Source of the DNA: a virus
Taxonomy: Duplodnaviria > Heunggongvirae > Uroviricota > Caudoviricetes
Length of the DNA stretch: 64,000 nt
Direction: 5' to 3' (one strand)
Virus record (IMG/VR): IMGVR_UViG_3300049014_000001
Span: 24,956 to 88,955 of that record
How positions within the stretch are numbered: position 1 is the first letter of the stretch; the number at the start of each line of letters is the position of its first letter. Shown in pieces: positions 1-64,000 of this stretch. The position numbers and the translations under genes were made by a program. The notes below the pieces were generated by a model that was not told where the DNA came from, did not search any database, and worked only from the letters and a program-made list of their open reading frames with translations.

Positions 1-983
1 CAGTCAGGGTCAGGATACGTTTCACTTGGAACCGAGTGAGCCAAGTCCCATGAACGTACACGTCCTGAAACCTCTGGCGGTGCAAACTGTACTTTATTCA
101 GCCAGCTACGGTTAAATACGCTGCTACCTTCTGGAACAGCAGTCCATGAACCATGCAAGAATCGAAGCTGCGATACACGAGTACCCGATTTCAAGTTCGC
201 CAAATAGCCGGGGTTATTCTTCAACAGGACAGGATTTGAATACACGTCCATTGGAATAAACCTGAATGAGGTAGGGTGATAATCCTTTTCCTTATCCATT
301 CCGAAGCCATGCTTTTCAAACAGATCGTCGTAGCTATCTCCCCAAACTACCTTACCATTCAATACCATGAACCATCGGGTAATATTTTCAGTACCCGGAC
401 GAGGAACACCTGTATCTGGATCAAGGCAATATTGAACGAATGGGAACAGCCAGCTATTGCGGTTCGGGTTACAGGTAATGGTCATCCCCAGCTTACCTTT
501 GTAACGAGCACCACGGCAACGCTCTTTCAATGCTAGAATCTGCTCAAGCGTGAATTCCGCTCCCTCGTCAACGATAATGTTTGTAGCCTGCCATCCCTGC
601 ACCTCAGTAAGGTCTGCTGGCATAGCAACGAACTTAACGATTGCTCCATTAGGGAAGTGCCATTCAAGCGGCTGCAATTTGAATTCTGCACCGAACTGTT
701 TGAACAGATGCTTCGATTCGTCAACAAGGCCACCTACGGCCTTTAGAACAGGGTAGGTAAGACGAACAATAAGAACACGTGCATTCGGGTCTTCACAGAA
801 ATAAAGGGCCTTAAGGAGTGCCAGATAGCTTTTACCACCACCGGCACCGCCTCCAACAAGGAGCATGTCTGTCTGGTTATCTACCAGCATCAGACGTTGT
901 TTTTCGGAGCAAGGGCCAAGAACTACTTGTTCTTCTTCGTGAGCTTGCTCAACTGCTTCTACGATTTTCTTTTTCCTAGCCAT
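1..983 (-). CDS. terL: Terminase large subunit, N-terminal ATPase part (gene continues beyond left edge of window)
   Basis: Minus-strand ORF starting ATG at 981-983 and running off the window edge, so absent from the ORF track. Translation MARKKKIVEAV... contains Walker A LLVGGGAGGGKSY and Walker B IIVDEGAEF typical of TerL. Confidence 0.8.
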   Translation of the reverse strand, partial: MARKKKIVEAVEQAHEEEQVVLGPCSEKQRLMLVDNQTDMLLVGGGAGGGKSYLALLKALYFCEDPNARVLIVRLTYPVLKAVGGLVDESKHLFKQFGAEFKLQPLEWHFPNGAIVKFVAMPADLTEVQGWQATNIIVDEGAEFTLEQILALKERCRGARYKGKLGMTITCNPNRNSWLFPFVQYCLDPDTGVPRPGTENITRWFMVLNGKVVWGDSYDDLFEKHGFGMDKEKDYHPTSFRFIPMDVYSNPVLLKNNPGYLANLKSGTRVSQLRFLHGSWTAVPEGSSVFNRSWLNKVQFAPPEVSGRVRSWDLAHSVPSETYPDPD

Positions 984-988
984 AAATG

Positions 989-1010
989 CAAAAAGCCCCT
1001 ATTGGGGCTA
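989..1010 (-). terminator. Intrinsic terminator (GC hairpin GCCCC-TATT-GGGGC followed by U-run on minus strand)
   Basis: aaaaagcccctattggggct reads as hairpin then UUUUU on the minus strand. Lies between the tRNA trio and terL. Confidence 0.5.
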
Positions 1011-1105
1011 TAGTTAGTTAATCTTGGCAAACCCTCAAGGAATCAAACCTTGTCCATGCACGGCTTTGGAGGCTGGCTGCATATCATATGCTAGGGCTTA
1101 TTGTC

Positions 1106-1182
1106 TGGATACGGAGGTGAGAGTCGAACTCACACTTGATAGGGTCAAAACCTACTGCCTCTGCCAATTGGGCTACTCCGCA
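1106..1182 (-). tRNA. tRNA-Gln (anticodon TTG)
   Basis: Reverse complement folds as a cloverleaf: acceptor TGCGGAG/CTCCGTA, T-arm GTGAG-TTCGACT-CTCAC, anticodon loop TTTTGAC, 3' CCA encoded. Confidence 0.7.
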
Positions 1183-1191
1183 TTAGAATTC

Positions 1192-1267
1192 TGGTGGTGA
1201 AGGATGGGTTCGAACCATCGACCAATGCCTTATCAAGACACTGCTCTACCGACTGAGCTACATCACC
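1192..1267 (-). tRNA. tRNA-Ile (anticodon GAT)
   Basis: Reverse complement GGTGATGTAGCTCAGTCGGTAGAGC...TTGATAA...GGTTCGAACCC...CCA; canonical D and T arms. Confidence 0.8.
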
Positions 1268-1378
1268 ATTCGGCACGGTTACTTTTACCGCGAAGCCATG
1301 TACTTTAGTACCATCACGCCGTTCTTCGCTACGTATCAAATCTACGGCCAACCTATGGACTGCCTCATGATGCAGTTA

Positions 1379-1473
1379 TGGCGGAGGAAGTGAGGCTCAA
1401 ACTCACACACCCCTTTCGGAGCCTTCGGTTTTCAAGACCGCTGCCGCTAGGTCAACGCTCGGCTAATTCCCCC
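1379..1473 (-). tRNA. Class II tRNA, probably Ser (anticodon TGA); acceptor and T-loop slightly atypical
   Basis: Reverse complement has Ser-like D arm GCCGAGCG, anticodon loop CTTGAAA, a long variable arm and CCA; T-loop reads TTTGAGC. The hand fold is imperfect. Confidence 0.45.
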
Positions 1474-1626
1474 CATGTTCTGGCGGAAGACTGACATCCC
1501 GACTGCCATGCGCTTGAAGCACACCAAAGGCTTAGCAAGCCCCGCCAGCGCCCCGGCTGGTTAATCTTCCATGTATTTGAATAATAGCACTACTTCCTCG
1601 TTTTGTCAAGCAGGTAGTGCTACCTA

Positions 1627-1950
1627 TCACTTGGTGATGTCCTGCAACATCTGGAACACACCCTTTGTTACTGTGAATTTCTTCGCCTGTGCATCAGTCA
1701 CTTCAATGTCGAAGTAGAAAATTCCAACGTTGTTTGCTTGCGTATCGTCCATAGAGAACTCCACAACTCCATTCGTCGGAGTTGCCACCGTACCATTCAA
1801 CTGAAACACTTGCTGAGTTGCGTCCACAGGATTACTCTGTTTGTTCACTGTCAGCTTGATTACACACCCGGTGAGATTCAACGGGGAACCTGCGTCTGAC
1901 AGGAACAGAGAGAATGGCTTAGTATCCCCTCTGAACCTTTCAATATTCAT
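1627..1950 (-). CDS. Hypothetical virion-associated protein
   Basis: ORF in track. The better start is the second Met (MNIERF) preceded by GAGAGG RBS, directly downstream of the tail-fibre-like genes. Confidence 0.55.
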   Translation of the reverse strand: MNIERFRGDTKPFSLFLSDAGSPLNLTGCVIKLTVNKQSNPVDATQQVFQLNGTVATPTNGVVEFSMDDTQANNVGIFYFDIEVTDAQAKKFTVTKGVFQMLQDITK

Positions 1951-1960
1951 ATTACCTCTC

Positions 1961-2785
1961 TTAGATAATGCTTGCACCGAAACTACCAGAGATAATTTCA
2001 GCTTTGATTTGATTGATCTGCCGTGCTGAGTAGTTACCAGTCAGGAGCGTTACACTCACACCGCCTCCAGACACTACAAGCCCACTCTGACTGCCATCGC
2101 TCATTACTCCGTTCACCGTGCAGGAACCAGAAGCGTTACAAATCGTTTCAACGATGGTGTGCGTAATGGCCTGCGCTACAGAATTTGCATCAGCACTCCC
2201 TGCTGTAGCCACAATGCATTGCATCTCCGCTGTGACCGTAGACACTCCCGATGCTGAACAAAGCGTCTGAAGGATAGCTTGAGTAACAGCGTTAGCCGAG
2301 CTTGAACCTTCAGATGAACAGTCCATCTGCTCAATTTCGGTCGGTGGAACTGCTGCATCAGTTTCAGCTTGCGCTGTAGACGTTCCGCTAGACGAACACA
2401 CAACCATGACGATCTGCTGCGTGGTAGCACTAGCTTGAGAAGTGCCTACAGAGGCCCCTACAACGCCCCAGATCGCACGAACAGCAGCAGATACGGTTCC
2501 TGCTCCAGACGATGCTCCGTTAGTCTGTGAGATGGCATTTAACATTGCAGCACCTACACTGCTACCTGAACTCGCACAGGATGTTCCAATAATCGCTGCT
2601 GTGGTGCTTCCGGCAGATGACGTTCCTGTTGCAGAGCAATTACTTGCCCACACTACCTGCATCTGAGCGGCAGCAGATGAACTTCCAGCACTAGCCCCAC
2701 TAAGAGAAATTACTTCGAAGCTTTCAGTCTCAAGGCTAAACAGGCCAAGGGGAGTAACCCCAAGTGAAGAAAGTCCAAGTGCCAT
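1961..2785 (-). CDS. Tail-fibre-like protein, Ser/Gly/Ala/Thr-rich low complexity
   Basis: 274-aa ORF with long runs of S/G/A/T/V and repeated CSxSG motifs typical of fibre shafts; sits in the structural cluster. Confidence 0.55.
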   Translation of the reverse strand: MALGLSSLGVTPLGLFSLETESFEVISLSGASAGSSSAAAQMQVVWASNCSATGTSSAGSTTAAIIGTSCASSGSSVGAAMLNAISQTNGASSGAGTVSAAVRAIWGVVGASVGTSQASATTQQIVMVVCSSSGTSTAQAETDAAVPPTEIEQMDCSSEGSSSANAVTQAILQTLCSASGVSTVTAEMQCIVATAGSADANSVAQAITHTIVETICNASGSCTVNGVMSDGSQSGLVVSGGGVSVTLLTGNYSARQINQIKAEIISGSFGASII

Positions 2786-2786
2786 G

Positions 2787-3287
2787 TTATACTCCCGGCC
2801 AACCAGCGTTGTAGTCGTATTGGCAGATTTGTTCGAATGAAGTCATCGCTGCGATGTTATCTCGGTGACGACCATCAACGCCTCCGATATTCGCCTCAAT
2901 AGCTGACAATCTTGCAGAGTTACCTTCTACTTTCGTCACCAAAGCTTCCAATGTAATATTTCTTGCAGTGGCTTCGATATTCAACATAGGACACTGTGCT
3001 GCGTCTCCTGTGGCTCTGTACTTAGCTGCCTCTGCTGCCTTGATCGACCAACTAGCCATCTCACCTACGCTTACAGAGGCAACCACAGCATCACGAAGCC
3101 CTTTGGCTTTCTTTAGAACCTCTGTGATAGCGTATGTCTTTGCATCTTGCACAGAGTAGCCATCGATAATAGCTTGTACGGCTGTATCGTTAGATGAAAC
3201 CCACACGCCATCTTTTTGCATCAGCCAATGTCCAGCACGAGAAATAGCTTCGTGAAGCCCTGCTCCTTTTTCTGTATATGTAATCAT
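2787..3287 (-). CDS. Hypothetical protein (tail-fibre-associated; start re-set to MITYTEK)
   Basis: The track ORF begins inside the upstream gene. The internal ATG at 3285-3287 follows stop TAA at 3290-3292 of the upstream gene. Confidence 0.5.
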   Translation of the reverse strand: MITYTEKGAGLHEAISRAGHWLMQKDGVWVSSNDTAVQAIIDGYSVQDAKTYAITEVLKKAKGLRDAVVASVSVGEMASWSIKAAEAAKYRATGDAAQCPMLNIEATARNITLEALVTKVEGNSARLSAIEANIGGVDGRHRDNIAAMTSFEQICQYDYNAGWPGV

Positions 3288-3289
3288 AA

Positions 3290-4162
3290 TTAATAGTAGA
3301 TAATAGGAAGAGGTGCGAACTGCCCCGGACTCACGCTTGTAACAGTAGGCATGGTACTCGGCAAAGATGTCCATCCACCTGTCATGGCACTGCACGTAGC
3401 GTAGACATTAGGCTGGCCGGGGTCAGTTACACCCAAAGGCCCAGTTTGTGCTAGCGTTGTGTTAGCTGCTCTCAGCGTAACTGCTACGCTTGAAACTACT
3501 CCTAGATAATACCAACCCGGAGGAATCTGACTCTTATTCCCAACTGGCGAAGCTGTCTTCACACCCGTTGTGTCTGTACGCAAATCTCCTGATTCCATTA
3601 CCAGTGGCCCTGCCGATCCGTCAGGAAGCACAGGATAGAATCCAAGACGAACTTTGTCCGTAGACGTTCCACCCGCTGTAGTGACCTGTACACCTAGTCC
3701 AGAAATGCCTTTACCAGCCTCAACACGACATCCAAGTACGAGCATGACATTCGCTGTCAGCCCTTTAGTGTTTGCCACGTTAATATATGGATAAGGAGTA
3801 CATCCTCTATGTGCAGCATTACTGATTGCTGCTGGTACTGCATTAACAATACCCGCATTAGCTGGAATTGCGCAGACAACTTTATATGTTCCTGCTCCCA
3901 AGTTAACTGCGGTAGGGGATACGCTTGTTAGCACTCCACTTACCATAGTCTGGATAATAGCAATTCGCTGCAACGTAGTAGAGTCTGAAAGTTTTCCAAT
4001 CCCTACTTCAACTGGTGTTCCATCACTTTTAAGAATCTCGTAATAGAAAGGCTGTCCAATGGCGAATTGATCTGCGAAAGTCGAATAATTAGTGACAGTA
4101 GCAAGAGTCAAATCTCCAGTACCAGTAGTTGTGGTTGTTTGATAGACCCAATTCGCCAGCAT
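3290..4162 (-). CDS. Tail fibre / receptor-binding protein candidate
   Basis: 290-aa ORF; N-terminus MLANWVYQTTTTTGTGDLTL resembles fibre N-termini; T/G/V-rich beta-type composition. Confidence 0.55.
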   Translation of the reverse strand: MLANWVYQTTTTTGTGDLTLATVTNYSTFADQFAIGQPFYYEILKSDGTPVEVGIGKLSDSTTLQRIAIIQTMVSGVLTSVSPTAVNLGAGTYKVVCAIPANAGIVNAVPAAISNAAHRGCTPYPYINVANTKGLTANVMLVLGCRVEAGKGISGLGVQVTTAGGTSTDKVRLGFYPVLPDGSAGPLVMESGDLRTDTTGVKTASPVGNKSQIPPGWYYLGVVSSVAVTLRAANTTLAQTGPLGVTDPGQPNVYATCSAMTGGWTSLPSTMPTVTSVSPGQFAPLPIIYY

Positions 4163-4164
4163 GA

Positions 4165-4608
4165 TTAATCCTCAGTTACCAGATTGGCAGCAGTGGTTAC
4201 GCGTGGAATAACTCCAGCAGCCATAGTTACGTTAGGAGTCGCAGTTCCTTTGTAAAGAATCTTGCCTGCTCCTGAGCTAGCCGTACCAATACTGAAGTGA
4301 GTAATAGCAGCACCCGGAGATGCCGTGCAAGCAGGGAAGTCTAGATTATTAACTAGATTCACGGCATTAGCTGTGACAGTAAATCCTCCAGTTGTTCGGG
4401 CTACGGCCATTCGCGTATATCCAGTGTATGTGGTTTCGTTTGTCGTTTGATCGCCAGTTTCGCCGGGGTCTGCTGTATGCAGTGCAAAATATAGGCTACC
4501 GGCAGCGGCAGATGGTTGAAGTCCCGAAGCATCCCCGATAAGAGGAATTGCTACGTTGTTGAATACCAGTTTCAGGTAGTCATTTTCGAAGGTATTACCT
4601 TTTGACAT
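4165..4608 (-). CDS. Hypothetical structural protein
   Basis: 147-aa ORF, first gene after the tRNA-array terminator; G/T/A-rich. Confidence 0.55.
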   Translation of the reverse strand: MSKGNTFENDYLKLVFNNVAIPLIGDASGLQPSAAAGSLYFALHTADPGETGDQTTNETTYTGYTRMAVARTTGGFTVTANAVNLVNNLDFPACTASPGAAITHFSIGTASSGAGKILYKGTATPNVTMAAGVIPRVTTAANLVTED

Positions 4609-4629
4609 ATTACGTCCTTTTTGAGATAA

Positions 4630-4664
4630 AGAAAAAGCCCGTAACCTTTTAAGGCACGGGCTTG
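4630..4664 (-). terminator. Intrinsic terminator after tRNA array (minus strand)
   Basis: aaaaagcccgtaaccttttaaggcacgggctt: 8-bp GC stem then U-run on the minus strand. Confidence 0.55.
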
Positions 4665-4699
4665 GTGTTTGAGGACGTTAACCACACTGTCCTCGTGTG

Positions 4700-4772
4700 T
4701 GGAACCAAACCAAGGAGTTGAACCTTGTATCTGCGGTTCGTAGCCGCTGAGCCGATATCCGTCGGGTCTGGT
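4700..4772 (-). tRNA. tRNA-Arg (anticodon ACG), short D-loop
   Basis: T-arm CAAGG-TTCAACT-CCTTG, acceptor ACCAGAC/GTTTGGT, anticodon loop CTACGAA, CCA encoded. Confidence 0.6.
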
Positions 4773-4780
4773 ATTGTTCT

Positions 4781-4854
4781 TGGACACGCTAGCGGGATTT
4801 TAACCCGCCTACGGAGCTTTGCAGGCAACTACCTAGTCACTCGGCCATAGCGTG
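4781..4854 (-). tRNA. tRNA-like element, identity unresolved
   Basis: Perfect acceptor CACGCTA/TAGCGTG and CCA, T-arm GCGGG-TTAAAAT-CCCGC, but the anticodon arm does not fold by hand. Confidence 0.35.
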
Positions 4855-4859
4855 CGTTC

Positions 4860-4942
4860 TGGTGGACTATATCAGGAATCGAACCCGACTTCCCCCGCCC
4901 TACTACCAAGATGTATGGTTAGCGGGTAAATAGCCCATAGTC
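4860..4942 (-). tRNA. tRNA-like element, identity unresolved
   Basis: T-arm TCGGG-TTCGATT-CCTGA and acceptor-like ends GACTATG/TATAGTC; the interior is irregular. Confidence 0.35.
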
Positions 4943-5016
4943 TGGTACTCCGTGAAAGAATCGAACTTTCGTACTCGCCGTGTAAAGACGACGTTCTACC
5001 ATTGAACTAACAGAGC
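4943..5016 (-). tRNA. tRNA-Val (anticodon TAC)
   Basis: GCTCTGT TA GTTC-AATGGTA-GAAC, anticodon arm TCGTC-TTTACAC-GGCGA, T-arm GAAAG-TTCGATT-CTTTC, ACCA 3' end. Confidence 0.75.
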
Positions 5017-5274
5017 ATTGTTCGTGGTTCTTTATTATCCCTTACGAGGATTATTCTTCAACCGGCTAAACGGACTCTTCAATCTAACCCGGACCATTGG
5101 CTAGAGAGGCTACTATACTGCATACGCGTACGTTGCAGTTACGTTTGGTCGTGAGTACGTACCATCTAAGCTTTCACCGCAAGACCCATACGCGCCCATG
5201 CACGAGCTAACGCTGCCCTCCTTGCAACTCCTACTTACTTAGCGGCCCAGTTGCGAACTGGCCTCACGATTGAC

Positions 5275-5351
5275 TTGGTATTGCATAGCGGATTCGAACC
5301 CCTATCCACGGATTGAAAGTCCATGTGTCCTAACCATTAGACGAATGCAAT
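5275..5351 (-). tRNA. tRNA-Glu (anticodon TTC)
   Basis: D arm GTCT-AATGGTTA-GGAC, anticodon arm ATGGA-CTTTCAA-TCCGT, T-loop TTCGAAT, CCA. Confidence 0.7.
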
Positions 5352-5358
5352 ATAAATT

Positions 5359-5445
5359 TGGTGCAGTGACTAGGATTTGAACCTAGACGGAACTAGCCGA
5401 CCTGCGGGTTACAGCCGCGTACCCTACCGAATGGGTGTTCACTAC
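5359..5445 (-). tRNA. tRNA-Tyr (anticodon GTA), class II with long variable arm
   Basis: 87 nt, acceptor GTAGTGA/TCACTGC, anticodon loop CTGTAAC, T-arm CTAGG-TTCAAAT-CCTAG, CCA. Confidence 0.65.
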
Positions 5446-5454
5446 ATTGTTTCT

Positions 5455-5529
5455 TGGTGCACCCGGTTGGTAACGCTCCAACCTCTTGAGGGTTTCAATC
5501 TCACACTAATCTATCTCAGTTACAGGTGC
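5455..5529 (-). tRNA. tRNA-Phe-like (anticodon GAA) with non-canonical T-loop
   Basis: Acceptor GCACCTG/CGGGTGC, D arm ACTG-AGATAGAT-TAGT, anticodon loop TTGAAAC, but the T-loop reads AGCGTTA instead of TTCRANN. Confidence 0.5.
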
Positions 5530-5546
5530 ATAAATGTTCTTAGTTG

Positions 5547-5621
5547 TGGGGTGAGCACTGGGAATTGAACCCAGATAAACGCCTTCACAGGGCGCGTCAC
5601 TAACCGTTGTGATATGCCCAC
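5547..5621 (-). tRNA. tRNA-His (anticodon GTG)
   Basis: D arm TCAC-AACGGTTA-GTGA, anticodon arm GCGCC-CTGTGAA-GGCGT, discriminator C, CCA. Confidence 0.75.
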
Positions 5622-5643
5622 AACTAAAAACATTCTAATACTT

Positions 5644-5731
5644 TGGTACGCGTAGTTGGAATCGAACCAACTCTGGACTTGCGTCTCGGTAGATTAAAAG
5701 TCTACTGCCTACCCACTTCGGCATTACGCGT
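5644..5731 (-). tRNA. Class II-scaffold tRNA with Lys-type anticodon loop CTTTTAA (anticodon TTT)
   Basis: 88 nt; perfect acceptor ACGCGTA/TACGCGT, 3-bp D stem, anticodon arm GTAGA-CTTTTAA-TCTAC, ~17-nt variable stem-loop, T-arm GTTGG-TTCGATT-CCAAC, A73, CCA. Confidence 0.55.
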
Positions 5732-5822
5732 ATAAAACAGCCCTACGCTACAACGGCCACCATTGGAAGAATCCAACACAATGATATAGACGTTACACCG
5801 CAACTTCTGTCAGGCTGTATAT

Positions 5823-5906
5823 TGGTACACAAGGCGAGACTTGAACTCGCAATCCCGAAGGCCACAGGGTTTGAGCCTGCTGCGTATGCCGTTCCGCCAC
5901 TCGTGC
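5823..5906 (-). tRNA. tRNA-Leu (anticodon CAA), class II
   Basis: 84 nt; D stem GCG/CGC, anticodon arm GCAGG-CTCAAAC-CCTGT, long variable arm, T-arm GCGAG-TTCAAGT-CTCGC, CCA. Confidence 0.7.
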
Positions 5907-6034
5907 ATTGTTTAATTTGACTAGGCTATCCTCACGTCGTCTTACTCTTGGATATGCGATACCACTTTGTATGGAGCCGACAGACGATCCGCCCCGTACT
6001 AGGTTCCCTCCGCTAAGAGGCATCAGTCAAAACT

Positions 6035-6118
6035 TGGTAGGCTAGGAGGGATTCGAACCCTCAAAGGCCCTGCTTCTAAGGCAGGTAGGTGTACCAGATT
6101 TCCATTAGCCACCAGCCC
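6035..6118 (-). tRNA. tRNA-like, possibly Leu (anticodon TAG) with irregular D region
   Basis: Anticodon arm CCTGC-CTTAGAA-GCAGG, T-arm GAGGG-TTCGAAT-CCCTC and acceptor GGGCTGG/CTAGCCT are clear; about 7 extra nt lie between the acceptor and anticodon stem. Confidence 0.45.
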
Positions 6119-6274
6119 ATTATATTCTGGCTACAGTTTTGTTCAGGTCGTAGCCACCTGTCCTTGTCGGGAGTTTCCGTCCCATACGGGCCGAAACAGA
6201 TTGTAGATGGCGCTATCGCCAGATCGGACGCACTGCCGTACAGTATCGGAGTTTAACCGTACATCTACAAAACT

Positions 6275-6350
6275 TGGCGCGGGCGACAGGATTCGAACCT
6301 GCAACGAACGGCTTGGAAGGCCGACACTCTGCCACTTGAGCTACGCACGC
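6275..6350 (-). tRNA. tRNA-Gly (anticodon TCC)
   Basis: GCGTGCG TA GCTC-AAGTGGCA-GAGT, anticodon loop CTTCCAA, T-arm GCAGG-TTCGAAT-CCTGT, GCCA end. Confidence 0.75.
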
Positions 6351-6413
6351 ATTGTATTTGCTAGCATACTAACCTACTAGCGGGTGTACCCATCACACTA
6401 CTGGGCCATAACT

Positions 6414-6490
6414 TGGCGCGATGTATCGGTTTCGAACCGATGACCCTCTGCTCGACAGGCAGGCGCTCTAACCATCTGAGCTAACACCGC
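6414..6490 (-). tRNA. tRNA-Asp (anticodon GTC)
   Basis: GCGGTGT TA GCTC-AGATGGTTA-GAGC, anticodon arm CCTGC-CTGTCGA-GCAGA, T-loop TTCGAAA, GCCA. Confidence 0.8.
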
Positions 6491-6498
6491 ATATATTC

Positions 6499-6574
6499 TG
6501 GCTGTGAGGGTAGGCTTCGAACCTACATCAACCTGATTAACAGTCAGGAGCTTTACCAATTAAGCTACTTCACA
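6499..6574 (-). tRNA. tRNA-Asn (anticodon GTT)
   Basis: D arm GCTT-AATTGGTA-AAGC, anticodon arm CCTGA-CTGTTAA-TCAGG, T-arm GTAGG-TTCGAAG-CCTAC, CCA. Confidence 0.75.
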
Positions 6575-6697
6575 ATTGTTCTGTACGGGCTTTGCACCAC
6601 ATTTGAGAGTTTCAGATTCATGCCACTCTTAACTTTGTTCCAGCTACCTCTTCCGTCCCACAGCGCAGGCTTACAGGTTGATTCTCTGGACGTGCTC

Positions 6698-6773
6698 TGG
6701 TTGCGAAGAGTGGGAGTCGAACCCACGACACGAAGGTTATGAGCCTCCTGTTCTACCGCTGAACTATCTCGCA
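6698..6773 (-). tRNA. tRNA-Met (anticodon CAT; elongator, Ile2 or initiator not resolved)
   Basis: D arm GTTC-AGCGGTA-GAAC, anticodon arm GGAGG-CTCATAA-CCTTC, T-arm GTGGG-TTCGACT-CCCAC, 3' GCAACCA; acceptor pairing slightly irregular by hand. Confidence 0.65.
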
Positions 6774-6779
6774 ATTGTT

Positions 6780-6854
6780 TGGCTCCCTGTGTTGGAATTG
6801 AACCAACGTTGTCCATCATTAGCCGGTTTGCGCACAAGTCCGGGTTAAACAGGA
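6780..6854 (-). tRNA. tRNA-like element, identity unresolved
   Basis: T-arm GTTGG-TTCAATT-CCAAC, CCA and acceptor-like ends present; the interior does not fold into standard D and anticodon arms. Confidence 0.3.
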
Positions 6855-6941
6855 AATTATTCGGCCCCTAGATTCTGTTTGTCGGCTCAAGGGTGGCCTC
6901 AGTGAGGGTAGATTAACTCACGCCGCTTCCGCGATTGCTCT

Positions 6942-7021
6942 TGGTGGAGAACATCGGATTCGAACCGATCTGATTAGCCTACTTGCAAGGCAGGTGTCCA
7001 CTCCCAGCAGACCCGATCCCC
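6942..7021 (-). tRNA. tRNA-Ala (anticodon TGC)
   Basis: GGGGATC GG GTCT-GCTGGGAGT-GGAC, anticodon arm CCTGC-CTTGCAA-GTAGG, T-arm ATCGG-TTCGAAT-CCGAT, ACCA. Confidence 0.7.
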
Positions 7022-7140
7022 AATATTTGTTACGTAGTGCTACTATACTACATGCTCAACGATTTGTCAAGCATTTTGAATTCTGGTCAGGGTAGGTGGC
7101 TCTGCCCCACCGTCCTCTCGCTTCCAAGGCGAGCCGTCTA

Positions 7141-7566
7141 CTAGGCTGACAATATACCCTGAGTATTTAGTCCTGCATACCAATTAAATTGTTCAGCAGT
7201 TCTCATAGCATGACAGTTTGCACAAAGCACCTGACATTTAGCTATCTCTTCTTTAATTTTCTTCAAAGCCAGTCCACGCATTTGTGAAACGTTTGCAGAC
7301 TTTGTACTACGATCTATGTGATCGAACTGAAGGCAAGGAACCCTAGCTTCTCCACATTCAACACATGGGTGTTCCAGCAGATAGTCATACACGTATTGCC
7401 AATTGGCTTTACGTAACTCTAATTGTTGATCGTATTTAATTTGCTTCTTTTCCTCGCTTCTGTTTGCGTGATACTTTCTATCATACTCCCGCTTGCAAGG
7501 TCTACATAGTTTAGATCTTTGTCCGTATGGCTCGTACGCCACTTGGCACGAGCTACACGTTCTCAT
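7141..7566 (-). CDS. HNH homing-type endonuclease
   Basis: 141 aa; paired Cys clusters CSSC...CRPC...CVEC and HNH core FDHIDR...N...LCANCH; immediately flanks the tRNA array. Confidence 0.8.
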   Translation of the reverse strand: MRTCSSCQVAYEPYGQRSKLCRPCKREYDRKYHANRSEEKKQIKYDQQLELRKANWQYVYDYLLEHPCVECGEARVPCLQFDHIDRSTKSANVSQMRGLALKKIKEEIAKCQVLCANCHAMRTAEQFNWYAGLNTQGILSA

Positions 7567-7582
7567 ACGCCCTCAAGTTGTT

Positions 7583-7669
7583 TGGTGCTGCCTGTGTGAT
7601 TCGAACACACGTTGGGATTTCTCCGCTGGGTTACAAAGCCAGTGCCTTCAACCTCTCAGCCAAAGCAGC
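7583..7669 (-). tRNA. Class II-scaffold tRNA with anticodon loop TTTGTAA (anticodon TGT, Thr-type)
   Basis: 87 nt; acceptor GCTGCTT/AGGCAGC, Ser-like D arm TG-GCT-GAGAGGTTGAA-GGC, anticodon stem CTGG/CCAG, long variable stem-loop GGA-GAAA-TCC, T-arm GTGTG-TTCGAAT-CACAC, A73, CCA. Confidence 0.5.
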
Positions 7670-7982
7670 ATAAATTCTTCCCGCTTACGTTTATGCGGGG
7701 AATGAAGAATCTTTCATCGCGGATTCAACACACCGTATCGGGCAACCAACCCAAGGAGAACAACGGAAGGACAGTCACCGTGAAGCAATGGAGCAACCCG
7801 TAAAGCTTCACTTCGGGGACGGTTACTGCGCCAAGCGTGGATGCAACAACCACGCCATCGAGATAGGATTACCTCCTTTCGGATGGTGAATCAAGTGGCG
7901 ACTGTCCTAATTCTGCATCTCAGCGGTTTCTTCTGAGAGCTTTATTCGTACTCGATTTCTCAAGTAACGCTATCATACACTA

Positions 7983-8189
7983 TCAAACGCTACTTGTCAA
8001 GTTTTGTGCTTTCTTAGCTTCCTTCTTGTCCTTCTTCAGGATAACTCGGACTTGTCGAAGCTGTTCTGCGATGTCCGTACGACCATTTGCGGTGTAAGTG
8101 CGAATGGCGATGTACAGTGCCTGCCTTGACACTCCCTTAGCGCGCTCTACCGCTTCCTCTAAGGTAAGGTCTTTCCATCGTTGGGCCAT
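7983..8189 (-). CDS. Hypothetical small basic protein, possibly DNA-binding
   Basis: 68-aa ORF in track with a Lys-rich tail. Confidence 0.45.
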   Translation of the reverse strand: MAQRWKDLTLEEAVERAKGVSRQALYIAIRTYTANGRTDIAEQLRQVRVILKKDKKEAKKAQNLTSSV

Positions 8190-8192
8190 TGG

Positions 8193-8531
8193 TTAAACTT
8201 TCTGAATTGTAGTCATGTCCAGTCGTGGGCCAGTAGGCTTCGTATTGCCTGTTGCTGGTACGAGAGGTGTCTTAGGGCCAGTAGCCTTGATTTCTGCGAT
8301 CTGGCGAGTCAGCTCATCCTTGTTGATGGCTTCACTAACGGCAATCTTGTAGTCGATGAGAATGTCTGCACACTTCAATCGTTCCTTCAAGCCTACCTTC
8401 TCATTGCGCATCGTCTCAGCAAGCAGATCAACCGCTTCTGGCGTAACGCTATCTAGTTGTTTCAAAAGGTCAGTAAGCTCATGCTTTCGCTTGATGAACA
8501 TCTGACCTGCTTTCAGTGCTACTACTGACAT
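8193..8531 (-). CDS. Hypothetical protein (start re-set to MSVVALKAGQ with GGAG RBS)
   Basis: Track ORF; the internal ATG at 8529-8531 has an RBS 9 nt upstream. Confidence 0.45.
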   Translation of the reverse strand: MSVVALKAGQMFIKRKHELTDLLKQLDSVTPEAVDLLAETMRNEKVGLKERLKCADILIDYKIAVSEAINKDELTRQIAEIKATGPKTPLVPATGNTKPTGPRLDMTTIQKV

Positions 8532-8820
8532 TGGGTACTCCGTGAAATACTTCGTATCATACACTACTTACCTAATTTTGTCAACTATACGCAACTGTCT
8601 TATATAACTAAGTAATATAACTATGTACACTTACTATATACTATAACATATAATTGTAATATACATAAGTAGTTTATTATTAAATTATCGATTGACTCTT
8701 CCCTTACGGGAGAGTCTTTTAATTTTATTGTTAACTATACCTTAAGTATTATATACTCCCTCACTCGCTGCGCTCGTTCGGTCGTAAGTATATAGCACTA
8801 ACTAGCTTTTGTCAAGTGTT

Positions 8821-8833
8821 GTGCCATTGGCAC
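8821..8833. promoter_or_regulatory. 13-bp palindrome GTGCC-ATT-GGCAC (same family as sites at 13.9-14.4 kb)
   Basis: Perfect inverted repeat just upstream of the 8849 promoter. Confidence 0.4.
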
Positions 8834-8848
8834 GTAAGTAGCTAGTAC

Positions 8849-8878
8849 TTGACAAATACATTGCTTCGCATGTACAAT
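8849..8878 (+). promoter_or_regulatory. Sigma70-like promoter TTGACA-18-TACAAT
   Basis: ttgacaaatacattgcttcgcatgtacaat upstream of the 8910 gene. Confidence 0.5.
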
Positions 8879-8909
8879 GATGTTTTCGTCAAATAAATAG
8901 GAGAGAACG

Positions 8910-9125
8910 TTGGCTAAGCAACAACTTAAAGAGGACATCGAAGAAGGTAGCAATAGCTACAACGTGTACTTCCGCGAAGATAGTGGACATCTTGGCCACA
9001 TCTATGCAGAGAACTACAAAGACCATAAGGAAGCAATCCTTTCTGTCAAGGAAACCCTTGTCGAAGAAGGTGATTGCCTTACAAACAAGGCGGTGCTTGC
9101 CGTCATCAATGGAGGTAAAACTTGA
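8910..9125 (+). CDS. Hypothetical protein (TTG start)
   Basis: Track ORF; RBS TAGGAGAG 6 nt upstream of TTG. Confidence 0.45.
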   Translation: MAKQQLKEDIEEGSNSYNVYFREDSGHLGHIYAENYKDHKEAILSVKETLVEEGDCLTNKAVLAVINGGKT

Positions 9126-9427
9126 AAACTGACTTTTTTGATATCACAGAAACCAATCTTGCAGAATTTGCAAAGAAACTGGAATCGCACCTGTTGGATG
9201 GCTGGGCCATCAGCAAACAGAATCCGGGCGATGTCATCGGACTGTATGGAGGTGTCTATACAATTTCTCTGTATCGCAACGATGAAACCATCAAACGTAT
9301 TCGCACTCGTGTAGCTGGGATTCAGGATGCTCCGAAGCTCGATAGGGCTACGATTCTCGCCAACGCTAGAGCGGCAAAGGCTGCTAAAGCGACAACAAAG
9401 GTTGATATTACGACAATTCGGGAATAA
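9122..9427 (+). CDS. Hypothetical protein (TTG start)
   Basis: Track ORF; RBS GGAGG precedes it; overlaps the previous stop. Confidence 0.45.
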   Translation: MKTDFFDITETNLAEFAKKLESHLLDGWAISKQNPGDVIGLYGGVYTISLYRNDETIKRIRTRVAGIQDAPKLDRATILANARAAKAAKATTKVDITTIRE

Positions 9428-9559
9428 AACAACGGTTTCGTAAAATAATCCTTGGTTTTCTGGCGGAAACATGTAATAGTGTTGTTCGTCGTGCAGGATT
9501 AACGGTTTTTAAACAAATTCTCACACATTATCACACTTGTTCGAAAGGAAATTGATCTA

Positions 9560-9934
9560 ATGGCAACTATGTCTATCCTCCGTCACGCTCTGGCACTGAA
9601 TGCCAAGGAAATCACCGCGATGCAAGCCTCTGTCGCACAATTCAAAGTGGAAGCCAAAGCTTGGCGTGAACAGGGAGAGCAAGCATATGCTGTAGCTGCA
9701 TCAAAAGACGTAGAAAAGCATCGTGCTAGCCTTTCCAAGCTGGTTACGATGCAACGTAAGATAAAAGCAGAGATACATGCTATCGAGCGCAATGAACGTA
9801 TCACTCGTAAGTACGCTATCGTGTTCGGTAAGGCACCTATCTTGCAATCGAAGACTAGCTACGAAATGGAATCGATGCTGGACACACTTCTCGCAGAAAA
9901 ACAAGCGGAAGCTGAAGTAGAAGCCGTGGCATAA
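9560..9934 (+). CDS. Hypothetical protein
   Basis: 124-aa ORF with RBS GAAAGGAAA. Confidence 0.5.
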   Translation: MATMSILRHALALNAKEITAMQASVAQFKVEAKAWREQGEQAYAVAASKDVEKHRASLSKLVTMQRKIKAEIHAIERNERITRKYAIVFGKAPILQSKTSYEMESMLDTLLAEKQAEAEVEAVA

Positions 9935-9942
9935 AAGCCACA

Positions 9943-9972
9943 AAGAAATGTGTTGACACGTCTAGGGTTTAT
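9943..9972 (+). promoter_or_regulatory. Promoter TTGACA-18-TGATAAT containing conserved spacer tctagggtttataca
   Basis: The same 15-mer spacer recurs at 13655-13670 behind another TTGAC box. Confidence 0.45.
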
Positions 9973-10011
9973 ACATGATAATTCCTTCATCAACCAACTG
10001 ACGGAGGAATT

Positions 10012-10716
10012 ATGAAAAAGCTCATCGGCTATGTACGTGTCTCCACCAAGGAGCAAGGCAAGACCAAGAACGGTTTGGAGGCTCAGGCCGAAGCCATCCG
10101 TCTGTTCGCACACTATAACGGCTACGAGCTGATTGACATCGCAGAAGAAGTGATGTCCGGTGCTGATGATAACCGTCCTGTCCTCGCAGAAGTGACACGT
10201 CGAGCTGCCAAACTGGGCGCATACGTGGTCGTCAACAAGCTGGATCGTCTGTCTCGTAATGCCCTGTTCATCCTGAAGTATATCGATCAGAATAGCAAGT
10301 TCATCGTGACCATGCTTGGGGATAACGTAGACCCGTTCATGCTCCACATCTACGCCGGTTTGGCGGAAAAGGAGCGCATGATGATCGCAGAACGCACCAA
10401 GGCAGCTCTGGCCGCTAAAAAGGCCCGTGGTGAAGCTCTGGGGGCGTCTGAAGCTGTGCTGGAGAAGGCAAGGGTCAGTGCTGGAGCTGCCGAAGCCACG
10501 AAGGCAGATGACTTTGCAGCCCGTTTGCGCCCGACTCTGACCCGCATGAAGAAAGATGGCATGACCCTGCGTGAAATGGCTCAGGAATTGAATGCCAGCG
10601 GCACGAAAACGGCTCGTGGTGGCGAATGGCATCCAACAATTTTTAAAAAGGTGGTTTTTCTCTTGGTTGATTGCGGGCTCCGCCCACGCCCCAGTTGGGG
10701 CTTTACAAAAACATAG
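10012..10716 (+). CDS. Small serine recombinase (resolvase/invertase family)
   Basis: N-terminal IGYVRVSTKEQ catalytic-serine motif, ...SGADDNRP..., LDRLSRN, C-terminal HTH; about 200-230 aa. Confidence 0.85.
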   Translation: MKKLIGYVRVSTKEQGKTKNGLEAQAEAIRLFAHYNGYELIDIAEEVMSGADDNRPVLAEVTRRAAKLGAYVVVNKLDRLSRNALFILKYIDQNSKFIVTMLGDNVDPFMLHIYAGLAEKERMMIAERTKAALAAKKARGEALGASEAVLEKARVSAGAAEATKADDFAARLRPTLTRMKKDGMTLREMAQELNASGTKTARGGEWHPTIFKKVVFLLVDCGLRPRPSWGFTKT

Positions 10717-10742
10717 CTAGTACTACTAACCAAGGAGAAAAT

Positions 10743-11339
10743 ATGACCCCTGCACAACGTTGCGCAAAAGTTTCCCAGAACATGGACAACATTGCCCTCA
10801 TCACCTTCGCCATTGGCTTCTGCAAAGCCGCCCACTTCGGCCAGAAACGTAAATGGTCGTTCGAACCTTATTGGACTCACCCTATGGCGGTGGCAAACAT
10901 CCTGCATGAACACGGCCACAATGACCCTCACATGCAAATTGTCGCCCTGCTGCACGATGTAGTAGAGGACACGCCTATCACTCTGGAAGAAATCACTGAG
11001 CACTTTGGCGAAAAGGTAGCTGAAGATGTCCACTGGCTCACGAAAGTGGACTACAGCAAGCACACAGACCCCTTCGGCATGCCCCTGAAACGCGCTGCGA
11101 AGAAATTCCTTGAGAACCTTCGTCTGAGCCGCGCTCCACAGCACGTCAAAACGATTAAGCTTGCCGACCGCTTGCACAACATGACCATTCTCACGGAAGA
11201 CCCGGCTTTTGCTCCGCTCTACGCAGAAGAGACTCGTGAGCTTCTTGACTACGCCTTGAAAGAAGGCTGTCCTGTCCTGTGGGCAAAGCTGGACAAAATT
11301 ATCAAGAATTTCCAAAATCCTATTGACAAGGCTATCTAA
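10743..11339 (+). CDS. HD-domain hydrolase of the RelA/SpoT (p)ppGpp-hydrolase type (small alarmone hydrolase-like)
   Basis: H...HD motif with ALLHDVVEDT signature; start re-set to MTPAQR after RBS AAGGAGAAA. Confidence 0.65.
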   Translation: MTPAQRCAKVSQNMDNIALITFAIGFCKAAHFGQKRKWSFEPYWTHPMAVANILHEHGHNDPHMQIVALLHDVVEDTPITLEEITEHFGEKVAEDVHWLTKVDYSKHTDPFGMPLKRAAKKFLENLRLSRAPQHVKTIKLADRLHNMTILTEDPAFAPLYAEETRELLDYALKEGCPVLWAKLDKIIKNFQNPIDKAI

Positions 11340-11381
11340 GTAGCGCTACTATACTGCCTACCAACTAACCAAGGAGAAGAA

Positions 11382-11558
11382 ATGAATACCATGCAACAAG
11401 AATTCGATGCGGTAGTCGCCCATTTGTACGCTCAAGGGAAGCGTGCAGCAGTACTAGGACGCTGCAAGTATAGGTCTGATGAAGGAACTATGTGTGCGGT
11501 AGGCTGTCGCATTCCTAATAACATGTATAACCCTGCCATGGAAGGGGCGACATCCTGA
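11382..11558 (+). CDS. Hypothetical small Cys-containing protein (58 aa)
   Basis: ORF below track threshold with canonical UTR CTAACCAAGGAGAAGAAATG. Confidence 0.35.
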   Translation: MNTMQQEFDAVVAHLYAQGKRAAVLGRCKYRSDEGTMCAVGCRIPNNMYNPAMEGATS

Positions 11559-11593
11559 CAACTGAAATCAAAGCACTTAGATAAGGAGAAACT

Positions 11594-11785
11594 ATGCAAC
11601 AGATTATTACCTTCCTTCGTAAAGCCAAGAACATGATTCTGGCCCTGCTGATGGGTCTTGCTGTCGTACTGGCGGTAAGCCTTCTTGTTTTCCTGTCGGC
11701 AGCTCTGAAGGGCATGCTCATTCCGCTGATGTTCTTCTGCGGTGGTGTGTACCTCTTCTACCACTGGCTAGAGGGACGACAATAA
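11594..11785 (+). CDS. Small membrane protein
   Basis: 63 aa, two hydrophobic helices, RBS TAAGGAGAAA. Confidence 0.5.
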   Translation: MQQIITFLRKAKNMILALLMGLAVVLAVSLLVFLSAALKGMLIPLMFFCGGVYLFYHWLEGRQ

Positions 11786-11787
11786 GC

Positions 11788-12063
11788 ATGAACGGCCTAC
11801 CTTACAAAGATACCTTCGCAGCTAAAGGTAGCCAGCTCTACGAAGCTATCACGGAAGGACGTGATGAAGATGCAAAGAAAATCTACGCAGATACGACAGC
11901 TCGTTACCATGCCCTGCTGAATGGACTGTCCGTTCCAAAAGTAGTCGTGTCCGAGAAGAATCCTAAAATCTGGGCTATCCTCGCTGACGATGCAGAATAC
12001 GACAAGCAAGGAAGGCTCGTTAAGAAACTAGAGAAAGGAGGGAATGTAGATGTCAAGGTATAA
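11788..12063 (+). CDS. Hypothetical protein
   Basis: Track ORF in tight same-strand array. Confidence 0.45.
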   Translation: MNGLPYKDTFAAKGSQLYEAITEGRDEDAKKIYADTTARYHALLNGLSVPKVVVSEKNPKIWAILADDAEYDKQGRLVKKLEKGGNVDVKV

Positions 12064-12355
12064 AATTGGACAAGAACTGGAAATCCATTCCCTCAAAGGC
12101 TTCGGGAACGCACAAGAGAACGGTAGACGTGTAAGAGTTGTAAAGCTCCCCGGCTTCCATCCTACTTATCAAAGTAACTACCTCGTTCGCTACGTCGATA
12201 ACTCAAGAGAACTAGTAGCACACCCAGACTACCTACGTCCACCTCCACCACCTTCAAATCGTGGAGACATGGACAAGGTGACAAGCTGGGAAGAGTTCGA
12301 ATCTGTCACTCGCATCCCTGCCGATGTCGTACGAGGAACGGACAGTGAACACTGA
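12050..12355 (+). CDS. Hypothetical protein
   Basis: Track ORF; RBS GGAGGGAATG upstream. Confidence 0.45.
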   Translation: MSRYKIGQELEIHSLKGFGNAQENGRRVRVVKLPGFHPTYQSNYLVRYVDNSRELVAHPDYLRPPPPPSNRGDMDKVTSWEEFESVTRIPADVVRGTDSEH

Positions 12356-12372
12356 GAAGGAAGAATACACCT

Positions 12373-12567
12373 ATGAAGCACACGATTTCTCCCTCCGGGT
12401 GGGCGGGAAGAAGTCAGGAAGAGTTGTATGCGCAACGTGTGGCCTTGTACCGTCCAACACTCCATTCACTTTATGGGCAGTACGAATGGGATGCAACAAC
12501 CGCTACCATCCTTCCTACCACAACAAACGTTATGAAACAACCAAACTTTTCTAAGGAGAAACAATGA
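12373..12567 (+). CDS. Hypothetical protein
   Basis: Preferred over the overlapping 12324 ORF because of RBS AAGGAAG. Confidence 0.4.
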   Translation: MKHTISPSGWAGRSQEELYAQRVALYRPTLHSLYGQYEWDATTATILPTTTNVMKQPNFSKEKQ

Positions 12568-12902
12568 GACTACTACTTCAATGTCGTCTTATCAAAACAG
12601 AAAGACGATTGACATTCGATATTCTTTGGCAGAATGACCATCCAGACATCACATGGAACGGAGATGACGATGGAAATTATCACAAATTCACAGCTAGCAA
12701 CGGCTACGAAGTGATTTCCCGTTCCCGAATGGATATCCAAACAGAACGCATCTGGCTACTAGGTGCCAAGCGTAATGAAGAATCCCGCTCAGGAACAATG
12801 GTGTTCTCCAGCAACGAGAAACGTGATGCTGCTTACTGGAACTTCGTCATCGCACTCAAAGAATGGGCCGATCATAACAACGGATTCATAAATATTTTCT
12901 AA
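12564..12902 (+). CDS. Hypothetical protein
   Basis: RBS TAAGGAGAAACA; overlaps the previous stop. Confidence 0.5.
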   Translation: MRLLLQCRLIKTERRLTFDILWQNDHPDITWNGDDDGNYHKFTASNGYEVISRSRMDIQTERIWLLGAKRNEESRSGTMVFSSNEKRDAAYWNFVIALKEWADHNNGFINIF

Positions 12903-12912
12903 GGAGAAACAA

Positions 12913-13245
12913 ATGTCAGAACTGTCACTACCTACCATCGTACGTCATAAAGACGGAAGCATTTTTGCTATGGTAGAAGGAACACTTGAAGACTGGGTGA
13001 GCCTTGTTGTCATTCACGATACAGAACTCAAGCGGAAACCGGGAGAAGGAACTAAGAACTGCTGGCACCAATCCTCCGTCATCGACTGGATTGAAGATGG
13101 CACCTACAACGTAATCCACGGAGGCATCACAAACAAGCTAGAACCAATTCGTATCGAAATCGACTCCAGCCCCGTATCAGCAGCATTGGCAGAAGTGAAA
13201 GAACTGGAAGCTACCCTCCTTCGCGTAAAGAGTATGCTGAAATGA
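12913..13245 (+). CDS. Hypothetical protein
   Basis: RBS TAAGGAGAAACAA; followed by a terminator. Confidence 0.5.
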   Translation: MSELSLPTIVRHKDGSIFAMVEGTLEDWVSLVVIHDTELKRKPGEGTKNCWHQSSVIDWIEDGTYNVIHGGITNKLEPIRIEIDSSPVSAALAEVKELEATLLRVKSMLK

Positions 13246-13251
13246 TATCAG

Positions 13252-13280
13252 AAGGCTCCCTCCGGGGAGCCTTTTTTATT
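13252..13280 (+). terminator. Intrinsic terminator
   Basis: aaggctccc-tccg-gggagcctt hairpin then TTTTTTATTT. Confidence 0.7.
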
Positions 13281-13281
13281 T

Positions 13282-14600
13282 GGGCTAAAATTTCCTAAGT
13301 ATTTGATTCTAAAAATATTTTTTGAAGTACACCCTTCCAACATATCTACAACACTTGTTAGAAAATTATCATACCTACATCCTGACGAAATAGGCAGAAC
13401 TTTTATGGGCCGGGACAATGGGCTAACACTGGATATGAGCGAGGGCTAGCGGATGGCAATCCATGTTTGGCTATGGGTCTAGCGGATGGCTTAATGCGTG
13501 GCGGTGTGGGCACGAGGATGGCTGGGGCCTTCCAAAAATATCATGGCTGCATTTGTTTGAGGTAGGTAAGGGGTAGACATACCCTTTGGCTAAAACGGCT
13601 CAAAACGCGTTTAAATCGATTCTAGCACCATGTGTATAAATCATTGACGTTCGTCTAGGGTTTATACAAGGTAGGATGATAGTTGCACTAGCCACATAGT
13701 GAATCAGCTAGGAACATGGATAGGAACGCATAGGAAGCCCTATGAGGCGTTATCTAGGAGTGGCTAAGGGGTTGGCATAGGTAGGGCTAAATAAACGTCC
13801 TGTAGGGCCTCTACGCTTGCCTGAGTTAGAATTGCAATAAAGCAATGATTAGTGCACTAAACGTTGCATTGGCAGCATTATATGTGCCTGTGGCACGCAT
13901 ATTAATAATAAGAAACAATGTTTCGCGTTCGCTTGCTTTGCAATCGCCCGCCCTCACTGTCCATACACATAGATATAGCCCTGTATATGTGCCACCGGCA
14001 CCCCCTATATATGGCCCTAGGGGCCTCCCTATACACCCCCTCCTACAGAGGGTAGCCCTGTATGTAGTCCCATAGGGACAGCCCATTGTTTTAGATAGTT
14101 TGCTAATACATAGTGCACTATTTAATCGTACTTGAATGATTAGCGTACTAAGTGTTGTTGACAAACAACGAAATGTATGATATGCTATGCGTCGGGGCAT
14201 GAGCGCAGCGAATGCCTAATATACAAGTATTATATAAATGTATATATTATATGTTATATAACTATGTATATATGTGCCTATGGCACGACAGTATGTTAGT
14301 CCCTCTGGGACAGCTAGATATGGTGGCTAACAGCCACGCTATAGCCCCTCTCTCGCCCTTAGTCGGTCGATCAATCGAGGGGTAGCTAGCAAGGGTGTGC
14401 CATAGGCACGTATATACGTTATGTGGCTGTTAGCCACCATATAGCCTAGTCGCTTTGCTGAAAGCGTTTATAGGCCCTAGGAAGCGTTAATACGTGAGTT
14501 GGAATAGGAATATGCCAGAATAGGCGAGGATAGCCCTGTAGGGCCATAGAATGAGAAAAGTCAGCCTTGTTTAAGGGCTGGCTTTGTTGTTTGTGACTTA
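13282..14600. promoter_or_regulatory. AT-rich non-coding island with multiple palindromic protein-binding-type sites and promoter-like elements
   Basis: No credible ORF. GTGCC-N3-GGCAC at 13883-13895, 14274-14286 and 14397-14409. GTGGCTAACAGCCAC at 14323 and its inverse GTGGCTGTTAGCCAC at 14423, exactly 100 bp apart. TTGACA-17-TATGCT at 14158. The tctagggtttataca box is at 13655. Confidence 0.5.
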
Positions 14601-14606
14601 CTTGTT

Positions 14607-15173
14607 TTAAGCTTCTTCTCTCAGCTTTTCAACCCGTGCGGATCGTGCTGGATGAGTGTTTGTAGCTGGCAAAGGCTTAAGCAAGGCTTTCAGGGCTTTA
14701 GCTGGATCAATGCCATATTTGCGCATAATCTTGCCTGCAAAGCTATCGGCTGCATATTCTTGGGAATGGTTCAATTCCCTGTCGCCTTCACCATTACGGG
14801 CAGCTTCACCGTATTTAGCTAGCAGGTCGCTGTCGCTTTCAAATTTAGCGCTAGCCGGTGCGAAGCTTTCCACATACTTGCGGCCATGTCCCATTACCGA
14901 ATGGCCGAATTCATGGGCAAGGGCAAAGAACAGAGCGTTATCGTCCAATTCCTTAGTGTCCCCGAGGTGGATAATGTCCGGCTGGCCGATAACCCATTCA
15001 ACAGAGGCAACACGTACCGAGTAATCAACTAGGTACGTCACTTTGTGACCTGTTTCCTTTTCCAGCGTAGCGGCATACTCGCAAATACGCTTGTCCACCA
15101 TGTTGCAGGCATTCGCCGAAGCCAGCGAGAGGAAAGCGACGATTGCCAGCGAGAATTTAGCGAATGCTTCCAT
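14607..15173 (-). CDS. Secreted zinc metallopeptidase (HExxH; M48/M56-like)
   Basis: N-terminal signal peptide MEAFAKFSLAIVAFLSLASANA; HEFGHSVMGH motif. Confidence 0.7.
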   Translation of the reverse strand: MEAFAKFSLAIVAFLSLASANACNMVDKRICEYAATLEKETGHKVTYLVDYSVRVASVEWVIGQPDIIHLGDTKELDDNALFFALAHEFGHSVMGHGRKYVESFAPASAKFESDSDLLAKYGEAARNGEGDRELNHSQEYAADSFAGKIMRKYGIDPAKALKALLKPLPATNTHPARSARVEKLREEA

Positions 15174-15291
15174 TTTGATATTCCTTTCAGAGAATTAGTA
15201 AAGTGTGTTGCTGAAACTCAATTATACAATGACCATCAGCATACACAAGCGGAATGTTTAACGAGTGTTGTTTATTCTCGCTTTATCCCCC

Positions 15292-15909
15292 TTAGACCGT
15301 AAAATGTTTGATGATGCTCATATTGTCCATCGACAGAAATTCGTCAACAGTGAGAATTTCTTGTTTAATGTCTTCCGCATAGCCTTCGCGGAAGTAAGGG
15401 GCATCTTTGTAATTGATGCTCAAACGGATAGTAACTTGTGGAACATTTTTGTTATTCCAGTAGTCAGAATGATTGAAGCCTTCCACAAACATTTGAAGCT
15501 GCAACACTGCACCGTCGCTGAACCATTCGTTTTCATAGTCCCAATATTTTTCCTTTTCCTCTTGGGACATAGAATCATAGTCAAATGATTCTAGCTTATT
15601 GTCATGCACGTACATTTGTTGGCAAGTCTCCATTTGGCTATTAGCATTATCAGTTTGCTTTTCGGTGAAATGATAGGAGCTATCGCAATCATTGCGATAC
15701 ATCCTAGAGACACTATAGCCACCGTCCTGCTTAGGAATCCAGCCGGATACATAATTCCCCTCAATTTCGTCTGTCCGTGTGTCTGTAAGGCTATCATAGC
15801 CCTTATGCCCGGTTACAAGAGTGCTTTCCCATTCGTTTTCGGCAAGGTTAGCCAATGCTGCCAGTTTGGTTTGAATTGCAGCCGGTACAGTAGATTTAAA
15901 GTGTTTCAT
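15292..15909 (-). CDS. Hypothetical protein
   Basis: 205-aa track ORF in minus-strand array. Confidence 0.5.
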   Translation of the reverse strand: MKHFKSTVPAAIQTKLAALANLAENEWESTLVTGHKGYDSLTDTRTDEIEGNYVSGWIPKQDGGYSVSRMYRNDCDSSYHFTEKQTDNANSQMETCQQMYVHDNKLESFDYDSMSQEEKEKYWDYENEWFSDGAVLQLQMFVEGFNHSDYWNNKNVPQVTIRLSINYKDAPYFREGYAEDIKQEILTVDEFLSMDNMSIIKHFTV

Positions 15910-15978
15910 TTTAAAGATTCCTTTCGTGTGTTAGAACATATGTAAATGGACATTAATAAATGCCCATTGGCCTAGGCT

Positions 15979-16311
15979 CTAGCTTCCGTCCATTAAGTCT
16001 TGCTCATCATTCCCATAAGCCGACTCGATTTTCAGGCCGGTATGAGCACAAAACAGGCTTTCATCCTCCCAGTTAATCTCCATTGCAACGATATTCCAAT
16101 CGTCATGCAAGCAATCAACCTTGCCGCCAGAGTCAACGAAGCGATTGCAGCTAATGATTGCATCCCGGATCAAACCGGCATTCTCTTTTGCTGCTGCAAA
16201 GCTAATTGCCTCCCCATCCTGCGCGATGAAATAAAACGGATAGCCTCCCGGCCATGCATAAGGCCCAATGTCCAATGCTTTGTTAAAGTCAAATACTGTT
16301 TTGATGTTCAT
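15979..16311 (-). CDS. Hypothetical protein
   Basis: 110-aa track ORF. Confidence 0.5.
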   Translation of the reverse strand: MNIKTVFDFNKALDIGPYAWPGGYPFYFIAQDGEAISFAAAKENAGLIRDAIISCNRFVDSGGKVDCLHDDWNIVAMEINWEDESLFCAHTGLKIESAYGNDEQDLMDGS

Positions 16312-16312
16312 G

Positions 16313-16522
16313 TTAATTTCCTCGCAGTTTCATTGCTACAGCCTGCAATGCAATATGATCCATGCTGTATTGATTGCCATTGCGGTAGCGGCGCAATACG
16401 GCTTTATCGTCCATATCAAGCCAGCTAATCTTTTCCGCCTCTTCCAATGCATCCATGTGAAAACTGAGGCCCAAAGCGATGTTATCCAGCTTTTTGATTA
16501 ATGCTTTACGTTCACGTTTCAT
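16313..16522 (-). CDS. Hypothetical protein
   Basis: 69-aa track ORF abutting its neighbours. Confidence 0.4.
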   Translation of the reverse strand: MKRERKALIKKLDNIALGLSFHMDALEEAEKISWLDMDDKAVLRRYRNGNQYSMDHIALQAVAMKLRGN

Positions 16523-17136
16523 ACAATATTCCCTTCAATGTCGAATTCATATTCATTAATTTGAAGGCTCTCGATTACCTGTTCGTCCGAAGTGAGATAG
16601 TCTTGCTCATCTTCTAGGCGCTTATAAATCCAGTCGGCAAAATCACGCATGGATTGAGTAATTTCATCTTCCGCGTCTCCGATATCCCGATACATGCTAT
16701 CAGTATTATGAACGTCAACAGACATACAGCCGGAATGGTAATAATGCCCGCGATGTTTCATTGTACAGGCCAGCTTGTAGAAGTTTCGGCGTTGCGTAGT
16801 TTGCAATTCCTTTGCAATACGCTGCAATTCAATATCTTGCGGAAACTCTTTTGAAATGGCCTGTACAGAGCCTTTAGCGTAGCTGTAAGAGCCTTCAAAA
16901 CATGCCCCGTTCCCTTGTGACCAAAAGCCGTTAAAGTAGATTGTAGGCATGTTTCCGCGTTTAGAATCCAGCAGGATACCTAACAGCACGGCAGCAGCTT
17001 CTGCCTGAATATAAACGCCTTCAAACCAGCTACTATCCGAACAGGCCACGTTTTGTTTATACCAGTCGCGGGCCTTTTCTTTTGCTTTGTCGTTCAATTC
17101 GTCATACTGGAAAACATCTTTGGAAATGGTACGCAT
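16519..17136 (-). CDS. Hypothetical protein
   Basis: 205-aa track ORF. Confidence 0.5.
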   Translation of the reverse strand: MRTISKDVFQYDELNDKAKEKARDWYKQNVACSDSSWFEGVYIQAEAAAVLLGILLDSKRGNMPTIYFNGFWSQGNGACFEGSYSYAKGSVQAISKEFPQDIELQRIAKELQTTQRRNFYKLACTMKHRGHYYHSGCMSVDVHNTDSMYRDIGDAEDEITQSMRDFADWIYKRLEDEQDYLTSDEQVIESLQINEYEFDIEGNIV

Positions 17137-17210
17137 AATAAAATCCTTTCGTGTGAATTCTGTTGTTAAACAATTCCGACAATGCCCACTATTACATGGG
17201 CATTAGCTGA

Positions 17211-17420
17211 CTAGCTTAACCTATGGCTAGGCCATACATGCTTAGTAGGCTTTCCGTCGATTCTAACGACAGTAACCCAGACATATTTAACGCCATGTAC
17301 GTTTGTATTTTCTACATGCTCATAACTGTAGATTTTAGCTATGTATCCGTTATCCCCTCTGTCCGGGGGACATTGGACAATCTTGCCGCATTTCAATTCA
17401 GAGATTTTCATTACAGCCAC
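17211..17420 (-). CDS. Hypothetical protein
   Basis: 69-aa track ORF. Confidence 0.4.
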   Translation of the reverse strand: MAVMKISELKCGKIVQCPPDRGDNGYIAKIYSYEHVENTNVHGVKYVWVTVVRIDGKPTKHVWPSHRLS

Positions 17421-17824
17421 TCCCTTGTGAGTGCATCTCCGTCCCCTTCAAACAAGGAATAGGACAGAGAGTAAACAGTATGGAATCCCATGTCCATTCC
17501 GCATCCGCTTACTTTCAAATACCCGTTATCGTCCGTCCCCCATTGCAGGATGTTATCCGCTAAGCCTGTAATGCCTTCAATATGTCCATTATGGACAATA
17601 AACAGAGACATTTTACGGGACATACCGGACTTGGCAACACTGCGAACGGTGCAGTAAATCTTGCTACCCTTTTGGATCATTTCACGCAAGCGCTTAATGC
17701 TGGCATTTCGCAGTTCCAATTTGCCCTTTTCTTGGCTCAATTGTTCACAGTCTTTGTGATATTCCGGCTTAGTAGTTTTAAAAACAGTACCGTCAACAGT
17801 TTTCAGGTAAGTGTATTTAGACAT
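17411..17824 (-). CDS. Hypothetical protein
   Basis: 137-aa track ORF. Confidence 0.5.
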   Translation of the reverse strand: MSKYTYLKTVDGTVFKTTKPEYHKDCEQLSQEKGKLELRNASIKRLREMIQKGSKIYCTVRSVAKSGMSRKMSLFIVHNGHIEGITGLADNILQWGTDDNGYLKVSGCGMDMGFHTVYSLSYSLFEGDGDALTREWL

Positions 17825-17827
17825 GGC

Positions 17828-18145
17828 TTAATTTCCTTTCAGTTTAAATTCAATGTACGTCACTGGTTGAAATTCAATCCCGTAACGCGTCAAAAACGCA
17901 CCATAGGCGCTTGCAAGCGTTTGGAAGGCGTTAGCATCATCCGACAAGCCTAGAAGCTCTAAACGCTTGTCTATGGCCTTTTCGTAGCACTCTGCGAAGT
18001 ATTCCGGGTTAGCGCCTATGTCCGTGCTGTAGGACGTGCCCATTTCGTTTTTACCAGTGATTCGCAGAACGTAGCTGTTAGCGTTTTGCTTGTGCTTTCG
18101 GAATGTGATTCCGATAGGGCTACCGTCATTATGTAGCAGTTTCAT
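17828..18145 (-). CDS. Hypothetical protein
   Basis: 105-aa track ORF. Confidence 0.5.
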   Translation of the reverse strand: MKLLHNDGSPIGITFRKHKQNANSYVLRITGKNEMGTSYSTDIGANPEYFAECYEKAIDKRLELLGLSDDANAFQTLASAYGAFLTRYGIEFQPVTYIEFKLKGN

Positions 18146-18357
18146 ATTATCCCCTCAAATAGCCGCACAGAGCCGCGACAAGCGTAGCAGCTACAATTAC
18201 AGCAATGTCCCCGGCCAAAGTCGTTTCATAGTTATTCGGGTGCAGTTGGCGAGGTGTAAACAGTTTTGCTCTCAATTTCTGTACTTTAGTACGAATCATT
18301 TGTCTCTCACTTTTGGAGTTAGTCCGTGTATGCCCTCACACAAAGGGCATAAGCTGA

Positions 18358-18546
18358 TTAACTAAAATCTACATCTTTGCTAGTTTTCATACACAAAGAG
18401 CATGAAATGCTGTAGCCCTCTGATTTGGGGAACACCGTTTTAAAATGCTTTACAATTTCTTTTGCGGAATCTTTATGCAAAATGCTACGTTCAGCAGTAG
18501 CAAAGTAATGTTTCCCGTTCTTTGCAACGTTAATTTCATAGAACAT
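18358..18546 (-). CDS. Hypothetical protein
   Basis: 62-aa track ORF. Confidence 0.4.
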   Translation of the reverse strand: MFYEINVAKNGKHYFATAERSILHKDSAKEIVKHFKTVFPKSEGYSISCSLCMKTSKDVDFS

Positions 18547-18665
18547 TTTATTGCCCCTTGATTGCTTGTTTAATTGCTTTGTAAGCCAAGTACGCTTGAT
18601 AGCGTGCGGCCTGATTTTGTGGCGTTACGACATAAGGCATTGTTTAGGCCCTTTCGTTTGATTAG

Positions 18666-18968
18666 TTATTTCTTTTTAAGTTGTCCATTCGATTTAAGGC
18701 GCTTTACCTCTTGCAAGGCAATGATAAGCGAATCAAGGGCATCATCAGAAACATTGATAGTGTCGCCCATGCGAGATGTAATAACCGTAGGCAAATAATC
18801 AAGTGCTAACACTGTAGCAGAATTTAATGCGTCGCCTTTAACGTTAGCGCCTACAGCGTAGATAATTTCCAGCACAGCGCTAGCGGATTCCGTCCTGTTC
18901 ACATATTTTTGGATAGGCATGTTAAACCCCACAGAGAATGAACAAAGCCGATTCGACAGACCATTCAC
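18666..18968 (-). CDS. Hypothetical protein
   Basis: 100-aa track ORF. Confidence 0.45.
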   Translation of the reverse strand: MNGLSNRLCSFSVGFNMPIQKYVNRTESASAVLEIIYAVGANVKGDALNSATVLALDYLPTVITSRMGDTINVSDDALDSLIIALQEVKRLKSNGQLKKK

Positions 18969-19141
18969 GCTTTTTCAAATACAAGGCAGCAACTTTAATA
19001 CCCAGTGTGCGTTTAATGATTCGTGCCCGTTCGATATGAGACACGTTATTTTTCAATTGAATCTTTGCCATGATGTACCCTTTCAAATAAAACATTGCAT
19101 GTAATAACGCACGTTTGATAATGCGTTATGGCCTGAAATGT

Positions 19142-19360
19142 TCAGTCTTTTTCTTTACCGTCAATGATTGTGCAAACCGTGGATTCCGATACATACCAGT
19201 CGCCCATGCCGAAAGCTACAGTAAAGCCACTACCAGAGCGCATAACCCACGCGTTAATGTGGATTGCACATCCTTTGTACTCTTCTGTAAGGCTTTTCTC
19301 TTTTGCCTTAGCTAGAATATTGTCGTAGTCCGGGCCGGAATAAGTGAGAGGGCGATTCAT
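19142..19360 (-). CDS. Hypothetical protein (start re-set to MNRPLTY after GGGGGTGAAA RBS)
   Basis: Track ORF with a better internal start. Confidence 0.45.
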   Translation of the reverse strand: MNRPLTYSGPDYDNILAKAKEKSLTEEYKGCAIHINAWVMRSGSGFTVAFGMGDWYVSESTVCTIIDGKEKD

Positions 19361-19871
19361 TATTTCACCCCCGCGATAAAGGCTTGCATCCATTCAAGCA
19401 TTGCTTGATCGTTAGTTTCAAATTCGATAATCATATTTTCACCTATTGGTGTTGGTTGACAAAATCGAATGACCTATTTCTAAGTCACTCTGTTTTACCA
19501 ACTTGCTAGAGACATTCCCATGTGTCTAGCGTGGTGCGCTGTATTCTCATGTCGTCCCGACATTAGCAGCGCCGAATAATTAGATTGTTAAAGAACTGAC
19601 TTCTTGGCTTTGGCTCTTTTCGCTTTAGCTTCATCTCTCTGGCATCCACCTTTAAGACTCTGCACACTCTAAGAACTACTTGCCTACTTCACCGCAACAG
19701 CGTTTTGTGCTGCGATGTAGGTATATTAGGGCATTCAAAGGGGATATGCAATACCCTTTTCAAATTATTTTTGATACGTTGCGTTTTGTTCCTTCCACGC
19801 TAGCTATAAAGAAATTGCGCACGTGCATACACGCACGCGTAGCAAGTAGCGTGCCAGCACTACATAGCTAC

Positions 19872-20664
19872 TTATCCACAGAATCCACCTAAGTTATACA
19901 CATGCCTCTAGAATCGATTATAAAGGCCCCCGTTTCAACGCAAGGCGTTAGCTAGCTCTCGCTATCAATCAAAGCTTGCGCGTCTCCTAGGCCCCTTAAA
20001 ACGCGTTTAAATGGCATGTGGATAACCACAAAAAGCTGTGGATAAGTAGCGTTTTATGTAAATCCGTCTCTTGAGACATGCAAATTTACATGGCTTGACA
20101 TATAAGTCTTACAGATTATCCGGCAAGGAAAGCGGCAGAGAATTTGCAGAAAATACCTAAATATTCAATGGAATCAACAACTTAAGTCTTCTACAAGAGT
20201 GGCAACAGGTCTTCTATAAGACACAAGACAACTCTTATATAAGACATAGGACTACTCTTGTATATGAGTGACATAAAAGCAACTTTCTAAGTCTTATATA
20301 AGAGTTGCTAGCTAATGGGTAGTTGCCTGTTAGGGAGCTAGGGTAGGCAGGGAGGTAAGCAAAGCAAGGGTATGCCTAATAAGCCTAGTTTCCACCGTTC
20401 GGGCTTGTTAGCATGGTAAGAACAGAAAAGCGTATGTATGCATAGCTGGCATACGTATTGCTTTATACGCTGCTGGCATGGCTTTTGCTATGTAACAATT
20501 GCTCTCATACTTGTACGTATAGCAACGATGTACAGGCATACAGCATTGTTGTATCCAGAGCAAAAAATGTGGATAACATGTCTTCGGGGTAATTTTCGAC
20601 AAAGTTGTCCACAAGGCAGGCCCAAAATCCGTCTAAAACGTTAGTTGTCCACAGCTTATCCACA
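19872..20664. promoter_or_regulatory. Cluster of DnaA boxes (TTATCCACA-type) in a non-coding region
   Basis: Perfect 9-mers at 19872-19880 (+), 20018-20026 (-), 20038-20046 (-), 20568-20576 (-) and 20656-20664 (+); 8/9 matches TTGTCCACA at 20605 and 20645. Confidence 0.65.
20187..20305. repeat. Five iteron-like 13-bp palindromic repeats, four of them phased at exactly 23 bp
   Basis: tcttctacaagag (20187), tcttctataagac (20210), tcttatataagac (20233), tcttgtatatgag (20256), tcttatataagag (20293); consensus TCTTnTAtAAGAs. Confidence 0.7.
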
Positions 20665-20919
20665 GAAACGTTGCGTTTATGCAACTGTGGTGCTAAAGCG
20701 ACAACTACCCCGGATTTCCAGCACCGGACAAGCCTAAGTTGACGCTAAGAAAGAACCTCAAAATTCCCCAGTCCTCGGGCAAATTCCGCCTTTCATTTTC
20801 AAAGTGAAAATCGAAAACGACTTTTGGAGCGTTTAAATTCCTACGGTGGACATTCTCCCCTAAAAAGAAAAACCACGCTCTTTGGCGTGGTTCTGAAGCG
20901 TTCTAGGGCTATTATTTTG

Positions 20920-21321
20920 TCAGACGTATTTCTCAGGCTCAAATGCTTCCATCAGGCCATTGAAATTGTCCGGGTCGCCGTCGCTGTAGGAATAATCGGC
21001 AACCACTTCTGAGCCATCATCGGCATTACCCAGAACGATGAAAATGTAATGCTCTTTGAATCCCTCTTTCCGTACCCATACACTTGATTCGTCCAAGTTG
21101 AAAATCAGCTCCATTGCGTCAGTGATTTGACTGGTTTCGGAGTAGGTCTTTTCCATTGTCTCTCCGTCCCATACGCCAGAAATGCGGAAGCCATTCTTCA
21201 CAAGCATTTCAAGCAAGGCGAACACAACCCGGCGTTCATTCTTGGCACGAATGTGCATTGGTTCATCCTTGTACAGGATAGCGTCGATCTTCAAATCAGG
21301 GACAGCGATAACTTGATGCAT
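20920..21321 (-). CDS. Hypothetical protein
   Basis: 133-aa track ORF. Confidence 0.5.
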   Translation of the reverse strand: MHQVIAVPDLKIDAILYKDEPMHIRAKNERRVVFALLEMLVKNGFRISGVWDGETMEKTYSETSQITDAMELIFNLDESSVWVRKEGFKEHYIFIVLGNADDGSEVVADYSYSDGDPDNFNGLMEAFEPEKYV

Positions 21322-21333
21322 GTTATTTTCCTT

Positions 21334-21648
21334 TCAGTGTGTTGGAGCGTCATAAATCAACCATACTTCACCTTTTACAGCTTCACCCTTACGGGAGACG
21401 AGATTACATCCTATTGGCGCTCCAGCGTGTAATAGAGCCAATGAAGCGTATTCATCCTGATTCCGGCTGAAGCCTATCTTCTGCCTGCGCCTACTCTGGT
21501 ACAGCATTGGAGCTGCGAATAACGGGCCTTCACCCTCTACAGGGCCATCCGTGCCATACACTGTGTGAGCTGCTGTAGGGTTGCCCTTGTCATCCTGTGC
21601 AAAATGTTCCATCAGGATAACATAGTGCTTATATTGCCTAGCCACCAT
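21334..21648 (-). CDS. Hypothetical protein
   Basis: 104-aa track ORF. Confidence 0.5.
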   Translation of the reverse strand: MVARQYKHYVILMEHFAQDDKGNPTAAHTVYGTDGPVEGEGPLFAAPMLYQSRRRQKIGFSRNQDEYASLALLHAGAPIGCNLVSRKGEAVKGEVWLIYDAPTH

Positions 21649-21740
21649 GATAGTCTCCTAGTTGCTGGAACATAAAATTCTAGGCCAAAAATTAACGGCC
21701 CACAAGAGGCCGTTGTATTTAAAATATCACAGGTGAAATA

Positions 21741-22004
21741 TCACTCCACTGGGATGTAGTCCATTGGGTCACGCTTGTACAGGATGTGAATGTCACCGTT
21801 GATGCGACGTTTGATGACAGCGTGCAGTTCGCCAGTATCATCATCCCACACTTCCGCAAGCATTGCTCCGTAGTCGTTCACTTGCATGTGCATGATGCAA
21901 GCAGCCACAGCACGGTTGGCGTTAGAGGACGAATTGGTACGTACCTCGTTTTCATGGGAAGCTACTGGTTTGTTCCAATAGGTTGTCTTGATGTTACGGC
22001 TCAT
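21741..22004 (-). CDS. Hypothetical protein (start re-set to MSRNIKT after GTGGAG RBS)
   Basis: Track ORF with a better internal start. Confidence 0.45.
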   Translation of the reverse strand: MSRNIKTTYWNKPVASHENEVRTNSSSNANRAVAACIMHMQVNDYGAMLAEVWDDDTGELHAVIKRRINGDIHILYKRDPMDYIPVE

Positions 22005-22095
22005 GATGAACTCCACAAGTTTTAAATTATGGAAGCAACACAACGTCGCCTCCGATAAATACATAGTACTACTTACTTACGTACTGAGTCAAGGA

Positions 22096-22320
22096 CTATT
22101 TCGTCCACAAGTGCTCATACCCGCCACAATATGTACGCTGCTGGCAACAGCACGATCCGCACTCTTCTACCTTCGGAGCTGACTTAGTTGGAATCACCAT
22201 CAGCAGGAACAGCAGCAGAGCAATTGCCACTACCATTAAGCCTACTCCAGCTTTCCATATTGGTTGCTGCGAACGTGGATACTTCATGGCACCCTTACTT
22301 GTTTGCCACAGCACGGACAC
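22096..22320 (-). CDS. Small membrane protein with C-terminal Cys cluster
   Basis: 74-aa track ORF; hydrophobic helix LMVVAIALLLFLLMVI. Confidence 0.4.
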   Translation of the reverse strand: MSVLWQTSKGAMKYPRSQQPIWKAGVGLMVVAIALLLFLLMVIPTKSAPKVEECGSCCCQQRTYCGGYEHLWTK

Positions 22321-22469
22321 AGAATGTAGGCGTAGTAGTCCCGGCTACCCGTATAGTCCGTGTCGAAGTCCTGCCTACGCTCAGAGAACGTGTATTTCAA
22401 CAGGCTTGCGCATTGCTTGCACGTGGCGAATTTGTATGCTGCTTCGTTTTTACCGATAATCTCAGGCAT
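22284..22469 (-). CDS. Zinc-ribbon small protein
   Basis: 61 aa with CKQC...CPCC. Confidence 0.4.
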   Translation of the reverse strand: MPEIIGKNEAAYKFATCKQCASLLKYTFSERRQDFDTDYTGSRDYYAYILCPCCGKQVRVP

Positions 22470-22472
22470 GTC

Positions 22473-22685
22473 TTATCCTTTCGCTGCGCAGATGTTCAAC
22501 GCAACAATGCCACGTGCATTACGTGCTGCCAAACTAGCAGCAGACATGCACGCCTCTTTACTGTTAAATTCAACTGCTACACTGGTAACAGGACTTTTCT
22601 GATACTGGTCAGTAACCAGTGCGAAAATGAGAATCCATTTCATTGAAAATTCTCCCACTGACGTTTGGTATCCGTGCGTTCCCAC
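22473..22685 (-). CDS. Small secreted or lipoprotein-like protein
   Basis: Track ORF; the internal start MKWILIFALV has a signal-peptide character. Confidence 0.4.
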   Translation of the reverse strand: MGTHGYQTSVGEFSMKWILIFALVTDQYQKSPVTSVAVEFNSKEACMSAASLAARNARGIVALNICAAKG

Positions 22686-22798
22686 TGCTTGCCACGCTTG
22701 GCCTCTTGGCTACGTTCAGCCTGTTCATTGCCACGTGGTGGACGTGCGTTACGCTCTTTGCGTTGAGTGCGTTCGAAATTAGTATTGCCTTGCATATT
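22640..22798 (-). CDS. Small basic protein (51 aa)
   Basis: ORF below track threshold; RBS AAGGAA-6-ATG; Lys/Arg/Gln-rich. Confidence 0.3.
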   Translation of the reverse strand, partial: NMQGNTNFERTQRKERNARPPRGNEQAERSQEAKRGKQWERTDTKRQWENFQ

Positions 22799-22829
22799 AC
22801 ATTCCTTAAGTTAAATTATTGGCGAGATG

Positions 22830-23039
22830 TTAGCCGACTCGCAGCATTCCACAATCGTTGCAACCGTAGGATAGGTTATCGTCCCACAAGTTCCTGCTAC
22901 CACAACGGTAGCAACGTCCTGTAAAATCCCCGGTCGGTTCATTATTGGGATTGTTGCACTGCATATCCGAAGATTTGCGGAAGTCCCAAGCCTTGTTTGT
23001 ATATGGGTTGTAGCTCATGGTTACAGGTAACGACGGCAT
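22830..23039 (-). CDS. Cys-rich zinc-binding small protein
   Basis: Track ORF; CYRCGS...CNDCG. Confidence 0.4.
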   Translation of the reverse strand: MPSLPVTMSYNPYTNKAWDFRKSSDMQCNNPNNEPTGDFTGRCYRCGSRNLWDDNLSYGCNDCGMLRVG

Positions 23040-23446
23040 TCCATCTTCTCAGCTTTACGAGCCTTACGATTTTGGAAGTCAGGATTAGGCGCAGAGTACA
23101 CCTTACGGCCATACTGCGAACGGACAGGCAATGGGCCAAAGCTACCAGTATAGCGGCCTTCACGCTTGTTACGGCTCATGAACACACGTTCGACGCTCAG
23201 GACGTTGGACAAGGCAGCAGACATACTCTCTGAGGCGATGCAGTGGCCGATGTGAGACAGCTTGTAACCATCAGGGTTATTGACGATATTAACAAGAGGG
23301 GAGCTAACTTCGACAGGAAAATCGGCAGATTCGACAAACCAGCGCTTGCCTTCAGGAGCATCCTTGCCAGCGTCACGTGCGATGTTGCCGGTGTTGGAAG
23401 CGAAGTCACGAGCGAGGGTACGGGTAGCGAAGAAAATTTTGGACAT
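23021..23446 (-). CDS. Hypothetical protein
   Basis: 141-aa track ORF. Confidence 0.45.
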   Translation of the reverse strand: MSKIFFATRTLARDFASNTGNIARDAGKDAPEGKRWFVESADFPVEVSSPLVNIVNNPDGYKLSHIGHCIASESMSAALSNVLSVERVFMSRNKREGRYTGSFGPLPVRSQYGRKVYSAPNPDFQNRKARKAEKMECRRYL

Positions 23447-23623
23447 TTCAATTCCTTTAGAGGTTTGGTTAGTAGCGCTACGTAATGTTGCGCAGTAGTT
23501 GTTGAAGCAATGAGGCCATTATGCACAAGCTTTTTTAGCTTTGCAAGCACTATTTTGAAATATTGGGAATTTTGTACAACAGGATAAAACGACCGGGGCA
23601 TTGCACCCCGGCCTTTGCACAGC

Positions 23624-24364
23624 TTACTTCTTGGCCTTGCCTGAAGACTTCTTAGCTGCTACACGCTTACGGGCTGGAGCACGCTTAGCTACAGGGCGTG
23701 GAGAGACGATAGGAGCCGTGGCAGGCATCGGAGCAACTGGAGACGTTCCAACAGCAGCCAGTGCTGCCTGACGCTCTTTAATCAGAGCTTGTGCTTCTTG
23801 CTCGATGGCAGCATTGTACTTGACAGTGAGGTCAGCATAAGCTACCTTAGCGTTTTCGTAATCGGTCTTGAAAGATTGCAATTGAGTGTTCAGAGACACA
23901 ATTTGTTCCTCCACGCTACCAATGGCAGCTTGCATCTGTTGCAGCCGGTCGTTATCTGCCACAGCTTGACGCCACAGGGCAGCGCTAGGCAATTCACCAG
24001 CCACAGCAACAGGTGGAGTATCAATCGAAGGAAGGGCGCTTGCCGGTTGCAACACAGACGGCAATACCGATTCCGTTGCTGCCCCGGACAACAGGTTAGG
24101 CAGTGGGCGGGACACACGTGGGAGACGTTGACGCAGACGGACAACGGTGTCGCCACGGTTGGTGCTTTGTTTGAAGCGTTCCATCAGTACGCGTTCATCA
24201 GCAGCCGACAGCGGGCCGGTTTGATGGTAGTAGTCCAGTGGAACCCAGACAGGGTTGCCAGTGCCGTTCCACGCCTGAATCTTGTTACCTTTCATGGTAT
24301 CTGCGAGGAACACAACACCTTCTTGTTTAGCAGCGTCGAAACGGCACAGGATGTCGGTAGTCAT
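23624..24364 (-). CDS. Coiled-coil protein with basic KRAPARKRVAAKKSSGKAKK tail (DNA-binding candidate)
   Basis: Track ORF; start re-set to MTTDILC after AAGGAGAA RBS. First gene of the minus block, reading away from the 24.5-24.7 kb divergent region. Confidence 0.5.
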   Translation of the reverse strand: MTTDILCRFDAAKQEGVVFLADTMKGNKIQAWNGTGNPVWVPLDYYHQTGPLSAADERVLMERFKQSTNRGDTVVRLRQRLPRVSRPLPNLLSGAATESVLPSVLQPASALPSIDTPPVAVAGELPSAALWRQAVADNDRLQQMQAAIGSVEEQIVSLNTQLQSFKTDYENAKVAYADLTVKYNAAIEQEAQALIKERQAALAAVGTSPVAPMPATAPIVSPRPVAKRAPARKRVAAKKSSGKAKK

Positions 24365-24766
24365 GGTAGTTCTCCTTAATGGTGGGTAGACACAAAATTT
24401 AAGAGGCTTGCTTACGTCCCTTACTAATGTTCGTCGGACAGAGACAAGTTTAGACTCTTTTTTAAGCAGCGCAAGAAGAATTTCAATCGTGCGCAGCAAA
24501 AGCCACGAAAAATATGCAACGTTAATAATTGGAAAAAGTTGTTAATTATCAAGGAGATAGGTAACACTAGCTACTTATGTATGGGCATCCAGTATTTTCT
24601 TGCGGTGTGACATGAAAACTGCTAATATGTATAGGTGGGCAGAGGCTAAGCCTACGTAGACAGCGATGCTTTGTAAGCTTCGATAGCCGCTGCATTGCCT
24701 AAAACTTAACTAACTTGCTAGGAAGCAAGGTAGTGTTGTATTCTCGCAACGTTAGGCGTTGCCAGC

Positions 24767-25303
24767 ATGGATTTTGATGTCCTGAATGAGGAAGTCTCTC
24801 TAAGAAAGAACCCAAAAATTCCCCAGTTGGCTTGGAAATTTGAGCTGTATGCTGGCTGGAACAATTTTGAAAATAGTTTGGTAGCACTACTTGACAAGCT
24901 ACAAAAACACAGGCAAGATGTCATCTTCGACCAATCAAAGGAGAAACTTATGAACGTAGTAGTAGCGATCATTGATGAAGCATTGTCCCGTCTGTGGAAC
25001 GGGGAAAACGAAAACGACTTCTACATTGAAGGCCAAGTTCAACTTGAACGTTATGCTTGTCATGCAGTAGTTAGGGGAGCAATGGTGGTGCTTGGCATGG
25101 ACTATGACAGTTCTCAAGCACATGACGAAACTCTGAAGATCACCAAACGCATTGAAGATCGTATTGAGTACTACTTCACTGCTACTTCCTACTTGCGGGA
25201 AAAGGATGAGAACTTTGATGAGTCCACAGTGTATGCCCAGAACTTCCGCAAGCAAATGCTGCTGGACATTCGTAACCAACTGATGGAAGAGGCCCAAGGA
25301 TGA
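24767..25303 (+). CDS. Hypothetical protein
   Basis: 178-aa track ORF; first gene of the long plus-strand block. Confidence 0.5.
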   Translation: MDFDVLNEEVSLRKNPKIPQLAWKFELYAGWNNFENSLVALLDKLQKHRQDVIFDQSKEKLMNVVVAIIDEALSRLWNGENENDFYIEGQVQLERYACHAVVRGAMVVLGMDYDSSQAHDETLKITKRIEDRIEYYFTATSYLREKDENFDESTVYAQNFRKQMLLDIRNQLMEEAQG

Positions 25304-25599
25304 ACGCCAACAAAGAAGGTTTGATTGCTCAGATCGAAAGCATCAAATCCAGAATCGTGAAGGATATGTCAGGTTGTCACTACATCTGTGTTCACGCGCA
25401 AGGCGAAGTGTTTGAAGAAGACATTGTTAAGATGGTTCGTCGTCACATCGGGAGGGCATACACGCTAGATGCCTTCCTGAAGAAGAAGTGGAAGATGAAG
25501 GCTTCTGAGGAATTGGACATCGAAGTAGTCAACAGCTATCGCGTCTGCATGCTGAACAACATGATTAAGATGGTGAAAGAAGGCAAGCATCGTGGTTAA
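25300..25599 (+). CDS. Hypothetical protein
   Basis: Track ORF; overlaps the previous stop. Confidence 0.45.
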   Translation: MNANKEGLIAQIESIKSRIVKDMSGCHYICVHAQGEVFEEDIVKMVRRHIGRAYTLDAFLKKKWKMKASEELDIEVVNSYRVCMLNNMIKMVKEGKHRG

Positions 25600-25798
25600 G
25601 CGGTGGGAGCCATTTGCAAACTACACTGACAGGTGGGATGGATACTGGACAGCCACATGTGTTCAAGCCCTGAATGGTAGGTACGTACTACACTCTACCT
25701 ACGTGAACGAGACAGCAAGGCTTCGTGCTCAAATCAAGCGCATGGGCCAGCAAATATCTAATTTACAAACCAAATTGGAGTTAAAATATCATGAGTGA
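25592..25798 (+). CDS. Hypothetical protein
   Basis: Track ORF in tight array. Confidence 0.4.
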   Translation: MVKRWEPFANYTDRWDGYWTATCVQALNGRYVLHSTYVNETARLRAQIKRMGQQISNLQTKLELKYHE

Positions 25799-26447
25799 AG
25801 CACAGGTAGAATTTGATTCGAAAGTAGTCATTCGTGGTGGCTTCCCAGCAGAAGACTACTCGCAGGAGGATATCAAGAATGAGCCGATGTTCTTCAACTG
25901 CGACTTGGATTTTGCTTATAAGCATGGAGGCGAAATTACGAGAGACTTCATCTATTTCATGCCGAGCGATTGGAGGGATAGCAACCCAGTGTTTGATTCC
26001 CGTGTTCATATGCTGATGAAGGATTGGTATCCTTGCATACCCGGCTGGCACCATGACGATATTCCACGCAACACTCCTACAGGGCAACCAAATTACGAGA
26101 ATCCAGCGTATCATTCGGAACACTTGCTGGGACTTGTGAATGCGGAAATCTGTCCAACTCTGTTCATTCAGGACAATGTTATTGTGACGGAGCCTGATAT
26201 CAACGGTCGCGTCTACCAGACGTGGGATGCAGAGATTCGTAGCAAGCAGTACAAAACGTATGAAGCTGAATCTGGTTTGTACCTGCAATTCAATGCAGAC
26301 ACTTTCCACACAGGTACGAAGGCTAAGGAACAAGGCTGGCGCTGGTTTGCTCGTGCATCACGTAATACAGACCGCCAGCGTACTATCACTAACGAAATCC
26401 GGCGTCAGGTTCAGGTATATCTTGAAACACCCGAAGCCGGATGGTAA
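25791..26447 (+). CDS. Hypothetical protein with HxD...H arrangement (cupin/2OG-oxygenase-like?)
   Basis: 218 aa; GWHHDD...FHTG. The oxygenase assignment is very tentative. Confidence 0.5.
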   Translation: MSEAQVEFDSKVVIRGGFPAEDYSQEDIKNEPMFFNCDLDFAYKHGGEITRDFIYFMPSDWRDSNPVFDSRVHMLMKDWYPCIPGWHHDDIPRNTPTGQPNYENPAYHSEHLLGLVNAEICPTLFIQDNVIVTEPDINGRVYQTWDAEIRSKQYKTYEAESGLYLQFNADTFHTGTKAKEQGWRWFARASRNTDRQRTITNEIRRQVQVYLETPEAGW

Positions 26448-27820
26448 CTAAGGAGAAAAGAATGACCCTGTACCAAATTGTAAAGAGCCTCCAGTCGGCT
26501 CAAGGCAACATCGCCAAGCAAGCCATCCTTGATGAAAACAAGGATAATCCACTGTTCAAGCAGTATATGAAGGCTACGTATGACGTAGGTATCAACTACT
26601 TCATCAAGAAGGCCCCGAAGGGACGTAACCATAACAATCTCGATTTCCGTAAAGCGGAGATTGATGAAGCTCTGTTCTATCTTGCTGAGCGTCGTCTCAC
26701 CGGAACTGATGCAAAAGAATGGCTGCAACGTATCATGGACTCGTTGAATCCTGAAGGCCAAGAGCTGATGTCTCTGATGATTGGGCGTTCTATTGGCGCA
26801 TCCGTTGGCGATACGATGGTGTTAAAAACTTGGCCTGATCTGTATTTCATTCCTCCTTACCAGCGCTGCTCACTGCTGGATAAGAAGGCTCGTGAACGCT
26901 TTGCGAAGCTGAAGAAGTTCTACGTACAGACCAAAGCCGATGGCTCGTTTGCGTACGTTGTAAAGCGTATGGATGGCACTGTGGATGTCATCACTCGTCA
27001 GGGCAGTAAGTACCCTCAATGGTTTGCTCAGAAGCTTGCGCATGGCCTTGCACCGGGTAAGGTGCTGGTGGGTGAACTGCTTGTGGACGAAAAGATGGAA
27101 GGCATGGGTATGCAATCGGTGGAGCGTAAGACTGCCAACGGGTTACTGAACTCCTTACTGAAGGATGGTGAAAAATTCGATGAATTCCGATACGTTGTGC
27201 GTATGGAAGCATGGGACTTGCTGACGCAAGAAGAGTTCGAAGCCGGAAAATCTTCTCGCACGTATGAAGAACGATTCGAAGTGCTGGAAACTGCCGTTGT
27301 GTTCGGTGGAAGTGGGAATCATATCTCGTGCATTTTCACCGAAATTGTAACATCGCTGGATGAAGCATTCGCTATCTACCAAGATCACTTGCAACGTGGA
27401 TTGGAAGGTTGTATCATCAAAGACCCTGCTTCCTTGTGGAAGGATGGCACTGCAAAGGACATCGTGAAACTGAAGATCAAGTTTCAAGTGGAGATGCGTG
27501 TCATCGGAATGTATGAGGGAGAGGGCAAGGCAAAGGGAATGCTTGGAGGTGTTGTTATTGTGTCTGAAGACTATGGCATTGAGTGCGCTTGTGGTTCTGG
27601 CTTTAGCGATGCCCAACGTAAAGAGTACTGGAACAAACCGGGACTCATTGAAGGTGAAGTGGTTGTTGTAGAAGCTAACGACATCACTCAGAGCCGGGAA
27701 GCAGGTAAGAAGCCTTCGTTATCTCTGCCGATTTTCGTAGAGGTACGAACCGATAAAACCGAAGCTGACACTACGGAGCGTATCTACGCTCAGTTGGAAG
27801 CTGCTAAACAAGGAGTGTAA
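26441..27820 (+). CDS. ATP-dependent DNA ligase
   Basis: 459 aa; nucleotidyltransferase motif I TKADGSFAYVV (KxDG) and downstream ligase-like motifs. Confidence 0.7.
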   Translation: MVTKEKRMTLYQIVKSLQSAQGNIAKQAILDENKDNPLFKQYMKATYDVGINYFIKKAPKGRNHNNLDFRKAEIDEALFYLAERRLTGTDAKEWLQRIMDSLNPEGQELMSLMIGRSIGASVGDTMVLKTWPDLYFIPPYQRCSLLDKKARERFAKLKKFYVQTKADGSFAYVVKRMDGTVDVITRQGSKYPQWFAQKLAHGLAPGKVLVGELLVDEKMEGMGMQSVERKTANGLLNSLLKDGEKFDEFRYVVRMEAWDLLTQEEFEAGKSSRTYEERFEVLETAVVFGGSGNHISCIFTEIVTSLDEAFAIYQDHLQRGLEGCIIKDPASLWKDGTAKDIVKLKIKFQVEMRVIGMYEGEGKAKGMLGGVVIVSEDYGIECACGSGFSDAQRKEYWNKPGLIEGEVVVVEANDITQSREAGKKPSLSLPIFVEVRTDKTEADTTERIYAQLEAAKQGV

Positions 27821-27821
27821 G

Positions 27822-28184
27822 ATGTACTATTCTTTAGACTTTCTGAGAAAAGTAAAAGCAGGACTTGAACAAATTCGTAACCCGGCTGCTAGGATGAATT
27901 GCACAGGCATTTGTTCTACTCTGGGAGACAGGATGGAATATGAGTACCCAAAAGAACGTAATAACTGGCTAAAGGGTAAGTTTATTACGTGGGACGAATT
28001 TAGCGGGGATGAAGACTACCCTGTAAAATCTGAATGCATCATGTCTCCAGCCAGCAAGTACGACACCTGCTTTGATATGTGGAATAACGATACGACGTAT
28101 GGCCGTGCACGTCTTCGTTTGCTGGAATATCTGATTGAACAAGTAGATGCTGATATCAAAGAAGCAGAGGTACAACGATGGTAG
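27822..28184 (+). CDS. Hypothetical protein
   Basis: 120-aa track ORF. Confidence 0.45.
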   Translation: MYYSLDFLRKVKAGLEQIRNPAARMNCTGICSTLGDRMEYEYPKERNNWLKGKFITWDEFSGDEDYPVKSECIMSPASKYDTCFDMWNNDTTYGRARLRLLEYLIEQVDADIKEAEVQRW

Positions 28185-28405
28185 TAGAAAAACTTACAGG
28201 CCGAACCATGCATCGCTTGCACAGGACACTCTTCGGAAAGAACCTACTGGTGCTACAAGTAGAAGTGCATCGTACTGGAACATATCATTGCCCTGATCCG
28301 CAAGACTGGGGCATGTCGTGGGACGTTGATGAAAAGTTCTGGCGAGATGCGACAGTTACAGACCTTCAAGACATCTGTTGCCGAACATCAAGCCTTGACA
28401 AATAG
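28178..28405 (+). CDS. Hypothetical protein
   Basis: 75-aa track ORF. Confidence 0.35.
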   Translation: MVVEKLTGRTMHRLHRTLFGKNLLVLQVEVHRTGTYHCPDPQDWGMSWDVDEKFWRDATVTDLQDICCRTSSLDK

Positions 28406-28423
28406 ATAGGTAAGTAGTAAGAT
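28395..28423 (+). promoter_or_regulatory. Promoter TTGACA-17-TAAGAT
   Basis: ttgacaaatagataggtaagtagtaagat followed by UTR CAACCAAACAAGGAGAGAACAATG. Confidence 0.5.
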
Positions 28424-28456
28424 AGCGTTTCTTTACAACCAAACAAGGAGAGAACA

Positions 28457-29116
28457 ATGACTGAACAAGTTTTTAAGGTAGGACAAAAAGTGAAGATCGT
28501 AGCGGCGGGTAGCGGTTGCCATCCACGAGACATCGGACAAACTGTGACCATCACTGGTATCAAGGCATACGGTGACGAAATGGGTGTGGAATACGATTGT
28601 AGAAACCTGTATGTTGAACAACTATCCTCTTCAGGCCGTTACGTAGCATCCGTACGGATGTTTGAACCAATCAAGGCTAACCTGAGCTTGCCTGTGTTCA
28701 CGGCTGAAGGCACTCCAGTGGAAATTATCACCGTATCTGGCCGTGACAAGAAGTTCCCAGTGCTGGCATACGAAGGTAAGGCTAAGCTGCCTTCGAAATA
28801 TACGCTGGAAGGCATCAGCAAGAGTGGTGAAGCTCGTCGCAACCTGACCAACGTCCAAGTGACAGATGAGCCTTCTGAGTACAAGGAAGAAGCTGTTGAG
28901 GAAGTAGTGCTGTATGCCAATCTGTACGACGATTCGGAGCGTGGCCTTCGTCGTCTTGATCTTGGCAACGAGTTGTACGAGTCCGTAAATGCAGCCACTG
29001 AAAGCTACAAGGAAGGTCGCATCGAGAACAAGAAACACCCTAAGCGTATCGGTGTGGCAAAGGTAACTCTGGTGAAGGGCAAACTGCCTTCCCGTTTCAA
29101 CAAGGAGGCTAACTAA
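28457..29116 (+). CDS. Hypothetical protein
   Basis: 219-aa track ORF with canonical UTR. Confidence 0.5.
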   Translation: MTEQVFKVGQKVKIVAAGSGCHPRDIGQTVTITGIKAYGDEMGVEYDCRNLYVEQLSSSGRYVASVRMFEPIKANLSLPVFTAEGTPVEIITVSGRDKKFPVLAYEGKAKLPSKYTLEGISKSGEARRNLTNVQVTDEPSEYKEEAVEEVVLYANLYDDSERGLRRLDLGNELYESVNAATESYKEGRIENKKHPKRIGVAKVTLVKGKLPSRFNKEAN

Positions 29117-30270
29117 TGGCTGAAATCAAACGTAAGATGGCGTCTGTACGCCGTATTGACAAGCTGGAAGCTATTCCCGGTGCAGACAAGATCGAAACCG
29201 CATGGATTGGTGGTTGGCCTGTCGTCGTGAAGAAAGGTGAATTCGCTCAAGGTGATCTGGCAGTGTACTTCGAAATCGATTCGTGGGTTCCGAACAAGGT
29301 TGCTCCGTTCCTGACCAAGGAAGGCTATGCCCCGAAGGAATTCAACGGTGTGCAAGGTGAACGCCTGAAGACTATCAAGCTGCGTAAGCAACTGTCACAA
29401 GGTCTGCTGCTGCCTCTGCATACTCTCCCAGCTAGTGTCGGCCCAAATTGCGACGAAGGTGAGGATGTCACAGAGGCTCTTGGTGTGCAGAAGTGGGAGC
29501 AGGAAGAAAAGACTCCTAACATGCCTCAGAGCCAGAAGACCCGTTCGTTCCCGTATTTCATCCGTAAGACGGATCAAGAACGTGCTCAGAACTACGGTCA
29601 CATGATTGCACAAAATCTGGACACTGAGTTTGAAGTGACCGTGAAGAAGGATGGTTCCAGCATCACCGTGTTCCGTGTGAACCCAAGTAGCCCGTATTAC
29701 GAAGATGCTAAACTGATGGTAAAGGGCAAGAAGACCTTCTGGGAACGGGTTGTAGCGTTCTTCAAGCGTGAACAAGACAAGCCAGTGTACGGCATTTGCT
29801 CTCGTAACGTTCTGCTGCCGTTCGAAGGCGATAGTAACTTCCACAAGGCTGCTAAGAAGCTGCTGCCATTCATGGAAGACTTTAATGAAGGCTCCGTAGC
29901 TATCCAAGCTGAGCTGGTGGCACCTGACATTCAAGGCAACTACGAGAAGGTAAGTGGTGTTGAAGTTCACATCTTTGATGTGTTCGACATTGATAAGCAA
30001 GAGTACAAAACTCCACGTGAGCGTACCAGCTTCCTTGGTGTGATGTTTGCACCTAGCTACGTACCACACGCTACCATCGTAGATAAAGGTACACTGCGTA
30101 ACATCCTGCAACTGAAGGAAGGTGAAGACTTCATGGAAAAGCTGCTTACCTACGCTTCCGGCGAAGGTGATAACGAAGGCGTCATGCGTGAAGGTGTGGT
30201 GTTCAAGGCAATGGACAAAGACTTTTCGTTCAAGGTAGTATCGAACGAATACCTGCTGAAGAAAGGCTAA
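29116..30270 (+). CDS. RNA-ligase-like nucleotidyltransferase (KxDG; Rnl family candidate)
   Basis: 384 aa; motif VKKDGSSITVF; similar in size to T4 RnlA; distinct from the DNA ligase at 26441. Confidence 0.55.
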   Translation: MAEIKRKMASVRRIDKLEAIPGADKIETAWIGGWPVVVKKGEFAQGDLAVYFEIDSWVPNKVAPFLTKEGYAPKEFNGVQGERLKTIKLRKQLSQGLLLPLHTLPASVGPNCDEGEDVTEALGVQKWEQEEKTPNMPQSQKTRSFPYFIRKTDQERAQNYGHMIAQNLDTEFEVTVKKDGSSITVFRVNPSSPYYEDAKLMVKGKKTFWERVVAFFKREQDKPVYGICSRNVLLPFEGDSNFHKAAKKLLPFMEDFNEGSVAIQAELVAPDIQGNYEKVSGVEVHIFDVFDIDKQEYKTPRERTSFLGVMFAPSYVPHATIVDKGTLRNILQLKEGEDFMEKLLTYASGEGDNEGVMREGVVFKAMDKDFSFKVVSNEYLLKKG

Positions 30271-30271
30271 T

Positions 30272-30484
30272 ATGGCACGAGTAGAGCATAAATTGTTTGA
30301 CACTATCATCGCAGAATACAACCTGAAGAACGATAGTGAGATGTGCAAACGTCTGGAAGTAACGCCTCCGGTTGTGAGCAAGATGCGTGTCGGTAAGCTG
30401 CCTGTCGGCCCTGTCATGATTCTGAACATCCATGAAACCTTCGGTATGCCTATCAAGCGTATCAAGGAGCTTATCAGGGAATGA
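30272..30484 (+). CDS. Small HTH-like protein
   Basis: 70 aa; KNDSEMCKRLEVTPPVVSKMRVGK resembles an HTH. Confidence 0.4.
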   Translation: MARVEHKLFDTIIAEYNLKNDSEMCKRLEVTPPVVSKMRVGKLPVGPVMILNIHETFGMPIKRIKELIRE

Positions 30485-30951
30485 AGAGGCTACTCCTAGC
30501 TCTCATCCTGTGCATCATATGCCTGCCACTGTCAACGCCTCAACGGCTTGAATACAAGCCTCCTGAAGCTTGGCGGTGCTTGGCGTGGGTTGTCCACGAT
30601 GAGAGCCGTGGAGAGCCTTTAAAGGGCAGCAGAGCCGTTCTAGACGTAGTATTGTGGCGTATGAAGAAGACAGGAAAGACAGCGTGTGAAATTGTGGCAC
30701 AGCCGAAGCAGTTTTCCGGCTACAAAGGTGAAAGACAACTCTACGAACTTAGCGATGAAACACTACGTAGGTTCGTAAAGGTTGCCAAGATGAAGCCTGT
30801 TGCTGTACAATGCACGCACTTTCATGCAACACACGTACGTCCAGCATGGACAACCAAAATGATTCGGTGCTACCAGATAGGTAGGCACATATTTTATAAG
30901 GAGAGAAAACATGGCAACGCCAGCAGAGAAGGCAGGACTGGTAGTAGATAA
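30481..30951 (+). CDS. Cell-wall hydrolase, SleB/CwlJ family (Hydrolase_2)
   Basis: Signal peptide, then LAWVVHDESRGEPLKGSRAVLDVVLWRMKK matching the SleB/CwlJ core. Confidence 0.6.
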   Translation: MKRLLLALILCIICLPLSTPQRLEYKPPEAWRCLAWVVHDESRGEPLKGSRAVLDVVLWRMKKTGKTACEIVAQPKQFSGYKGERQLYELSDETLRRFVKVAKMKPVAVQCTHFHATHVRPAWTTKMIRCYQIGRHIFYKERKHGNASREGRTGSR

Positions 30952-31276
30952 GCGGATGCGAATCACTAAGATCGACAAAGAGGTGCATGATAAGGCTTCT
31001 TGGGGAGTTGATGTTGGTCAGATCATTGAACTGGACAGGGACGATGGCACAACTCATCCATTCGTTAATGTGTACTACCAAGATGGCTCCCCGTATTCGA
31101 AAGGAGAAGTTCTTAATCTTGAAACTGTAGAACTGGAAGACGCTTTCAAAGAAGTCCAAGAGGAAGAATCACTAAACTACAACGTCAGCATCGTTGACAA
31201 CAACACTACCATCGTTCTTCAGAAACGCCTGAGCGTGGAAGAAGTGCATGCCTTCCTGAAAGCGGTAGGTGCATAA
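30911..31276 (+). CDS. Hypothetical protein
   Basis: 121-aa track ORF. Confidence 0.45.
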   Translation: MATPAEKAGLVVDKRMRITKIDKEVHDKASWGVDVGQIIELDRDDGTTHPFVNVYYQDGSPYSKGEVLNLETVELEDAFKEVQEEESLNYNVSIVDNNTTIVLQKRLSVEEVHAFLKAVGA

Positions 31277-31584
31277 TGGCTGTCGTCACTACTTACGTTT
31301 GCGATGTATCAGGCAAGAGTGGAACTGAACGAAAAGACTTCGTAGACGTTCAAATCAGTGCCACTCATCACATCCCTAGCCCACACTACGCTAGCGGGCA
31401 TGTCACGAGTAGCGTTAATGTAAAGAAGCTGATTCACAAATACGTAGCAGCCAAGCTTAACCTGCTTCTTCCGCAAGAACAGGAAAAGAGTGAGGCTCCT
31501 GAAGTGTCCTTGGAGGGCAAGCTGAAGGCTCTGCTGAAGGACTATGTAGCAGAACTGGTTGAAGAACATATGGAGGAACGATGA
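31276..31584 (+). CDS. Hypothetical protein
   Basis: 102-aa track ORF. Confidence 0.45.
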   Translation: MAVVTTYVCDVSGKSGTERKDFVDVQISATHHIPSPHYASGHVTSSVNVKKLIHKYVAAKLNLLLPQEQEKSEAPEVSLEGKLKALLKDYVAELVEEHMEER

Positions 31585-32633
31585 TCGTTGTAGAAGGTAA
31601 ATGCGGCATCAAGGCTACGGTGCTGGCACATAGCGTAAGCCCTCAAGGCATTGAGATGATTACGTTCGAAATCGAGTACCCCCGCCTGATTCTGGCAGAA
31701 CTGAACACTCACCGGGACAAATCTCGTAACAGCTTCAGTAGCCGTGCTGTGCCATTCGAAAAGATGATTCAGCAGCTTACGGGTCGGCCTGTACGCTTCG
31801 GTGCGAACCAAGCGGGTATGCAGGATAAGGGTGAAGATTTCAAAGCTGCGGTGAAGTACAAGAAGAGTCTGCTGAATGGCGTACCTGAAGACATGTCAAT
31901 GGATGTATTCAGTGCGTGGGAGTGGGCCAAGCAAAACGCAATCTGTCACGCAAAGGCGCTGTATGAAGCTGGCTACCACAAGCAAGTGTACAACCGTCTG
32001 CTGGAACCGTTTCAGATGATGAAGACTGTCATCAGTGGTACAGAGTGGGCTAACTTCTGGTGGCTTCGTGATGATGAAGCAGCAGACCCTACGATTGCTG
32101 AACTGGCACGTTGCATGCGTGAAGCCCAGCGTAAGAGTAAGCCTTTCTTGCTACATGCTGGTGAATGGCACTTGCCTTATATTGACATGAACATTGCCAT
32201 CATGCCTGACGGTAGCCGTGAGCAAATCTTCACTATCGATGAGCACTTCATCCTGAAAGGAGAGAACAAGCTGCTGCCGCATTTGACTCTGGAACAGGCC
32301 ATCAAAATTTCCTGTGCTCGTTGTGCAGCCGTGTCCTATCGGAACGAAGGCTACGGACTGGAGAAGAGTCTGGAAGTGTATGACCGTCTGGTAGGAAGCG
32401 AGAAAAAGCATGCTTCTGCGTTCGAACACTGCGCTACGCCGATGGCCACACGGCAAGGAATGCCAATGTCTATCTGTGGCCGCGTGAATCTACCTTTCTC
32501 GCCGGGCACGTGGGAAGAAGGTATTTCGCATGTTGACCGTAAAGGCAACCTGTGGTCGGGCAACCTGAAGGGCTGGATTCAATACCGTAAGCTGATTAAA
32601 GGGGAAAATTATGAAGGGGAAGAAATCGCTTGA
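31581..32633 (+). CDS. thyX: Flavin-dependent thymidylate synthase-like protein
   Basis: 350 aa; N-terminal ThyX-like region with THRDKSRNSFSSR matching RHR-x7-S spacing; sits in the nucleotide-metabolism context. Confidence 0.5.
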   Translation: MIVVEGKCGIKATVLAHSVSPQGIEMITFEIEYPRLILAELNTHRDKSRNSFSSRAVPFEKMIQQLTGRPVRFGANQAGMQDKGEDFKAAVKYKKSLLNGVPEDMSMDVFSAWEWAKQNAICHAKALYEAGYHKQVYNRLLEPFQMMKTVISGTEWANFWWLRDDEAADPTIAELARCMREAQRKSKPFLLHAGEWHLPYIDMNIAIMPDGSREQIFTIDEHFILKGENKLLPHLTLEQAIKISCARCAAVSYRNEGYGLEKSLEVYDRLVGSEKKHASAFEHCATPMATRQGMPMSICGRVNLPFSPGTWEEGISHVDRKGNLWSGNLKGWIQYRKLIKGENYEGEEIA

Positions 32634-33012
32634 GTACCGGCTTCAATGTGCGCTTCGTATTGCTCAGCTTGATCCTAATGCAAGTGTAATCTACGCAACA
32701 GGAAGTGTAGAGAAGGCGAACGATGTGTGGCACACGTTGATTAATCTGGTAGGGAAGCCAAATGGATTCTCATACAGACTAATTCAAAGGGAAGCTCGAC
32801 ATGACGGTGGAGGCTTCTTTAAAGTGCTGCCAGTTTGTGAACCCTACTGGCATTACGGAGGCTGGCAGATGAGTCATCTGTGGTTAGACGAAACACTCTC
32901 ACGTGCAGGAAGAGAAGCAATCTCATCTCGTCATAGAAGCGCAAAGGAGCATAACTACGAGCCTCCGGGTATCTATGATGAGTATGGCGTTACAAGGAGA
33001 ATGGACTACTGA
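32611..33012 (+). CDS. Hypothetical protein
   Basis: 133-aa track ORF. Confidence 0.45.
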   Translation: MKGKKSLEYRLQCALRIAQLDPNASVIYATGSVEKANDVWHTLINLVGKPNGFSYRLIQREARHDGGGFFKVLPVCEPYWHYGGWQMSHLWLDETLSRAGREAISSRHRSAKEHNYEPPGIYDEYGVTRRMDY

Positions 33013-34772
33013 TGCAAAACAAATGGGGCATTGACTTGTCTTACCCTCACAACTGTCAATGTCCTCGTTGTGCCAGAAATGGACGAGACACGGCGAAGGA
33101 CAACCTGCAAGTTTATGGAGAGGGTAAGGGCGCTTACTGCCATGCGTGCGAATTCACAATCTTGAGTGATGCAGAGCGAGAGGCACGCGGGATTGATTTT
33201 GAAGATGAGGAAGAGGAAGTGAGCACAAGAGAGCGACTTACAAAGGAAGAAAATGAAAAGATTAAGAGCTACACCGGCCTCAAGTGCAAGGGCTGGCGGG
33301 GCATCAAGGACGAAACAAATAAGTTCTTTGGTATTCGTTATACCTACGACGAAAACACAGGAGAACCAGATGCACAGTACGTACCAACTACCATCAACGG
33401 AGAGCTGGTTGGTTACAAAGTACGCACCTTCCCAAAGGACTTCTCCAGTCCTGTAGGGTTGGTAGGCAAGGATTGTGATCTTGCTGGACAGTTCCGCTTC
33501 CAGAACGGAGGTAGAACACTTCTGTTGGTGGGTGGTGAGGTGGACTTGGAATCTGCTTACCAAATGCTGGCAGAGTATCAGGCTTCTCGTGGCTATGAGC
33601 CTATCCCTGTGGTATCACCCACTGTTGGAGAGACAGGCTGTGTGAAGCAGGTACAAGCGCAGTATGAGTGGTTCAACAAGTTCGACAAAATCATCATTGG
33701 CATGGATAATGACGCTGCTGGTGAAGCTGCTGTACACAAGCTGGCTAAGGTGCTGCCGAAGAATAAAGTGTACGTGGCAAAGTGGAGCAAGAAAGACCCG
33801 AATGCTATGCTTCAAGCAGGCATGGAGAAGCAGTTCGTCAACGATTACTTTAAGGCTAAGCCGTACACGCCGGATGGTATCGTAGGTGCTGCATCGCTGG
33901 CAGATAAGATTCGTGAAGCAGCAGCAATGCTCAAGATTCCTCTGCCTCCGTTCATGCACCGTCTGCAAACAATGATGGCTGGTGGTATCCCGCTGAAGAC
34001 GATTATCAACCTCGGCTCCGCATCGGGTACAGGCAAGAGCACCATCATTGACGAGATGACCTACTACTGGATTTTCAACAGTCCGTACAAACCGGGGATC
34101 GTTACTCTTGAGAGTGATTCAGGCCAGTATGGTACGAAGATTCTTAGTCGTCACCTTGGACGGAAGATTGACCTGATCGAAGATGTCACCGATAAGCTTG
34201 CGTATCTGGATTCGGACTACGTTCGACAGAAGGAGAAGGAGCTTTACTTCCGTGAAGATGGTAGCGAACGCTTCTATTTGATCGAAGACCGTGACGGTGG
34301 TTTGGATTCGATGAAGGAAAAGATTGAACAGCTCATCATCGCATGTGGATGTCAGCTTATCATTCTCGACCCTCTGCAAGACATCTTGGATGGTATGAGC
34401 AACGAAGATCAAGCAGTGTTCCTTAAGTGGATGAAGGGCATGGTGAAGAGCCACGATGTGACGTTCATCAACGTGAACCACGTACGTAAGAGCCAAGGCG
34501 GCAAGCAAGCTAACTCGACTGGTGCAGACCTGTTCGAAGAAGATATGCAAGGTTCGTCTTCCATCTTCAAGTCTGGTGCATGTAACCTGCTGTTCAACCG
34601 TAACAAGGAAGCAGAAGACGAAATCGAACGTAACACCACTAAGATGAAGGCTTCGAAGATTCGTTGGACTGGTCGTACTGGCGTAGCTGGAGAGTACTAC
34701 TACGACAACGCAACACACACCATGTATGACAAGGAAGATTGGCTGGCAAAGAATGGTGTGAAGGAATTTTAA
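33012..34772 (+). CDS. Bifunctional primase-helicase (T7 gp4-like)
   Basis: Zn finger CQCPRCARNGRD...CHACEF, TOPRIM LLLVGGEVDLES, DnaB-type Walker A GSASGTGKST, Walker B IILDPLQD. Confidence 0.85.
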   Translation: MQNKWGIDLSYPHNCQCPRCARNGRDTAKDNLQVYGEGKGAYCHACEFTILSDAEREARGIDFEDEEEEVSTRERLTKEENEKIKSYTGLKCKGWRGIKDETNKFFGIRYTYDENTGEPDAQYVPTTINGELVGYKVRTFPKDFSSPVGLVGKDCDLAGQFRFQNGGRTLLLVGGEVDLESAYQMLAEYQASRGYEPIPVVSPTVGETGCVKQVQAQYEWFNKFDKIIIGMDNDAAGEAAVHKLAKVLPKNKVYVAKWSKKDPNAMLQAGMEKQFVNDYFKAKPYTPDGIVGAASLADKIREAAAMLKIPLPPFMHRLQTMMAGGIPLKTIINLGSASGTGKSTIIDEMTYYWIFNSPYKPGIVTLESDSGQYGTKILSRHLGRKIDLIEDVTDKLAYLDSDYVRQKEKELYFREDGSERFYLIEDRDGGLDSMKEKIEQLIIACGCQLIILDPLQDILDGMSNEDQAVFLKWMKGMVKSHDVTFINVNHVRKSQGGKQANSTGADLFEEDMQGSSSIFKSGACNLLFNRNKEAEDEIERNTTKMKASKIRWTGRTGVAGEYYYDNATHTMYDKEDWLAKNGVKEF

Positions 34773-34816
34773 CAACCTCGTAGGTAGTGTTAGCTACCTA
34801 CTAACAAGGAGAACAA

Positions 34817-35941
34817 ATGAGTAAAGCAACCAACAAAGTAACTAACCTCTTCCGTAACACTTACGTTGTCATCGGAGACAATGGCCCCGATGAAGACCTT
34901 CAACGCGCAATGTTCCAGATGGGCTTCCGCTGGGGTGGCGATAAGAATCGTAAGATTGATAGGCTTGCACAAAACTACATTCTTGTAGATGAAAATTTCG
35001 AAATGTGGTTTACCAGTGAAAAAGGTATTACTGATCCTAACCACTATAGCTGCAATGAGCCATGTGTCGAAGTCCCTCGGAGTTCTGTTATCAAAGCTTC
35101 CGAGAAAGTACGTAAGATCAAGCGTAAGGAAAGCAAGGAACAGAAGAAGCGGGCTGCACGTCGTAAGTGGGTGAACAACTCCACAATCAACAACGGCCGG
35201 AAACCTGTTGCGGATGACGAACTGGTAACTATTCGTCGGAAAGATGGAGAAATTCGTTCCGGCTTTGCTGGTAGTTTCGATTGGGGTGTTTATGGCTATG
35301 ACCAAGACATCGAAAGCTACAAAGTGCTGAAGCGTAATAAGCATCACCCAGTACCACAAGAAAGGACTGTCACGCTTGAAAAAATGCTGACCGATGTAGC
35401 TTGGGACTTGGGTAAGGGCGTAGCGATTCCTGTGCATGATATGGAGTACAGCGGCAACGTCATCAAAGCACCGGGAGAGTACACGCTTGCACCTATGGCT
35501 GAAATTAAAGGTGAAGCTGTACCCGACACTAACCCTAAGCGTCAGTATGGTGTGGCATCCGTACCGCTGAACATGTGGAGTCCTCTGGCCTCTGCATACG
35601 GCTCTCTGGGCCTGTACAACGGTGCGCTGAAGTATGGCAAGGCTAACTTTGCTAACACTCCGGTGGAGGCTTCGATTTACATTGCTGCTGCATTCCGTCA
35701 CCTGTCGGCTTGGGCATGCGGAGAGGAATACGATCCTGCTGATGGTGTGCCGAATCTGGGCGGTGTGCTGGCTAATATCGCTATCCTGCTGGAGGCTCGT
35801 GCTGCCGGTACGCTGATTGATGATCGACTGAAGATGGCTGGCTACCTGAAGGAAATCGAAAAGCTGAAGGAAATCGTGAAGCACCTGAACAAGCTGCACG
35901 AAGGTAAGAACCCTAAACACTACACGCTGGAGGAAAAATAA
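34817..35941 (+). CDS. Hypothetical protein with basic N-region and C-terminal nucleotide-pyrophosphohydrolase-like helical domain
   Basis: 374 aa; KVRKIKRKESKEQKKRAARRKW; C-terminal KYGKANFANTPVEASIYIAAAFRHLSAWACGEEYD resembles dATP/dGTP diphosphohydrolase-type domains (tentative). Confidence 0.5.
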   Translation: MSKATNKVTNLFRNTYVVIGDNGPDEDLQRAMFQMGFRWGGDKNRKIDRLAQNYILVDENFEMWFTSEKGITDPNHYSCNEPCVEVPRSSVIKASEKVRKIKRKESKEQKKRAARRKWVNNSTINNGRKPVADDELVTIRRKDGEIRSGFAGSFDWGVYGYDQDIESYKVLKRNKHHPVPQERTVTLEKMLTDVAWDLGKGVAIPVHDMEYSGNVIKAPGEYTLAPMAEIKGEAVPDTNPKRQYGVASVPLNMWSPLASAYGSLGLYNGALKYGKANFANTPVEASIYIAAAFRHLSAWACGEEYDPADGVPNLGGVLANIAILLEARAAGTLIDDRLKMAGYLKEIEKLKEIVKHLNKLHEGKNPKHYTLEEK

Positions 35942-36474
35942 TGGCACCAGAAATTATGATGTACAGCGGCAAATACTTCAACTTTCTATCTCCAGAAACC
36001 TCGGAGTTCACGATTGAAGACGTTGCACTTGCCCTGAGCCGCATCAACCGCTACACCGGGCATACGCGCTTCCCTTACTCGGTAGCTCAACACTGTGTGC
36101 TTGGTAGTTTGCAGTTTAAAGACAAGGGCATGGCATTGGAGTTCTTATTGCACGATACGTCTGAAGCGTTTATGGGCGACGTAGCAACTCCGTTGAAGCT
36201 GATGCTACCTGAGTACCAAGCAATCGAGAAACGTGTTGAGAAGGCCGTTGCAGAGCGTTTTGGCACAAACTTCCCGATGCTGCCTGAAATCAAGGAAGCA
36301 GACCTTCGTATGCTGGCTACTGAGGTGATCCAGTTGATGCCTCCAGCGGCACAGCAGTGGGAAATCTTGCGTGGCGTACAGCCATATAAGATCGATATTG
36401 ATCCGTGGTCGCCTGAACATGCTGAATGGCAGTACAAGCGCCGTTTTAACGAACTTACTGGAAAGGAACGCTAA
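35941..36474 (+). CDS. HD-domain 5'-deoxynucleotidase (YfbR-like)
   Basis: AQHCVLGS...LLHDTSEAFMGD HD motif arrangement. Confidence 0.65.
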   Translation: MAPEIMMYSGKYFNFLSPETSEFTIEDVALALSRINRYTGHTRFPYSVAQHCVLGSLQFKDKGMALEFLLHDTSEAFMGDVATPLKLMLPEYQAIEKRVEKAVAERFGTNFPMLPEIKEADLRMLATEVIQLMPPAAQQWEILRGVQPYKIDIDPWSPEHAEWQYKRRFNELTGKER

Positions 36475-36573
36475 TATGTTGGCATTGTTTGGATTCTTGG
36501 TTTGCTGGGCCTTCCAAGCTCCGTGGTACTGGTGGGTGCTGGGCTTCCTGTGCCTTGCCCTTGACGCATAAAT

Positions 36574-36597
36574 AAAGCCCCTTCGGGGGCTTTTCCT
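36574..36597 (+). terminator. Intrinsic terminator
   Basis: aaagcccc-ttcg-ggggcttt then TCCTATTT. Confidence 0.65.
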
Positions 36598-36611
36598 ATT
36601 TATGAGAGGCA

Positions 36612-36640
36612 TTGACTTTATTACGTAGCTAGCGTACACT
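36612..36640 (+). promoter_or_regulatory. Promoter TTGACT-17-TACACT
   Basis: Followed by UTR TTAACCAACTTAGGAGAACCAATG. Confidence 0.5.
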
Positions 36641-36667
36641 ACGTACTTAACCAACTTAGGAGAACCA

Positions 36668-38377
36668 ATGAAGAAAACTGAGCAACAACTGAAGTGTATT
36701 GCTGCGGCAGTGAAGTATGCGCTCGTGAAGATCGAAGCTGGAGCTGGCTCCGGTAAGACCACGACGCTGAAGATGATTAGTGAAGCTATCCCAGAAAGCT
36801 CCCTGTATGTGGCCTTCAACAAGGTAACTGCGGTAGAAGCGACTGAAAAGTTTCCTCGTCATGTCAACTGCAAGACCACACACAGCATCGCTTATGCCAA
36901 GTATGGCAAGCGCCTGCAAGACAAATTGAAACGCCCAACTGGTGGCTACAAGAACGTAGCATTCACCGGCACAGAGATTGCACGCTTCTACAAAGTAGGG
37001 TGCATCATTGATGACATGGGCATCATCGTAACGACCGAGAACGCTATCGGGCTGTTCGTACGTCTGACGGTGGAACGATTCGAACAATCGGCTGACAGCA
37101 CCATCAAGGAAAAGCATCTGCCGAAGCTGGACATGGACAAAACGCTGAAGGCTGATCCAAAGTCCGGGGAGTACGTATTGCGATTGGCTAAGAAGCTGTG
37201 GGAAGATCGTATCGACCCTACCACGGATGTGCTGGCAACGCACGATACGTACTTGAAACAGTTCCAACTGAGCAAGCCGAATCTGGGCTACAAAGTGATC
37301 TATCTTGACGAAGCACAGGACTCCACTCCTTGCGTACTGGACATCGTAATGTCGCAGGAAGCTTACGGAACGAAGATTATCCTCGTCGGTGATCGCAAGC
37401 AGGCTATCTACGGCTGGCGTGGTGCTATCAATGCCATGCAACGTATCGAAGGCCATAGCGAATATCTGACCCAGAGCTTCCGCTTCGGGCAAGGTGTGGC
37501 TGATGTGGCTACTGCTGTGCTGATGGGCCAGATGGTGTTGACAGGCCGAGATGACATGCCATCGAAGATTGGCGGTGAAGGTACGGTGGATAAGAACAAG
37601 CCTTACATGTACCTGTTCCGTACAAACTCTGGCCTGCTGTATTCTGCTGTCAAGGCTATTCAGCGTGGCGAACAGATCAAGCTGGAGATTGACGTAAAAG
37701 ACTTCATTCGTGTGCTGCAATCGGCGTATGCACTGCGTGAAGGTGATATGCGAAACGTCAAACATGAGAACATTCTTCCGTACCCTACGTGGCAAGAGTA
37801 CAAAGAGGAAGCTCAGAAGATGAAGGGTGAGATGATTCGACTGGTGAACATTATTGAAGGTGGAGACTACTTCAAGTTTATCCGTACGCTGGAAGGCTAC
37901 CAGAATCCTACGCATGCTAATACCGTGTACACCACTGCTCACAAGGCAAAGGGACGAGAGCATGACCAAGTGCTGTTGGCAGATGACTTCCCAAGCCACT
38001 ATGACGGTGGTGAGTTCATCGGGCTGGCAGAGATGGAACAGAACCTTCTGTACGTGGCTGTAACTCGTGCTCAACGTGTTCTGGAGCTGAATGATTCTGC
38101 GCGTGAAGCCATCGACTACTACAAGAACGACGGAGCATTCAAGAGCATGATGAAAGGTTTGGAAGCTGATGCACCAGATGGCTATGTTCAGTACGGTGAA
38201 GGTATGCCTTACGATGACCTACGTGGCGATATGGCAATCTATACGCAAGAACTGGAAGAGCGAAGGCAAGCAAGCGAAGAAAGGGAGGCCGTTACGTACT
38301 ACGCTGACGGTTCAGGCTTTCGTCACGCCAGCGGCCCAAGTGGCCCCTTGTACTTTGACAAGTTCGGCAACACCTAA
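36668..38377 (+). CDS. UvrD/Rep-family SF1 DNA helicase
   Basis: Walker A AGAGSGKTTT, Walker B VIYLDEAQD, motif III ILVGDRKQAIYGWRGA. Confidence 0.75.
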   Translation: MKKTEQQLKCIAAAVKYALVKIEAGAGSGKTTTLKMISEAIPESSLYVAFNKVTAVEATEKFPRHVNCKTTHSIAYAKYGKRLQDKLKRPTGGYKNVAFTGTEIARFYKVGCIIDDMGIIVTTENAIGLFVRLTVERFEQSADSTIKEKHLPKLDMDKTLKADPKSGEYVLRLAKKLWEDRIDPTTDVLATHDTYLKQFQLSKPNLGYKVIYLDEAQDSTPCVLDIVMSQEAYGTKIILVGDRKQAIYGWRGAINAMQRIEGHSEYLTQSFRFGQGVADVATAVLMGQMVLTGRDDMPSKIGGEGTVDKNKPYMYLFRTNSGLLYSAVKAIQRGEQIKLEIDVKDFIRVLQSAYALREGDMRNVKHENILPYPTWQEYKEEAQKMKGEMIRLVNIIEGGDYFKFIRTLEGYQNPTHANTVYTTAHKAKGREHDQVLLADDFPSHYDGGEFIGLAEMEQNLLYVAVTRAQRVLELNDSAREAIDYYKNDGAFKSMMKGLEADAPDGYVQYGEGMPYDDLRGDMAIYTQELEERRQASEEREAVTYYADGSGFRHASGPSGPLYFDKFGNT

Positions 38378-38468
38378 GATTCAAACACACGAGGAATGGG
38401 TAGCTGCTCGGAAAGCTGAAGGATATTCAGACGAAGATATAGCAACCCTTCCATTTTAAGGAGAGAAC

Positions 38469-38654
38469 ATGGCAACTAAGTATCGTTTGATAATGCTCCG
38501 ACCGAATCACAAGTACACTGTGTGCTCCCTTCGCACAGAAGATGGGAAGCTGATCGAAGGTGCATGGACTAAGGATCGCTCTCTTGTTGAGAGGACAAAG
38601 GCACAAATTCAGGAAGATTTCCCTGAAGAGACGTATGCAATTTTGGAAGTGTAA
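38469..38654 (+). CDS. Hypothetical small protein
   Basis: 61 aa, RBS TTAAGGAGAGAACATG. Confidence 0.45.
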   Translation: MATKYRLIMLRPNHKYTVCSLRTEDGKLIEGAWTKDRSLVERTKAQIQEDFPEETYAILEV

Positions 38655-38668
38655 GAAAGGAGTAGTGA

Positions 38669-41185
38669 ATGGGAAAGCAAGTAGTATGGGATAAGGAGGC
38701 AAAGAACCTCCTGAACTCAGACTCTATTGATTACCTTGCTTCCCCGTATCGTTTGAAAGACCCGGAGTTCGTTCACTGCACCGGGTTTGTAGATGTCAAT
38801 TCGGATGACGAATGGCTGTTCGGGCCAGAGGATGTGCGCAAGCACAGACACGTTGAGTTCATCATGGAAGAGGTTGACGAACTGATTGGTCACAACACCA
38901 TCAGCTATGACCACTTGCTTGAGAAACTTGACACTGGCCTCAACTACACCATCGGATGTAAGAAGCTTGGCATCCCTGATACGGTGGAATACAAGGGACG
39001 TGTAAAGCCAATCCGCATCACCGATACGCTTGTTATGTCAAAGACGCTCAACCCTGATCGTCTGCAACATAGCATTGAGTACTTCGGTAGCATTCTTGGC
39101 CTTGAGAAGATCAACTGGAGAGCGAAGGCTGTAGAACTGGGCCTGATACTTCCAGACTCCGCTAAAGGTTCTGAATTCCGTGTATGGCACCCAGAGATGG
39201 GCATCTACATGATGCGTGACTGCCACGTCAATAAACGTGTCTATCGCCACCTGATGAAGGAGTGGGGAGACTGGGACTGGGATGACGCCTACGAGCTTGA
39301 GAAAGCTGTGGCTGAAATCATCACCCGACAGGAACATCGTGGATTCGCGTTTAACAAGGCTAAGGCTGTGGAGAACGTTCGATTCCTTGATGCGAAGATG
39401 GAAGAACTGCGACAGCAAGTAGAGCCATTGATTCCTCCTAAGCCGTTGACTAAAACTCGACTGGCTGACATGACGCCTACAGCGAAACAGTTCAAGAAGA
39501 ATGGTGAACCAACTACGCACATTCTGAACTTCGCCAAGAAGCATGGTGGTGAGTTTGTGGAAGTAGATGGAGTGTGGCAAACAGAGCTGTACGGAACCAA
39601 GTATGTACTGCCGATGGAAGCTGAACCTATCCTGACGGAAGAGCCAGCCAAGCTTGACGATACTCTGCACATCAAGCAGTGGCTTGTGTCGATGGGCTGG
39701 ACTCCTACGCAGTATAAGGAACGTGACCTGACGGTAGATAGCAAGAAGAAGAAGCTGACGAAAGAGAAGTTCATCGAAGCTGTAACGAAGTGGGTTGACC
39801 AAACTTTTGACAGTCCGTTCAAAGCGGATAGGTTGGAAGAACTGGAGTACTCCACTCGCGTTGACAAAGCTTACGTGTTGAGGCGTCTACTGGACACCGA
39901 TCACATGAAGCGACCGCTGAAGGTCTACACCAATCCTACGCTAACAATCGGTATGGAGAAGGAGATTGACCCTGAGCTGGAGAAGCTATCGGAGAAGTTC
40001 CCTTACGCCAAGGAGATTTCGCACTACCTGACGTACAAGCATCGTCGAAATTCCATCCTTGGTGGTGGCATTGATCCAGACGATGACGAGGATATGCAGA
40101 AGGGCTGGATGTCGGTTGACAGGATTGATGTTGACGGACGTATCCCAACCCCAGCAGATACTTGCGGCGCTGCTACGAGTCGATTTAAACACCGTCTGGT
40201 GGCTAACATCCCTCGTGTCACTTCGATGTACGGTGCAGAGATGCGTGAGCTGTTTGGCGTTGATGAGTATTTCTACCAGCTTGGCTACGACTTTGACTCG
40301 CTGGAAGCAAAGGTGGAAGCACACTACACCTATCGTTACGAAGGTGGCCCTGAATACGGTGTATCGTTGACCGCTGAGAAGCCTAACGATTGCCACTCTG
40401 TTCTGGCTGCTAAGATCACGGACATTCTGGGACGTAAGTTCCCTCGTTCGACAGCGAAGAATGTGAAGTATGGTTGCTCGTATAACGCTCAGGTTCCACG
40501 TATCGCTAAGACCGTGGGCTGTTCGCTGGACGATGCTGCAATCATCTTCAATACGTTCTGGGAACAGGCGTATCCGTTGAAGGCCCTGAAGGAAGCTATG
40601 CAAGCCTACTGGGAGACGACAGGCGGGAAGAAATTCTTGCTTGGTATTGACGGAAGGAAGCTGCCAATTCGTAGCAAAGGTAACGTGATTAACACTGCGT
40701 TCCAAAGTTGCGGGGTGATCTGTGCCAAGCGTGCTATGGTGCTGCATGACCGCTACCTGAAGGAAGAAGGCTTGTCCGTGGATTACTTCGTGGACGACTG
40801 GAAGCAAATGCTTGCTGATAAGGCTCACTTTGCACAGCAACTGATTGCCTACCACGATGAAGCTCAATGCGAGGTAAGCAAGGCTAGTGTCAAGTTCCAG
40901 ATGTTCAAGTTCGAAGGACCGTACGAGGTGAAGAACGAAGCAGGGGAGATGGAGTTGTCTGCCAATGCCAAGGCTGCTAAGAAGGCAGCACAGGCGTTTA
41001 AAGAGGCTCAAACCGATAAGGTATGGTCTGACATCGGCCACACCGATAAATGCTTCTACGTAGCGTATAACCGTGCTGGAGAGCTTGCAACGAAAGCTGT
41101 TACCGACGCTGGTAAGTACTACAAGCTTAAGGTAGAATTGACCGCTGGCTACATGTTGGGAACCAACTGGGCTACTTGTCACTAA
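38669..41185 (+). CDS. DNA polymerase, family A (with N-terminal 3'-5' exonuclease-like region)
   Basis: 838 aa; motif B RSTAKNVKYGCSYNAQ, motif C AYHDEAQ. Confidence 0.85.
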   Translation: MGKQVVWDKEAKNLLNSDSIDYLASPYRLKDPEFVHCTGFVDVNSDDEWLFGPEDVRKHRHVEFIMEEVDELIGHNTISYDHLLEKLDTGLNYTIGCKKLGIPDTVEYKGRVKPIRITDTLVMSKTLNPDRLQHSIEYFGSILGLEKINWRAKAVELGLILPDSAKGSEFRVWHPEMGIYMMRDCHVNKRVYRHLMKEWGDWDWDDAYELEKAVAEIITRQEHRGFAFNKAKAVENVRFLDAKMEELRQQVEPLIPPKPLTKTRLADMTPTAKQFKKNGEPTTHILNFAKKHGGEFVEVDGVWQTELYGTKYVLPMEAEPILTEEPAKLDDTLHIKQWLVSMGWTPTQYKERDLTVDSKKKKLTKEKFIEAVTKWVDQTFDSPFKADRLEELEYSTRVDKAYVLRRLLDTDHMKRPLKVYTNPTLTIGMEKEIDPELEKLSEKFPYAKEISHYLTYKHRRNSILGGGIDPDDDEDMQKGWMSVDRIDVDGRIPTPADTCGAATSRFKHRLVANIPRVTSMYGAEMRELFGVDEYFYQLGYDFDSLEAKVEAHYTYRYEGGPEYGVSLTAEKPNDCHSVLAAKITDILGRKFPRSTAKNVKYGCSYNAQVPRIAKTVGCSLDDAAIIFNTFWEQAYPLKALKEAMQAYWETTGGKKFLLGIDGRKLPIRSKGNVINTAFQSCGVICAKRAMVLHDRYLKEEGLSVDYFVDDWKQMLADKAHFAQQLIAYHDEAQCEVSKASVKFQMFKFEGPYEVKNEAGEMELSANAKAAKKAAQAFKEAQTDKVWSDIGHTDKCFYVAYNRAGELATKAVTDAGKYYKLKVELTAGYMLGTNWATCH

Positions 41186-41197
41186 TGTAAAGGAGAT

Positions 41198-41356
41198 ATG
41201 ATGTTTGTAGCAGAAGAGTATTACGAAGGGAAGAAGGCTTTCCGAGAGGGTTGGGATATCTCAGAGAATCCCTATCAGGAAAGCACACAAGAGCATCAGG
41301 ACTGGCTTGATGGCTTCGAAGATGCTGAAGGCGAATCATCGTTGGGTGTAGCGTGA
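41198..41356 (+). CDS. Small acidic protein with Rmf-like pattern (52 aa)
   Basis: ORF below threshold with RBS AAGGAGATATG; YYEGKKAFREGWDISENPYQESTQEHQDWLDGFEDAEG resembles the ribosome modulation factor core. Confidence 0.35.
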   Translation: MMFVAEEYYEGKKAFREGWDISENPYQESTQEHQDWLDGFEDAEGESSLGVA

Positions 41357-41547
41357 ACGGATGCGACCTGCAAGTGGCAATCATGTGCGGTATCGTAGGA
41401 TTTATGTTAGGATTCTTTTCGAAAAGGAAATGAAATGGAACTGGTAATCGACGCTATAGTTGATGGTATTGTGAAGACTCTTCTGGTAGTTGCAGCAATC
41501 GGTGCTGTCATCGGCTTCGCAATCGGAAAATTGTTTTAAAATAAGTG

Positions 41548-41576
41548 TTGACAGGTAGGTAGGAAGCTAGTACTAT
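41548..41576 (+). promoter_or_regulatory. Promoter TTGACA-17-TACTAT
   Basis: gtgttgacaggtaggtaggaagctagtactat; downstream UTR CAACCAAGAACGC...TAAGGAGAAAATG. Confidence 0.5.
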
Positions 41577-41624
41577 CTCACCTGTCGCAACCAAGAACGC
41601 AGTGATTAACTAACTAAGGAGAAA

Positions 41625-41804
41625 ATGATGTTTGGAATGCTGGAAAAACTGACCAAAGCTGCCGTTGGCGTAGTGGTCGAAACGCCTCTGGCTGTAGCAG
41701 CCGATGTGGTGACTCTGGGCGGTAGCCTGACTGACAAGGCTAAGCCATACACCGCCACCGCTGTAGAGAAGGTGGTGAAAAATGTGCAACACTCTACCAA
41801 GTAA
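41625..41804 (+). CDS. Hypothetical small protein (59 aa)
   Basis: ORF just below threshold with canonical RBS. Confidence 0.4.
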   Translation: MMFGMLEKLTKAAVGVVVETPLAVAADVVTLGGSLTDKAKPYTATAVEKVVKNVQHSTK

Positions 41805-41880
41805 GGAGCAAATCGTGGTTTATTTCTTTGTCATCGTCGTCGTAGTAGCACTCGTTATGCTGCTGTCACCGGAGAACTAA

Positions 41881-42180
41881 ATGGGTCAAGCTAAACAACG
41901 TGGCACCTTCGAACAACGCCAGCAGCAGGCATACGACCGTATTGATGCAAACATCGAAGTGCGGAAGAAAGAGCTGGAAGAGCTGGAAGCGTTCGAAAAG
42001 CGTCAACTGAACACTATGCAAGACTACGTAACTAACGTAGTTGTCAAGAACATGGAACGTGTGCGTGATCCTGTCGCAAAGGCACTGATTAACGCAGATT
42101 ACAGCCAGCTTGAACTTCGTGTTTTTGCAACACTACCGGCTGAAGAACAACAAAAAATGATTGACAGCTTGCAGAAGTAA
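41881..42180 (+). CDS. Hypothetical coiled-coil protein
   Basis: 99-aa track ORF. Confidence 0.45.
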   Translation: MGQAKQRGTFEQRQQQAYDRIDANIEVRKKELEELEAFEKRQLNTMQDYVTNVVVKNMERVRDPVAKALINADYSQLELRVFATLPAEEQQKMIDSLQK

Positions 42181-42221
42181 GTAGATAATACTGCTTCCTA
42201 ACAACCAACTAAGGAGAAACA

Positions 42222-43016
42222 ATGAAAAAAGTATTCGCAATTATCGCTATGGCCCTGTCCCTGTCTGCTTGCCACATCGTAGACACCGGTAAAGTAGGTC
42301 TGCGCAAGAACTTCAACAAGACCATCGAATCTACTGAGCTGGCCGCTGGCTCCATCAACCAGACCTTCGTTGGTAGCGTCATCGAAGTGCCTGTGAAGGA
42401 AATCAGTGTGGATGTGATTGACCAAACGCCAATCGCCAAGGACAACTCCACGATGTCTGACTTCGATGCCACGATTGTGTACAACATCAATCCAACGGCT
42501 GTGAGCGACCTGTACGTCAACAAGAGCCAGATGTTCCACGAGTACAACAGTGAAGGTGAAGTGCTGCTGATGCATGCGTACCTGAAAACTACCGTACGTA
42601 ACGCTATCTACAAAGTGGCCCGTGAATATGATGCAATGGCGATGAATGACGCTCGACAAGACATCGAGAAGAAAATTCTGGATCAAGTGCATGCAACTCT
42701 GGCAGAAGAAAAGCTGGATACCTCGCTGATTGTCACTCAAGTGCAAGTGAAGAGCATGAAACCTTCGGAAGCTATTACTCGTGCTGCTAACGATTTGGTG
42801 AAAGCTAAGTCTGAGCTGATGGCTAAAGAAGTCGAAGTGAGCACTGCCAAGAAGGAAGCTGAGCGTATTGCCGCCCTGAATGCGAACGCTGGTGCAATCA
42901 ACTACATGAATGCTCAGGCACAGCTTGAAATCGCTCGTGGCATTGCAGCCGGTAAGGTGAACACCATCGTGGTTCCTTACGACTTCAAGGGCATCGTGAA
43001 CGCTGGTAGCAAGTAA
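42222..43016 (+). CDS. SPFH/band-7 (prohibitin/stomatin-like) lipoprotein
   Basis: Lipobox LSLSAC after signal peptide; SPFH-domain composition followed by coiled-coil. Confidence 0.65.
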   Translation: MKKVFAIIAMALSLSACHIVDTGKVGLRKNFNKTIESTELAAGSINQTFVGSVIEVPVKEISVDVIDQTPIAKDNSTMSDFDATIVYNINPTAVSDLYVNKSQMFHEYNSEGEVLLMHAYLKTTVRNAIYKVAREYDAMAMNDARQDIEKKILDQVHATLAEEKLDTSLIVTQVQVKSMKPSEAITRAANDLVKAKSELMAKEVEVSTAKKEAERIAALNANAGAINYMNAQAQLEIARGIAAGKVNTIVVPYDFKGIVNAGSK

Positions 43017-43023
43017 TACTGTC

Positions 43024-43398
43024 GTGCGGCATAGGGCAACAAAAGCTATGGTGGATGCCACCAGAAAGGCCCGTAAAGCGGATTACCTTAAACTGGTGGC
43101 AGCAGCTAGCGAAGTAGTTATCAATTCACGGAGGGGGAGCTTATACGATCAATCCAGAAGCGGGGAGAACGAATATGTATTGGTAGAGTTCCCCTACTTC
43201 GTGAAATTTCAAAGTGGTTTCCCGAAAGGACAAATCATTGAGAAAACAAAAACGAGCAATGTCCACAGAATCAACGCTGTCAGACTTCTCGACTGGTTAC
43301 ACGAACAAGGGTACAGCAAACACTCTGCTACACAGCTAGTGCAACGTACCAAGGGCTACGATAGTTTGTATCGGAGCATTGAGCGAATGTTTGAATAG
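43024..43398 (+). CDS. Hypothetical protein (start uncertain, GTG)
   Basis: Track ORF with no clear RBS. Confidence 0.35.
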   Translation: MRHRATKAMVDATRKARKADYLKLVAAASEVVINSRRGSLYDQSRSGENEYVLVEFPYFVKFQSGFPKGQIIEKTKTSNVHRINAVRLLDWLHEQGYSKHSATQLVQRTKGYDSLYRSIERMFE

Positions 43399-43406
43399 GA
43401 GAACAA

Positions 43407-43799
43407 ATGGAATTCAAAGTAGGTCAACTGGTGTTGGCTCAAAATGCAGCACCCTTGCCAGAACTGGATGGTGCTATGGTAGACTTCATCGGTCGGCTGG
43501 AAAGCATTGATGGTGATGACGTAGTAGTACGTGCTTATGACGGTGAAGCATGGCCTTCGAAGCTGTCTGCTCTGAAGCAAGTGGTACATTATGATGTGAC
43601 CAAGAGCTTTTACGTTGCAAAAGGCAATAATGCAAACGTGTTCGCAATCGACCATCCCGATCCGAGCATTTTCCCGAATGAATGGGTCACTACCTCTGTT
43701 GTGAAAGAAGTTGACCCGTACACCGGCTTCTTCGAAACTCGCAACACTTTGTACATGGCAAGTTACGTGGCAGGCGTGAAATCACCATACCTTCCGTAA
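43407..43799 (+). CDS. Hypothetical protein
   Basis: 130 aa, RBS AATAGGAGAACAAATG. Confidence 0.5.
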   Translation: MEFKVGQLVLAQNAAPLPELDGAMVDFIGRLESIDGDDVVVRAYDGEAWPSKLSALKQVVHYDVTKSFYVAKGNNANVFAIDHPDPSIFPNEWVTTSVVKEVDPYTGFFETRNTLYMASYVAGVKSPYLP

Positions 43800-43805
43800 C
43801 AGCTC

Positions 43806-43834
43806 TTGACAAGAAGCGCTACTTAGTGTAAGAT
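43806..43834 (+). promoter_or_regulatory. Promoter TTGACA-17-TAAGAT
   Basis: cttgacaagaagcgctacttagtgtaagat plus canonical UTR. Confidence 0.5.
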
Positions 43835-43877
43835 AGCGGTTCTAAAGCAACCAACTTTAAATTTTAGGAGAAAACAA

Positions 43878-44498
43878 ATGGCAATTAAGAATATGTCTCT
43901 GCATCGTATCATCGCAGAAATCAAAGCATCAGAAGAAAAGCTGCAAAGTCTGAACCGTGAAACGTTTGTGTTCACCGTTCCAGTGGATGACACCGCGAAC
44001 ATCGCAGAAGGTAAGCGCCTGTCGCAATCCAACTACGATAAGGTAGCGGCACTGCTGGCTAATCTGGCTGTACTGAAAGCTGCCCGCAACAAGGCAAACG
44101 CTGTCACCGAAGTAACCATCGCTGGTGTGAACATGACCATCGATCAAGCTTTGGCGAAGAAATCTGCTAACGTCTACCAACTGAACTTCCTGAATACCCT
44201 GCGTACTCAGTTGAATGCTGGTAAGGCTCAAGTGGATCAAATTCAGAACCAGATTGAAGCGAAGATTGCTCAGCAAGTGTCTGCTGCCTCCCAAGGCACC
44301 AAGAAAGCTTCTGAAGAAGAAATCGCTGTCTTCCGTAAGCTGGCTGAACGTAATACCAAGAAAGAAGTTGTCGTGTTCGATGGTCTGAAAGCAAACGTCG
44401 ATAAGATGGCTGCTGATCTGGAACAGTTCAACATCGAAGTGGACTACGTTCTGTCCGAAGCTAACGCCACTACTAAAGTGGACGTGGAGTTGGTGTAA
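43878..44498 (+). CDS. Hypothetical protein, probably abundant
   Basis: 206 aa, strong promoter and RBS, A/K/E-rich helical. Confidence 0.5.
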   Translation: MAIKNMSLHRIIAEIKASEEKLQSLNRETFVFTVPVDDTANIAEGKRLSQSNYDKVAALLANLAVLKAARNKANAVTEVTIAGVNMTIDQALAKKSANVYQLNFLNTLRTQLNAGKAQVDQIQNQIEAKIAQQVSAASQGTKKASEEEIAVFRKLAERNTKKEVVVFDGLKANVDKMAADLEQFNIEVDYVLSEANATTKVDVELV

Positions 44499-44649
44499 TG
44501 TGGGAATATGTGAATGATACAACCCAACGTCTGCAAGTGCATGGCGGATGGTTGTACCGTACCAAACCTGTTATGTCAGGGCCTAGCACACCATTTGCAA
44601 TGTGCTTTGTGCCAGATGCAAGTGTAGACCGAGCAAACTAAGTAGTAAC

Positions 44650-45040
44650 CTGAGTCCTCATTTACCAGAGGATGTGCATAGCAAAACAAGAATCTATCCC
44701 GTCATAAGCCCTAGGACGGAAACTAAGGGCTAACACTTAAGCTAAGGTATAGCAATCGACTTTTAATCGATGATGCTTCCGGGTAGTTCCGGAAACTGTA
44801 TGGGTTGTAGTTGAAAGTTTGACGCTGAAAGCTTAAAGGTTATGCTAACTCGGGGCGTATTGAGAGACATACGCAGTTAGCATTAAAGTTTGTAATATGA
44901 AAGATTACCCTCCCCTTAGTCGGGAGTTGTAGCTAAACGCTTCTTTAATCTTCCACTACAAGTTTTGACAGCCAAGGATGGAGCTTTATGTTTGATAGGA
45001 AGGTGCTATGCATCGTCCTTTGCTAAATGAGGACTCAAAT
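44650..45040 (+). ncRNA. About 390-nt ORF-free structured element closed by a perfect 14-bp long-range inverted repeat
   Basis: tgagtcctcattta at 44652-44665 pairs with taaatgaggactca at 45024-45037; internal helices such as atgctaact...agttagcat; no ORF on either strand. Confidence 0.4.
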
Positions 45041-45057
45041 TAACCAAAAGGAGAAAT

Positions 45058-45216
45058 ATGAAACGTGCTGACTTTATGACTGCTGCCCAGTCCCGTGCAA
45101 TGGGCAACGCACCTCGTACCCACGAGAACTGCCGCCGCTTGCTGAAAGAAGCAAAGCTGAACCCAGTGAATCGTCCGGGTAAAACTGCAAAAGACCGTGC
45201 TCTGAAGGGCCGTTAA
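45058..45216 (+). CDS. Small basic protein (52 aa)
   Basis: RBS AAAGGAGAAATATG; ends 8 nt before the tRNA-Arg. Confidence 0.4.
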   Translation: MKRADFMTAAQSRAMGNAPRTHENCRRLLKEAKLNPVNRPGKTAKDRALKGR

Positions 45217-45224
45217 TCAATAAT

Positions 45225-45301
45225 GGGACGTTAGTTCAGTGGATAGAACACGGGACTTCTACTCCCGGCTGTCGAGGGTTCGAATCCTTCACGTCCTACC
45301 A
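45225..45301 (+). tRNA. tRNA-Arg (anticodon TCT)
   Basis: GGGACGT TA GTTC-AGTGGATA-GAAC, anticodon arm CGGGA-CTTCTAC-TCCCG, T-arm GAGGG-TTCGAAT-CCTTC, ACCA; an isolated plus-strand tRNA. Confidence 0.8.
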
Positions 45302-45316
45302 ACAAAGGAGAAAACA

Positions 45317-45598
45317 ATGCAAGTAGTAGCTTTTATCGTCGGCCTAGCGGTGTTCTTTTTCAAGGCTTTCGTTGTTCAAACGCTGTTCAATTGGTTCTTG
45401 GCTGGCCCACTGGGAACCCATGTAATGACCTTCACAACGTCTATCATGTTCCTTTGGGTAGTCACAATTGCTTCGTTCAACATTCATGTTAAACATGAGT
45501 CTTACGACAAAGCTGATGAACGAATCTCTGCGCATATCATGGCGTTCTTTGTGTACGCTTTTCTGCTGGGCATTAGCTGGCTGATGCACCTAGTTTAA
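45317..45598 (+). CDS. Membrane protein (93 aa)
   Basis: Start re-set downstream of the tRNA (RBS AAAGGAGAAAACAATG); three hydrophobic helices. Confidence 0.5.
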   Translation: MQVVAFIVGLAVFFFKAFVVQTLFNWFLAGPLGTHVMTFTTSIMFLWVVTIASFNIHVKHESYDKADERISAHIMAFFVYAFLLGISWLMHLV

Positions 45599-45696
45599 GA
45601 GTTAAGAAGGACGAAATAGAGCCGTAAGTGTCCATAAATAAGACGGCATATTGCGTATGAGCGAAAGCCTACGAACCAAATAGTAAAGGAAGCAAA

Positions 45697-46647
45697 ATGA
45701 GTTTGAAACCAAAATCGAATGGCAACGGTGGTAACGGTGGCAATTTCGAAAATCGTAATTTCCCTGTGCCTAAATCCGGTGCTCGTCGTGCTCGTGTCTC
45801 CCTGATCGTTGATCTGGGTACTCAAGAGCGTGATCCGATTTGGCAAGGCCCTGATGGCAAGCTGTGCAAGGAAGATGCACCGGGTGCTGTTAAGAAAGAC
45901 CAAAAGCCAGCGCATCAAATCGCTATTTTCGCTGACCTAGTGAATGACGTTGTGGATTACGGTGGTGACATCGGTGAAGCTCAATACCGTCTGCTGCTGA
46001 ACAAAGCGTTCAAAGGCGACATCCAAGGTATCAACTTCTACCACTGCCCTCCGATGGACAACAAGGGCAACATCATCGAAGGTAAGAAGTGGTCCTACCA
46101 CGCTCAATCTCTGCTGACCAAGCTTGGTGATGCCATCGGTATTGACAACTTCGGTGTGCAAGATGAGACTGATGATGTGGCACTGCTGTTGAACGGCCAG
46201 TTCATCGCTGAAGTGGATGTGAAGGAGACCAACTCCGGTAAGCAGGACAAAGACGGTAACGATATCATCTACAAGAACGTCAACTTCAAGAAGGCTTCCA
46301 AGGTCGCTCCAGACATCAAGGAAGACGAGAACGGCAATGAAATCGAGGTGATCCCAACCTTCGCTAAGCTTCGTCAAGCTCCGCTGCTGATTTCCTTTGA
46401 CGATGCTACGAAAGAACAGGTGAAATTCCTGCGTCGTGACATCATCAAGAAAATCAAGGCATCGAGCGACTACGAAGGTAGCCAGATTCAAAAGGCTATC
46501 GAAGAGTACGAAGCTGAGAACGGTGGTGCAGAAAAGGAAGAAGCTGAGAAGCCAAAAGCTAAACCAGCAGCTACCCCTAAGAAGCCTGCCACTCCGAAGA
46601 AGCCAGTTGTTCAGGACGACGATCCTAACGACGACATTCCTTTCTAA
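45697..46647 (+). CDS. ssb: Single-stranded DNA-binding protein
   Basis: 316 aa, Gly/Asn-rich N-terminus, acidic C-terminal tail ending DDDPNDDIPF (SSB-type DDDIPF tip). Confidence 0.6.
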   Translation: MSLKPKSNGNGGNGGNFENRNFPVPKSGARRARVSLIVDLGTQERDPIWQGPDGKLCKEDAPGAVKKDQKPAHQIAIFADLVNDVVDYGGDIGEAQYRLLLNKAFKGDIQGINFYHCPPMDNKGNIIEGKKWSYHAQSLLTKLGDAIGIDNFGVQDETDDVALLLNGQFIAEVDVKETNSGKQDKDGNDIIYKNVNFKKASKVAPDIKEDENGNEIEVIPTFAKLRQAPLLISFDDATKEQVKFLRRDIIKKIKASSDYEGSQIQKAIEEYEAENGGAEKEEAEKPKAKPAATPKKPATPKKPVVQDDDPNDDIPF

Positions 46648-46720
46648 TAGCTAAGTAACACTAGCTACATACGCCCATCTATCTTAACGGGTAGATGGGC
46701 TTTTTCAATGGGAGAAAGCT

Positions 46721-46942
46721 ATGTCACGAAGTAGTTTCGGGATAAAGATTCTGGCCGCAAGATACAAAGAAGAGATGGAAGCTGCGCAGAGAGGGCTTGA
46801 AAGGGTTCAATCTCAATGTAAGCATCCTTACGCATCTAAGGTCGCAAGGTCAGACACAGGCAACTGGGACAAGTCTGACGATTCATACTGGTATGACTGT
46901 GTATGTCCTGATTGTGGAAAGAAATGGCAGGAGGATCAATGA
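46721..46942 (+). CDS. Zinc-ribbon small protein
   Basis: CKHP...CVCPDCG. Confidence 0.45.
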   Translation: MSRSSFGIKILAARYKEEMEAAQRGLERVQSQCKHPYASKVARSDTGNWDKSDDSYWYDCVCPDCGKKWQEDQ

Positions 46943-47139
46943 GTGAAGCAAGAGATAAGGTAGAGCAAGCCCTGAAAGAGGGGAAATACGTCTACTACCA
47001 TGTATGGGTATTCTACGAAACAGGGTACTCCTGCGGAGAAGGATGCTGTGATGATTCCGGCAATACCTTAGAAGACACGATGGATACCATCGAACGCTTC
47101 TGCGGAGGGGATTGGGAGGATGTGAAAATTGACGACTGA
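46939..47139 (+). CDS. Cys-rich small protein
   Basis: Track ORF; start re-set to MSEARDK overlapping the previous stop. Confidence 0.4.
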   Translation: MSEARDKVEQALKEGKYVYYHVWVFYETGYSCGEGCCDDSGNTLEDTMDTIERFCGGDWEDVKIDD

Positions 47140-48130
47140 AAAACAATTTCCAGAGCTGGTGTGCATTGACGGTGATATTCTCGCCTACCGTGCAGCAGCA
47201 GCGAATGAGAAACGATTTGTAGAAGCTGTCCACAATGAGACAGCAGAGAAATACGAGTTCGATACAGCAACGAAGTTTAAGGAGTGGGCTGGAGACACTA
47301 AAGACGAATACACGCTGACACCGGGACAGAAAGCAGGGAAGCTACAGAATGCTTTCCACATCCTGAACCAGATGATTCAGAACATTGTCACAGCATGCAA
47401 GGCTACCAGCTATCATATCGTCGTAAGCGGTGAAGATAATTTCAGGCTTGATCTTCCACTACCTACCCGGTATAAGGATTCGCGTAAGGACAATATGCGA
47501 CCCCTGCAACTGAAGGATTGCAAGAACTACCTGATTAACATGCACAATGCTGAAACGAGCGTAGGCAAGGAAGCAGATGATGTTCTTGTGGCCTACATGG
47601 TTGCTGGACATACGCAAGCATCGATTGATAAGGATGCCAATCATGGCCCCGGAAACGTGTTCAACTGGGACAACATGACTGAACCTGAATTCATCTCTGG
47701 CTTCGGTGAGCTGATTCTCATCGAGAAGGAGACAGCACGTAAAACTGCTGCGGGTAAGCCTGTCATTGAAAAGAGCGTCAAAGGCAAGGGACGAGTATGG
47801 TTGTACTTCCAGATGATCTTTGGTGATCCTGTAGACGCTTATAAGCCTTGTGAGCTGGCTAAGGCCAAGTTCGGTGAGATTGGAGCGTATGAACTGTTGA
47901 AAGGCTGCAAGAACGATAAGGAAGCTCTGGAAGCTCTTGTTCGCCAGTATAAGCAGTGGTATCCGCAACCAATCACATATCGAGCATGGGACAACTCTTT
48001 GCAAGAAAACAAGAGCTGGTTGGATATCTGGCAACTCTATGCTGATTGTGCATTTATGCAACGTTGGGATGGAGACAGGTTCGTAGTGAAGGATGTACTG
48101 AAGAAGATGGGAATTGAACATGACTGCTAA
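47129..48130 (+). CDS. Flap endonuclease / 5'-3' exonuclease (T5 D15 / T4 RNase H type)
   Basis: N-terminal FPELVCIDGDILAYRAAAA with acidic-residue spacing typical of the FEN family. Confidence 0.75.
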   Translation: MTTEKQFPELVCIDGDILAYRAAAANEKRFVEAVHNETAEKYEFDTATKFKEWAGDTKDEYTLTPGQKAGKLQNAFHILNQMIQNIVTACKATSYHIVVSGEDNFRLDLPLPTRYKDSRKDNMRPLQLKDCKNYLINMHNAETSVGKEADDVLVAYMVAGHTQASIDKDANHGPGNVFNWDNMTEPEFISGFGELILIEKETARKTAAGKPVIEKSVKGKGRVWLYFQMIFGDPVDAYKPCELAKAKFGEIGAYELLKGCKNDKEALEALVRQYKQWYPQPITYRAWDNSLQENKSWLDIWQLYADCAFMQRWDGDRFVVKDVLKKMGIEHDC

Positions 48131-48656
48131 GGCCCCTAAAACGCGCTGTAGCGGGACGATGACCGAAGCAGCATACTTGGCTTGGATTCGTTCTGCTTTG
48201 CGCTCTAAGAGCCTCAGATGGCCTCCTAGGAACGAAGCACTGGTTGCAGCAAGGCGACCTTACAAAGGCCCGAATAAACTCCAGAAATGGGAGTTTGGGT
48301 GTGCAATCTGTAAGCAGTGGTTTAAAGCCAAGGAAGTATGTGTTGACCATTACCCTAAACCAGCCGGGAGCATCCTGTCGGTGGCTGATATTGGCGAGTT
48401 TGCTAATAATCTGTATTGTGAAGTAGACAACTTGCGAGTGTTGTGTGAGCCTTGTCACTCTGTCCACACGCTGGCAGAGGCAGAAGGTGTGACATTCGAA
48501 GAAGCCAAGAAGCTGAAAGAGGCTAACGAAATTTGTAAAAAACCGACGAAACAAGTTCTTGCATTTCTTGAGAAGCATGGGTATAGTGGCGCTGCTGTAA
48601 GTAACGCTACTAAACGAAAGGAACTTGTAACGAAAATTGTGAAGGGAGAGAAATGA
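48114..48656 (+). CDS. Endonuclease VII-like HNH protein (junction-resolvase candidate)
   Basis: CAICKQW...VDHYP...NLRVLCEPCH pattern as in the T4 gp49/HNH fold. Confidence 0.55.
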   Translation: MNMTAKAPKTRCSGTMTEAAYLAWIRSALRSKSLRWPPRNEALVAARRPYKGPNKLQKWEFGCAICKQWFKAKEVCVDHYPKPAGSILSVADIGEFANNLYCEVDNLRVLCEPCHSVHTLAEAEGVTFEEAKKLKEANEICKKPTKQVLAFLEKHGYSGAAVSNATKRKELVTKIVKGEK

Positions 48657-49525
48657 GTAACGTAGAGTGGACAACACTTGCTGTAAAGCTGGATGAAGCC
48701 GGAATGAGCTGGCGGGACATCGCTGACATGCTTAAGAAACCTAAGAGCACCGTTAGCGACTATCTACGTAAGTATCACGAGGTGAAGACAGTAGCTAAGG
48801 CAGATGAGCGCTATCCAGAGGCATATCCAAACAAGATTGAAAAGGTGTGGGACACTTCCCGTATCCTATTCATCTCGGATTTGCACATTCCTTTCCATCA
48901 CGACAAAGCATTCGTGTTCTTGGAAGGGCTTAAGAAGCGCTACGATCCTACGCTTGTGGTGAACGTAGGCGATGAGCTGGACAAGCATGCGGAGAGCTAT
49001 CACGAGCATGATCCAGATTTGCATAGCGCTGGTGACGAGCTGGAAAAGAGTCTGCCGTACATCAAGGAACTTGAGAAGATGTTCCCAGAGATGGAGCTGG
49101 TAGAATCGAACCACGGATCGCTGCATCTGCGTAAAGCTAAGTCTGGAGGATTGAGCCGTCGTTACATCCGTTCCTACAACGAGATTCTTGAAGTGGGATC
49201 AGGATGGACTTGGCATCATGAACTTGTGCTGGATCAGAGCGACTGGGACAAACCGGACATTTATGTCCATCACGGTAAGACCAAGCGTGCAATCATGACT
49301 AGCAAAGCTATGTCGATGTCTCACGTATGCGGCCACTACCATGAATCGTTCGGTATCGAATACTGGGCCAACCCGAAAGGTTTGTACTTCGGTATGAACA
49401 TCGGTTGCCTGATTAACGACAAGCGACTAGCATTCGCGTACAACAAGATCAACCCTCATCGTCCAATCATCGGCACCGGGTTGATTATCGAAGGTGTACC
49501 AGTGCTGGAAGCAATGCCGCTGTAA
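48653..49525 (+). CDS. Calcineurin-like metallophosphoesterase (Ser/Thr phosphatase type)
   Basis: ILFISDLHIPFHHD, VNVGDELD, HHGK metal-ligand motifs; 290 aa. Confidence 0.7.
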   Translation: MSNVEWTTLAVKLDEAGMSWRDIADMLKKPKSTVSDYLRKYHEVKTVAKADERYPEAYPNKIEKVWDTSRILFISDLHIPFHHDKAFVFLEGLKKRYDPTLVVNVGDELDKHAESYHEHDPDLHSAGDELEKSLPYIKELEKMFPEMELVESNHGSLHLRKAKSGGLSRRYIRSYNEILEVGSGWTWHHELVLDQSDWDKPDIYVHHGKTKRAIMTSKAMSMSHVCGHYHESFGIEYWANPKGLYFGMNIGCLINDKRLAFAYNKINPHRPIIGTGLIIEGVPVLEAMPL

Positions 49526-49553
49526 GTAGTACAACCAACTTAAGGAGAACACA

Positions 49554-49778
49554 ATGAGCGCATATGACGTAAGAGAACTTCACGAAGAAGTAGACGAAAT
49601 CATCTTCGCAGAGAAATCAGAAGGCGGGAAATTTGTCGCATATAAAGTCACAAATGCGATGAGGGGCGTATCTATCGTTGATGGCGTTAATGCTTTTGTG
49701 CTTGTAAGGAACAAAGAGCATGCTGACAATCTTCGTAAAGCTCTAGATAAAGCCGAACACCTAGGCTGGCTGAAATGA
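49554..49778 (+). CDS. Hypothetical protein
   Basis: 74 aa with canonical UTR CAACCAACTTAAGGAGAACACAATG. Confidence 0.45.
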   Translation: MSAYDVRELHEEVDEIIFAEKSEGGKFVAYKVTNAMRGVSIVDGVNAFVLVRNKEHADNLRKALDKAEHLGWLK

Positions 49779-50065
49779 GTGACATCACCTTTCTAGAAGT
49801 TCCTGTTTGGGACACTGGACTGGTGCTGGTGTTGCTGTCGAATGGCATGCTAACAGTGGAACGAAGTGTTACCTTTGTTCCTCTGTACGACCTAGCCCCT
49901 AACAAACACGGAGTGGACGGACTGTTCGACTTGGACAGCTTCCGCTTAACAGATCACTATTCTGGTATGCAATGTGAACTGGACTACGGAACGATGTATG
50001 CATACCAAGCTGTGCCATTGCTTAAAGCGTGGCTGATTCAACAAAAACTGGAAATTAAGGAGTAA
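49775..50065 (+). CDS. Hypothetical protein
   Basis: 96-aa track ORF. Confidence 0.45.
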   Translation: MSDITFLEVPVWDTGLVLVLLSNGMLTVERSVTFVPLYDLAPNKHGVDGLFDLDSFRLTDHYSGMQCELDYGTMYAYQAVPLLKAWLIQQKLEIKE

Positions 50066-50067
50066 AT

Positions 50068-50484
50068 ATGAGCATTGCAGAAAAATTTAACGAACTGGTG
50101 TACGAATGCCACGAAGCCTCTTACAACGCTGGCTGGTGGAATCATAGCGCAACTGGTCTTGACCTGAAGCGTGTAGTACTGGCTCCCGCTACTCCCTTTG
50201 AACAACTGCTTGCTGGTGCTCTGGTAGCACAGAAGCTTTGCCTGTCCCACAGCGAAATCAGCGAAGGCATGGAAGGTCATCGCAAAGGTCTGATGGATGA
50301 CAAGCTGCCTCATCGCTCCATGCTGGAAGTCGAGCTGGCTGATTGCGTTATCCGTCTTGCTGACCTTGCCGGTGCGCTGGGTCTTGATCTGGGCGGTGCA
50401 ATCGAAGAAAAGCTGGCATACAACCGTATTCGTCCTGACCACAAGAAGGAAGCACGTGAAGCAGCAGGCGGTAAATCCTACTAA
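50068..50484 (+). CDS. MazG-like nucleoside triphosphate pyrophosphohydrolase
   Basis: HSEISEGMEGHRKG...EVELADCVIRLADLAGALGLDL (EExxE/D helical NTP-PPase signature). Confidence 0.65.
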   Translation: MSIAEKFNELVYECHEASYNAGWWNHSATGLDLKRVVLAPATPFEQLLAGALVAQKLCLSHSEISEGMEGHRKGLMDDKLPHRSMLEVELADCVIRLADLAGALGLDLGGAIEEKLAYNRIRPDHKKEAREAAGGKSY

Positions 50485-50493
50485 GGAGGTGGC

Positions 50494-51048
50494 ATGAAGA
50501 CTATTTCTGTGACGGACTTGAAGCGTATCCCTGAACTGTCACATCTGCGAATGATTGACTTCATTGATCCTCGCAATGATCGACTGGTAGCTCCATACCT
50601 TAAGGTGCTGGGCTTTGATCTGGACTACCCTATCGAGTATATGGCACGTCAGCATCGTAATCTGGCTGGTGAAGTTGTCATCGCTTACATGATCGCTGGC
50701 GAAGTGGAATGTAACGAACGCTTCCTATCCGGCCCATTTGCGACTGCTGAAGATCGCATCATTGCTGCTGGCTACAAAGACCTTGGCTTGGCTAAACAGA
50801 TGTCAAGCGCTTTGTCAACCAGTAGGAACTACGATGCTGGAGTTGTGGAAGGTTTCTCGCCTGAGCTGACTAATCCAGACGAAGCAGCTATCTTGGAACA
50901 ATTGCAAGTGTTGGATAATTTGCTAGAGCAAGTACGTCCTAATCGATACAAGGAAGATGGTAGTTTGAAAACTATTGTTGAGTATCACACTCCAGAGCCG
51001 GAAGTCGTACCTAAGAAGGAACGTAAGAAGCGCTCCGTTGCAATTTAA
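50494..51048 (+). CDS. Hypothetical protein
   Basis: 184-aa track ORF. Confidence 0.5.
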   Translation: MKTISVTDLKRIPELSHLRMIDFIDPRNDRLVAPYLKVLGFDLDYPIEYMARQHRNLAGEVVIAYMIAGEVECNERFLSGPFATAEDRIIAAGYKDLGLAKQMSSALSTSRNYDAGVVEGFSPELTNPDEAAILEQLQVLDNLLEQVRPNRYKEDGSLKTIVEYHTPEPEVVPKKERKKRSVAI

Positions 51049-51084
51049 CGACAGTTATGGTATAATATCTGTCCGATTAACTGA

Positions 51085-51108
51085 CAGGGCTTCGGCCCTG
51101 TTTTATTT
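51085..51108 (+). terminator. Intrinsic terminator
   Basis: cagggc-ttcg-gccctg then TTTTATTT. Confidence 0.65.
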
Positions 51109-51117
51109 CCTAGGAGT

Positions 51118-52167
51118 ATGATGCAAAAAGCAAGAATTATGACTCCTACTGACTCTTATGTCACAGTCTACCCGGAGTTTATCAAGCTGGCTGATACCCA
51201 GTTTGAGGATTGCCGCTGGACTCACAAAGAGATTGCGGTAGAGAAGGATAAGCAAGACATGATGGTGAACGTGAACGATGCTGCACGTCATGCCATCACA
51301 ACCGGCCTGAAACTGTTCACTCGTTATGAGATGTTCGCCGGTATCGAATATTGGAATGGGAGAGTGCTAAAAGCCTTCCCACGTCCTGAAGTACAACGTA
51401 TGGCTACCGTCTTCGGTGCATTTGAGCTGCAAGTACACGCTCCGTTCTACAACAAGCTGAACGAAGTGTTGGGCCTTGATACAGATGAATTCTACACTTC
51501 GTACGTGAACGATCCTGTACTGAACGAACGTGTCAAGTTCTTGGACAAAGCTGTAGATAGTAAAGATGATTTGCTGAGCATCGCTGTGTTCTCCATGATG
51601 GAAGGCGCTGTGCTGTTCTCCAACTTCGCACTGTTCAAGAGCTTCCAAAGCAACGGCAACAACAAGATCGGTAACACCGTTCGTGGTATCGACCAATCCG
51701 TAGTTGATGAAGGTCTGCATCAGATTGGTGGTGCTACGCTGTTCCGTCGAGCGATTGAAGAACTTAAAGAGATTATGTCTCCAGAAAACTTCAAGCGTAT
51801 GTGGAAGAGTCTGTGCAATAAGATTCGTCGCGCTGGCAAGAAGCTGGCTGAACACGAGTTCCGTATCACGGACATGCTGATGTCAAAGGGCGACATTGGT
51901 ACTGGCATTACTGCCGAGAGCATGAAGCAATTCGTCATGAGCCGTATCAACATCTGCTTAAACGATCTGGGCGTACCTGTGTTGTACACCAAGAAGCAAA
52001 TTGGAGCCAATCCGATTGCTGGATGGTTCTACGGTGGTGTTCAGAAGTTCCAGATGAATGACTTCTTCGTAGGCAAAGGACGCGAGTACACAACAACATG
52101 GAATGAACGAGCCTTCACATGGTTCGTAGAGGATAAGAAACCGGAGACAACTAATGAGCAAGTATGA
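51118..52167 (+). CDS. nrdB: Ribonucleotide reductase class I small subunit
   Basis: 349 aa; ferritin-like motifs SMMEGAVLFSNFALFKSF and RGIDQSVVDEGLHQ. Confidence 0.7.
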   Translation: MMQKARIMTPTDSYVTVYPEFIKLADTQFEDCRWTHKEIAVEKDKQDMMVNVNDAARHAITTGLKLFTRYEMFAGIEYWNGRVLKAFPRPEVQRMATVFGAFELQVHAPFYNKLNEVLGLDTDEFYTSYVNDPVLNERVKFLDKAVDSKDDLLSIAVFSMMEGAVLFSNFALFKSFQSNGNNKIGNTVRGIDQSVVDEGLHQIGGATLFRRAIEELKEIMSPENFKRMWKSLCNKIRRAGKKLAEHEFRITDMLMSKGDIGTGITAESMKQFVMSRINICLNDLGVPVLYTKKQIGANPIAGWFYGGVQKFQMNDFFVGKGREYTTTWNERAFTWFVEDKKPETTNEQV

Positions 52168-53905
52168 ACAACTGAGTGAAGCACGTAAGAAAGGTCAAGC
52201 AGAAGGCACTGTCCCTGAGTGGATGCCTACGGCTGGCTATCAGATGTTCATGGAACGGTATCTGTACGAAGCAGAGAATCCACGCGAACAGTTCATCCGT
52301 ATTGCTCAAACTGCTGCTAAGCATGCTCCAGACGCATATTTGCCGCATGATGACATTGCAGCCGATGTTGCAGCAGGCAATATGATGCTTTCACCGAAGT
52401 CATACTGGACTGATAAGTTCTTCGAAATCCTGTGGAAGGGCTGGATGGCTTGCTCTACTCCAGTGTTGGCGAACATGGGTACAGATCGTGGCCTTCCTGT
52501 GTCGTGTGCTGGATCGGAGATGGACAACTCTATCTTCGGCTTCTACGATAACCTGAAGGAAATGGCTCTGCTGTCTAAGCATGGCTTCGGTACGGCTACT
52601 GACCTGTCACCTGTCCAACCTCGTGGCTCTCGTATGCGTACTGGTGGCAAGGCTAACGGTGTGATGCCTGTAATTGAAGACCACATCATCATGTCTCGTA
52701 AAGTAAGTCAGGGCAGTGCTCGACGTGGTGCATGGGCCGCTTACCTTAATGTGATGCATGGAGACTTCTGGGAAGTGATTGACTACCTTGAACGCCACGA
52801 TGATGACTTCAACATCGGCTGGATCGTTCACGATGACTTCATTGCCAAGCTAAACAAAGGTAATGTAGAAGCACACAAGCGTTTCCAACGCATGATGCGT
52901 GTGAAGATGCAAACTGGTAAGGGTTACTTCTTCTTCATCGACAAGGTGAATCGTAACCGTCCACAGATGTACAAAGACTTGGGCCTGATGGTCAAGGCTT
53001 CTCAGCTCTGCACGGAAATCTTCCTGCACAGCGATGCCACCAAGTACACCTACACCTGTGTGCTAGCTTGGATGAACGCTTCGAAGTACGACGAGTACAA
53101 AGACACTGATGCTGTTCAAGTAGCCACTGTGTTCCTTGATTGCGTTGTGTCAGAGTTCCTTGAACGTGCCCGTAAGATTCCGGGACTTGAAAAGGCTGTA
53201 GCGTCTACTGAAGCTGGTAGGGCAATCGGTCTTGGTGCTGGTGGTCTTCACACCTATATGCAAGAACACATGATGCCTGTAGACTCGTTGGACGCTTACA
53301 TGTTCAACGCAGAGTTCTTCAAGCATCTGAATGCTGAATCGCTGAAGGCTTCTCAATGGCTTGCAAAAGAACTCGGTGAACCTGAGTGGTGCAAAGGCTA
53401 TGGTGTACGCTTTACACACCGTATGGCTGTAGCTCCTACCAAGTCCACTGCATTGATTTACGGTGGCATTTCGGAAGGTCGTGGACTTGACACTGCGATG
53501 AGCTTTACGCAGAAGACATCTGCCGGTGAAGTAGATCGTGTGAACCCTCCACTGCTTGCTCTGATTAAGCGCAAAGGATTGAACGTTGAGAAGTGCATCA
53601 AGGACGTGGTTGAAGGCTACGGATCGGTGCAGCACGTAGACTGGCTGAATGACGAAGAGAAGCTTGTCTTCCGTACTGGCTTTGAATACGATCAACGTGT
53701 TGTGCTTCGTCTTGCTATCGCTGCTCAGAAAGAGATTGACCAAGGCCAGAGCATCAACGTGTACATTGCCAAGGGCACTACCGAACAAGAGATTGCTGAT
53801 CTTCACAAGTTCGCATTCGAACAAGAGATGATTCACAGCTTGTACTACATCTACTCCAGCCGTGCAGTTATCTCGGCAAAGAGTGAGTGTGTAGCTTGCC
53901 AATGA
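52154..53905 (+). CDS. nrdA: Ribonucleotide reductase class I large subunit (short form)
   Basis: 583 aa; VLANMGT, active-site region ASQLCTEIFL (NxCxE), C-terminal Cys pair ECVACQ. Confidence 0.75.
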   Translation: MSKYEQLSEARKKGQAEGTVPEWMPTAGYQMFMERYLYEAENPREQFIRIAQTAAKHAPDAYLPHDDIAADVAAGNMMLSPKSYWTDKFFEILWKGWMACSTPVLANMGTDRGLPVSCAGSEMDNSIFGFYDNLKEMALLSKHGFGTATDLSPVQPRGSRMRTGGKANGVMPVIEDHIIMSRKVSQGSARRGAWAAYLNVMHGDFWEVIDYLERHDDDFNIGWIVHDDFIAKLNKGNVEAHKRFQRMMRVKMQTGKGYFFFIDKVNRNRPQMYKDLGLMVKASQLCTEIFLHSDATKYTYTCVLAWMNASKYDEYKDTDAVQVATVFLDCVVSEFLERARKIPGLEKAVASTEAGRAIGLGAGGLHTYMQEHMMPVDSLDAYMFNAEFFKHLNAESLKASQWLAKELGEPEWCKGYGVRFTHRMAVAPTKSTALIYGGISEGRGLDTAMSFTQKTSAGEVDRVNPPLLALIKRKGLNVEKCIKDVVEGYGSVQHVDWLNDEEKLVFRTGFEYDQRVVLRLAIAAQKEIDQGQSINVYIAKGTTEQEIADLHKFAFEQEMIHSLYYIYSSRAVISAKSECVACQ

Positions 53906-53906
53906 T

Positions 53907-54194
53907 ATGCAAGTGTACGTTGTGGAGTTTGAGAAGCATCCCGGCTTGTTCAAGATTGGACTGAGCAAAGATGTGAAGCAAAGGCTTCCGCAACTCAAAG
54001 TCTCCCACGGTGAACCACTGAACATGAAACGGTGGACTGTGGGAGCTAGGTACAGGATAATTGAGAGGGCTTTGCATAAAGCCTTTTCGTCCTACCGTAA
54101 GCCTGTACCCGGAGAGGGAGGCACAGAATTTTTTGATGTGGTCGTAAGACCGAACGTAGAAAGGATATTGGACGATGAAGTTGACTGTGTATAG
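53907..54194 (+). CDS. T5orf172 / GIY-YIG-like domain small protein
   Basis: MQVYVVEFEKHPGLFKIGLSKDVKQRLPQLK...TEFF; inserted between nrdA and nrdH. Confidence 0.5.
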   Translation: MQVYVVEFEKHPGLFKIGLSKDVKQRLPQLKVSHGEPLNMKRWTVGARYRIIERALHKAFSSYRKPVPGEGGTEFFDVVVRPNVERILDDEVDCV

Positions 54195-54399
54195 TATGGA
54201 AGGTTGTGCTGCTTGTGTATCGGCTGCTAACCTGTTGAAGGCCAAGGGCATTGATTTCGAAGTAGTGAAGATTGACGAGAACCCGGAAGCATGGGAGTTC
54301 TTGAAGAAGGAAGGCCATCGGGCTATGCCTCAGATTTACGAAGGTGACAAGCTGTTTGTAGTTGGTGGCTTCCAAGGGCTGCTGAAGCACTTCAAATAA
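54175..54399 (+). CDS. nrdH: Glutaredoxin-like NrdH redoxin
   Basis: 74 aa, CAAC redox motif, follows the RNR genes. Confidence 0.7.
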   Translation: MKLTVYSMEGCAACVSAANLLKAKGIDFEVVKIDENPEAWEFLKKEGHRAMPQIYEGDKLFVVGGFQGLLKHFK

Positions 54400-54402
54400 T
54401 TG

Positions 54403-54431
54403 TTGACAACGTAAGAAAGGCTATGTAAGAT
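54403..54431 (+). promoter_or_regulatory. Promoter TTGACA-17-TAAGAT
   Basis: ttgacaacgtaagaaaggctatgtaagat plus UTR AGCCAAGGAGAACAAATG. Confidence 0.5.
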
Positions 54432-54463
54432 GTAGTCTTTCTTATCTAAGCCAAGGAGAACAA

Positions 54464-54889
54464 ATGAATACTCAAAACGCAAAAGTAGGTGACATCATCC
54501 GCTACGTAGGCAATCTTCGTGACTTGTCAAACGGAGGGCTGTACTATGTCCATGCCACGGAGCAACGTGACTCTGACACTCTCGCAGTTTTCATTGATGA
54601 GAATGGGCGTCGTCGTGCACTGTGGACTCCCGACAAATACGAAGTAGTAGGTAAATTGGCCAATACATCAGAAGTATCGCTTCCTCTCGTGTTGGATTTG
54701 CTTGGTAAAGAGTTGAATGAAGGCGATACCATTGTTTACCCTGTAAGCATTGATTGCATGGAAATTCTCCGCATCGAGAGCATGAACCGTGCTACAATGA
54801 CCGCTGTATGTACCTATGTAGGTAACGCTATTTCTGGCACTATAACCGTCGGTTGTCTGGAAAATCGTGCGGTAAAAATCGAGCAATAA
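54464..54889 (+). CDS. Hypothetical protein
   Basis: 141-aa track ORF. Confidence 0.5.
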   Translation: MNTQNAKVGDIIRYVGNLRDLSNGGLYYVHATEQRDSDTLAVFIDENGRRRALWTPDKYEVVGKLANTSEVSLPLVLDLLGKELNEGDTIVYPVSIDCMEILRIESMNRATMTAVCTYVGNAISGTITVGCLENRAVKIEQ

Positions 54890-54946
54890 TCAAGGGCTGG
54901 AGGGAGGCAAAGCCTTTCTCTGGCCTTTTCTTTTGGAGGACACTGA

Positions 54947-55105
54947 ATGAAGTTCTTTTGCATGCTAGGAGTGCATGATTGGGAATATGGGCCTGTGTAT
55001 ATGGGAACTCCCAACGGCTACGCAGCTAAGTACTATGTACAAAACAAAGTTTGCCAGTGCTGCAACAAAACAGAAGTCGTATTTTCCGCAGGAGGCTCAA
55101 TGTGA
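54947..55105 (+). CDS. Cys-rich small protein (52 aa)
   Basis: ORF below threshold; RBS GGAGGACACTGAATG. Confidence 0.3.
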   Translation: MKFFCMLGVHDWEYGPVYMGTPNGYAAKYYVQNKVCQCCNKTEVVFSAGGSM

Positions 55106-55395
55106 ATATCGGATTTGACTACGATGATACGTTCACTCGTGATCCTGCTGGATGGTCGCAGATTATCAATTTCCTTACCAAGCGAGGGCACAAAGTGTAC
55201 ATCGTTACATGGCGCACCACAGCAGAGTGCATGCGTGTCCACGCAGAGATGCAGTATTGGAAAGTAGATATCGAAGGTATCTTTGCAACGCATAGGACAG
55301 CTAAAGAGCCTTACATGAACCAGCGTGGTATCATCATTGACGTTTGGGTTGATGACAATCCTCGTGCGGTAATTAAAGACATGGAGAAGTTGTAA
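55102..55395 (+). CDS. HAD-superfamily phosphatase (5'(3')-deoxyribonucleotidase-like), GTG start
   Basis: Motif I GFDYDDTF (DxDxT) and motif IV DVWVDDNP; RBS GGAGG before GTG. Confidence 0.6.
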   Translation: MNIGFDYDDTFTRDPAGWSQIINFLTKRGHKVYIVTWRTTAECMRVHAEMQYWKVDIEGIFATHRTAKEPYMNQRGIIIDVWVDDNPRAVIKDMEKL

Positions 55396-55811
55396 TGAAC
55401 AAGATTGATTCGTTTAGCGGAGGCTATCGCTTCCTGTCTAACTTCTGGTACAACCCAGATGGCTATACCAATGAGCATCGCTTCCAAGCAGCTAAGGCTA
55501 AACATAAGGAACACTACGACTGGATTATGGAATCCAAGTCTCCCGGTGAGGCCAAACGTCGTGGTCGGCAAGTGCCAATGCGTGAAGACTGGAATGACAT
55601 TCGCATCGGCGTTATGCTGGAACTTACTACTGAAAAGTTTAAAGACCCAGCGCTACGTGCTCAGTTGCTTGCTACTGGGGATGCTGAACTCATCGAAGGC
55701 AATACATGGGGTGATCGGTTCTGGGGCGTCTGCGACGGTGAAGGTCAGAACTGGCTTGGCCAATGCCTGATGAACGTCCGTGAGGGCATTCGAAATGTGC
55801 AAGGTAGTTAA
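55395..55811 (+). CDS. NADAR-domain protein (YbiA-like N-glycosidase acting on ADP-ribose derivatives)
   Basis: FLSNFWYNP...EHRFQAAKAK...W(x)I...GDRFWG signature of DUF1768/NADAR. Confidence 0.65.
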   Translation: MNKIDSFSGGYRFLSNFWYNPDGYTNEHRFQAAKAKHKEHYDWIMESKSPGEAKRRGRQVPMREDWNDIRIGVMLELTTEKFKDPALRAQLLATGDAELIEGNTWGDRFWGVCDGEGQNWLGQCLMNVREGIRNVQGS

Positions 55812-56079
55812 CAAACGCTACCAAGCATATGATGTCTACATAGGAAGGGGAAGCCCTCTTGGTAATCCTTTTCCTATTGACGAGAACACAGGACAAACAC
55901 GAAGCGTCGTTATCGAGAAGTACAGACGATGGTTGTGGGAAGAGATGAAGGCTGGTAGAATAACTAAGGAGTACTTGCTATCGTTGGACGGGAAGGCTCT
56001 TGGATGTTTTTGCGCACCTTCACCTTGTCACGGTGATGTTATTGTACAAGCGGTAAATTGGATTAAGGAAAACAAATAA
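55795..56079 (+). CDS. DUF4326-domain protein (frequent NADAR partner)
   Basis: YDVYIGRGSPLGNPF...KYRRWL...GKALGCFCAPSPCHGDV. Confidence 0.55.
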   Translation: MCKVVNKRYQAYDVYIGRGSPLGNPFPIDENTGQTRSVVIEKYRRWLWEEMKAGRITKEYLLSLDGKALGCFCAPSPCHGDVIVQAVNWIKENK

Positions 56080-56294
56080 TGGATATTTATGCACAAAAAG
56101 GAAGTAAGGTACGCTACCTAGGAACTGGGGGATATCAGGGTGAACGTGATCGCATTGAAGCTCTTGGGGTGAAGAAGGGAGACATCCTAACCGTTCGTTA
56201 CACTAATGTTGACAACTGGCATACGGATGCCTACTTCTTTGAAATCGAAAGAGGCCACAACTCAGTCATGTTTGAGGATGTTGAAAATGACTAA
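56079..56294 (+). CDS. Hypothetical protein
   Basis: 71-aa track ORF. Confidence 0.4.
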   Translation: MDIYAQKGSKVRYLGTGGYQGERDRIEALGVKKGDILTVRYTNVDNWHTDAYFFEIERGHNSVMFEDVEND

Positions 56295-56351
56295 AGAGCA
56301 GCATGAACAGGCTCGTAGAGAGCTTGGATGGCCCATTAAAGGGAGAACACG

Positions 56352-56828
56352 GTGAAGCTAGTAATCGCAGGTAGTCGTTCCATCAAGGACTATCATATAA
56401 CTCGCCAAGCTTTCCTTGAAAGTGGTCTATGGGATAAGTACAAAAAGAAGCTTGAAATTATTTCTGGGGAAGCAGAAGGCCCAGATAAGCATGGTGAAAT
56501 CATCGCTGAAAAAGCTGGACTGAAGCTCCACAGGAAGCCCGCTGACTGGGGCAACGTCAAAGCGAAGGGTGCTGTAATTCGTCATAACAGCCGTGGAGCT
56601 TACAACGCTCTTGCTGGACACTGGCGTAACGAAGAGATGGCTCACATGGCAGACTGTGCTCTAATCGTCTGGGATGGCAAATCTACTGGCAGCTTGGATA
56701 TGCTTCATCGGATGATCGCTCTGGAGAAGCGTGCTATCCTGTACCCTCTTCGTATCAGCGCTGATGCTCTGGACTCGCTGCAAGATAAGTGCGAAATTAT
56801 TTTTCCAAACCAGTTGACAAGCACGTAA
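56352..56828 (+). CDS. SLOG-superfamily (DUF2493 / DprA-LOG-like Rossmann) protein
   Basis: MKLVIAGSRS...IISGEAEGPDKHGEIIAEKAGL matches the GxAxGxD nucleotide-binding SLOG pattern. Confidence 0.5.
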   Translation: MKLVIAGSRSIKDYHITRQAFLESGLWDKYKKKLEIISGEAEGPDKHGEIIAEKAGLKLHRKPADWGNVKAKGAVIRHNSRGAYNALAGHWRNEEMAHMADCALIVWDGKSTGSLDMLHRMIALEKRAILYPLRISADALDSLQDKCEIIFPNQLTST

Positions 56829-56843
56829 GTAGTGCTGCATAAT
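56814..56843 (+). promoter_or_regulatory. Promoter TTGACA-18-CATAAT
   Basis: cagttgacaagcacgtaagtagtgctgcataat plus UTR CAACCAAGGAGAATAGAAATG. Confidence 0.45.
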
Positions 56844-56876
56844 GCTTGTCATTGAACACAACCAAGGAGAATAGAA

Positions 56877-57254
56877 ATGAACTACAAAGAACTCGTCGTA
56901 GAACTGAAGGAAGCTAAGTCCCTGATCGACTCCCCTGAGAAATGGACTCAACATAAATTCGGTAGGGATGCTTGGGGGCATGGCCTGAGTACTAATGAGT
57001 GGAGCGATACTCCGCCAGCATGCATGTGCTCCGTTGGTGCTATCTACGAAGTAAATCGTCGTAAAGACCCTACTGTGTGCTTGTACAAAGTAAGCTCCAC
57101 CAGAAGCGACAATGCTGCCAGCTTCCTTACTCGTGTCGCTGGGGAAGTTATTACCCGCTTCAATGATAGCCACTCTCACGCTGAAGTAATGGCTCTCTGG
57201 GACAAAGCAATTGCTAAGGCGGAAAAACTGGCAGCAGAAGGAGAAGAAAAATGA
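56877..57254 (+). CDS. Unknown-function protein, paralogue A of a tandem pair
   Basis: Shares SPxKW(x)Q, C(M/F)CS(V/L)GA and FNDSxxH(x)EV...DKAIA(x)AE blocks with the next gene. Confidence 0.55.
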   Translation: MNYKELVVELKEAKSLIDSPEKWTQHKFGRDAWGHGLSTNEWSDTPPACMCSVGAIYEVNRRKDPTVCLYKVSSTRSDNAASFLTRVAGEVITRFNDSHSHAEVMALWDKAIAKAEKLAAEGEEK

Positions 57255-57571
57255 AGGTAAGCCAACAACTGAAAGCAGCAAAAGCCATCATTGCCTCTCC
57301 TAGCAAGTGGCTTCAAGGGGCGTATGCTAAGGATGCAGATGGCTTTTACATGCGTGGCAACAATACCAATGCAGTTTGCTTCTGCTCGTTGGGAGCTTTG
57401 CAAGCTGTGAATCAAACCGACAGTGATGCTCCATCTCAGCCAGCTATCGCCGTTTTGAAGCAGTTCATGGGAGGGGATGTTCCAGAATTCAATGATAGCG
57501 CCACTCACGAGCAAGTGTTGGAGGCATTTGATAAAGCTATCGCTGCTGCGGAGGAACAGGAGGCAGCGTGA
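57251..57571 (+). CDS. Unknown-function protein, paralogue B of a tandem pair
   Basis: Same conserved blocks as 56877-57254. Confidence 0.55.
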   Translation: MKVSQQLKAAKAIIASPSKWLQGAYAKDADGFYMRGNNTNAVCFCSLGALQAVNQTDSDAPSQPAIAVLKQFMGGDVPEFNDSATHEQVLEAFDKAIAAAEEQEAA

Positions 57572-57739
57572 CAATTCATCAAGATTGGCAAGAGTACGCT
57601 ACGTACTTAGACAGCTTCAAGAAGGAACGTAGCGAACGCTGCCAATGTGACGTAGAATTCGGGACATGTCCCGGCCCAACCAACTGTCCATATTCGGACG
57701 TAGAAGGAGAAGATATTGAAAGTAACCCAGAGTCGCAAT
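57568..57739 (+). CDS. Cys-rich small protein (GTG start, 57 aa)
   Basis: Strong RBS AGGAGGCAGC before GTG; CQCD...CPGPTNCP. Confidence 0.3.
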
Positions 57740-57919
57740 AAACGTGAAGGTAAGTACATCTCCCGTTGGTGCTATAACCCCGGCATCAAAGGCTTCAACA
57801 AGAAGACTAATCAATACACCTACAATATTCGCGCTGGTGCTCACTTTGATCTAGTAAAGGTGAAGCACGCCCAGCTTGGTATTGTTCTGTTACGTAAAGT
57901 ACGAAAGGAATTCGAATGA
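57716..57919 (+). CDS. Small basic protein (TTG start)
   Basis: Track ORF; RBS GAAGGAGAAG. Confidence 0.4.
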   Translation: MKVTQSRNKREGKYISRWCYNPGIKGFNKKTNQYTYNIRAGAHFDLVKVKHAQLGIVLLRKVRKEFE

Positions 57920-58734
57920 GCATCCGTATCGTAGGCTATCCAGAAGCCTTTACCAAAACAACTTTCCCCGGTGGAGAGTCGTGCATCCGTGTCACCATGA
58001 ACACTCCAATGGAGCCTGACCTGACGCTGGAACTGGCATTCGAAAACAACGGTGATCTATTCGACTTGGCCTTGCTGGCTGACGCACTTCGACGTAAGTT
58101 CCCAGAGAAGAAGCTGAAACTCTGGATGGGTTACACTCCTTATGCACGTCAGGATCGCGTATGTAACGAAGGTGAAAGCCTGTCCATTAAAGTTGTGGCA
58201 GATTTCATCAACTCGCTGAAGTTCGAAGCTGTGTGTATCATCGACCCTCACTCGGATGTCACTCCTGCGCTGTTTGAACGTGCTATGGTGATCGAACAGA
58301 AGTGGCTGTGTACTCGTCCACAGTTGCGTACGAATCCTAGTAACACTATCATCGTAGCTCCTGATGCCGGTGCAGCAAAGAAAGCTCGTGCATTCGCTCA
58401 ACTCGGTGGCTTCGCTGGGCTGGTACAAGCTGAGAAAGTTCGTGAGCTTTCTACTGGTAACATTCTGGAAACTCGTGTACAATCTGAACACATTGGTGAT
58501 AAGGACTTCCTCATTGTGGATGACATCTGCGATGGTGGCCGTACCTTCACCGAATTGGCAAAGGTGCTTCGTCCTCTTACCAATGGCAAGATTAAGCTGT
58601 TCGTAACACACGGTATCTTCTCGGCGGGTGAAAAAGTATTTGACAACCTGATTGATGAAGTGTACACTGCTAATCCTGTCGGGGCTACTGGACGAGCAGC
58701 CGTAGAAAGTGGTATCAAAGTAGTCCGTATCTAA
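57916..58734 (+). CDS. Ribose-phosphate pyrophosphokinase-family enzyme (Prs-like; candidate ADPR-pyrophosphate synthetase Adps)
   Basis: GYTPYARQDR, IIDPHSD, IVAPDAGAAKKARAFA, PRTase motif FLIVDDICDGGRT, VTHGIFSAGE. Confidence 0.75.
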   Translation: MSIRIVGYPEAFTKTTFPGGESCIRVTMNTPMEPDLTLELAFENNGDLFDLALLADALRRKFPEKKLKLWMGYTPYARQDRVCNEGESLSIKVVADFINSLKFEAVCIIDPHSDVTPALFERAMVIEQKWLCTRPQLRTNPSNTIIVAPDAGAAKKARAFAQLGGFAGLVQAEKVRELSTGNILETRVQSEHIGDKDFLIVDDICDGGRTFTELAKVLRPLTNGKIKLFVTHGIFSAGEKVFDNLIDEVYTANPVGATGRAAVESGIKVVRI

Positions 58735-58770
58735 CGCTACGTATGTAGCAAACTAACCAAGGAGAATTAA

Positions 58771-59157
58771 ATGAAAAAGCTTTTCGCTCTGTTGCTGGTG
58801 GCTGTATCTCTCGTTGCTTGCGGCCCTGATCGTCCACCTGTCCCGGTGATTAACCAAGAAGGCCAACCTGTGGCTCAACAAGCTCAAGGCGGTGGTGATG
58901 GCTTTGACACTGGTGACGCCGCTGTAGGCGCTCTGGCCGGTGCTGCTGCTGGTTACATGATGGGCAAGTCGTCCAACAGCCAGCCACAACGCACCGTGAT
59001 CGTGGACAATCGTAGTCCATACTACGGCCCAAGCTACCGCAACTACGGTAGCCCGTATGGTCGTAAATCTGTGACCACTACTACGACTACTACCAAGCGC
59101 AGTGCATTCGGTGGCCGTACCACTACCACCACTCGCAGCGTAACTCGTCGTCGTTAA
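58771..59157 (+). CDS. Glycine-zipper lipoprotein (Pcp/SlyB-like)
   Basis: Lipobox LVAC, GALAGAAAGYMMG glycine zipper, Thr-rich tail. Confidence 0.55.
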   Translation: MKKLFALLLVAVSLVACGPDRPPVPVINQEGQPVAQQAQGGGDGFDTGDAAVGALAGAAAGYMMGKSSNSQPQRTVIVDNRSPYYGPSYRNYGSPYGRKSVTTTTTTTKRSAFGGRTTTTTRSVTRRR

Positions 59158-59170
59158 TTAAGGAGAGCAA

Positions 59171-60829
59171 ATGAAAATCAAACCACACCTGATTCTGGAT
59201 TCGTACAAGCTGGGCCACATCGACCAATACCCTGAAGGTACTCAGTACGTGTACTCCAACCTGACCGCTCGTTCTGCTGCTCACGCTAAGATGGGCAACA
59301 TGTTCGACAACAAGGTGGTGTTCTTCGGTCTGCAAGGTTTCATTCAAGAATTCCTGATCGAAGCATGGAACGAACACTTCTTCGCTCGTCCTAAAGACGA
59401 AGTGATTGTGGAGTACAAGCGCCGTTGTGATAACTTCCTCGGCCCTGATGCTGTTCGTACTGACCACATCGCAGCACTGCATGATCTTGGCTACCTGCCT
59501 ATCTTCATCAAAGCTCTGCCTGAAGGCTCCCGTGTGAACATCAAGGTTCCGTTCCTGACGATTCGTAACACGCTGCCTCAGTTCTACTGGCTGACGAACT
59601 ATCTGGAAACCGTGCTGTCGGATGAACTGTGGCAAATGTGTACCGTAGCTACCATTACCTACGAGTACCGTCGAATCCTGAACAAATATGTCGAACTGAC
59701 TGGCTCGTCCAAAGAGTTCGCTGACTGGCAGATTCATGACTTCTCGATGCGTGGTATGGCTGGCTGGCATGCTTCGGCTAAGGCCGGTGCTGCTCACTTG
59801 CTGTCGTCCCGTGGCACTGATACTCTGCCAGCAGTGGATTATTTGGAACAGTACTACGGTGCTGATGTTACGAAGGAACTGGTTGCTGGCTCCGTACCAG
59901 CTACGGAACACTCCGTAATGTGCATGGGTGGCATGGGTGAAGCAGAATTGGAAACCTTCCGTCGTCTGATTACCAAGACCTACCCACAAGGTATCGTGTC
60001 TATCGTGTCGGATACGTGGGACTTCTGGACTGTCATCACCAAGTACACGGTGGCACTGAAGGAAGAAATCTTGAACCGTAAGGAGAACGCTCTAGGCATG
60101 GCTAAAGTTGTGTTCCGTCCTGACTCCGGTGATCCTGTGAAGATCGTTGCTGGTCTGCGTGTGAAGGATATTTCTGATGCACGTTTCAATACAGATGCCG
60201 ATGGCAAAGTGTTCGTCAACGTTGACGATGTACTTAAACTTGTTGAGAGCTACGATGCGGTACGTATCTTCGGTAAAGTGTTTGAATTCGATGCAGCTCG
60301 TGGCTGGGGAATCTTCCTCGGTCGAGAAGTAGCTGACCACGAAGTGAAAGGTGCTGTGGAATGCCTGTGGGATGTGTTCGGTGGTGACATCACTGAGAAG
60401 GGCTACAAGACGCTGAACCAGCGTGTGGGCCTGATCTACGGGGATAGCATCACTCTGGAACGTGCAGAACAAATCCTGCAACGCCTGAGGGATAAAGGCT
60501 TCTCGGCCGGTAACATCGTGTTCGGTGTAGGCTCGTTCACCTACCAGTACATGACGCGTGACACCTTCGGCATGGCTGTAAAGGCTACGTGGGGTCAAGT
60601 GAACGATGAAGCTCGTGACATTCAGAAAGACCCTGCTACTGGCGATGGTATGAAGAAGTCTGCTACCGGCCTGTTGCGTGTTGAAAAAGTGGATGGCAAC
60701 TACTACCTGTTCGACCGTCAGAATATCGTAGAAGAGATGTACGGTGAACTTAAAGAAGTATTCCTTGACGGTAAGGCATACAACACTCAGAGCTTTGCTC
60801 AGATCGTAGAACGTCTGAAGAAAGACTAA
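59171..60829 (+). CDS. Nicotinamide phosphoribosyltransferase-family enzyme (Nampt/NadV or Namat)
   Basis: 552 aa; N-terminus ILDSYKLGHIDQYPEGTQYVYSNLTARS matches the Nampt start (DSYK...QYP); type II PRTase length. Confidence 0.7.
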   Translation: MKIKPHLILDSYKLGHIDQYPEGTQYVYSNLTARSAAHAKMGNMFDNKVVFFGLQGFIQEFLIEAWNEHFFARPKDEVIVEYKRRCDNFLGPDAVRTDHIAALHDLGYLPIFIKALPEGSRVNIKVPFLTIRNTLPQFYWLTNYLETVLSDELWQMCTVATITYEYRRILNKYVELTGSSKEFADWQIHDFSMRGMAGWHASAKAGAAHLLSSRGTDTLPAVDYLEQYYGADVTKELVAGSVPATEHSVMCMGGMGEAELETFRRLITKTYPQGIVSIVSDTWDFWTVITKYTVALKEEILNRKENALGMAKVVFRPDSGDPVKIVAGLRVKDISDARFNTDADGKVFVNVDDVLKLVESYDAVRIFGKVFEFDAARGWGIFLGREVADHEVKGAVECLWDVFGGDITEKGYKTLNQRVGLIYGDSITLERAEQILQRLRDKGFSAGNIVFGVGSFTYQYMTRDTFGMAVKATWGQVNDEARDIQKDPATGDGMKKSATGLLRVEKVDGNYYLFDRQNIVEEMYGELKEVFLDGKAYNTQSFAQIVERLKKD

Positions 60830-60837
60830 GAGGAAGT

Positions 60838-61113
60838 ATGACTCTCGACCGCTTCGGAGAAGAGCTGTACATCGGTGATATTGTGGTGTACGCAGACACA
60901 AATGTAAGCGGTGATGGTGTGATTTCGTTGGATGTCTACAACGTGATTGAGCTGATTGATGTAAATACATGCATAGGTCAGCTCATGAACGGAAGGTATG
61001 CAGGTAACACTTTCTACCTAACAGAGACAACCAACCGTTGCGCTTACATGTATGAATCCAATCCTGAGCCTGAAGAAGGTGATGAGGATTTGGTAAAACC
61101 AATTTTTAACTAA
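60838..61113 (+). CDS. Hypothetical protein
   Basis: 91-aa track ORF. Confidence 0.45.
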   Translation: MTLDRFGEELYIGDIVVYADTNVSGDGVISLDVYNVIELIDVNTCIGQLMNGRYAGNTFYLTETTNRCAYMYESNPEPEEGDEDLVKPIFN

Positions 61114-61126
61114 GGAGAAATAACAA

Positions 61127-62473
61127 ATGGCAAAACAATCGAAAAACTACATCGGCTTCGTGAACGATCACTCCGGTTCCATGTCCTCGCTGGCTGTTGC
61201 TGCTGCCCGTGACTACAACACGAACATCGCTGCAATCAAGGATGCTGCAACTCGTGAAATGCTGGATACTGTTGTCAGCGTCGTAGGTATCGGTCTGGGT
61301 GCAGGCGTTGAACGTCAAGTAGTCGTATCCAATCCTCACGTTCTGAAGCCTATCGCTAGCTGGCCTACTCCGGGTGGCACCCCACTGTACGATGGTATTG
61401 GCGACATGATCGACCTGCTGCAATCGCTGCCAGATTCGAATGAGTCTCACGTTTCGTTCCTGATTATGATTACCACTGACGGTCAGGAAGAACACTCCCG
61501 GAAATATGATAAGGTAGCCCTGCGTAACAAAATCGAAGCCCTTAACAAGGATGGTCGTTGGACTCTGGTGTTCCGTGTTCCTCGTGGTAAAGGCTACACT
61601 GTGACGGGTCTTGGCGTTCCATCTGGTAACATCCAAGAATGGGATACCACGACTAAAGGCATGGAGCAATCCACTGTACTGAATACGCAGGCTGTTGATA
61701 CCTACTTCGCTACTCGTTCGGCTGGTGGCAAGTCGTCTAACGTGTTCTACACCAACACTGCTTCTGTGAACACTTCGGCTCTGGTGGACATCAGCGCAAA
61801 GACTTCGCTGTACGTGGTTGACCAATTCCATAATGGTGCTCAGATTCGTGACTTCATCCTGTCGAAACGCACTGAATACCTGATTGGTGCAGCGTTCTAC
61901 CAGCTCACCAAAACTGAGCCTAAAGTGGCCCCTTCGAAGCTGATTCTGATCCGCGAGAAGACTACTGGCAAAGTGTACGCTGGCCCTGACGCCCGTAAGA
62001 TGCTGGGTCTGGATACCGTTAACAACGCTCGTATCCACCCTAACCACGGCAACGGCGAGTACGACATCTTCATCCAGTCGGAGTCGGTGAATCGTAAGCT
62101 GGTGGCTGGTACTGGCGTTCTGTACTGGGCCGAGAAAGGTCGTCCTGTAACTCAAGCCGATCTGGAACGCTACGCTGGGCAGAACAAAGCTGCTGCTCCT
62201 GCTGTGCCTGTGCTGGCTCAAGCTCCTGCTACTGGCAAACCTACGCCTAGCCCGGTAGCTGCTAAGAAGATCGCTGCCAAGCCTGTCAACTCGACTAAGC
62301 CAGTAGCAATCATTCCTAGCGACGGTGGCCGTGTGCGTTACCACATTGCTCCGGCAAACGCTGCGTTCTACGCCACTCGTGACATGGCCCGTGCTCAAGC
62401 ACTGGTGCAAGGCAAGAAGTCGTATGATGCAGGCCCAACCGCTGGTAAAGGCTTCCGCTTCTACGTAGCATAA
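61127..62473 (+). CDS. von Willebrand factor A (vWA) domain protein with Pro/Ala-rich linker
   Basis: MIDAS-type DHSGSM ... TPLYDG ... ITTDGQE; C-terminal AAPAVPVLAQAPATGKPTPSP low-complexity region. Confidence 0.6.
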   Translation: MAKQSKNYIGFVNDHSGSMSSLAVAAARDYNTNIAAIKDAATREMLDTVVSVVGIGLGAGVERQVVVSNPHVLKPIASWPTPGGTPLYDGIGDMIDLLQSLPDSNESHVSFLIMITTDGQEEHSRKYDKVALRNKIEALNKDGRWTLVFRVPRGKGYTVTGLGVPSGNIQEWDTTTKGMEQSTVLNTQAVDTYFATRSAGGKSSNVFYTNTASVNTSALVDISAKTSLYVVDQFHNGAQIRDFILSKRTEYLIGAAFYQLTKTEPKVAPSKLILIREKTTGKVYAGPDARKMLGLDTVNNARIHPNHGNGEYDIFIQSESVNRKLVAGTGVLYWAEKGRPVTQADLERYAGQNKAAAPAVPVLAQAPATGKPTPSPVAAKKIAAKPVNSTKPVAIIPSDGGRVRYHIAPANAAFYATRDMARAQALVQGKKSYDAGPTAGKGFRFYVA

Positions 62474-62510
62474 TTCGCTTGACAACGTTGATAGGTAGTG
62501 TACAATAGCT
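62469..62510 (+). promoter_or_regulatory. Promoter TTGACA-16-TACAAT with 12-bp inverted-repeat operator bracketing the -10 box
   Basis: gttgataggtag (62477-62488) and ctgcctatcaac (62499-62510) are inverted repeats (11 of 12) flanking TACAAT. Confidence 0.45.
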
Positions 62511-62534
62511 GCCTATCAACATTGAGAGGATGAG

Positions 62535-62702
62535 ATGATTAAATTAACATTGGTAAGCATTAGGCGTGGTACGGTACGTAAGAGTTTCTTCTTACCTTGT
62601 CTGTACCGTGATGGAAAGGCAATCATCTCTCTTGAACAGTATGGAGAGGTAATCCGCAAGTCAGGATTTCCTGATGGAACACAGATTAGTTTTTGTACCT
62701 AG
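62535..62702 (+). CDS. Hypothetical small protein (55 aa)
   Basis: ORF below threshold, first after the operator-bearing promoter. Confidence 0.3.
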   Translation: MIKLTLVSIRRGTVRKSFFLPCLYRDGKAIISLEQYGEVIRKSGFPDGTQISFCT

Positions 62703-62710
62703 GAGGAACA

Positions 62711-63010
62711 ATGATCGAGACTAAAGAAGCAATTGCAAACTGGGGTTGGGATGCTTATGACCAAATCCTGTATGAACTGGACGGAGCTGAAATACTGTTC
62801 GCAGAATATCGCTACGAATTCTATGAAGGTAACGCTCTGGTTGTATGGCTGAAAGATGGCAAACTGTATGAAGCTCATGGAAGCCATTGCTCCTGCTACG
62901 GTCTGGAAGGTCAGTGGAGCGCTGAAGAAACTTGTATTGAGGCTTTGGAGCTGCGTTCGTACATGACCCAAGAAGGCTTGCAACGAATTCGTGAGGCCGT
63001 AAATGGCTAA
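62711..63010 (+). CDS. Hypothetical protein
   Basis: Track ORF; start re-set to MIETKEA after RBS TAGGAGGAACAATG. Confidence 0.45.
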   Translation: MIETKEAIANWGWDAYDQILYELDGAEILFAEYRYEFYEGNALVVWLKDGKLYEAHGSHCSCYGLEGQWSAEETCIEALELRSYMTQEGLQRIREAVNG

Positions 63011-63084
63011 GAAGTGCAGTGATAACTGCCCCTACTGTGTCAAGATGGGCAACGTAAAGAAACTAAAGAAGGAGAGCAAGTAAC

Positions 63085-63561
63085 ATGACATTGAAGATCG
63101 AAACCGGCGACGTGTTCAACGAGCTGTATTTCAAAGCAGAGAAGGGTGAGCCTGTCATCTTCGTCCACGGCTGCAATGCTAGAGGTGTGATGGGAAGTGG
63201 CGTAGCAGCTCTCGTCAAGAAGCTCTATCCGTTTGCCTACGATGCGTACAAGAAGGAGTACAACGACTACGGTTTCGACCTTGGCTTTGCTCAGTTCTGC
63301 GACGACACATCTACGTCTGTCACTGTGGTGAATGCCATCACCCAAAAGAACTTCGGGAAAGATGGCAAGCTGTACGTAGATTACGACGCTGTAATCAAAG
63401 CTCTTGAGCTGGTAGCTAGCGTAGCTAAGACTCGCAACCATCCTGTCTACCTGCCTATGATTGGCGGTGGCCTTGGTGGTGGAGATGTAAAACGACTCAC
63501 AGCGATTTTCCAAGCTGTGTTCCACGATGTAGATGCAACCCTGTACTTGAAGGAGGATTAA
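63085..63561 (+). CDS. Macro-domain protein (ADP-ribose binding / hydrolase)
   Basis: FVHGCNARGVMGSGVAALVKKLYP ... MIGGGLGGG matches macro-domain ADP-ribose pocket motifs. Confidence 0.65.
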   Translation: MTLKIETGDVFNELYFKAEKGEPVIFVHGCNARGVMGSGVAALVKKLYPFAYDAYKKEYNDYGFDLGFAQFCDDTSTSVTVVNAITQKNFGKDGKLYVDYDAVIKALELVASVAKTRNHPVYLPMIGGGLGGGDVKRLTAIFQAVFHDVDATLYLKED

Positions 63562-63735
63562 ATGTTTCAAATTGTCGTGTTCGGAATCTTGGTAGCTGCT
63601 ATTGGTGGCTACATTGCAAACATCGTCAAACTGATTGGCCTGATTGGGCATGATTTCGGTCTGTTGGCAGTGCTGCGTATTGTCGGTGTTCTCACCGGCC
63701 CATTCGGTAGCATCATGGGCTTCATCCCTAACTGA
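63562..63735 (+). CDS. Small membrane protein (57 aa)
   Basis: RBS GAAGGAGGATTAAATG; two hydrophobic helices. Confidence 0.4.
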   Translation: MFQIVVFGILVAAIGGYIANIVKLIGLIGHDFGLLAVLRIVGVLTGPFGSIMGFIPN

Positions 63736-63767
63736 AAATTTATCAACTTAAACCTTAAGGAGAACAC

Positions 63768-64000
63768 AATGACCACTCAACGTAACGAACCATCTTTCAT
63801 CGGCAACCTGTTCTGTTCCAAGCCTACCAGCGTCGATGCTGTGATGGATACCTTCCACAAGGCTATCGCTGATCTGGAAGCAGTTGAATCTCACTGCCGT
63901 AGTGCAGCAGCAGAGCACGCTCAGGCAATCAAAGAACGTGAAGCTCGTATGGCTGCTGCCGTAGTCGAAGCAGACCGTGCATCTACCATCGCTGGTAAGA
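63768..64000 (+). CDS. Hypothetical protein, N-terminal part (runs off right edge)
   Basis: Canonical UTR CTTAAGGAGAACACAATG; ORF open to the window end. Confidence 0.45.

Follow-up and report, generated by a model that had tools for sequence, protein, structure and literature searches.

NAD+ is rebuilt in the phage NARP1 pathway by two enzymes: Adps pyrophosphorylates ADPR, and Namat then joins ADPR-PP with nicotinamide; specificity residues have been described (PMC12774641, PMC13586617). The pathway is defined by a gene pair carrying PF14572 plus PF18127/PF04095 (Osterman et al, 2024), and the NARP1 operon of Bacillus phage FADO has been deleted and tested. Two accessory proteins have been shown experimentally to feed it—the Macro phosphatase Adpp, which supplies ADPR (bioRxiv 10.64898/2026.01.28.702374), and RyDEP, a phage RyR-domain glycosidase that converts 2'/3'cADPR to ADPR (PMC13232231).

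A wider viral ADP-ribose network, comprising SLOG (YpsA-like/YAcAr clade), NADAR, Macro, Nudix, and DUF4326 domains, has been described by Iyer, Burroughs, Anantharaman, and Aravind. Its SLOG, NADAR, Macro, and DUF4326 members occur in fusions and shared neighborhoods, with NADAR beside NadV, and the set is predicted to degrade ADPr-derived signals (Iyer et al, 2021, PMC7824862; Iyer et al, 2022, PMC9503650); the roles given to SLOG and DUF4326 are computational predictions. DUF4326 was assigned to the rhodanese-phosphatase superfamily, with fusions to SLOG, Macro, and NADAR (Iyer et al, 2022, PMC9503650), after having been connected with ADPr domains and also with components of replication and R-M (Iyer et al, 2021, PMC7824862). 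A further point of reference is ORF83 (DprA/Smf-annotated) of the Seuratvirus phage DruSM1: when it is knocked out, plaques are small and plating is lower on Avs type III, a system described with a nuclease effector; knock-out of the DruSM1 DNA ligase ORF55 likewise lowers Avs type III plating. According to the EVADES authors, ORF83 is without the DprA dimerisation and RecA-binding residues and is predicted to bind AMP.

The window analysed here (the whole stretch of DNA, 64,000 nucleotides) derives from an uncultured ~89-kb tailed phage, and the locus of interest lies in its nucleotide-metabolism arm, where accessory genes follow one another closely in a single orientation (Table 1). The first of these, a 52-aa ORF with a homologue in a single relative (L004), follows a strong terminator-like hairpin at 54892–54928, and most of the HAD, SLOG, and DUF6197 ORFs are preceded by GGAG-type ribosome-binding sites. 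A preliminary description of 55102–57571 had listed a HAD phosphatase, a SLOG protein, and two tandem paralogues, and had proposed that they form an extended, undescribed route for processing ADPR or nucleotide signals. All of these ORFs are present, on the + strand; the inventory had, however, passed over the DUF4326 gene, the 71-aa gene, the 57-aa Cys-rich gene just after the interval, and the Macro gene, and had placed HAD between NADAR and the Prs-like gene when it lies upstream of NADAR. We consider that the interval is probably a mosaic, made of three pieces with independent evolutionary histories, rather than one pathway: the HAD gene; the NADAR, DUF4326, 71-aa, and SLOG genes which, with the downstream Macro gene, flank NARP1; and the DUF6197 pair with the 57-aa gene. 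SLOG, NADAR, and DUF4326 (together with Macro) would then represent a copy of the already predicted viral ADP-ribose toolkit, set beside a NARP1 operon.

Table 1. Genes of the locus and its context, identified by Pfam, PHROG, and NCBIfam scans (positions are those of the window).
Feature	Coordinates	Strand	Remarks
52-aa Cys-containing ORF	54947..55105	+	4-nt overlap with HAD start
HAD-type phosphatase, minimal, capless, 97 aa, GTG start	55102..55395	+	motifs DYDDT, VTWR, K68, VDD
NADAR domain protein, 138 aa	55395..55811	+	PF08719
DUF4326 protein, ~94 aa	55795..56079	+	PF14216; ORF open from GTG 55780, likelier start ATG 55795
71-aa acidic protein	56079..56294	+	phrog_8472, E 2.5e-9
SLOG-superfamily Rossmann protein, YAcAr/DUF2493 and DprA-like type, 158 aa, pI 9.1 (basic)	56352..56828	+	
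DUF6197 paralogue a, 125 aa	56877..57254	+	PF19698
DUF6197 paralogue b, 106 aa, pI 4.6 (acidic)	57251..57571	+	ATGA overlap with paralogue a
57-aa acidic Cys-rich protein	57568..57741	+	CQCDV..GTCPGPxxCPYS; 4-nt overlap with DUF6197 paralogue b
Prs-like protein, probable Adps of NARP1 (context)	57916..58734	+	PF14572, PF13793, PF00156
NAMPT-like protein, probable Namat of NARP1 (context)	59171..60829	+	PF04095, PF18127
Macro-domain protein, 158 aa (context)	63085..63561	+	PF01661

The Prs-like and NAMPT-like genes, with a 128-aa lipoprotein-like gene between them, constitute the adjacent same-strand domain pair by which NARP1 is defined, and judging from their sequences they are probably its Adps and Namat. 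The former matches phrog_619 (6e-82) and has Namat as its partner in every relative as well as in 15 other lineages; the latter is 46.8% identical to its homologue in phage FADO. Across 11 distinct related contigs Prs is universal (11/11), and NAMPT and Macro occur in every one with enough flank. The conserved Macro gene recalls NARP1-AP (Adps, the Poa1p-like Macro phosphatase Adpp, and Namat; Osterman et al, 2026 preprint), but here it is located not between Adps and Namat but ~2.2 kb downstream of Namat, with a 91-aa and a 448-aa (VWA-like) gene in between, a position after Namat and the 448-aa gene that is kept in every relative with enough flank. Its product matches PF01661 (E 1.2e-4) and the PDB macrodomains 2fg1, 2afc, and 5e3b (1e-9 to 6e-8), with a weak match to the ADPR-1''-phosphate phosphatase 6lft (E 0.025); its candidate activity is that of an ADPR-1''-phosphate phosphatase or an ADPr hydrolase.

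Relative to NARP1-AP, the NADAR, DUF4326, and SLOG genes are extras. NADAR is well supported as a family member (PF08719, E 2.4e-24, 86.9 bits against a gathering score of 35.1; PDB matches YbiA 2b3w at 1e-14 and NADAR 8bau at 7.6e-7), as is DUF4326 (PF14216, E 2.4e-24, 86.2 bits against a gathering score of 25), for which the PDB search returned no sequence relative. Each occurs in only 1/11 relatives (L003 in the case of NADAR), so both are dispensable add-ons; DUF4326 adjoins SLOG in three further lineages (L011, L027, and L046/L048/L050). For the 71-aa protein, homologues were found in none of the phage loci compared. As in the network of Iyer et al, SLOG, NADAR, DUF4326, and Macro share one tailed-phage neighborhood beside NAD-salvage genes, whereas here each domain is a gene of its own instead of part of a fusion, NARP1 (Adps/Namat) takes the place of NadV/NadM as salvage partner, and a Nudix gene was not seen in this island. 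The likeness to RyDEP lies in small accessory proteins next to NARP1 that are predicted, by analogy, to turn an immune product into NARP1 substrate; the cassette proteins are nevertheless devoid of an RyR domain (a scan of the ten proteins encoded between 55102 and 60829 gave no PF02026 hit at E <= 0.1), and any glycosidase here would need to be NADAR or SLOG, of unrelated folds.

By analogy with Adpp and RyDEP, the toolkit would most likely trim non-canonical ADP-ribose derivatives to plain ADP-ribose, its candidate substrates being ADPR-1''-phosphate, ADPr linked to a base or to ribose, and cyclic ADPr signals. Macro and DUF4326 are predicted removers of phosphate or ester groups, NADAR a predicted N-glycosidase, and SLOG a predicted Rossmann protein that may bind or cleave nucleotides or ADPr. 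Such trimming would clear immune products and also feed NARP1. The proposal of an extended route retains SLOG, NADAR, and DUF4326, beside Adps–Namat and Macro, and loses HAD and DUF6197. It is also less novel than had been supposed, in that the association and its signal-degrading role are published (Iyer et al, PMC7824862, PMC9503650) and substrate supply to NARP1 was already established for Macro/Adpp (bioRxiv 10.64898/2026.01.28.702374) and RyDEP (PMC13232231).

Unlinkage from NAD genes in related phages had been set beforehand as grounds for abandoning the route; HAD and DUF6197 prove to be unlinked, while NAD/ADPr genes are enriched around SLOG, lying within 10 kb of it in 9/35 lineages versus 0/20 controls (Fisher p = 0.011). 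These neighborhood counts are approximate, since lineages were set by an ad hoc shared-gene rule, with kinship between them only partly controlled, and NADAR, DUF4326, and Macro were detected by HMMs seeded from window proteins. SLOG is found in all 11 relatives, which were themselves identified through SLOG, and between grx and Adps the content differs gene by gene among close relatives. Prs and NAMPT lie near SLOG in only 1/34 lineages beyond its own, and SLOG is present at only 1/15 other NARP1 loci. In a second distant lineage SLOG again sits at the edge of a NAD island (order: PncA-like, Prs, NAMPT, Macro-like, NadE, VWA, DHH, SLOG), and in some phiEco32-like phages a Macro gene lies ~1.1 kb upstream of SLOG. 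The two genes on each side of SLOG in the 34 other lineages are mainly those of replication and dNTP metabolism (including polymerases, DnaB, RNR, ThyX/ThyA, UDG, ligase, and SSB); DUF4326 and Macro appear once each as immediate neighbors.

The assignment of SLOG itself, which the preliminary description had made from sequence, is borne out by PF10686 YAcAr (E 1.1e-5; 25.6 bits, under the gathering score of 28.2) and by structural matches; PF02481 gives E 0.015, and many close homologues bear precomputed PF10686 and/or PF02481 matches. Conserved motifs are AGSRS, SGxAxGxD, RN, and WDGxSxG, and the family profile found no PDB sequence at E <= 1. The AlphaFold model (pLDDT 93.9) has the three-layer Rossmannoid fold common to DprA, MCP, and LOG, with a Foldseek probability of 1.00 for ShosA, DprA, MCP 6y01, TM1055, and LOG 5wq3. 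The signature of a LOG-type phosphoribohydrolase, the PGGxGTxxE motif with its catalytic Glu, is not found, the corresponding stretch reading W107-D-G-K-S-T-G-S-L-D-M117, and the position of the Glu appears, by motif alignment of inferred register, to be occupied by a Met that is invariant in the family.

Because the SLOG model most resembles the ssDNA binders DprA and ShosA, a role in DNA repair is a serious rival: SLOG may be a DprA-like ssDNA binder or recombination mediator for phage replication and repair, its proximity to NAD genes being a by-product of their shared location in the nucleotide-metabolism arm. We regard this as possible although on the unlikely side. ShosA (1e-6) and DprA (1.6e-5 to 3e-4) rank ahead of LOG (7.6e-3) in Foldseek, with TM ~0.6 on the query; the family is basic (median pI 9.0), the apparent replacement of the LOG Glu fits the same reading, and so do the replication and dNTP genes around SLOG. 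The window SLOG also belongs to the subfamily of DruSM1 ORF83/Seurat gp80, the anti-Avs type III factor, an equivalence of ORF83 with gp80 that is based on genus, annotation, and gene position; SLOG and gp80 are 34% identical (E 5e-16) and have R-N and G-[ST]-x-D-M motifs in common, and the parallel plating defects of the ORF83 and ligase ORF55 knock-outs are in keeping with this rival. Several observations nonetheless argue against this rival. The DprA family is marked by ssDNA binding, RecA loading, and flanking SAM or Z-DNA-binding-like domains. The window protein is a 158-aa Rossmann core alone, without the SAM and other flanking domains of DprA/ShosA, to which it is 13–18% identical; ORF83 is itself short of the DprA dimerisation and RecA-binding residues and is predicted to bind AMP, and the equivalent residues R92, N93, and S/T114 are conserved in the window SLOG. 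Fusions of Macro, NADAR, and DUF4326 with SLOG proteins of this type are published, and NAD/ADPr neighbors are enriched near it. Seuratvirus copies have small hypothetical genes around them and no NAD genes close by.

It is improbable, in our estimation, that NADAR, Macro, DUF4326, and a DNA-binding SLOG act together in reversing DarT-type ADP-ribosylation of phage DNA, with the freed ADP-ribose recycled by NARP1. Schuller and colleagues are said to have found in 2023 that NADAR enzymes take ADPr off guanine and DarG-type Macro domains take it off thymine, which would suit such a scheme. The matches of NADAR to solved 8bau and YbiA, the predicted SLOG fold with ssDNA binders as its nearest matches, and the published association of DUF4326 with ADPr domains on the one hand and with components of replication and R-M on the other (PMC7824862) are consistent with it also; the scarcity of NADAR and DUF4326 among the relatives is not, and Iyer et al (2022) prefer soluble ADPr substrates (PMC9503650).

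Turning to the first piece of the mosaic, the DxDxT phosphatase call is supported at the motif level, all four HAD motifs being invariant in nine homologues. Motif I (DxDx[TV], nucleophile Asp ending strand 1) is D6-Y-D8-D9-T10, and motifs II, III, and IV are read from the alignment as probably T36, K68, and D84-D85. The gene matches phrog_4256 and phrog_4919 (both E ~1e-23) and, weakly, NCBIfam HAD-IIB (E 0.018); a Pfam scan at E <= 0.1 returned no family, and the best PDB matches of its profile are weak (HAD phosphatase 7xhz, E 0.008; AphA, 0.04). HAD is present in 8/11 distinct SLOG-bearing relative contigs, and four relatives (L113–L116) keep nrdB-nrdA-grx-HAD while everything from SLOG through Macro is absent. 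Its neighbors in 9 other lineages are ThyX, DNA polymerases, dCTP deaminase, dUTPase, MazG-like, ligase, UvsX/RecA, and Mre11-like phosphoesterase genes, and it is missing at all 15 other NARP1 loci checked. The HAD gene belongs with genes for ribonucleotide reductase, glutaredoxin, and replication and appears independent of the NAD genes to which it had been tied. HAD and SLOG are <=10 kb apart in three lineages (its own, phiEco32-like, and L139), and a HAD–SLOG link may therefore exist. The most likely activity of HAD would be dephosphorylation of a nucleotide or nucleic-acid end.

The tandem paralogues, described earlier as having no assignable function, can be given a family, DUF6197 (PF19698; 40.9 bits with E 2.8e-10 for paralogue a and 56.8 bits for paralogue b, both above the gathering score of 24.6). 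Their kinship is confirmed (34% identity, BLASTP E 4e-18), and the CxCSxGA and FNDSxxHxEV...DKAIAxAE blocks noticed in them are conserved columns throughout DUF6197. A promoter-like site (11/12 matches) lies at 56814–56843, near paralogue a. The family is large (28,925 clusters at E <= 1e-3) and forms arrays of 2 to 6 copies; its long members show self-repeats only, with no informative fusions. A NAD or ADPr gene lies within 10 kb of DUF6197 in 0/14 other phage lineages, and DUF6197 is missing at 15/15 other NARP1 loci, contrary to the connection with NAD genes that had been proposed. Neighbors elsewhere include ArdA, Lar, HTH regulators, and ProQ. Among the related contigs 4/11 carry DUF6197, and in L081 the gene lies outside the island, ~10 kb upstream of nrdB. 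The 57-aa Cys-rich gene is located directly upstream of Adps and is kept in 9/11 relatives. We infer that the pair and the 57-aa protein are mobile, array-forming, small acidic proteins without a NAD connection, most likely early host- or defence-targeting, in which the conserved CxC/ND/H cluster would bind metal or a ligand.

That the whole interval, HAD and both DUF6197 proteins included, should form a single multi-step pathway dedicated to ADPR or nucleotide signals is very improbable and largely refuted by the neighborhood data, for although the genes are co-oriented, overlapping or near-abutting, and downstream of one terminator-like hairpin, HAD recurs with SLOG in three lineages, and Adpp is a precedent for a phosphatase step feeding NARP1, phage genomes are generically tightly packed, HAD survives without the NAD island and elsewhere sits among replication/dNTP genes, 14/14 other lineages show DUF6197 apart from NAD genes, both are absent from the 15 other NARP1 loci, and grx–Adps content varies gene by gene in close relatives.

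The earlier reading is thus partly supported, and the cassette adds to an already known type of system rather than constituting a new pathway. What is added for DUF6197 is a confident fold model, the size of the family, its array and self-fusion habit, and an early-region and anti-restriction neighborhood. A bolder interpretation, which we hold to be rather unlikely, is that NARP1 would be broadened by four unrelated accessory enzymes (Macro, a rhodanese-phosphatase-like DUF4326, an N-glycosidase NADAR, and a catalytic YAcAr-type SLOG) that would convert ADPR-1''-phosphate (RES), 2'/3'cADPR (Thoeris TIRs), and base-linked ADPr (DarT) to ADP-ribose, and that DUF6197, separately, could be a very large, unrecognised, array-forming phage anti-defence family of sponges or inhibitors. 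If this were true, SLOG and DUF4326 would each represent a new class of enzyme that degrades immune signals.

Between 50 and 64 kb, the window carries one uninterrupted plus-strand series of tightly packed genes with GGAG-type ribosome-binding sites. Four of these (a HAD phosphatase, a SLOG protein and two tandem paralogues) had been grouped in the preliminary description as a single undescribed cassette for processing ADP-ribose or nucleotide signals. All four exist and their domain assignments stand; the HAD gene, placed there between NADAR and the Prs-like gene, in fact lies upstream of NADAR, and the interval also holds DUF4326, 71-aa and 57-aa genes that had been missed. The DUF4326 reading frame opens at a GTG (55780) that lacks a ribosome-binding site; the ATG at 55795 (MCKVVNK...) is preceded by GAGGG and agrees with the start of the L011 homologue (L-numbers denote fetched IMG/VR loci), giving a 17-nt overlap with the end of NADAR. 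The T5orf172-type gene is probably a minimal homing-endonuclease-type element or a remnant of one. A promoter/terminator scan returned motif counts matching chance expectation overall, singling out only the 17-pair hairpin and two promoter-like sites with 11/12 matches.

Features of the ribonucleotide reductase-to-Macro region (window positions)
Feature	Position	Strand	Remarks
nrdB	51118-52167	+	
nrdA	52154-53905	+	
T5orf172/GIY-YIG-like gene, 95 aa	53907-54194	+	PF10544, E 1.9e-11; between nrdA and glutaredoxin
Glutaredoxin	54175-54399	+	
141-aa gene	ends 54889	+	terminator-like hairpin after
Terminator-like hairpin, 17 pairs	54892-54928		directly precedes the 52-aa-to-SLOG series, which includes HAD
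52-aa gene	54947-55105	+	
HAD-like gene	55102-55395	+	
NADAR	55395-55811	+	
DUF4326	about 55795-56079	+	
71-aa gene	56079-56294	+	
SLOG	56352-56828	+	
Promoter-like site, 11/12 matches	56814-56843		within end of SLOG gene, directly before DUF6197a
DUF6197a	56877-57254	+	
DUF6197b	57251-57571	+	
57-aa acidic Cys-rich gene	57568-57741	+	motif CQCDV..GTCPGPxxCPYS; 4-nt overlap with end of DUF6197b
Prs-like gene	57916-58734	+	
Lipoprotein-like gene, 128 aa	58771-59157	+	between Adps-like (Prs) and Namat-like (NAMPT) genes
NAMPT-like gene	59171-60829	+	
91-aa gene	60838-61113	+	
VWA-like gene, 448 aa	61127-62473	+	
Macro-domain gene	63085-63561	+	PF01661, E 1.2e-4; macrodomain PDB matches down to 8e-10

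No cultured phage is closely related to this one: megablast of this region, together with the NAD island of a second lineage, found no match among 50,697 phage records, and no deposited phage protein exceeds 55% identity to the NAMPT-like protein. An 89,049-bp JGI contig bears proteins identical or nearly identical to those of the window. By DNA polymerase (47–51% identity), the nearest cultured relatives are Aeromonas phages and Pseudomonas phages of the Nankokuvirus/Pakpunavirus type; in Nankokuvirus G1, no HAD, SLOG, DUF6197, NARP1 or Macro gene lies in the ~15 kb between the ribonucleotide reductase (RNR) genes and the record's end.

Comparison with 11 distinct related IMG/VR contigs (about 80–92 kb) revealed a common order of RNR, glutaredoxin, a variable part, SLOG, a second variable part, Prs, NAMPT, the 448-aa gene and Macro. 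Five of these do not vary: Prs, NAMPT, Macro, the 448-aa gene and, by ascertainment, SLOG. HAD was found in 8/11 and DUF6197 in 4/11 (as a single copy), with NADAR and DUF4326 found in one relative each. DUF6197 can also be sited elsewhere (~10 kb upstream of nrdB in the relative L081), and in relatives L113–L116 the plus-strand block stops at nrdAB–grx–HAD, the SLOG-to-Macro stretch being wholly absent. The interval is thus built up one gene at a time rather than inherited as a unit. The 57-aa gene is retained in 9/11 relatives, directly 5′ of the Adps-like gene, and its small Cys-rich product may serve as a zinc-binding partner to NARP1 (the Adps/Namat pair that rebuilds NAD+ from ADP-ribose).

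To look beyond this lineage, loci with 10-kb flanks were fetched for SLOG (80), DUF6197 (22) and HAD (43), their ORFs were called and then searched with HMMs built iteratively from window-protein seeds, and lineages were defined by gene sharing among the loci, since single-linkage clustering of SLOG loci at 50% identity had merged unrelated phages. The DUF6197 loci in IMG/VR came from an alignment-based search, a single-sequence search with DUF6197b having been unsuccessful. Among the 35 SLOG lineages, 2 have Prs plus NAMPT within 10 kb of SLOG, 6 have Macro, 3 have DUF4326 and 2 have NADAR; one or more of them occurred in 9/35 lineages, against 0/20 control lineages reached through DUF6197 or HAD only (Fisher p = 0.011; p = 0.017 without the window's own lineage). 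When the two nearest genes each side of SLOG were assigned to Pfam families in 34 other lineages, replication and dNTP-metabolism genes predominated (ThyX, ThyA, RNR, DNA polymerases, DnaB, UDG, ligase, dCMP deaminase and SSB among them), with only a single DUF4326 and a single Macro.

A second NARP1-bearing lineage, uncultured and represented by contigs of 107–171 kb, encodes a SLOG 32% identical to that of the window. The genes of its NAD island (L017:3170-12301, also L018, L020–L028 and L035) and beyond run isochorismatase (PncA-like), a 120-aa gene, Prs, NAMPT, Macro-like, NadE, a 95-aa gene, VWA, DHH/DHHA1, a 109-aa gene, SLOG, a further 95-aa gene, ThyA and DHFR; in two distant lineages, therefore, SLOG is found where an NAD island meets dNTP genes, with the order rearranged. 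Viewed from NARP1 itself, 15 other loci have Prs always directly before or near NAMPT, with SLOG, NADAR and Macro occurring once each and HAD and DUF6197 never.

The remaining two components lack this link. In nine other lineages, HAD homologues neighbor ThyX, family A and B DNA polymerases, dCTP deaminase, dUTPase, a MazG-like protein, ligase, UvsX/RecA, SbcC/Mre11-like proteins and one Tad3; in these lineages NAD genes were found near HAD only in the company of SLOG or Macro, as happens in phiEco32-like phages, and the proposed linkage of HAD to NAD genes does not hold in other phages. In the phiEco32-like arrangement, Macro lies ~3 kb beyond HAD and SLOG ~1.1 kb beyond Macro. Some of these phages, including phiEco32 (L144, IMGVR_UViG_642483447_000001, 10001-14500), hold all three genes within ~4.5 kb and are without NARP1, a configuration that hints at a HAD/Macro/SLOG association independent of NAD rebuilding. 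For the DUF6197 pair, none of 14 other lineages (0/14) has a NAD or ADP-ribose gene nearby; the family commonly occurs there in arrays of 2 to 6, and its annotated neighbors are ArdA, Lar, Cro/CI-type HTH proteins and ProQ/FinO.

The Prs-like and NAMPT-like proteins fit the Pfam definition of NARP1 (PF14572; PF18127 + PF04095), the latter being 46.8% identical to its homologue in Bacillus phage FADO, whose NARP1 operon has been deleted and tested (Osterman et al, 2024). NADAR, DUF4326 and Macro are ordinary members of their families; a PDB profile search found no solved sequence relative of DUF4326. The lipoprotein-like gene within the pair encodes a signal peptide, which has an LVAC lipobox, together with a tail rich in Thr and Arg (pI 10.4), and is present in L006 too. 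A VWA-like protein is a recurrent NARP1 neighbor: the 448-aa protein, which carries an N-terminal DxSxS (VWA-like) motif and has no Pfam match, is encoded downstream of NAMPT in all relatives, and the NAD island of the second lineage encodes a 220-aa VWA protein (L017:8054-8716) 27% identical to it.

The Macro gene lies ~2.2 kb 3′ of the NAMPT-like gene, a position kept in every relative with sufficient flank, and is a candidate counterpart of Adpp, the Macro phosphatase encoded with NARP1 that acts on ADPR-1″P produced by aRES; 15% of NARP1 operons are accompanied by a Macro gene (bioRxiv 10.64898/2026.01.28.702374). A Macro homologue in Felixounavirus wV8 is not adjacent to NARP1 and lends this assignment no support. 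A second such enzyme, the RyR-domain glycosidase RyDEP, is also encoded with NARP1 and acts on 2′/3′cADPR (PMC13232231). Both roles envisaged for the cassette, degradation of defense messengers and supply of substrate, are established principles, because Adpp and RyDEP have been shown experimentally, in two recent preprints, to convert non-canonical products to ADPR and so feed NARP1 (bioRxiv 10.64898/2026.01.28.702374; PMC13232231); here, such roles would fall to domains other than those of the Adpp or RyDEP kind.

The SLOG protein scores just short of the YAcAr gathering threshold, and its AlphaFold model (pLDDT 93.9) is Rossmannoid, with structural matches to ShosA, DprA, molybdenum-cofactor carrier proteins, TM1055 and LOG; its profile retrieved nothing usable from the PDB. 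Two readings of its role compete. In the first, viral SLOG domains are classed mainly in the YpsA-like clade, are fused in places to Macro, NADAR or DUF4326, and are predicted to sense or cleave cADPr-like molecules (Aravind group; PMC7824862, PMC9503650). The second comes from the published EVADES analysis of DruSM1 ORF83, a DprA/Smf-annotated Seuratvirus gene whose deletion reduces plating on Avs type III: AMP binding is predicted via R89, N90, T112 and D114, and homologues in amoeba viruses are fused to DUF4326. Two observations speak against a LOG-like catalytic role: an invariant Met aligns with the Glu of PGGxGTxxE, and ShosA and DprA, both of which bind ssDNA, are the nearest solved structures. 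Seurat gp80, probably equivalent to ORF83, is 34% identical to the window SLOG, the matching residues of which are R92, N93, S114 and D116; the connection to ORF83 runs through gp80.

The HAD-like protein (97 aa, capless) retains all four HAD motifs, invariant in nine homologues (D6xD8-D9-T10, T36, K68, D84-D85). It belongs to phrog_4256/4919, has no Pfam match, and finds HAD phosphatases weakly in a PDB profile search. Its setting among RNR and replication genes suggests a nucleotide monophosphatase or polynucleotide 3′-phosphatase.

The tandem paralogues (34% identity, E 4e-18) are both clear members of Pfam DUF6197, and the motif blocks noted in them correspond to invariant or near-invariant columns of that family (W20, C43, C45, G48, N81, D82, H86). 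The AlphaFold model (pLDDT 97.9) shows a bundle of helices plus a small β-hairpin, for which a PDB profile search gave nothing usable. The family is acidic (median pI 5.25) and comprises 28,925 clusters at 50% identity (E ≤ 1e-3). Tandem arrays reach 6 genes per locus, relatives of the window phage encode two-domain fusions (homologue proteins P0080–P0086), and fused proteins with 2, 3 and 7–9 repeats occur, one of 990 aa (arrays and fusions exemplified by L083, L084, L089/L090, L094, L099; P0080–P0086, P0245, P0280); a fusion search in the long proteins found self-repeats only, with no other domain attached. We infer a small early protein aimed at host or defense, in which the CxC/ND/H cluster would bind metal or ligand. 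Nothing was found that ties DUF6197 to NAD.

The original observation is thus confirmed in part and its interpretation partly supported: a role in NAD/ADP-ribose processing is supported for SLOG, with DUF4326 beside NADAR and Macro downstream. It fails for HAD and the DUF6197 pair, whose lack of linkage to NAD genes in other phages is an outcome that the preliminary description itself had named as refuting, and neither should be taken as part of NAD metabolism. Judged from sequence, the SLOG/DUF4326/Macro association appears to hold here; it was published earlier as a prediction, and so is not undescribed. DUF6197, to which the locus also draws attention as a very large uncharacterized phage family, merits separate study, given ~29,000 clusters, a confident fold without solved relative, tandem arrays and a probable early/anti-defense role.

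NAD+ depletion, like signaling by ADP-ribose derivatives, now has a central place in bacterial immunity, and the phage counter-measures (NARP1, its Adpp-containing form NARP1-AP, and RyDEP) are emerging enzyme by enzyme. This locus is a compact natural test bed, with stand-alone NADAR, DUF4326, SLOG and Macro genes around a single NARP1 operon and close relatives carrying differing subsets of the four, and so offers a naturally variable setting for the SLOG and DUF4326 predictions. Processing of ADP-ribose derivatives by SLOG (YAcAr) and DUF4326 has been predicted since 2021–22; a clear activity of either, if true, would constitute new enzyme classes in phage immune evasion.

Follow-up and report, generated by a model that had tools for sequence, protein, structure and literature searches.

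Predicted NAD+ reconstitution genes with NADAR, DUF4326 and macro domain genes in a probable counter-defence island of an uncultured phage

In the NARP1-AP pathway, the genes are laid out as Adps - Adpp - Namat, and the macro domain protein Adpp dephosphorylates ADPR-1''-phosphate, so that NARP1 overcomes RES-type NAD+ degraders (aRES) (Osterman et al. 2026 preprint, 10.64898/2026.01.28.702374). Adpp is one published "feeder" enzyme of NARP1; RyDEP is another (PMC13232231). A different kind of counter-defence is AdfN, an orphan phage NADAR protein that was shown by experiment to be an anti-DarTG1 enzyme: AdfN(Bas32), encoded by T5-like BASEL phages, neutralises the toxin DarT1 and leaves DarT2 active (Johannesman et al. 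2025, PMC11825919). Among macro domain proteins, AdfM (gp104 of phage PhiKZ) is a proven anti-DarTG2 enzyme (PMC13309987). SCO6735, which has a site of the Gln85/Asn27/His24 type, cleaves thymidine-ADPr from DNA and rescues cells from DarT, and its activity on DNA requires Lys34 (PMC9411070). Finally, a survey of viral genes found that Macro, NADAR, SLOG and DUF4326 domains co-occur and fuse in "ADPr-processing" neighbourhoods of DNA viruses, and that NADAR adjoins NadV-type genes (Iyer, Burroughs, Anand, de Souza and Aravind 2022, PMC9503650).

The window (the whole 64,000-nucleotide stretch that was analysed) comes from an uncultured phage of about 89 kb and contains exactly the domain set of those neighbourhoods, likewise beside NadV-type NAD+ salvage genes. 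The block of NADAR, DUF4326, SLOG, Adps, Namat and macro genes is most likely a single counter-defence island, directed against immune systems of the host that use up NAD+ or write ADP-ribose marks. Because these kinds of enzyme have all been described in papers from 2022 to 2026, we view the island as a further example of known counter-defences, plus one uncharacterised partner protein (DUF4326). Its genes are:

55051..55395, + strand: HAD-like ORF with a DxDxT motif (FDYDDT), 114 aa; matches phrog_4256 (5.7e-24) and phrog_4919; also a called gene on the source contig
55395..55811, + strand: NADAR protein, 138 aa; Glu-type minimal core of the YbiA family, with the Glu in the last strand
55795..56079, + strand: DUF4326 protein; PF14216, E = 2.4e-24
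56079..56294, + strand: 71-aa protein; phrog_8472; Phage_T4_Y07B by precomputed Pfam
56352..56828, + strand: SLOG/YspA-like (DprA-like Rossmannoid) protein, 158 aa; PF10686 at 1.1e-5 (below the gathering score); phrog_289 at 4e-20
56877..57571, + strand: two tandem DUF6197 paralogues, 125 and 106 aa; PF19698 at 2.8e-10 and 3.3e-15
57916..58734, + strand: Adps-like ribose-phosphate pyrophosphokinase homolog, 272 aa; phrog_619 at 6e-82
58771..59157, + strand: lipoprotein-like ORF between Adps and Namat, 128 aa; MKKLFALLLVAVSLVAC..., with a Gly-zipper and a Thr-rich tail
59171..60829, + strand: Namat-type Nampt homolog, 552 aa; phrog_448 at 1e-197
60838..62473, + strand: 91-aa ORF and 448-aa protein (phrog_26613), between Namat and macro
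63085..63561, + strand: macro domain protein, 158 aa; HxCN / Gln type, shared with BT1257, SCO6735 and Adpp-like proteins

An earlier note on this DNA had proposed a YbiA-like NADAR domain, DUF4326 and a separate macro gene, in the same island as NAD-rebuilding enzymes. All of these are real: the three domains are confirmed at the positions given, on the + strand, by Pfam matches (for NADAR and macro also by PHROG and PDB matches, and for the macro protein by an AF2 model), and the Prs-like and Nampt-like enzymes by Pfam and PHROG profiles. Nor is their clustering a chance juxtaposition. Two metagenomic relatives have the same gene order, RNR - NADAR/DUF4326 - SLOG - Adps - Namat - macro (in one of them with NADAR and DUF4326 reversed), and NADAR, DUF4326, SLOG and macro are all co-inherited with NARP1 in three related phages. 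Directly 5' of the island are nrdB/nrdA and glutaredoxin, and its surroundings are a replication and nucleotide-metabolism block that includes an RNA ligase.

The two NARP1 genes are near-adjacent. Adps lacks the C-terminal PRPS module (the TIGR01251 match stops at profile position 273 of 309), and this truncation is a reported signature of Adps (PMC13586617). We predict that it is the first NARP1 enzyme, converting ADPR and ATP to ADPR-PP. The Nampt homolog has a selectivity-clamp motif, GSFTYQYMTRD, that fits the pattern GSX-phi-X-phi-X-phi-TRD (PMC12774641), and it is predicted to be Namat, the second enzyme, which makes NAD+ from ADPR-PP and nicotinamide. The closest relatives outside the lineage of Adps (49% identity), Namat (56-63%, with 56% for L012) and the macro protein (43-46% for P0201 of L012 and 40% for P0203 of L017) all come from the same two Adps-macro-Namat operons, L012 and L017.

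The macro protein keeps the motifs of an ADP-ribose binder. Its AF2 model (pLDDT 95.7) superposes on BT1257, DarG, TARG1 and Poa1p at TM 0.73-0.82, and it keeps N31 and both Gly-rich loops. Its Pfam match is borderline (PF01661, 22.4 bits versus a cut-off of 22.0), and it matches phrog_335 at 1.6e-35. Its sequence matches in the PDB are BT1257, SCO6735 and the DarG macrodomains (8e-10 to 7e-4, with DarG 5M3I at 7e-7 and 5M31 at 7e-4). The best of these, by sequence and by structure, belong to the SCO6735/BT1257 subgroup of ALC1-like macrodomains (Hlousek-Kasun et al. 2022, PMC9411070).

The earlier note had called this protein DarG-type and suggested that the phage has two erasers, with NADAR removing guanine-ADPr (made by DarT1) and the macro protein removing thymidine-ADPr (made by DarT2) from phage DNA. 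The resemblance to DarG holds for the fold (TM 0.77-0.81), and DarG and the proven AdfM belong to phrog_335 as well. The protein also matches the NCBIfam DarG model weakly (34.5 bits, cut-off 250), although PHROG and NCBIfam both fail to tell Adpp-like proteins from AdfM and DarG. The resemblance does not extend to the catalytic lysine: because an invariant Gln87 stands where DarG has K80 and TARG1 has K84, the active site, as read from the alignment, is not DarG-like or AdfM-like. AdfM keeps the lysine (PTKDNW), and the window protein has HxCN in place of the xVN motif. Also, its match to AdfM is just a local one of 28 residues, and in a PHROG profile search it did not match the AdfM-enriched phrog_30914. 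Another argument for two erasers is that the site is of the SCO6735 type (H28, N31 and Q87 correspond to His24, Asn27 and Gln85), and SCO6735 does act on DNA. On the other hand, Val25 is replaced by Gly29, and the Lys34 that SCO6735 needs corresponds to a near-invariant Ser38 (by our own reading of the motif alignment). Unlike SCO6735 and BT1257, the window protein is phage-encoded and linked to NARP1, and its nearest relatives are embedded in NARP1 operons. A second eraser of marks on DNA seems unlikely to us; an ADP-ribosyl glycohydrolase, or an SCO6735-like thymidine-ADPr hydrolase, is the less probable alternative for the macro protein.

Because its nearest relatives and its gene context point to NARP1 operons, we think that the macro protein is most likely an Adpp-like ADPR-1''-phosphate phosphatase, with a small molecule rather than DNA or protein as its substrate. 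It lies between Adps and Namat in two of the six sampled relatives (L012 and L017; the six have 35-45% identity). Rheinheimera phage Barba19A has macro, Prs and Nampt in a row, and Thalassavirus Direpillow8 (a member of the genus to which Vibrio phage Gary, tested by experiment, also belongs) has Prs, gp175 (macro) and Nampt. In the relative L008, macro is the second gene after Namat. The other four sampled relatives are away from NARP1, and one contig keeps the macro gene but, over the roughly 7 kb inspected, lacks the NARP1 genes that its relative has there, so the family has NARP1-independent roles too. Near some of the macro relatives there are genes for RNA ligase or PNK.

Compared to NARP1-AP, the window locus encodes the same three protein families, and its macro protein carries the HxCN, Gln and Gly-loop (IGxGLxGG) motifs of the Thalassavirus gp175. 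But the two macro proteins share only 28% identity, Adps and Namat have a lipoprotein-like gene between them, and the macro gene is 2.26 kb (four ORFs) downstream of Namat, which is outside the "within two genes" rule that defines NARP1-AP. There is a promoter-like site upstream of the macro gene (62479-62506), so it may have its own transcript.

The NADAR protein matches PF08719 (E = 2.4e-24; 86.9 bits, cut-off 35.1) and phrog_1017 (E = 3.9e-41). Its best sequence match in the PDB is E. coli YbiA (2B3W, 1e-14), followed by the Phytophthora PnNADAR (8BAU, 8e-7). Residues E27, K34, E101, D107 and W110, including the E27-x6-K34 motif, are invariant across 46 homologs. Both eraser-type domains of the island thus keep their motifs for ADP-ribose binding and catalysis, and the loss of motifs that the earlier note had allowed for is not seen. 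The protein is 48% identical (E = 2e-44) to Lindwurm_062 of a T5-like phage, which is 100% identical to its counterpart in the BASEL phage HildyBeyeler (presumably Bas33) and at least 95% identical in 96 T5-like records. We take this T5-like type to be the published AdfN(Bas32).

Given that assumption, the 48% identity makes anti-DarTG1 activity plausible, and the window protein is a candidate AdfN-like N-glycosidic ADP-ribosyl hydrolase. Like AdfN(Bas32) of the T5-like Markadamsvirinae, it is a phage-encoded orphan single-domain NADAR (the type is about 140-150 aa) with the E-x6-K motif and an acidic residue in the last strand. Unlike AdfN(Bas32), whose T5-like locus has neither DUF4326 nor SLOG, it is coupled to both and is in an island with NARP1. 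In vitro, guanine-ADPr is removed by all of the NADAR subtypes that were tested. Yet E. coli YbiA and T4 gp30.3, which hydrolyse G-ADPr in vitro, do not rescue cells from DarT1, so sequence does not predict the in vivo antitoxin activity of NADARs.

The earlier note had described DUF4326 as a common partner of NADAR. This holds with one qualification. The genes overlap by 17 nt if DUF4326 starts at ATG 55795, as gene callers have it on the source contig (94 aa; the longest ORF, from GTG 55780, has 99 aa). The two are fused or adjoining in three contexts: for example, they form one 235-aa protein (P0244) in a near relative, and they are adjacent in an unrelated N4-like phage (L019), near an Acb2/Tad1-like sponge gene. 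But DUF4326 is far more widespread (2222 phage records versus 692 for NADAR, at E<=1e-5) and often occurs without NADAR, as in L018 and in the nrdA.1/nrdA.2 region of T-even phages, and it is not specifically a NADAR partner. The DUF4326 sequence contains the loop GRGSxxGNPF and the cluster C76-x-C78-x4-C83-H84; another way to read this cluster is C78-X5-H84. Our guess is that the protein processes an ADPr-derived product at a phosphate or a sugar end. SLOG domains of this class are predicted to bind derivatives of nucleotides or ADPr, or to process them, and DUF4326 and SLOG are most likely co-inherited accessory proteins of the NADAR unit. The HAD-like ORF, which had no Pfam or PDB match, may be the first gene of this unit: it ends in a stop codon that overlaps the start codon of NADAR.

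Our preferred reading, to which we give a probability of roughly 55%, joins NARP1, an Adpp-like macro protein and an AdfN-like NADAR, with DUF4326 and SLOG as accessories. Going by homology and motifs, Adps and Namat would rebuild NAD+ from ADP-ribose and nicotinamide. The macro protein, judging from its relatives and context, would strip the 1''-phosphate off ADPR-1''-phosphate, the product of RES-domain NAD+ degraders, and the resulting ADPR would be a substrate for Adps; this would be NARP1-AP with the phosphatase gene displaced four ORFs downstream. On DNA modified by DarT1-type toxins, NADAR would cleave the N-glycosidic bond that links ADP-ribose to guanine, which would restore replication and release free ADPR. 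The earlier suggestion that freed ADPR feeds the Prs-like and Nampt-like pair fits the published NARP1 feeders, while an anti-DarTG role for the island is something that we infer from its sequence.

An alternative to the preferred reading, about as unlikely as the two erasers of marks on DNA, follows Iyer, Burroughs and Aravind. NADAR, DUF4326, SLOG and macro would act on soluble NAD+-derived signals or toxins instead of DNA (candidates include cADPR isomers, histidine-ADPR, ADPR-1''P, Appr>p and phosphorylated ADPR) and, together forming a multi-enzyme feeder module, would supply NARP1 with plain ADPR made from them. The viral neighbourhoods described above, the co-inheritance of all four families with NARP1, the precedent of Adpp and RyDEP, and the sponge gene near the NADAR-DUF4326 pair in L019 are all consistent with this. 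Also, the 138-aa NADAR has no N-terminal extension, and a basic extension has been proposed to bind ssDNA in DarT1-linked NADARs. But the equally short AdfN(Bas32) type acts on DarT1-modified DNA, the tested NADAR activities are all on nucleic-acid bases or riboflavin intermediates, with none shown to cleave a soluble immune signal, and DUF4326 is mostly found without NADAR or NARP1.

It is quite improbable that these genes are just a nucleotide-metabolism or RNA-repair module, in which NADAR would be an N-glycosidase like YbiA that handles reactive intermediates of riboflavin or nucleotides, DUF4326 an NrdA.1-like accessory of ribonucleotide reductase, and macro a Poa1p-like protein that clears ADPR-1''P from RNA repair. 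The position right after nrdB/nrdA and glutaredoxin, the T-even homologs of DUF4326, the RNA ligase or PNK genes near some macro relatives, and the NADAR match to the riboflavin-intermediate N-glycosidase model TIGR02464 (64.6 bits, cut-off 73.7) would fit. But NARP1 is itself established as a counter-defence, anti-DarT1 activity is proven for the T5-like ortholog type, and the roughly 60 window ORFs scanned include no riboflavin genes and no Tpt1/KptA-type enzyme to generate ADPR-1''P.

The 448-aa protein has a weak vWA/cobaltochelatase-like match at its N-terminus, and its gene is absent in L008 and present in L006. The SLOG orthologs in these two relatives (60% identical) do match PF10686. 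In Thalassavirus, DUF4326 is kept elsewhere in the genome.

The + strand from 55051 to 63735 carries an unbroken run of genes, downstream of nrdB/nrdA (51118-53905) and a glutaredoxin gene. The earlier note had placed NADAR, DUF4326, and macro domains in one island with NAD-rebuilding enzymes, and all of these particulars are confirmed, including the coordinates and the domain matches.

Genes of the island (coordinates, strand, description)
55051-55395, +, 114-aa ORF with a HAD-phosphatase-like DxDxT motif (FDYDDT); phrog_4256/4919
55395-55811, +, NADAR, 138 aa
55795-56079, +, DUF4326; ATG start as chosen by gene callers, overlapping the NADAR gene by 17 nt
56079-56294, +, 71-aa protein
56352-56828, +, SLOG/YspA-like protein
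56877-57571, +, tandem pair of DUF6197 paralogues, of 125 and 106 aa, separating the SLOG gene from the Prs-like gene
57916-58734, +, Prs-like protein (putative Adps)
58771-59157, +, lipoprotein-like ORF between the putative Adps and Namat genes
59171-60829, +, Nampt-like protein (putative Namat)
60838-63010, +, ORFs of 91, 448, 55, and 105 aa
63085-63561, +, macro-domain protein

The 114-aa ORF at the start of the run has no match in Pfam or the PDB, and its stop codon overlaps the ATG of the NADAR gene. In the 30 kb upstream, genes for replication and nucleotide metabolism form a block (DNA ligase, RNA ligase, ThyX, primase-helicase, UvrD, PolA, and ribonucleotide reductase). The ATP-dependent DNA ligase (26441-27820, +) lies near the RNA ligase, which has a PHA02142 OB domain (29116-30270, +), and a function in RNA repair could make or use ADPr-phosphate by-products. 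Between nrdA and the glutaredoxin gene is a small ORF of the T5orf172/MUG113 (GIY-YIG-like) type (53907-54194, +), which overlaps the glutaredoxin gene by 20 nt and is possibly a remnant of a homing endonuclease. Among the roughly 60 window ORFs that we scanned, there were no genes with ART, Nudix, Nmnat, or RyR domains. Promoter and terminator scans gave site counts that are not above the shuffled expectation, so transcript boundaries are hints only.

The locus has no close relative among deposited phage genomes, as the 8.2-kb region found no megablast match in 50,697 phage records. In JGI metagenome 3300071358, a contig of 89,049 bp has the same gene order and encodes an identical copy of the macro protein. 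Two further metagenomic relatives, L006 and L008, have the same island. The 448-aa protein between the Namat and macro genes (61127-62473, +; phrog_26613) has a weakly vWA/cobaltochelatase-like N-terminus, and a copy with 53% identity is found in L006 but not in L008.

The NAD+ genes are NARP1 by their sequence signatures, with Adps and Namat as the predicted activities. Namat, which joins ADPR-PP to nicotinamide, is separated from the PRPP-using Nampt by a selectivity clamp, GSX-phi-X-phi-X-phi-TRD (PMC12774641), and residues 452-462 of the Nampt-like protein (GSFTYQYMTRD) fit this pattern with aromatic X residues. Similarly, the signature of Adps, which makes ADPR-PP from ADPR, is the loss of the C-terminal alpha11-alpha12 module of PRPS (PMC13586617). 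The Prs-like protein has just 272 amino acids, and its match to the PRPP-synthase model TIGR01251 ends at position 273 of the 309 in the profile, or about 36 short of the C-terminus. A gap of 436 nt, with one small ORF in it, separates the two genes. The product of that ORF (58771-59157) has a Gly-zipper and a tail rich in Thr, and its signal peptide includes a Cys lipobox; a lipoprotein-like gene is odd cargo, out of keeping with a cytoplasmic NAD+ pathway. L006 and L008 have unrelated small ORFs in the same gap.

The closest relatives of these proteins from outside the lineage (56-63% identity for Namat and 49% for Adps) are in the Adps-macro-Namat operons of two metagenomic contigs, L012 and L017. 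The Namat proteins of L006 and L008, which are otherwise the closest phage relatives, are just 38-39% identical to that of the window. Because the closest relatives from outside the lineage share these operons, it appears that the Adps, Namat, and macro genes moved together. We dropped one record as phage context: CAKLQF020000015.1 ("Acinetobacter phage MD-2021a") looks like a contig from a bacterial chromosome, with prs, a Nampt-like gene, and nadM at 7099-10316. Its Nampt-like protein is the top database match of the window's Namat (55%), and it has a Namat-type motif (GSFTYNYLTRD) even though it lies beside a gene for NMN adenylyltransferase.

The earlier note proposed that NADAR and the macro domain both erase ADP-ribose marks, as a counter to DarTG-type defence. 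The observation is sound, and the interpretation is supported in part: in spirit it holds for NADAR, which is an AdfN-like homolog with intact residues, and it is probably wrong in detail for the macro domain, which has a Gln-type site and relatives in NARP1 operons.

The NADAR protein matches PF08719 at 86.9 bits (gathering score 35.1) and E. coli YbiA (2B3W) at 1e-14. In the family alignment, E27 and K34 (EHRFQAAK) are unchanged across 46 homologs. The equivalents of this E-x6-K pair are E43/K50 in PnNADAR, E88/K95 in the E. coli C7 protein, and E36/K43 in the T4 protein, and the pair has been mutated in T4 AdfN, C7 NADAR, and PnNADAR. Further along, E101 (LIEGNTWGDRFWG) is invariant in the 46 homologs, as are D107 and W110; these three correspond to E125, D130, and W133 of PnNADAR. 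In the last strand, YbiA-family proteins have Glu, those of the DarT1-linked BC4488 family have Asp, and T4 gp30.3 has His, so with E101 at this position the window NADAR is of the Glu (YbiA-family) type. We consider it likely that the protein is an active ADP-ribosyl N-glycohydrolase.

Is it an antitoxin? The DarG1 antitoxins that are linked to DarT1 have about 230 amino acids, an Asp, and a basic N-terminal extension, whereas the window NADAR has the Glu and is a bare core of 138 amino acids. DarG1 also adjoins DarT1, and we found no ART domain in the neighbouring genes or in the roughly 60 window ORFs scanned. AdfN, the phage NADAR anti-DarT factor, is a better comparison. The best phage relatives of the window NADAR include one from T5-like phages, which is 48% identical to it (E 2e-44). 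This T5-like protein is 100% identical in the BASEL phage HildyBeyeler, which we take to be Bas33, and at least 95% identical in 96 T5-like records; the tally of E. coli K-12-hosted records that have it fits two BASEL phages. We used the NADAR of a BASEL T5-like phage as a stand-in for the sequence of AdfN(Bas32). By way of this homolog, the window NADAR is a phage-encoded orphan NADAR related to what we take to be a tested AdfN. DarT1 is neutralised by the NADAR that Bas32 and Bas33, two T5-like BASEL phages, have in common, and this protein rescued three phages from DarTG1 but not from DarTG2 (Johannesman et al., PMC11825919). In vitro, every NADAR subtype tested so far takes ADPr off guanine, and some act on cytidine-ADPr and RNA guanosine-ADPr as well. 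On the other hand, YbiA and T4 gp30.3 alone do not rescue cells from DarT1, and antitoxin activity in vivo is idiosyncratic. Given the homology, it is plausible that the window NADAR counters DarT1-type defence in its host. The earlier note also suggested that freed ADPR could feed the Prs-like and Nampt-like enzymes. ADPR is indeed the substrate of NARP1, but we reason that the products of NADases are the larger supply and that ADPR from DNA adducts is probably a minor source.

For the macro domain, the fold is of little help. The sequence matches BT1257, SCO6735, and DarG macrodomains, and the AF2 model (pLDDT 95.7) superposes nearly equally well on BT1257, DarG, TARG1, Poa1p, and SCO6735 (TM 0.73-0.82). 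Since comparisons of the Adpp, Poa1p, DarG, and SCO6735 types superpose equally, the fold leaves the function undecided, and the active-site motifs and the context tell us more. Family membership does not discriminate either: phrog_335 contains both Adpp-like proteins and AdfM (the anti-DarTG2 macro protein gp104 of PhiKZ), and the DarG model NF048014, with a cut-off of 250, gives 34.5 bits for the window macro and the same for an Adpp-like protein.

In HMMER alignments, the position of DarG K80 and TARG1 K84 holds Q87, which is invariant in 56 homologs. The HGCN motif supplies H28 and N31, so that the window macro shares the active-site arrangement (Gln, Asn, and His) of SCO6735 and BT1257. 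It lacks the catalytic Lys of the DarG/AdfM type (Taq DarG K80, PTK motif). AdfM, in contrast, retains PTK (PTKDNW) and is without the His.

The alternative to an eraser is Adpp, an ADPR-1''-phosphate phosphatase that extends NARP1 to NARP1-AP. It was characterised as gp137 of Vibrio phage Gary, from an Adps-phosphatase-Namat operon (10.64898/2026.01.28.702374). Gary is a Thalassavirus, and as a stand-in for its Adpp sequence we used gp175 of its congener Direpillow8, whose operon is Prs(gp174)-gp175-Nampt(gp176). (We had wrongly taken gp80-82 of Direpillow8 for the NARP1 operon; gp82 looks NrdG-like.) At 158 aa, gp175 is a macro protein whose motifs are HQCN, GQ, and IGCGLAGG, and it is 28% identical to the window macro (E 4e-6). 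The macros that are embedded in NARP1 operons of metagenomic relatives are closer, at 43-46% identity for the one in L012 (P0201) and 40% for the one in L017 (P0203). Also, the gene order in Barba19A is macro-Prs-Nampt.

We think that there is about a 50% chance that the window macro is an Adpp-like phosphatase, and its substrate is probably a small molecule rather than DNA. Other or dual roles account for much of the remainder, and a DNA or protein glycohydrolase is unlikely, even though SCO6735 sets a precedent for a Gln-type site that can cleave thymidine-ADPr (PMC9411070). Besides this precedent, several aspects of the context argue against Adpp. Of six metagenomic relatives with 35-45% identity that we looked up, the macro lies between Adps and Namat in two (L012 and L017) and away from NARP1 in the other four. 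There is a promoter-like site upstream of the last three genes, including the macro gene. And the paper that defines NARP1-AP asks for a macro gene at most two genes from the Adps/Namat pair (10.64898/2026.01.28.702374), whereas in the window four ORFs separate it from Namat. In L008, the macro gene is the second gene past Namat, which is within that distance, while L006 and the window have extra inserted ORFs. Because an Adpp-type macro gene can apparently drift away from the NARP1 operon, the two-gene rule probably undercounts NARP1-AP. Two related contigs, L011 (3916-5084) and L017 (4264-8536), both have PhoH and then a macro gene. The macro gene is flanked by Adps and Namat only in L017, where the Namat gene is interrupted by an HNH endonuclease gene; the roughly 7 kb that we inspected of L011 has no NARP1 genes.

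Every idea behind this locus has already been published: a phage orphan NADAR against DarTG1 (AdfN, 2025; PMC11825919), a phage macro protein against DarTG2 (AdfM, 2026; PMC13309987), a macro phosphatase that feeds NARP1 (Adpp, 2026 preprint; 10.64898/2026.01.28.702374), and a Macro/NADAR/SLOG/DUF4326 neighbourhood beside NadV genes (Iyer et al., 2022; PMC9503650). Nevertheless, 8.5 kb of an uncultured phage may hold up to three published counter-defence strategies: NAD+ reconstitution by NARP1, the addition of a phosphatase to counter NAD+ degraders of the RES type, and an orphan NADAR that resembles antitoxins and would act against ADP-ribosylation of DNA. The locus widens the known host and phage range of all three. 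Most of the remaining interest lies in the displaced Adpp-like gene and in DUF4326, which is a small protein with Cys/His motifs that is found in thousands of phage records.

DUF4326 in the window matches PF14216 at 86.2 bits (cut-off 25). It has been proposed that this family belongs to the rhodanese-phosphatase clade, with a Rhodanese/PTP-like fold and a C-X5-R active-site loop. The Cys/His residues of the window protein are C76, C78, C83, and H84, a candidate Zn site. Its tie to NADAR takes several forms. The two genes overlap in the window, and they adjoin in reverse order in L008. A natural 235-aa DUF4326-NADAR fusion (P0244) has a NADAR portion that is 63% identical to the window NADAR, and viral fusions of DUF4326 to SLOG and NADAR domains have been described. 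The partnership does not seem to be exclusive: there are DUF4326 homologs in 2222 phage records as compared to 692 with NADAR, another inspected locus (L018) has DUF4326 but not NADAR, and the two genes are far apart in Thalassavirus. Still, because DUF4326 is coupled translationally here, and fused elsewhere, to an active-looking NADAR, derivatives of ADP-ribose are a concrete candidate substrate class for it. It is a long shot, but the NADAR-DUF4326(-SLOG) unit might be a third kind of NARP1 feeder, beside Adpp and the published feeder enzyme RyDEP. The pair, sometimes fused, would act in two steps on an N-glycosidic and/or phosphorylated defence product derived from NAD+ (perhaps canonical cADPR, histidine-ADPR, phospho-ADPR, or ADP-ribosylated nucleotides) and yield plain ADPR, which Adps and Namat would recycle. 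If so, this would be the first function for DUF4326, a family in over 2000 sequenced phage records.

DUF4326 also occurs in model phages, where experiments on the family are feasible. The nrdA.1/nrdA.2 region of T2, T4, and T6 encodes a homolog with about 42% identity (e.g., LC348380.1 137318-137578), which accounts for the PHROG label "NrdA-like." Finally, an N4-like phage contig (L019) has an independent pair in its early region (8021-9321), with a 322-aa NADAR protein followed immediately by DUF4326. There are no NARP1 genes within 9 kb of this pair, and about 7 kb away is an Acb2/Tad1-like signal-sponge gene.

Follow-up and report, generated by a model that had tools for sequence, protein, structure and literature searches.

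Does a phage locus that combines a Prs-family with a Nampt-family gene encode ordinary nicotinamide salvage, or does it rebuild NAD+ from the products of immune NADases? The question is raised by the window studied here, a stretch of 64,000 nucleotides, and by three neighbouring ORFs within it:

57916..58734, + strand: adps, Prs-family ORF of 272 aa
58771..59157, + strand: glycine-zipper lipoprotein gene, the 128-aa ORF between adps and namat
59171..60829, + strand: namat, Nampt-family ORF of 552 aa

We propose that this locus, which belongs to an uncultured phage of about 90 kb, is with high probability an operon for NAD+ reconstitution pathway 1 (NARP1). NARP1, composed of Adps and Namat, has been described for Bacillus phage SPbetaL1, Escherichia phage Bas63 (Felixounavirus) and Bacillus phage FADO (Osterman et al., 2024, bioRxiv 10.1101/2024.02.11.579819; Lan et al., 2026, PMC12774641), and it is known in 859 phage genomes (4.3%). 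In the proposed mechanism a host immune NADase of the SIR2, TIR or SEFIR type would split NAD+ into ADP-ribose and nicotinamide. Adps would then pyrophosphorylate ADP-ribose on its free ribose at the expense of ATP, yielding ADPR-PP, and Namat would replace the pyrophosphate of ADPR-PP by nicotinamide, giving NAD+ in one step. The two enzymes would thereby regenerate NAD+ without an NMN adenylyltransferase and without host salvage enzymes. Family membership, conserved residues for catalysis and substrate selectivity, and gene pairing are observed for the locus.

An earlier sequence-only reading had noted a Prs-fold enzyme one gene away from a 552-aa Nampt-family protein. The ORFs lie exactly where it had placed them, and Pfam, NCBIfam and PHROG agree on the families. 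All three genes start with ATG and have an AGGA/GGAG ribosome-binding site 5-9 nt upstream, and they are spaced by 36 and 13 nt. Around the operon, neither promoter-like nor terminator-like sites exceeded chance, and none of the four terminator-like sites was on the + strand. The same reading had assigned the genes to a late block, which is not the case: they form the distal end of a + strand module for replication and nucleotide metabolism (DNA polymerase, helicase, RNR, glutaredoxin), and lysis and tail-like genes come after this module on the opposite strand. PADLOC gave no meaningful match for adps, the 128-aa gene or namat. When the locus was compared by megablast with 50,697 phage records, no match was obtained. 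The source phage is without a close cultured relative. Its DNA polymerase shares 47-51% identity with those of Aeromonas and Pseudomonas myophages, and the phage is a distant kin of FelixO1-like and PAK_P1-like myoviruses. The lineage comprises many contigs of about 90 kb each.

The small enzyme is predicted from its sequence to be Adps, an ADP-ribose pyrophosphokinase that would convert ADPR and ATP to ADPR-PP. It matches Pribosyl_synth, Pribosyltran_N and Pribosyltran in Pfam, phrog_619 (E 6e-82, 276 bits; E. coli Prs scores 193 bits there) and the Prs superfamily model TIGR01251 of NCBIfam (119 bits, cut-off 113). It falls far below the cut-offs of the curated NCBIfam Prs subfamily and equivalog models (97 vs 297 and 107 vs 296), and verified Adps proteins score comparably on the Prs models (SPbetaL1 106/74, FADO 96/64, Felixounavirus wV8 124/92; E. 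coli Prs 423/533). An Adps HMM made from 70 Namat-linked Adps sequences, the clade of the window excluded, gave 276 bits for the window protein vs 135 bits for E. coli Prs. The catalytic lysine is retained, with K174 at the position of K162 in SPbetaL1 Adps and of K194 in E. coli Prs. The phosphate-binding loop that in Prs holds ribose-5-phosphate, DTGGT, is replaced by DGGRT, and the segments DDICDGGRTF, KVRELSTG, DPHSDV and PDAGAAKK agree with the Adps consensus and disagree with Prs. These Adps-specific loop signatures are common to the window protein and the enzyme of Felixounavirus, the genus of Bas63. Identity is low, 28-37% to verified Adps proteins and 26% to E. coli Prs, so that the assignment is carried by the profiles, the signatures and the gene pairing. 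In neighbour-joining trees with Poisson or p-distances, Adps split from 11 gammaproteobacterial Prs in 200/200 bootstraps. This outgroup is narrow, each member being at least 80% identical to E. coli Prs, because the scan of genome contigs with E. coli Prs gave only close gammaproteobacterial Prs. A bootstrap value of 0.555 was an artefact of a distance correction that is invalid above 85% divergence.

For the large enzyme, sequence comparison predicts Namat, a nicotinamide ADP-ribose transferase that would form NAD+ and PPi from ADPR-PP and nicotinamide. The protein matches NAPRTase and NAMPT_N in Pfam, NF006629 in NCBIfam (556 bits) and phrog_448 (E 1e-197), and it reaches 262 bits against phrog_15800, compared with 94-103 bits for NARP2-type proteins. 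The top solved structure is SPbetaL1 Namat (9w5x/9w5w, 499 bits), and the mammalian and Xanthomonas Nampt structures score about 196 and 179 bits, respectively. PDB entry 9ke8, the source of which is not among the phages of the collection, matches at 403 bits. Identity is 50.5% to SPbetaL1, 52.8% to FADO and 45.1% to wV8 Namat, but only 28.8-30.3% to three NARP2-type Nampts, taken from Vibrio phage 1.081.O (Schizotequatrovirus, the genus of KVP40), Aes508 and K64-1; the KVP40 Nampt itself was sought at 200-245 kb of NC_005083 and not found there. NARP1 Namats and these three Nampts were split in 200/200 bootstraps. A ranking sampled from 2,043 tblastn matches to phage records likewise contains a gap, from 37-55% identity to at most 31%, and the low group contains the NARP2-type references. 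Of the catalytic and clamp residues, 17 were compared with SPbetaL1 Namat and 17 agreed, and R316, D217, F191 and H247 are the conserved equivalents of R306, D215, F189 and the catalytic His. The combination that the sequence-only reading had named as evidence of ordinary salvage, both proteins clustering with housekeeping Prs and NadV and an NMNAT elsewhere, was not observed in these comparisons and in the 73.5 kb searched for an NMNAT.

Three segments of namat bear on substrate selectivity or lineage:

59270..59314, + strand: codons of the variable clamp loop (SCL), R34-SAAHAKMGNMFDNK
60155..60346, + strand: codons of a lineage-specific Namat insertion, residues about 329-392
60530..60562, + strand: codons of the selectivity-clamp helix, G454-S-F456-T-Y-Q-Y460-M-T-R-D464

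The published adenine-clamp signature of Namat is present as GSFTYQYMTRD, including F456 and Y460. GGGLLQQSDRD, GGGLLQMVNRD and GTKLVNPERGRD occupy the same site in the NARP2-type references, and the aromatic clamp is missing in all three. The clamp loop exceeds that of SPbetaL1 by five residues. At the third position, which in Namats is usually Arg, or else Lys or Tyr followed by the stacking residue, it has Ala, and its fourth residue is His38, which is kept in all nine loci of the window clade (L010-L019) that cover the loop and could stack on adenine. This loop is variable among Namats, and its mutation alone in SPbetaL1 Namat caused only a 1.3-1.7-fold loss. The insertion corresponds to 13-14 residues in SPbetaL1, FADO and Acinetobacter Namat and to 90 residues in the Felixounavirus enzyme. 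The segment is hypervariable, with 13 to 97 residues among 88 family members, and it is missing from NARP2-type Nampts.

The pairing of the two genes is not a chance arrangement. In the window, namat is one gene away from adps on the same strand, within the ten-gene distance that is used to recognise NARP1. A Prs/Adps-like gene adjoins the gene for the large enzyme on the same strand in 76 of the 80 closest relatives on viral contigs, and in the remaining four the contig end cuts the locus. A NadM-like gene within 8 kb was found at none of these 80 loci. The sequence-only reading had seen no NMNAT in the window, and we come to the same result: none was detected in the 64 kb by tblastn or phmmer, none among precomputed Pfam matches for genes from window position 10.7 to 73.5 kb, and none in a Pfam scan of window positions 1-11.4 kb. 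The search thus spans 73.5 kb of the 89-kb contig (the window and 9.5 kb beyond it); the remaining 15 kb or so probably hold structural genes. PnuC or NadR domains were likewise absent from the Pfam matches for the window genes. In the literature Namat lies near 97% of Adps-clade genes, a genomic Nmnat accompanies 94% of NARP2 Nampts, and zero phages carry both NARP1 and NARP2.

Classical nicotinamide salvage would make the pair a true Prs supplying PRPP and a true Nampt supplying NMN, with host NadR, PncC and NadD completing NAD+. This is how databases annotated such genes before 2024. The Pfam, NCBIfam and PHROG names indeed all denote Prs and Nampt, TIGR01251 is slightly exceeded (119 vs 113), and Namat enzymes are described to retain PRPP-to-NMN activity in vitro. 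Nevertheless, we regard classical salvage as improbable, since the small enzyme misses all Prs subfamily and equivalog models about threefold or more, as verified Adps proteins do while E. coli Prs passes, since it has DGGRT instead of the Prs loop, and since the adenine clamp that Nampt lacks is intact. The literature adds that the homologous Bas63 operon functioned without host pncC and nadR and that SPbetaL1 Adps yielded no PRPP. A NARP2 system, in which a KVP40-type Nampt would be complemented by an NMN adenylyltransferase from another part of the genome, could in principle use the approximately 15 kb of the source contig that lie outside the search span. We consider it hardly credible, given the low identity to NARP2-type Nampts with full bootstrap separation, the missing aromatic clamp in those proteins, the absence of an NMNAT from the 73.5 kb examined and the absence from published surveys of any phage that combines NARP2 with an Adps-linked Namat. 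What the window shares with NARP2 (Nampt and Nmnat, Vibrio phage KVP40) is the Nampt fold, the catalytic residues for nicotinamide and ribose-phosphate and, presumably, restored NAD+ as the outcome; NARP2 Nampts, at about 29% identity, have no aromatic clamp and no Adps partner and require an NMNAT.

In a dual or hybrid route, the pair would use both ADPR-PP and PRPP and mainly boost NAD+ for phage metabolism (ligases, RNR-linked redox) rather than counter immunity. Such a route may operate in a bacterial Acinetobacter prs-nadV-nadM operon, which is the nearest database relative of both proteins (61% and 33% identity). This best match in the phage database bears the name 'Acinetobacter phage MD-2021a', but the contig is bacterial and comes from Acinetobacter; the 61% identity of its large enzyme to the window Namat was obtained in a four-sequence alignment. 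The operon shares the Adps-type loop (DDICDGGATF), the Namat motif (GSFTYNYLTRD) and the gene order with the window, but it has an additional bifunctional NMNAT/ADP-ribose pyrophosphatase (Nudix), chromosomal housekeeping surroundings and no Namat insertion. The Namat motif is therefore not exclusive to NMNAT-free systems, and bacterial NARP1 homologues are known, for example in Paenibacillus foliorum (PMC12774641). The dual route would also fit the position of adps-namat in a nucleotide-metabolism module beside RNR and glutaredoxin, and the report that KVP40 NARP2 increases NAD+ even without a defence system. It is still highly improbable for the phage: the NadM/Nudix partner is missing from the window, with Bas63, ADPR-PP was confined to conditions with an active defence system, and the neighbouring NADAR, DUF4326, SLOG and Macro domains are ADP-ribose domains of the counter-defence type.

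NARP1 thus remains the favoured reading, as the sequence-only reading had suggested for a phage NAD+ reconstitution pathway, and it is backed by the clamp motif, the likeness to the SPbetaL1, FADO and Felixounavirus enzymes, the Adps-type profiles, the gene pairing and the lack of a detectable NMNAT. Where that reading had cautioned that motifs alone cannot separate Prs/Nampt from Adps/Namat, published criteria together with reference sequences decide for NARP1. Like the systems of SPbetaL1, Bas63 and FADO, the window has both enzyme families in the order adps to namat on one strand, the clamp-helix motif, all checked catalytic residues, the Adps catalytic Lys, and no NMNAT in the window and 9.5 kb beyond. 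The insertion occupies the same Namat site as in the Felixounavirus enzyme, with a sequence specific to the window lineage. In contrast to these systems, a lipoprotein gene parts adps and namat, the clamp loop has Ala-His instead of Arg or Lys followed by an aromatic residue, and the enzymes are only 45-53% (Namat) and 28-37% (Adps) identical to the verified ones. By homology to SPbetaL1, Bas63 and FADO, the locus would carry out the NARP1 chemistry and probably has an anti-defence role. NARP3 (a PnuC-like transporter and a NadR-like enzyme; PMC13464706) also restores NAD+ during infection, but it consists of unrelated proteins and uses nicotinamide riboside as substrate.

The 128-aa protein encoded between the two enzymes combines a lipobox-containing (LVAC) signal peptide with the GFDTGDAAVGALAGAAAGYMMGK glycine zipper and a tail rich in Thr and Arg, and 16 of 17 family members match Gly-zipper_YMGG and Gly-zipper_Omp weakly. 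The database holds 19 homologues, all from contigs of the window's phage clade, and wherever the context could be read (the window, L016, L095 and L096/L097) the gene lies between adps and namat. Among the closest relatives, this slot holds another small gene in L010-L012 and is empty in L018. Most likely, the lipoprotein gene is a passenger in an insertion-prone slot, and it is not known to belong to the pathway. A role as pathway enzyme was rejected: the protein is an exported lipoprotein, its family is confined to a single clade, and the nearest relatives have either another gene or none in its place. A spanin was rejected because lysis genes are not nearby. A vWA-MIDAS protein is invariably linked to NARP1 in the window's phage clade.

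A further gene lies five genes (2.2 kb) downstream of namat:

63085..63561, + strand: Macro-domain protein of 158 aa, candidate Adpp (ADPR-1''-phosphate phosphatase) or other ADP-ribose hydrolase

This gene was absent from the sequence-only reading, and it may extend the pathway. Its product matches Pfam Macro and phrog_335 ('phosphatase') and aligns over its full length with the verified Adpp of Vibrio phage Gary (hhalign probability 99.6%, E 4e-24; BLASTP 26% identity, E 3e-6). The family profile matches yeast Poa1p (E 6e-13 to 7e-12) and also TARG1. By sequence, the protein is assigned to the Poa1p/TARG1/DarG Macro class, in which several activities occur, and a DarG/TARG1-like role as a DNA or protein de-ADP-ribosylase would be equally compatible. 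In all ten loci of the window clade the gene lies 1.7-2.9 kb downstream of namat. The Gary system, NARP1-AP (Adps-Adpp-Namat), likewise links a Poa1p/TARG1-class Macro protein of 158 aa to NARP1 genes (Osterman et al., 2026, bioRxiv 10.64898/2026.01.28.702374), and Macro genes of the window subfamily (37% identity) are found between adps and namat in the metagenomic phages L027 and L028. Unlike in NARP1-AP, which is defined by a neighbourhood of two genes from NARP1, the window gene is five genes off and therefore outside this neighbourhood. The peptides VHGCNA/HGCNAQ and MIGGGLGGG of the window's Macro protein occur in no protein of the supplementary files of the NARP1-AP paper (bioRxiv 10.64898/2026.01.28.702374). 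We tentatively consider it possible that the Macro protein adds the Adpp step, from ADPR-1''-phosphate to ADPR, making the locus a dispersed NARP1-AP. The domains around NARP1 (NADAR, DUF4326, SLOG and Macro) are ADP-ribose-processing domains typical of counter-defence. One might imagine a larger island for ADP-ribose salvage at about 55.4-63.6 kb, with NARP1 of the window clade as its sink. There, Adps would receive plain ADPR made from different immune-derived derivatives (ADPR-1''-phosphate, cyclic ADPR isomers, ADP-ribosylated bases) by NADAR, a DUF4326 phosphatase-like protein, a YpsA-like SLOG protein and the Adpp-like Macro protein, with the clade-specific lipoprotein and the vWA-MIDAS protein as functional partners; we regard this scenario as unlikely.

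Since NARP1 counter-defence has already been described, the locus represents a new example of NARP1 and not a new mechanism. It turns a routine 'Prs / nicotinamide phosphoribosyltransferase' label into Adps/Namat in an uncultured phage lineage. The Namat clamp motif together with the Adps loop (DDiCDGGrTF vs DDMIDTGGTL in Prs) tells NARP1 from NARP2 and housekeeping enzymes without experiment. The hypervariable Namat insertion site, the gene-insertion hotspot between adps and namat, and the dispersed Adpp-like Macro gene are leads that emerge from this lineage.

The phage carries a locus that very probably is a NARP1 operon, the pathway in which Adps and Namat rebuild NAD+ from ADP-ribose and nicotinamide. 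NARP1 has been defined by the presence of a Namat at most 10 genes from a pyrophosphokinase of the Adps clade, which is true of 97% of the clade, and was counted in 859 phage genomes (4.3%); NARP2 combines a KVP40-clade Nampt with an Nmnat, the latter present in 94% of such phages, and no phage with both pathways was found (Osterman et al., 2024, bioRxiv 10.1101/2024.02.11.579819). The locus consists of three ORFs:

57916-58734, + strand, predicted adps, Prs-family protein of 272 aa (Pfam, NCBIfam, PHROGs)
58771-59157, + strand, lipoprotein gene between adps and namat, 128 aa (ORF)
59171-60829, + strand, predicted namat, Nampt-family protein of 552 aa (Pfam, NCBIfam, PHROGs)

Each ORF has an ATG start and a Shine-Dalgarno site, the spacers are 36 and 13 nt, and the composition of the ORFs is like that of the remainder of the phage. 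The Prs- and Nampt-family genes recognized in the sequence-only reading are thus borne out by ORF coordinates, Pfam, NCBIfam and PHROGs. Their description as part of a late accessory block is inaccurate, since the locus is the last part of a + strand module for replication and nucleotide metabolism, after which come lysis and tail-like genes on the opposite strand. Felixounavirus wV8 has the same order of RNR, glutaredoxin and, further on, prs-like and nadV-like genes. The window is part of a metagenomic contig of 89,049 bp (JGI 3300071358) and occurs on a Logan contig of 53 kb as well. For many relatives the contig is 88-93 kb long, indicating a phage genome of about 90 kb. Megablast of the locus against 50,697 phage records revealed no cultured phage that is close at the DNA level, and the DNA polymerase shares 47-51% identity with polymerases of Aeromonas phages and Pseudomonas PAK_P1-like phages.

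The 552-aa protein is a predicted Namat. Its closest solved structure is SPbetaL1 Namat (9w5x/9w5w, 499 bits), with mammalian Nampt at about 196 and Xanthomonas Nampt at 179 bits. The SPbetaL1 structure revealed an adenine "selectivity clamp" that sets Namat apart from Nampt (Lan et al., 2026, PMC12774641). The clamp-helix motif is GSFTYQYMTRD in the window protein and, in this type, in nearly all of its 80 nearest viral-contig relatives, GSFTYQYNTRD in the Bacillus phages SPbetaL1 and FADO, and GSYTYQYMTRD in wV8, which belongs to the same genus, Felixounavirus, as Bas63. Three NARP2-type Nampts, from a Schizotequatrovirus of the KVP40 genus, Aes508 and K64-1 (with an adjacent NadM gene in K64-1), have no aromatic residue at the clamp-motif positions (GGGLLQQSDRD, GGGLLQMVNRD, GTKLVNPERGRD). 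Every one of the 17 catalytic and clamp residues compared is the same as in SPbetaL1. Identity is 50.5% to SPbetaL1, 52.8% to FADO and 45.1% to wV8, versus 28.8-30.3% to the NARP2-type set, and the two groups separate in 200/200 bootstraps. A sampled ranking of 2,043 phage-record matches likewise steps from 37-55% to at most 31% identity, with the NARP2-type references in the low group. The variable clamp loop has Ala-His in place of the usual Arg or Lys-aromatic, and His38 of this loop is kept throughout the window clade; in SPbetaL1 Namat, loop mutation by itself causes only a 1.3-1.7-fold loss (Lan et al., 2026). SPbetaL1, FADO and Acinetobacter lack an equivalent of an insertion at residues about 329-392. 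Among 88 family members this site spans 13 to 97 residues (90 in Felixounavirus) and varies even between close relatives. A separate case is the solved "nicotinamide phosphoribosyltransferase" 9ke8/9keo, whose closest phage-collection relative is SPbetaL1 Namat (55% identity over 310 aligned residues). Its helix motif GAQTYQRNTRD is non-aromatic at positions 3 and 7, and by sequence it is an intermediate between Namat and Nampt.

The 272-aa protein can be assigned to Adps. The PDB holds no Adps structure, and the best match there is E. coli Prs (77 bits). On curated Prs models the protein scores like verified Adps, and the order is inverted on the phage family model phrog_619.

Bit scores of the 272-aa window protein and of reference proteins
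TIGR01251: window 119, SPbetaL1 106, FADO 96.5, wV8 124, E. coli Prs 423
NF002320: window 97, SPbetaL1 74, FADO 64, wV8 92, E. coli Prs 533
phrog_619: window 276, SPbetaL1 248, FADO 246, wV8 325, E. coli Prs 193

An Adps HMM, built from 70 Namat-linked sequences with the window's own clade excluded, gives 276 bits versus 135 for E. coli Prs. Four functional loops agree with the consensus of 79 Namat-linked sequences: DDiCDGGrTF versus DDMIDTGGTL in Prs, where it is the ribose-5-phosphate phosphate loop, K.Rd..tG versus KRRPRA, and the shared dpHSdv and PDaGA.kk. The DDICDGGRTF loop is letter for letter that of the Felixounavirus enzyme, and in the alignment K174 occupies the position of K162, the catalytic lysine of SPbetaL1 Adps. 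Adps and Prs separate in 200/200 bootstraps, against a narrow sample of 11 Prs sequences, all from gammaproteobacteria.

A NARP2-type pathway would need an NMNAT. None was found in the 64-kb window with K64-1 and Acinetobacter NadM queries, and neither the precomputed Pfam matches for genes at about 10.7-73.5 kb nor a direct Pfam scan of window positions 1-11.4 kb contain an NMNAT-type nucleotidyltransferase; together the searches take in the window and continue to about 73.5 kb in its coordinates, all but about 15 kb of the source contig. PnuC and NadR, the NARP3 components, were not seen in the genes examined. The top phage-collection match, a record named "Acinetobacter phage MD-2021a" (CAKLQF020000015.1, 46529-58004), is in fact a bacterial chromosome fragment with a prs-nadV-nadM operon; in this stretch prsA_2-nadV-nadM lies amid typical chromosomal genes for an ABC transporter, an AraC regulator and efflux. 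Like the window pair, the Acinetobacter operon has a NadV with the Namat motif and a Prs with the Adps-type loop, but unlike the window it also encodes an NMNAT/Nudix enzyme, so that the motif is not restricted to NMNAT-free systems. This classical salvage operon could represent a bacterial NARP1 joined with an NMNAT/Nudix enzyme, consistent with reported bacterial NARP1 homologues (Lan et al., 2026). For the phage locus, comparison with Adps/Namat versus Prs/Nampt references, as the sequence-only reading had suggested, places both proteins on the Adps/Namat side. Its proposal of NAD+ reconstitution with a leaning to NARP1 is supported by the Namat motif and structure match, the Adps profiles and the negative NMNAT search, and the choice between NARP1 and NARP2 is answered in favour of NARP1 by the clamp motif, the identities (45.1-52.8% vs 28.8-30.3%) and the 200/200 split.

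The adps-namat junction is an insertion hotspot, with a spacing of at least 250 nt in 26 of 78 loci and namat preceding adps in 11. Inserts among the related loci include Macro genes, HNH endonucleases, a P-loop kinase-like gene, a HAD-like phosphatase and other small ORFs, as well as, assigned by eye, nucleoside-deoxyribosyltransferase-like or SLOG-like genes. A signal peptide with a lipobox, a glycine zipper GFDTGDAAVGALAGAAAGYMMGK and a tail rich in Thr and Arg can be recognized in the 128-aa product. Its 19 database homologues all belong to the window's phage clade and sit in the adps-namat interval wherever context was read; the closest relatives have another small gene, or none, in this slot. 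An exported lipoprotein is an unlikely partner in cytoplasmic NAD+ chemistry, and the gene is probably a passenger. We infer that it possibly encodes a superinfection-exclusion factor.

Directly upstream of adps lies a same-strand cluster (55395-57571), and two further genes follow namat, tightly packed:

55395-55811, + strand, NADAR protein
55780-56079, + strand, DUF4326 protein
56352-56828, + strand, YspA/YpsA-like SLOG protein, under the Pfam cut-off
56877-57254 and 57251-57571, + strand, two DUF6197 paralogues
60838-61113, 91-aa ORF between namat and the 448-aa gene
61127-62473, 448-aa protein, phrog_26613

NADAR, DUF4326 and SLOG proteins are predicted processors of ADP-ribose derivatives (Iyer et al., PMC9503650). 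The upstream cluster is also 5' of adps in two related contigs (L095, L096). Searching with single sequences places SLOG homologues close to NARP1 in 6/10 clade loci versus 5/70 other loci, and NADAR and DUF4326 are rare. The 448-aa protein matches no Pfam family and has 881 homologues (top 120 at 53-74% identity), including all ten clade loci. In its AlphaFold2 model (pLDDT 84), the N-terminal part folds as a von Willebrand A domain that matches the vWA domains of integrin and ANTXR (Foldseek probability 1.0) and bears an invariant DxSxS MIDAS motif; more domains, whose fold has no assignment, come after it.

Elsewhere in this otherwise lytic-looking phage, a serine recombinase gene (10012-10716, Resolvase domain, E 5e-28) precedes an HD-domain protein gene (10671-11339). 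A 95-aa T5orf172/MUG113-domain ORF (GIY-YIG-related, 53907-54194) between the RNR large subunit and glutaredoxin genes is called on the JGI contig and not on the Logan contig, with identical coordinates of the adjacent genes. A nucleotide-pool cluster with weak or unusual domain matches (31581-36474) adjoins primase/helicase and could be a sign of a modified nucleotide pool:

within 31581-36474, Thy1, faint match
34817-35941, dGTP_diPhyd_N, weak or unusual match
35941-36474, YfbR-like, weak or unusual match

A further gene near the operon could extend the pathway:

63085-63561, + strand, Macro protein of 158 aa, candidate Adpp

It is homologous to Adpp of Vibrio phage Gary, a verified ADPR-1''-phosphatase (hhalign probability 99.6%, E 4e-24; BLASTP 26% identity), and its family profile matches yeast Poa1p, also TARG1 and DarG. 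It is 37% identical to the Macro genes sited between adps and namat in two related loci (L027, L028). It is encoded 1.7-2.9 kb 3' of namat in 10/10 clade loci. Among related Macro genes, those of Pseudomonas phage PaoP5 are close to namat, and in phage VCM the distance is 2.9 kb, 3' of adps. Adpp function is plausible as a prediction. NARP1-AP is defined by the two-gene neighbourhood of NARP1 (bioRxiv 10.64898/2026.01.28.702374); the Macro gene lies beyond it, so by position the locus falls outside NARP1-AP. A dispersed Adpp step attached to NARP1 is a tentative reading that we find somewhat doubtful. The pathway itself is already well known from hundreds of phages, and the locus would be a further example of it.
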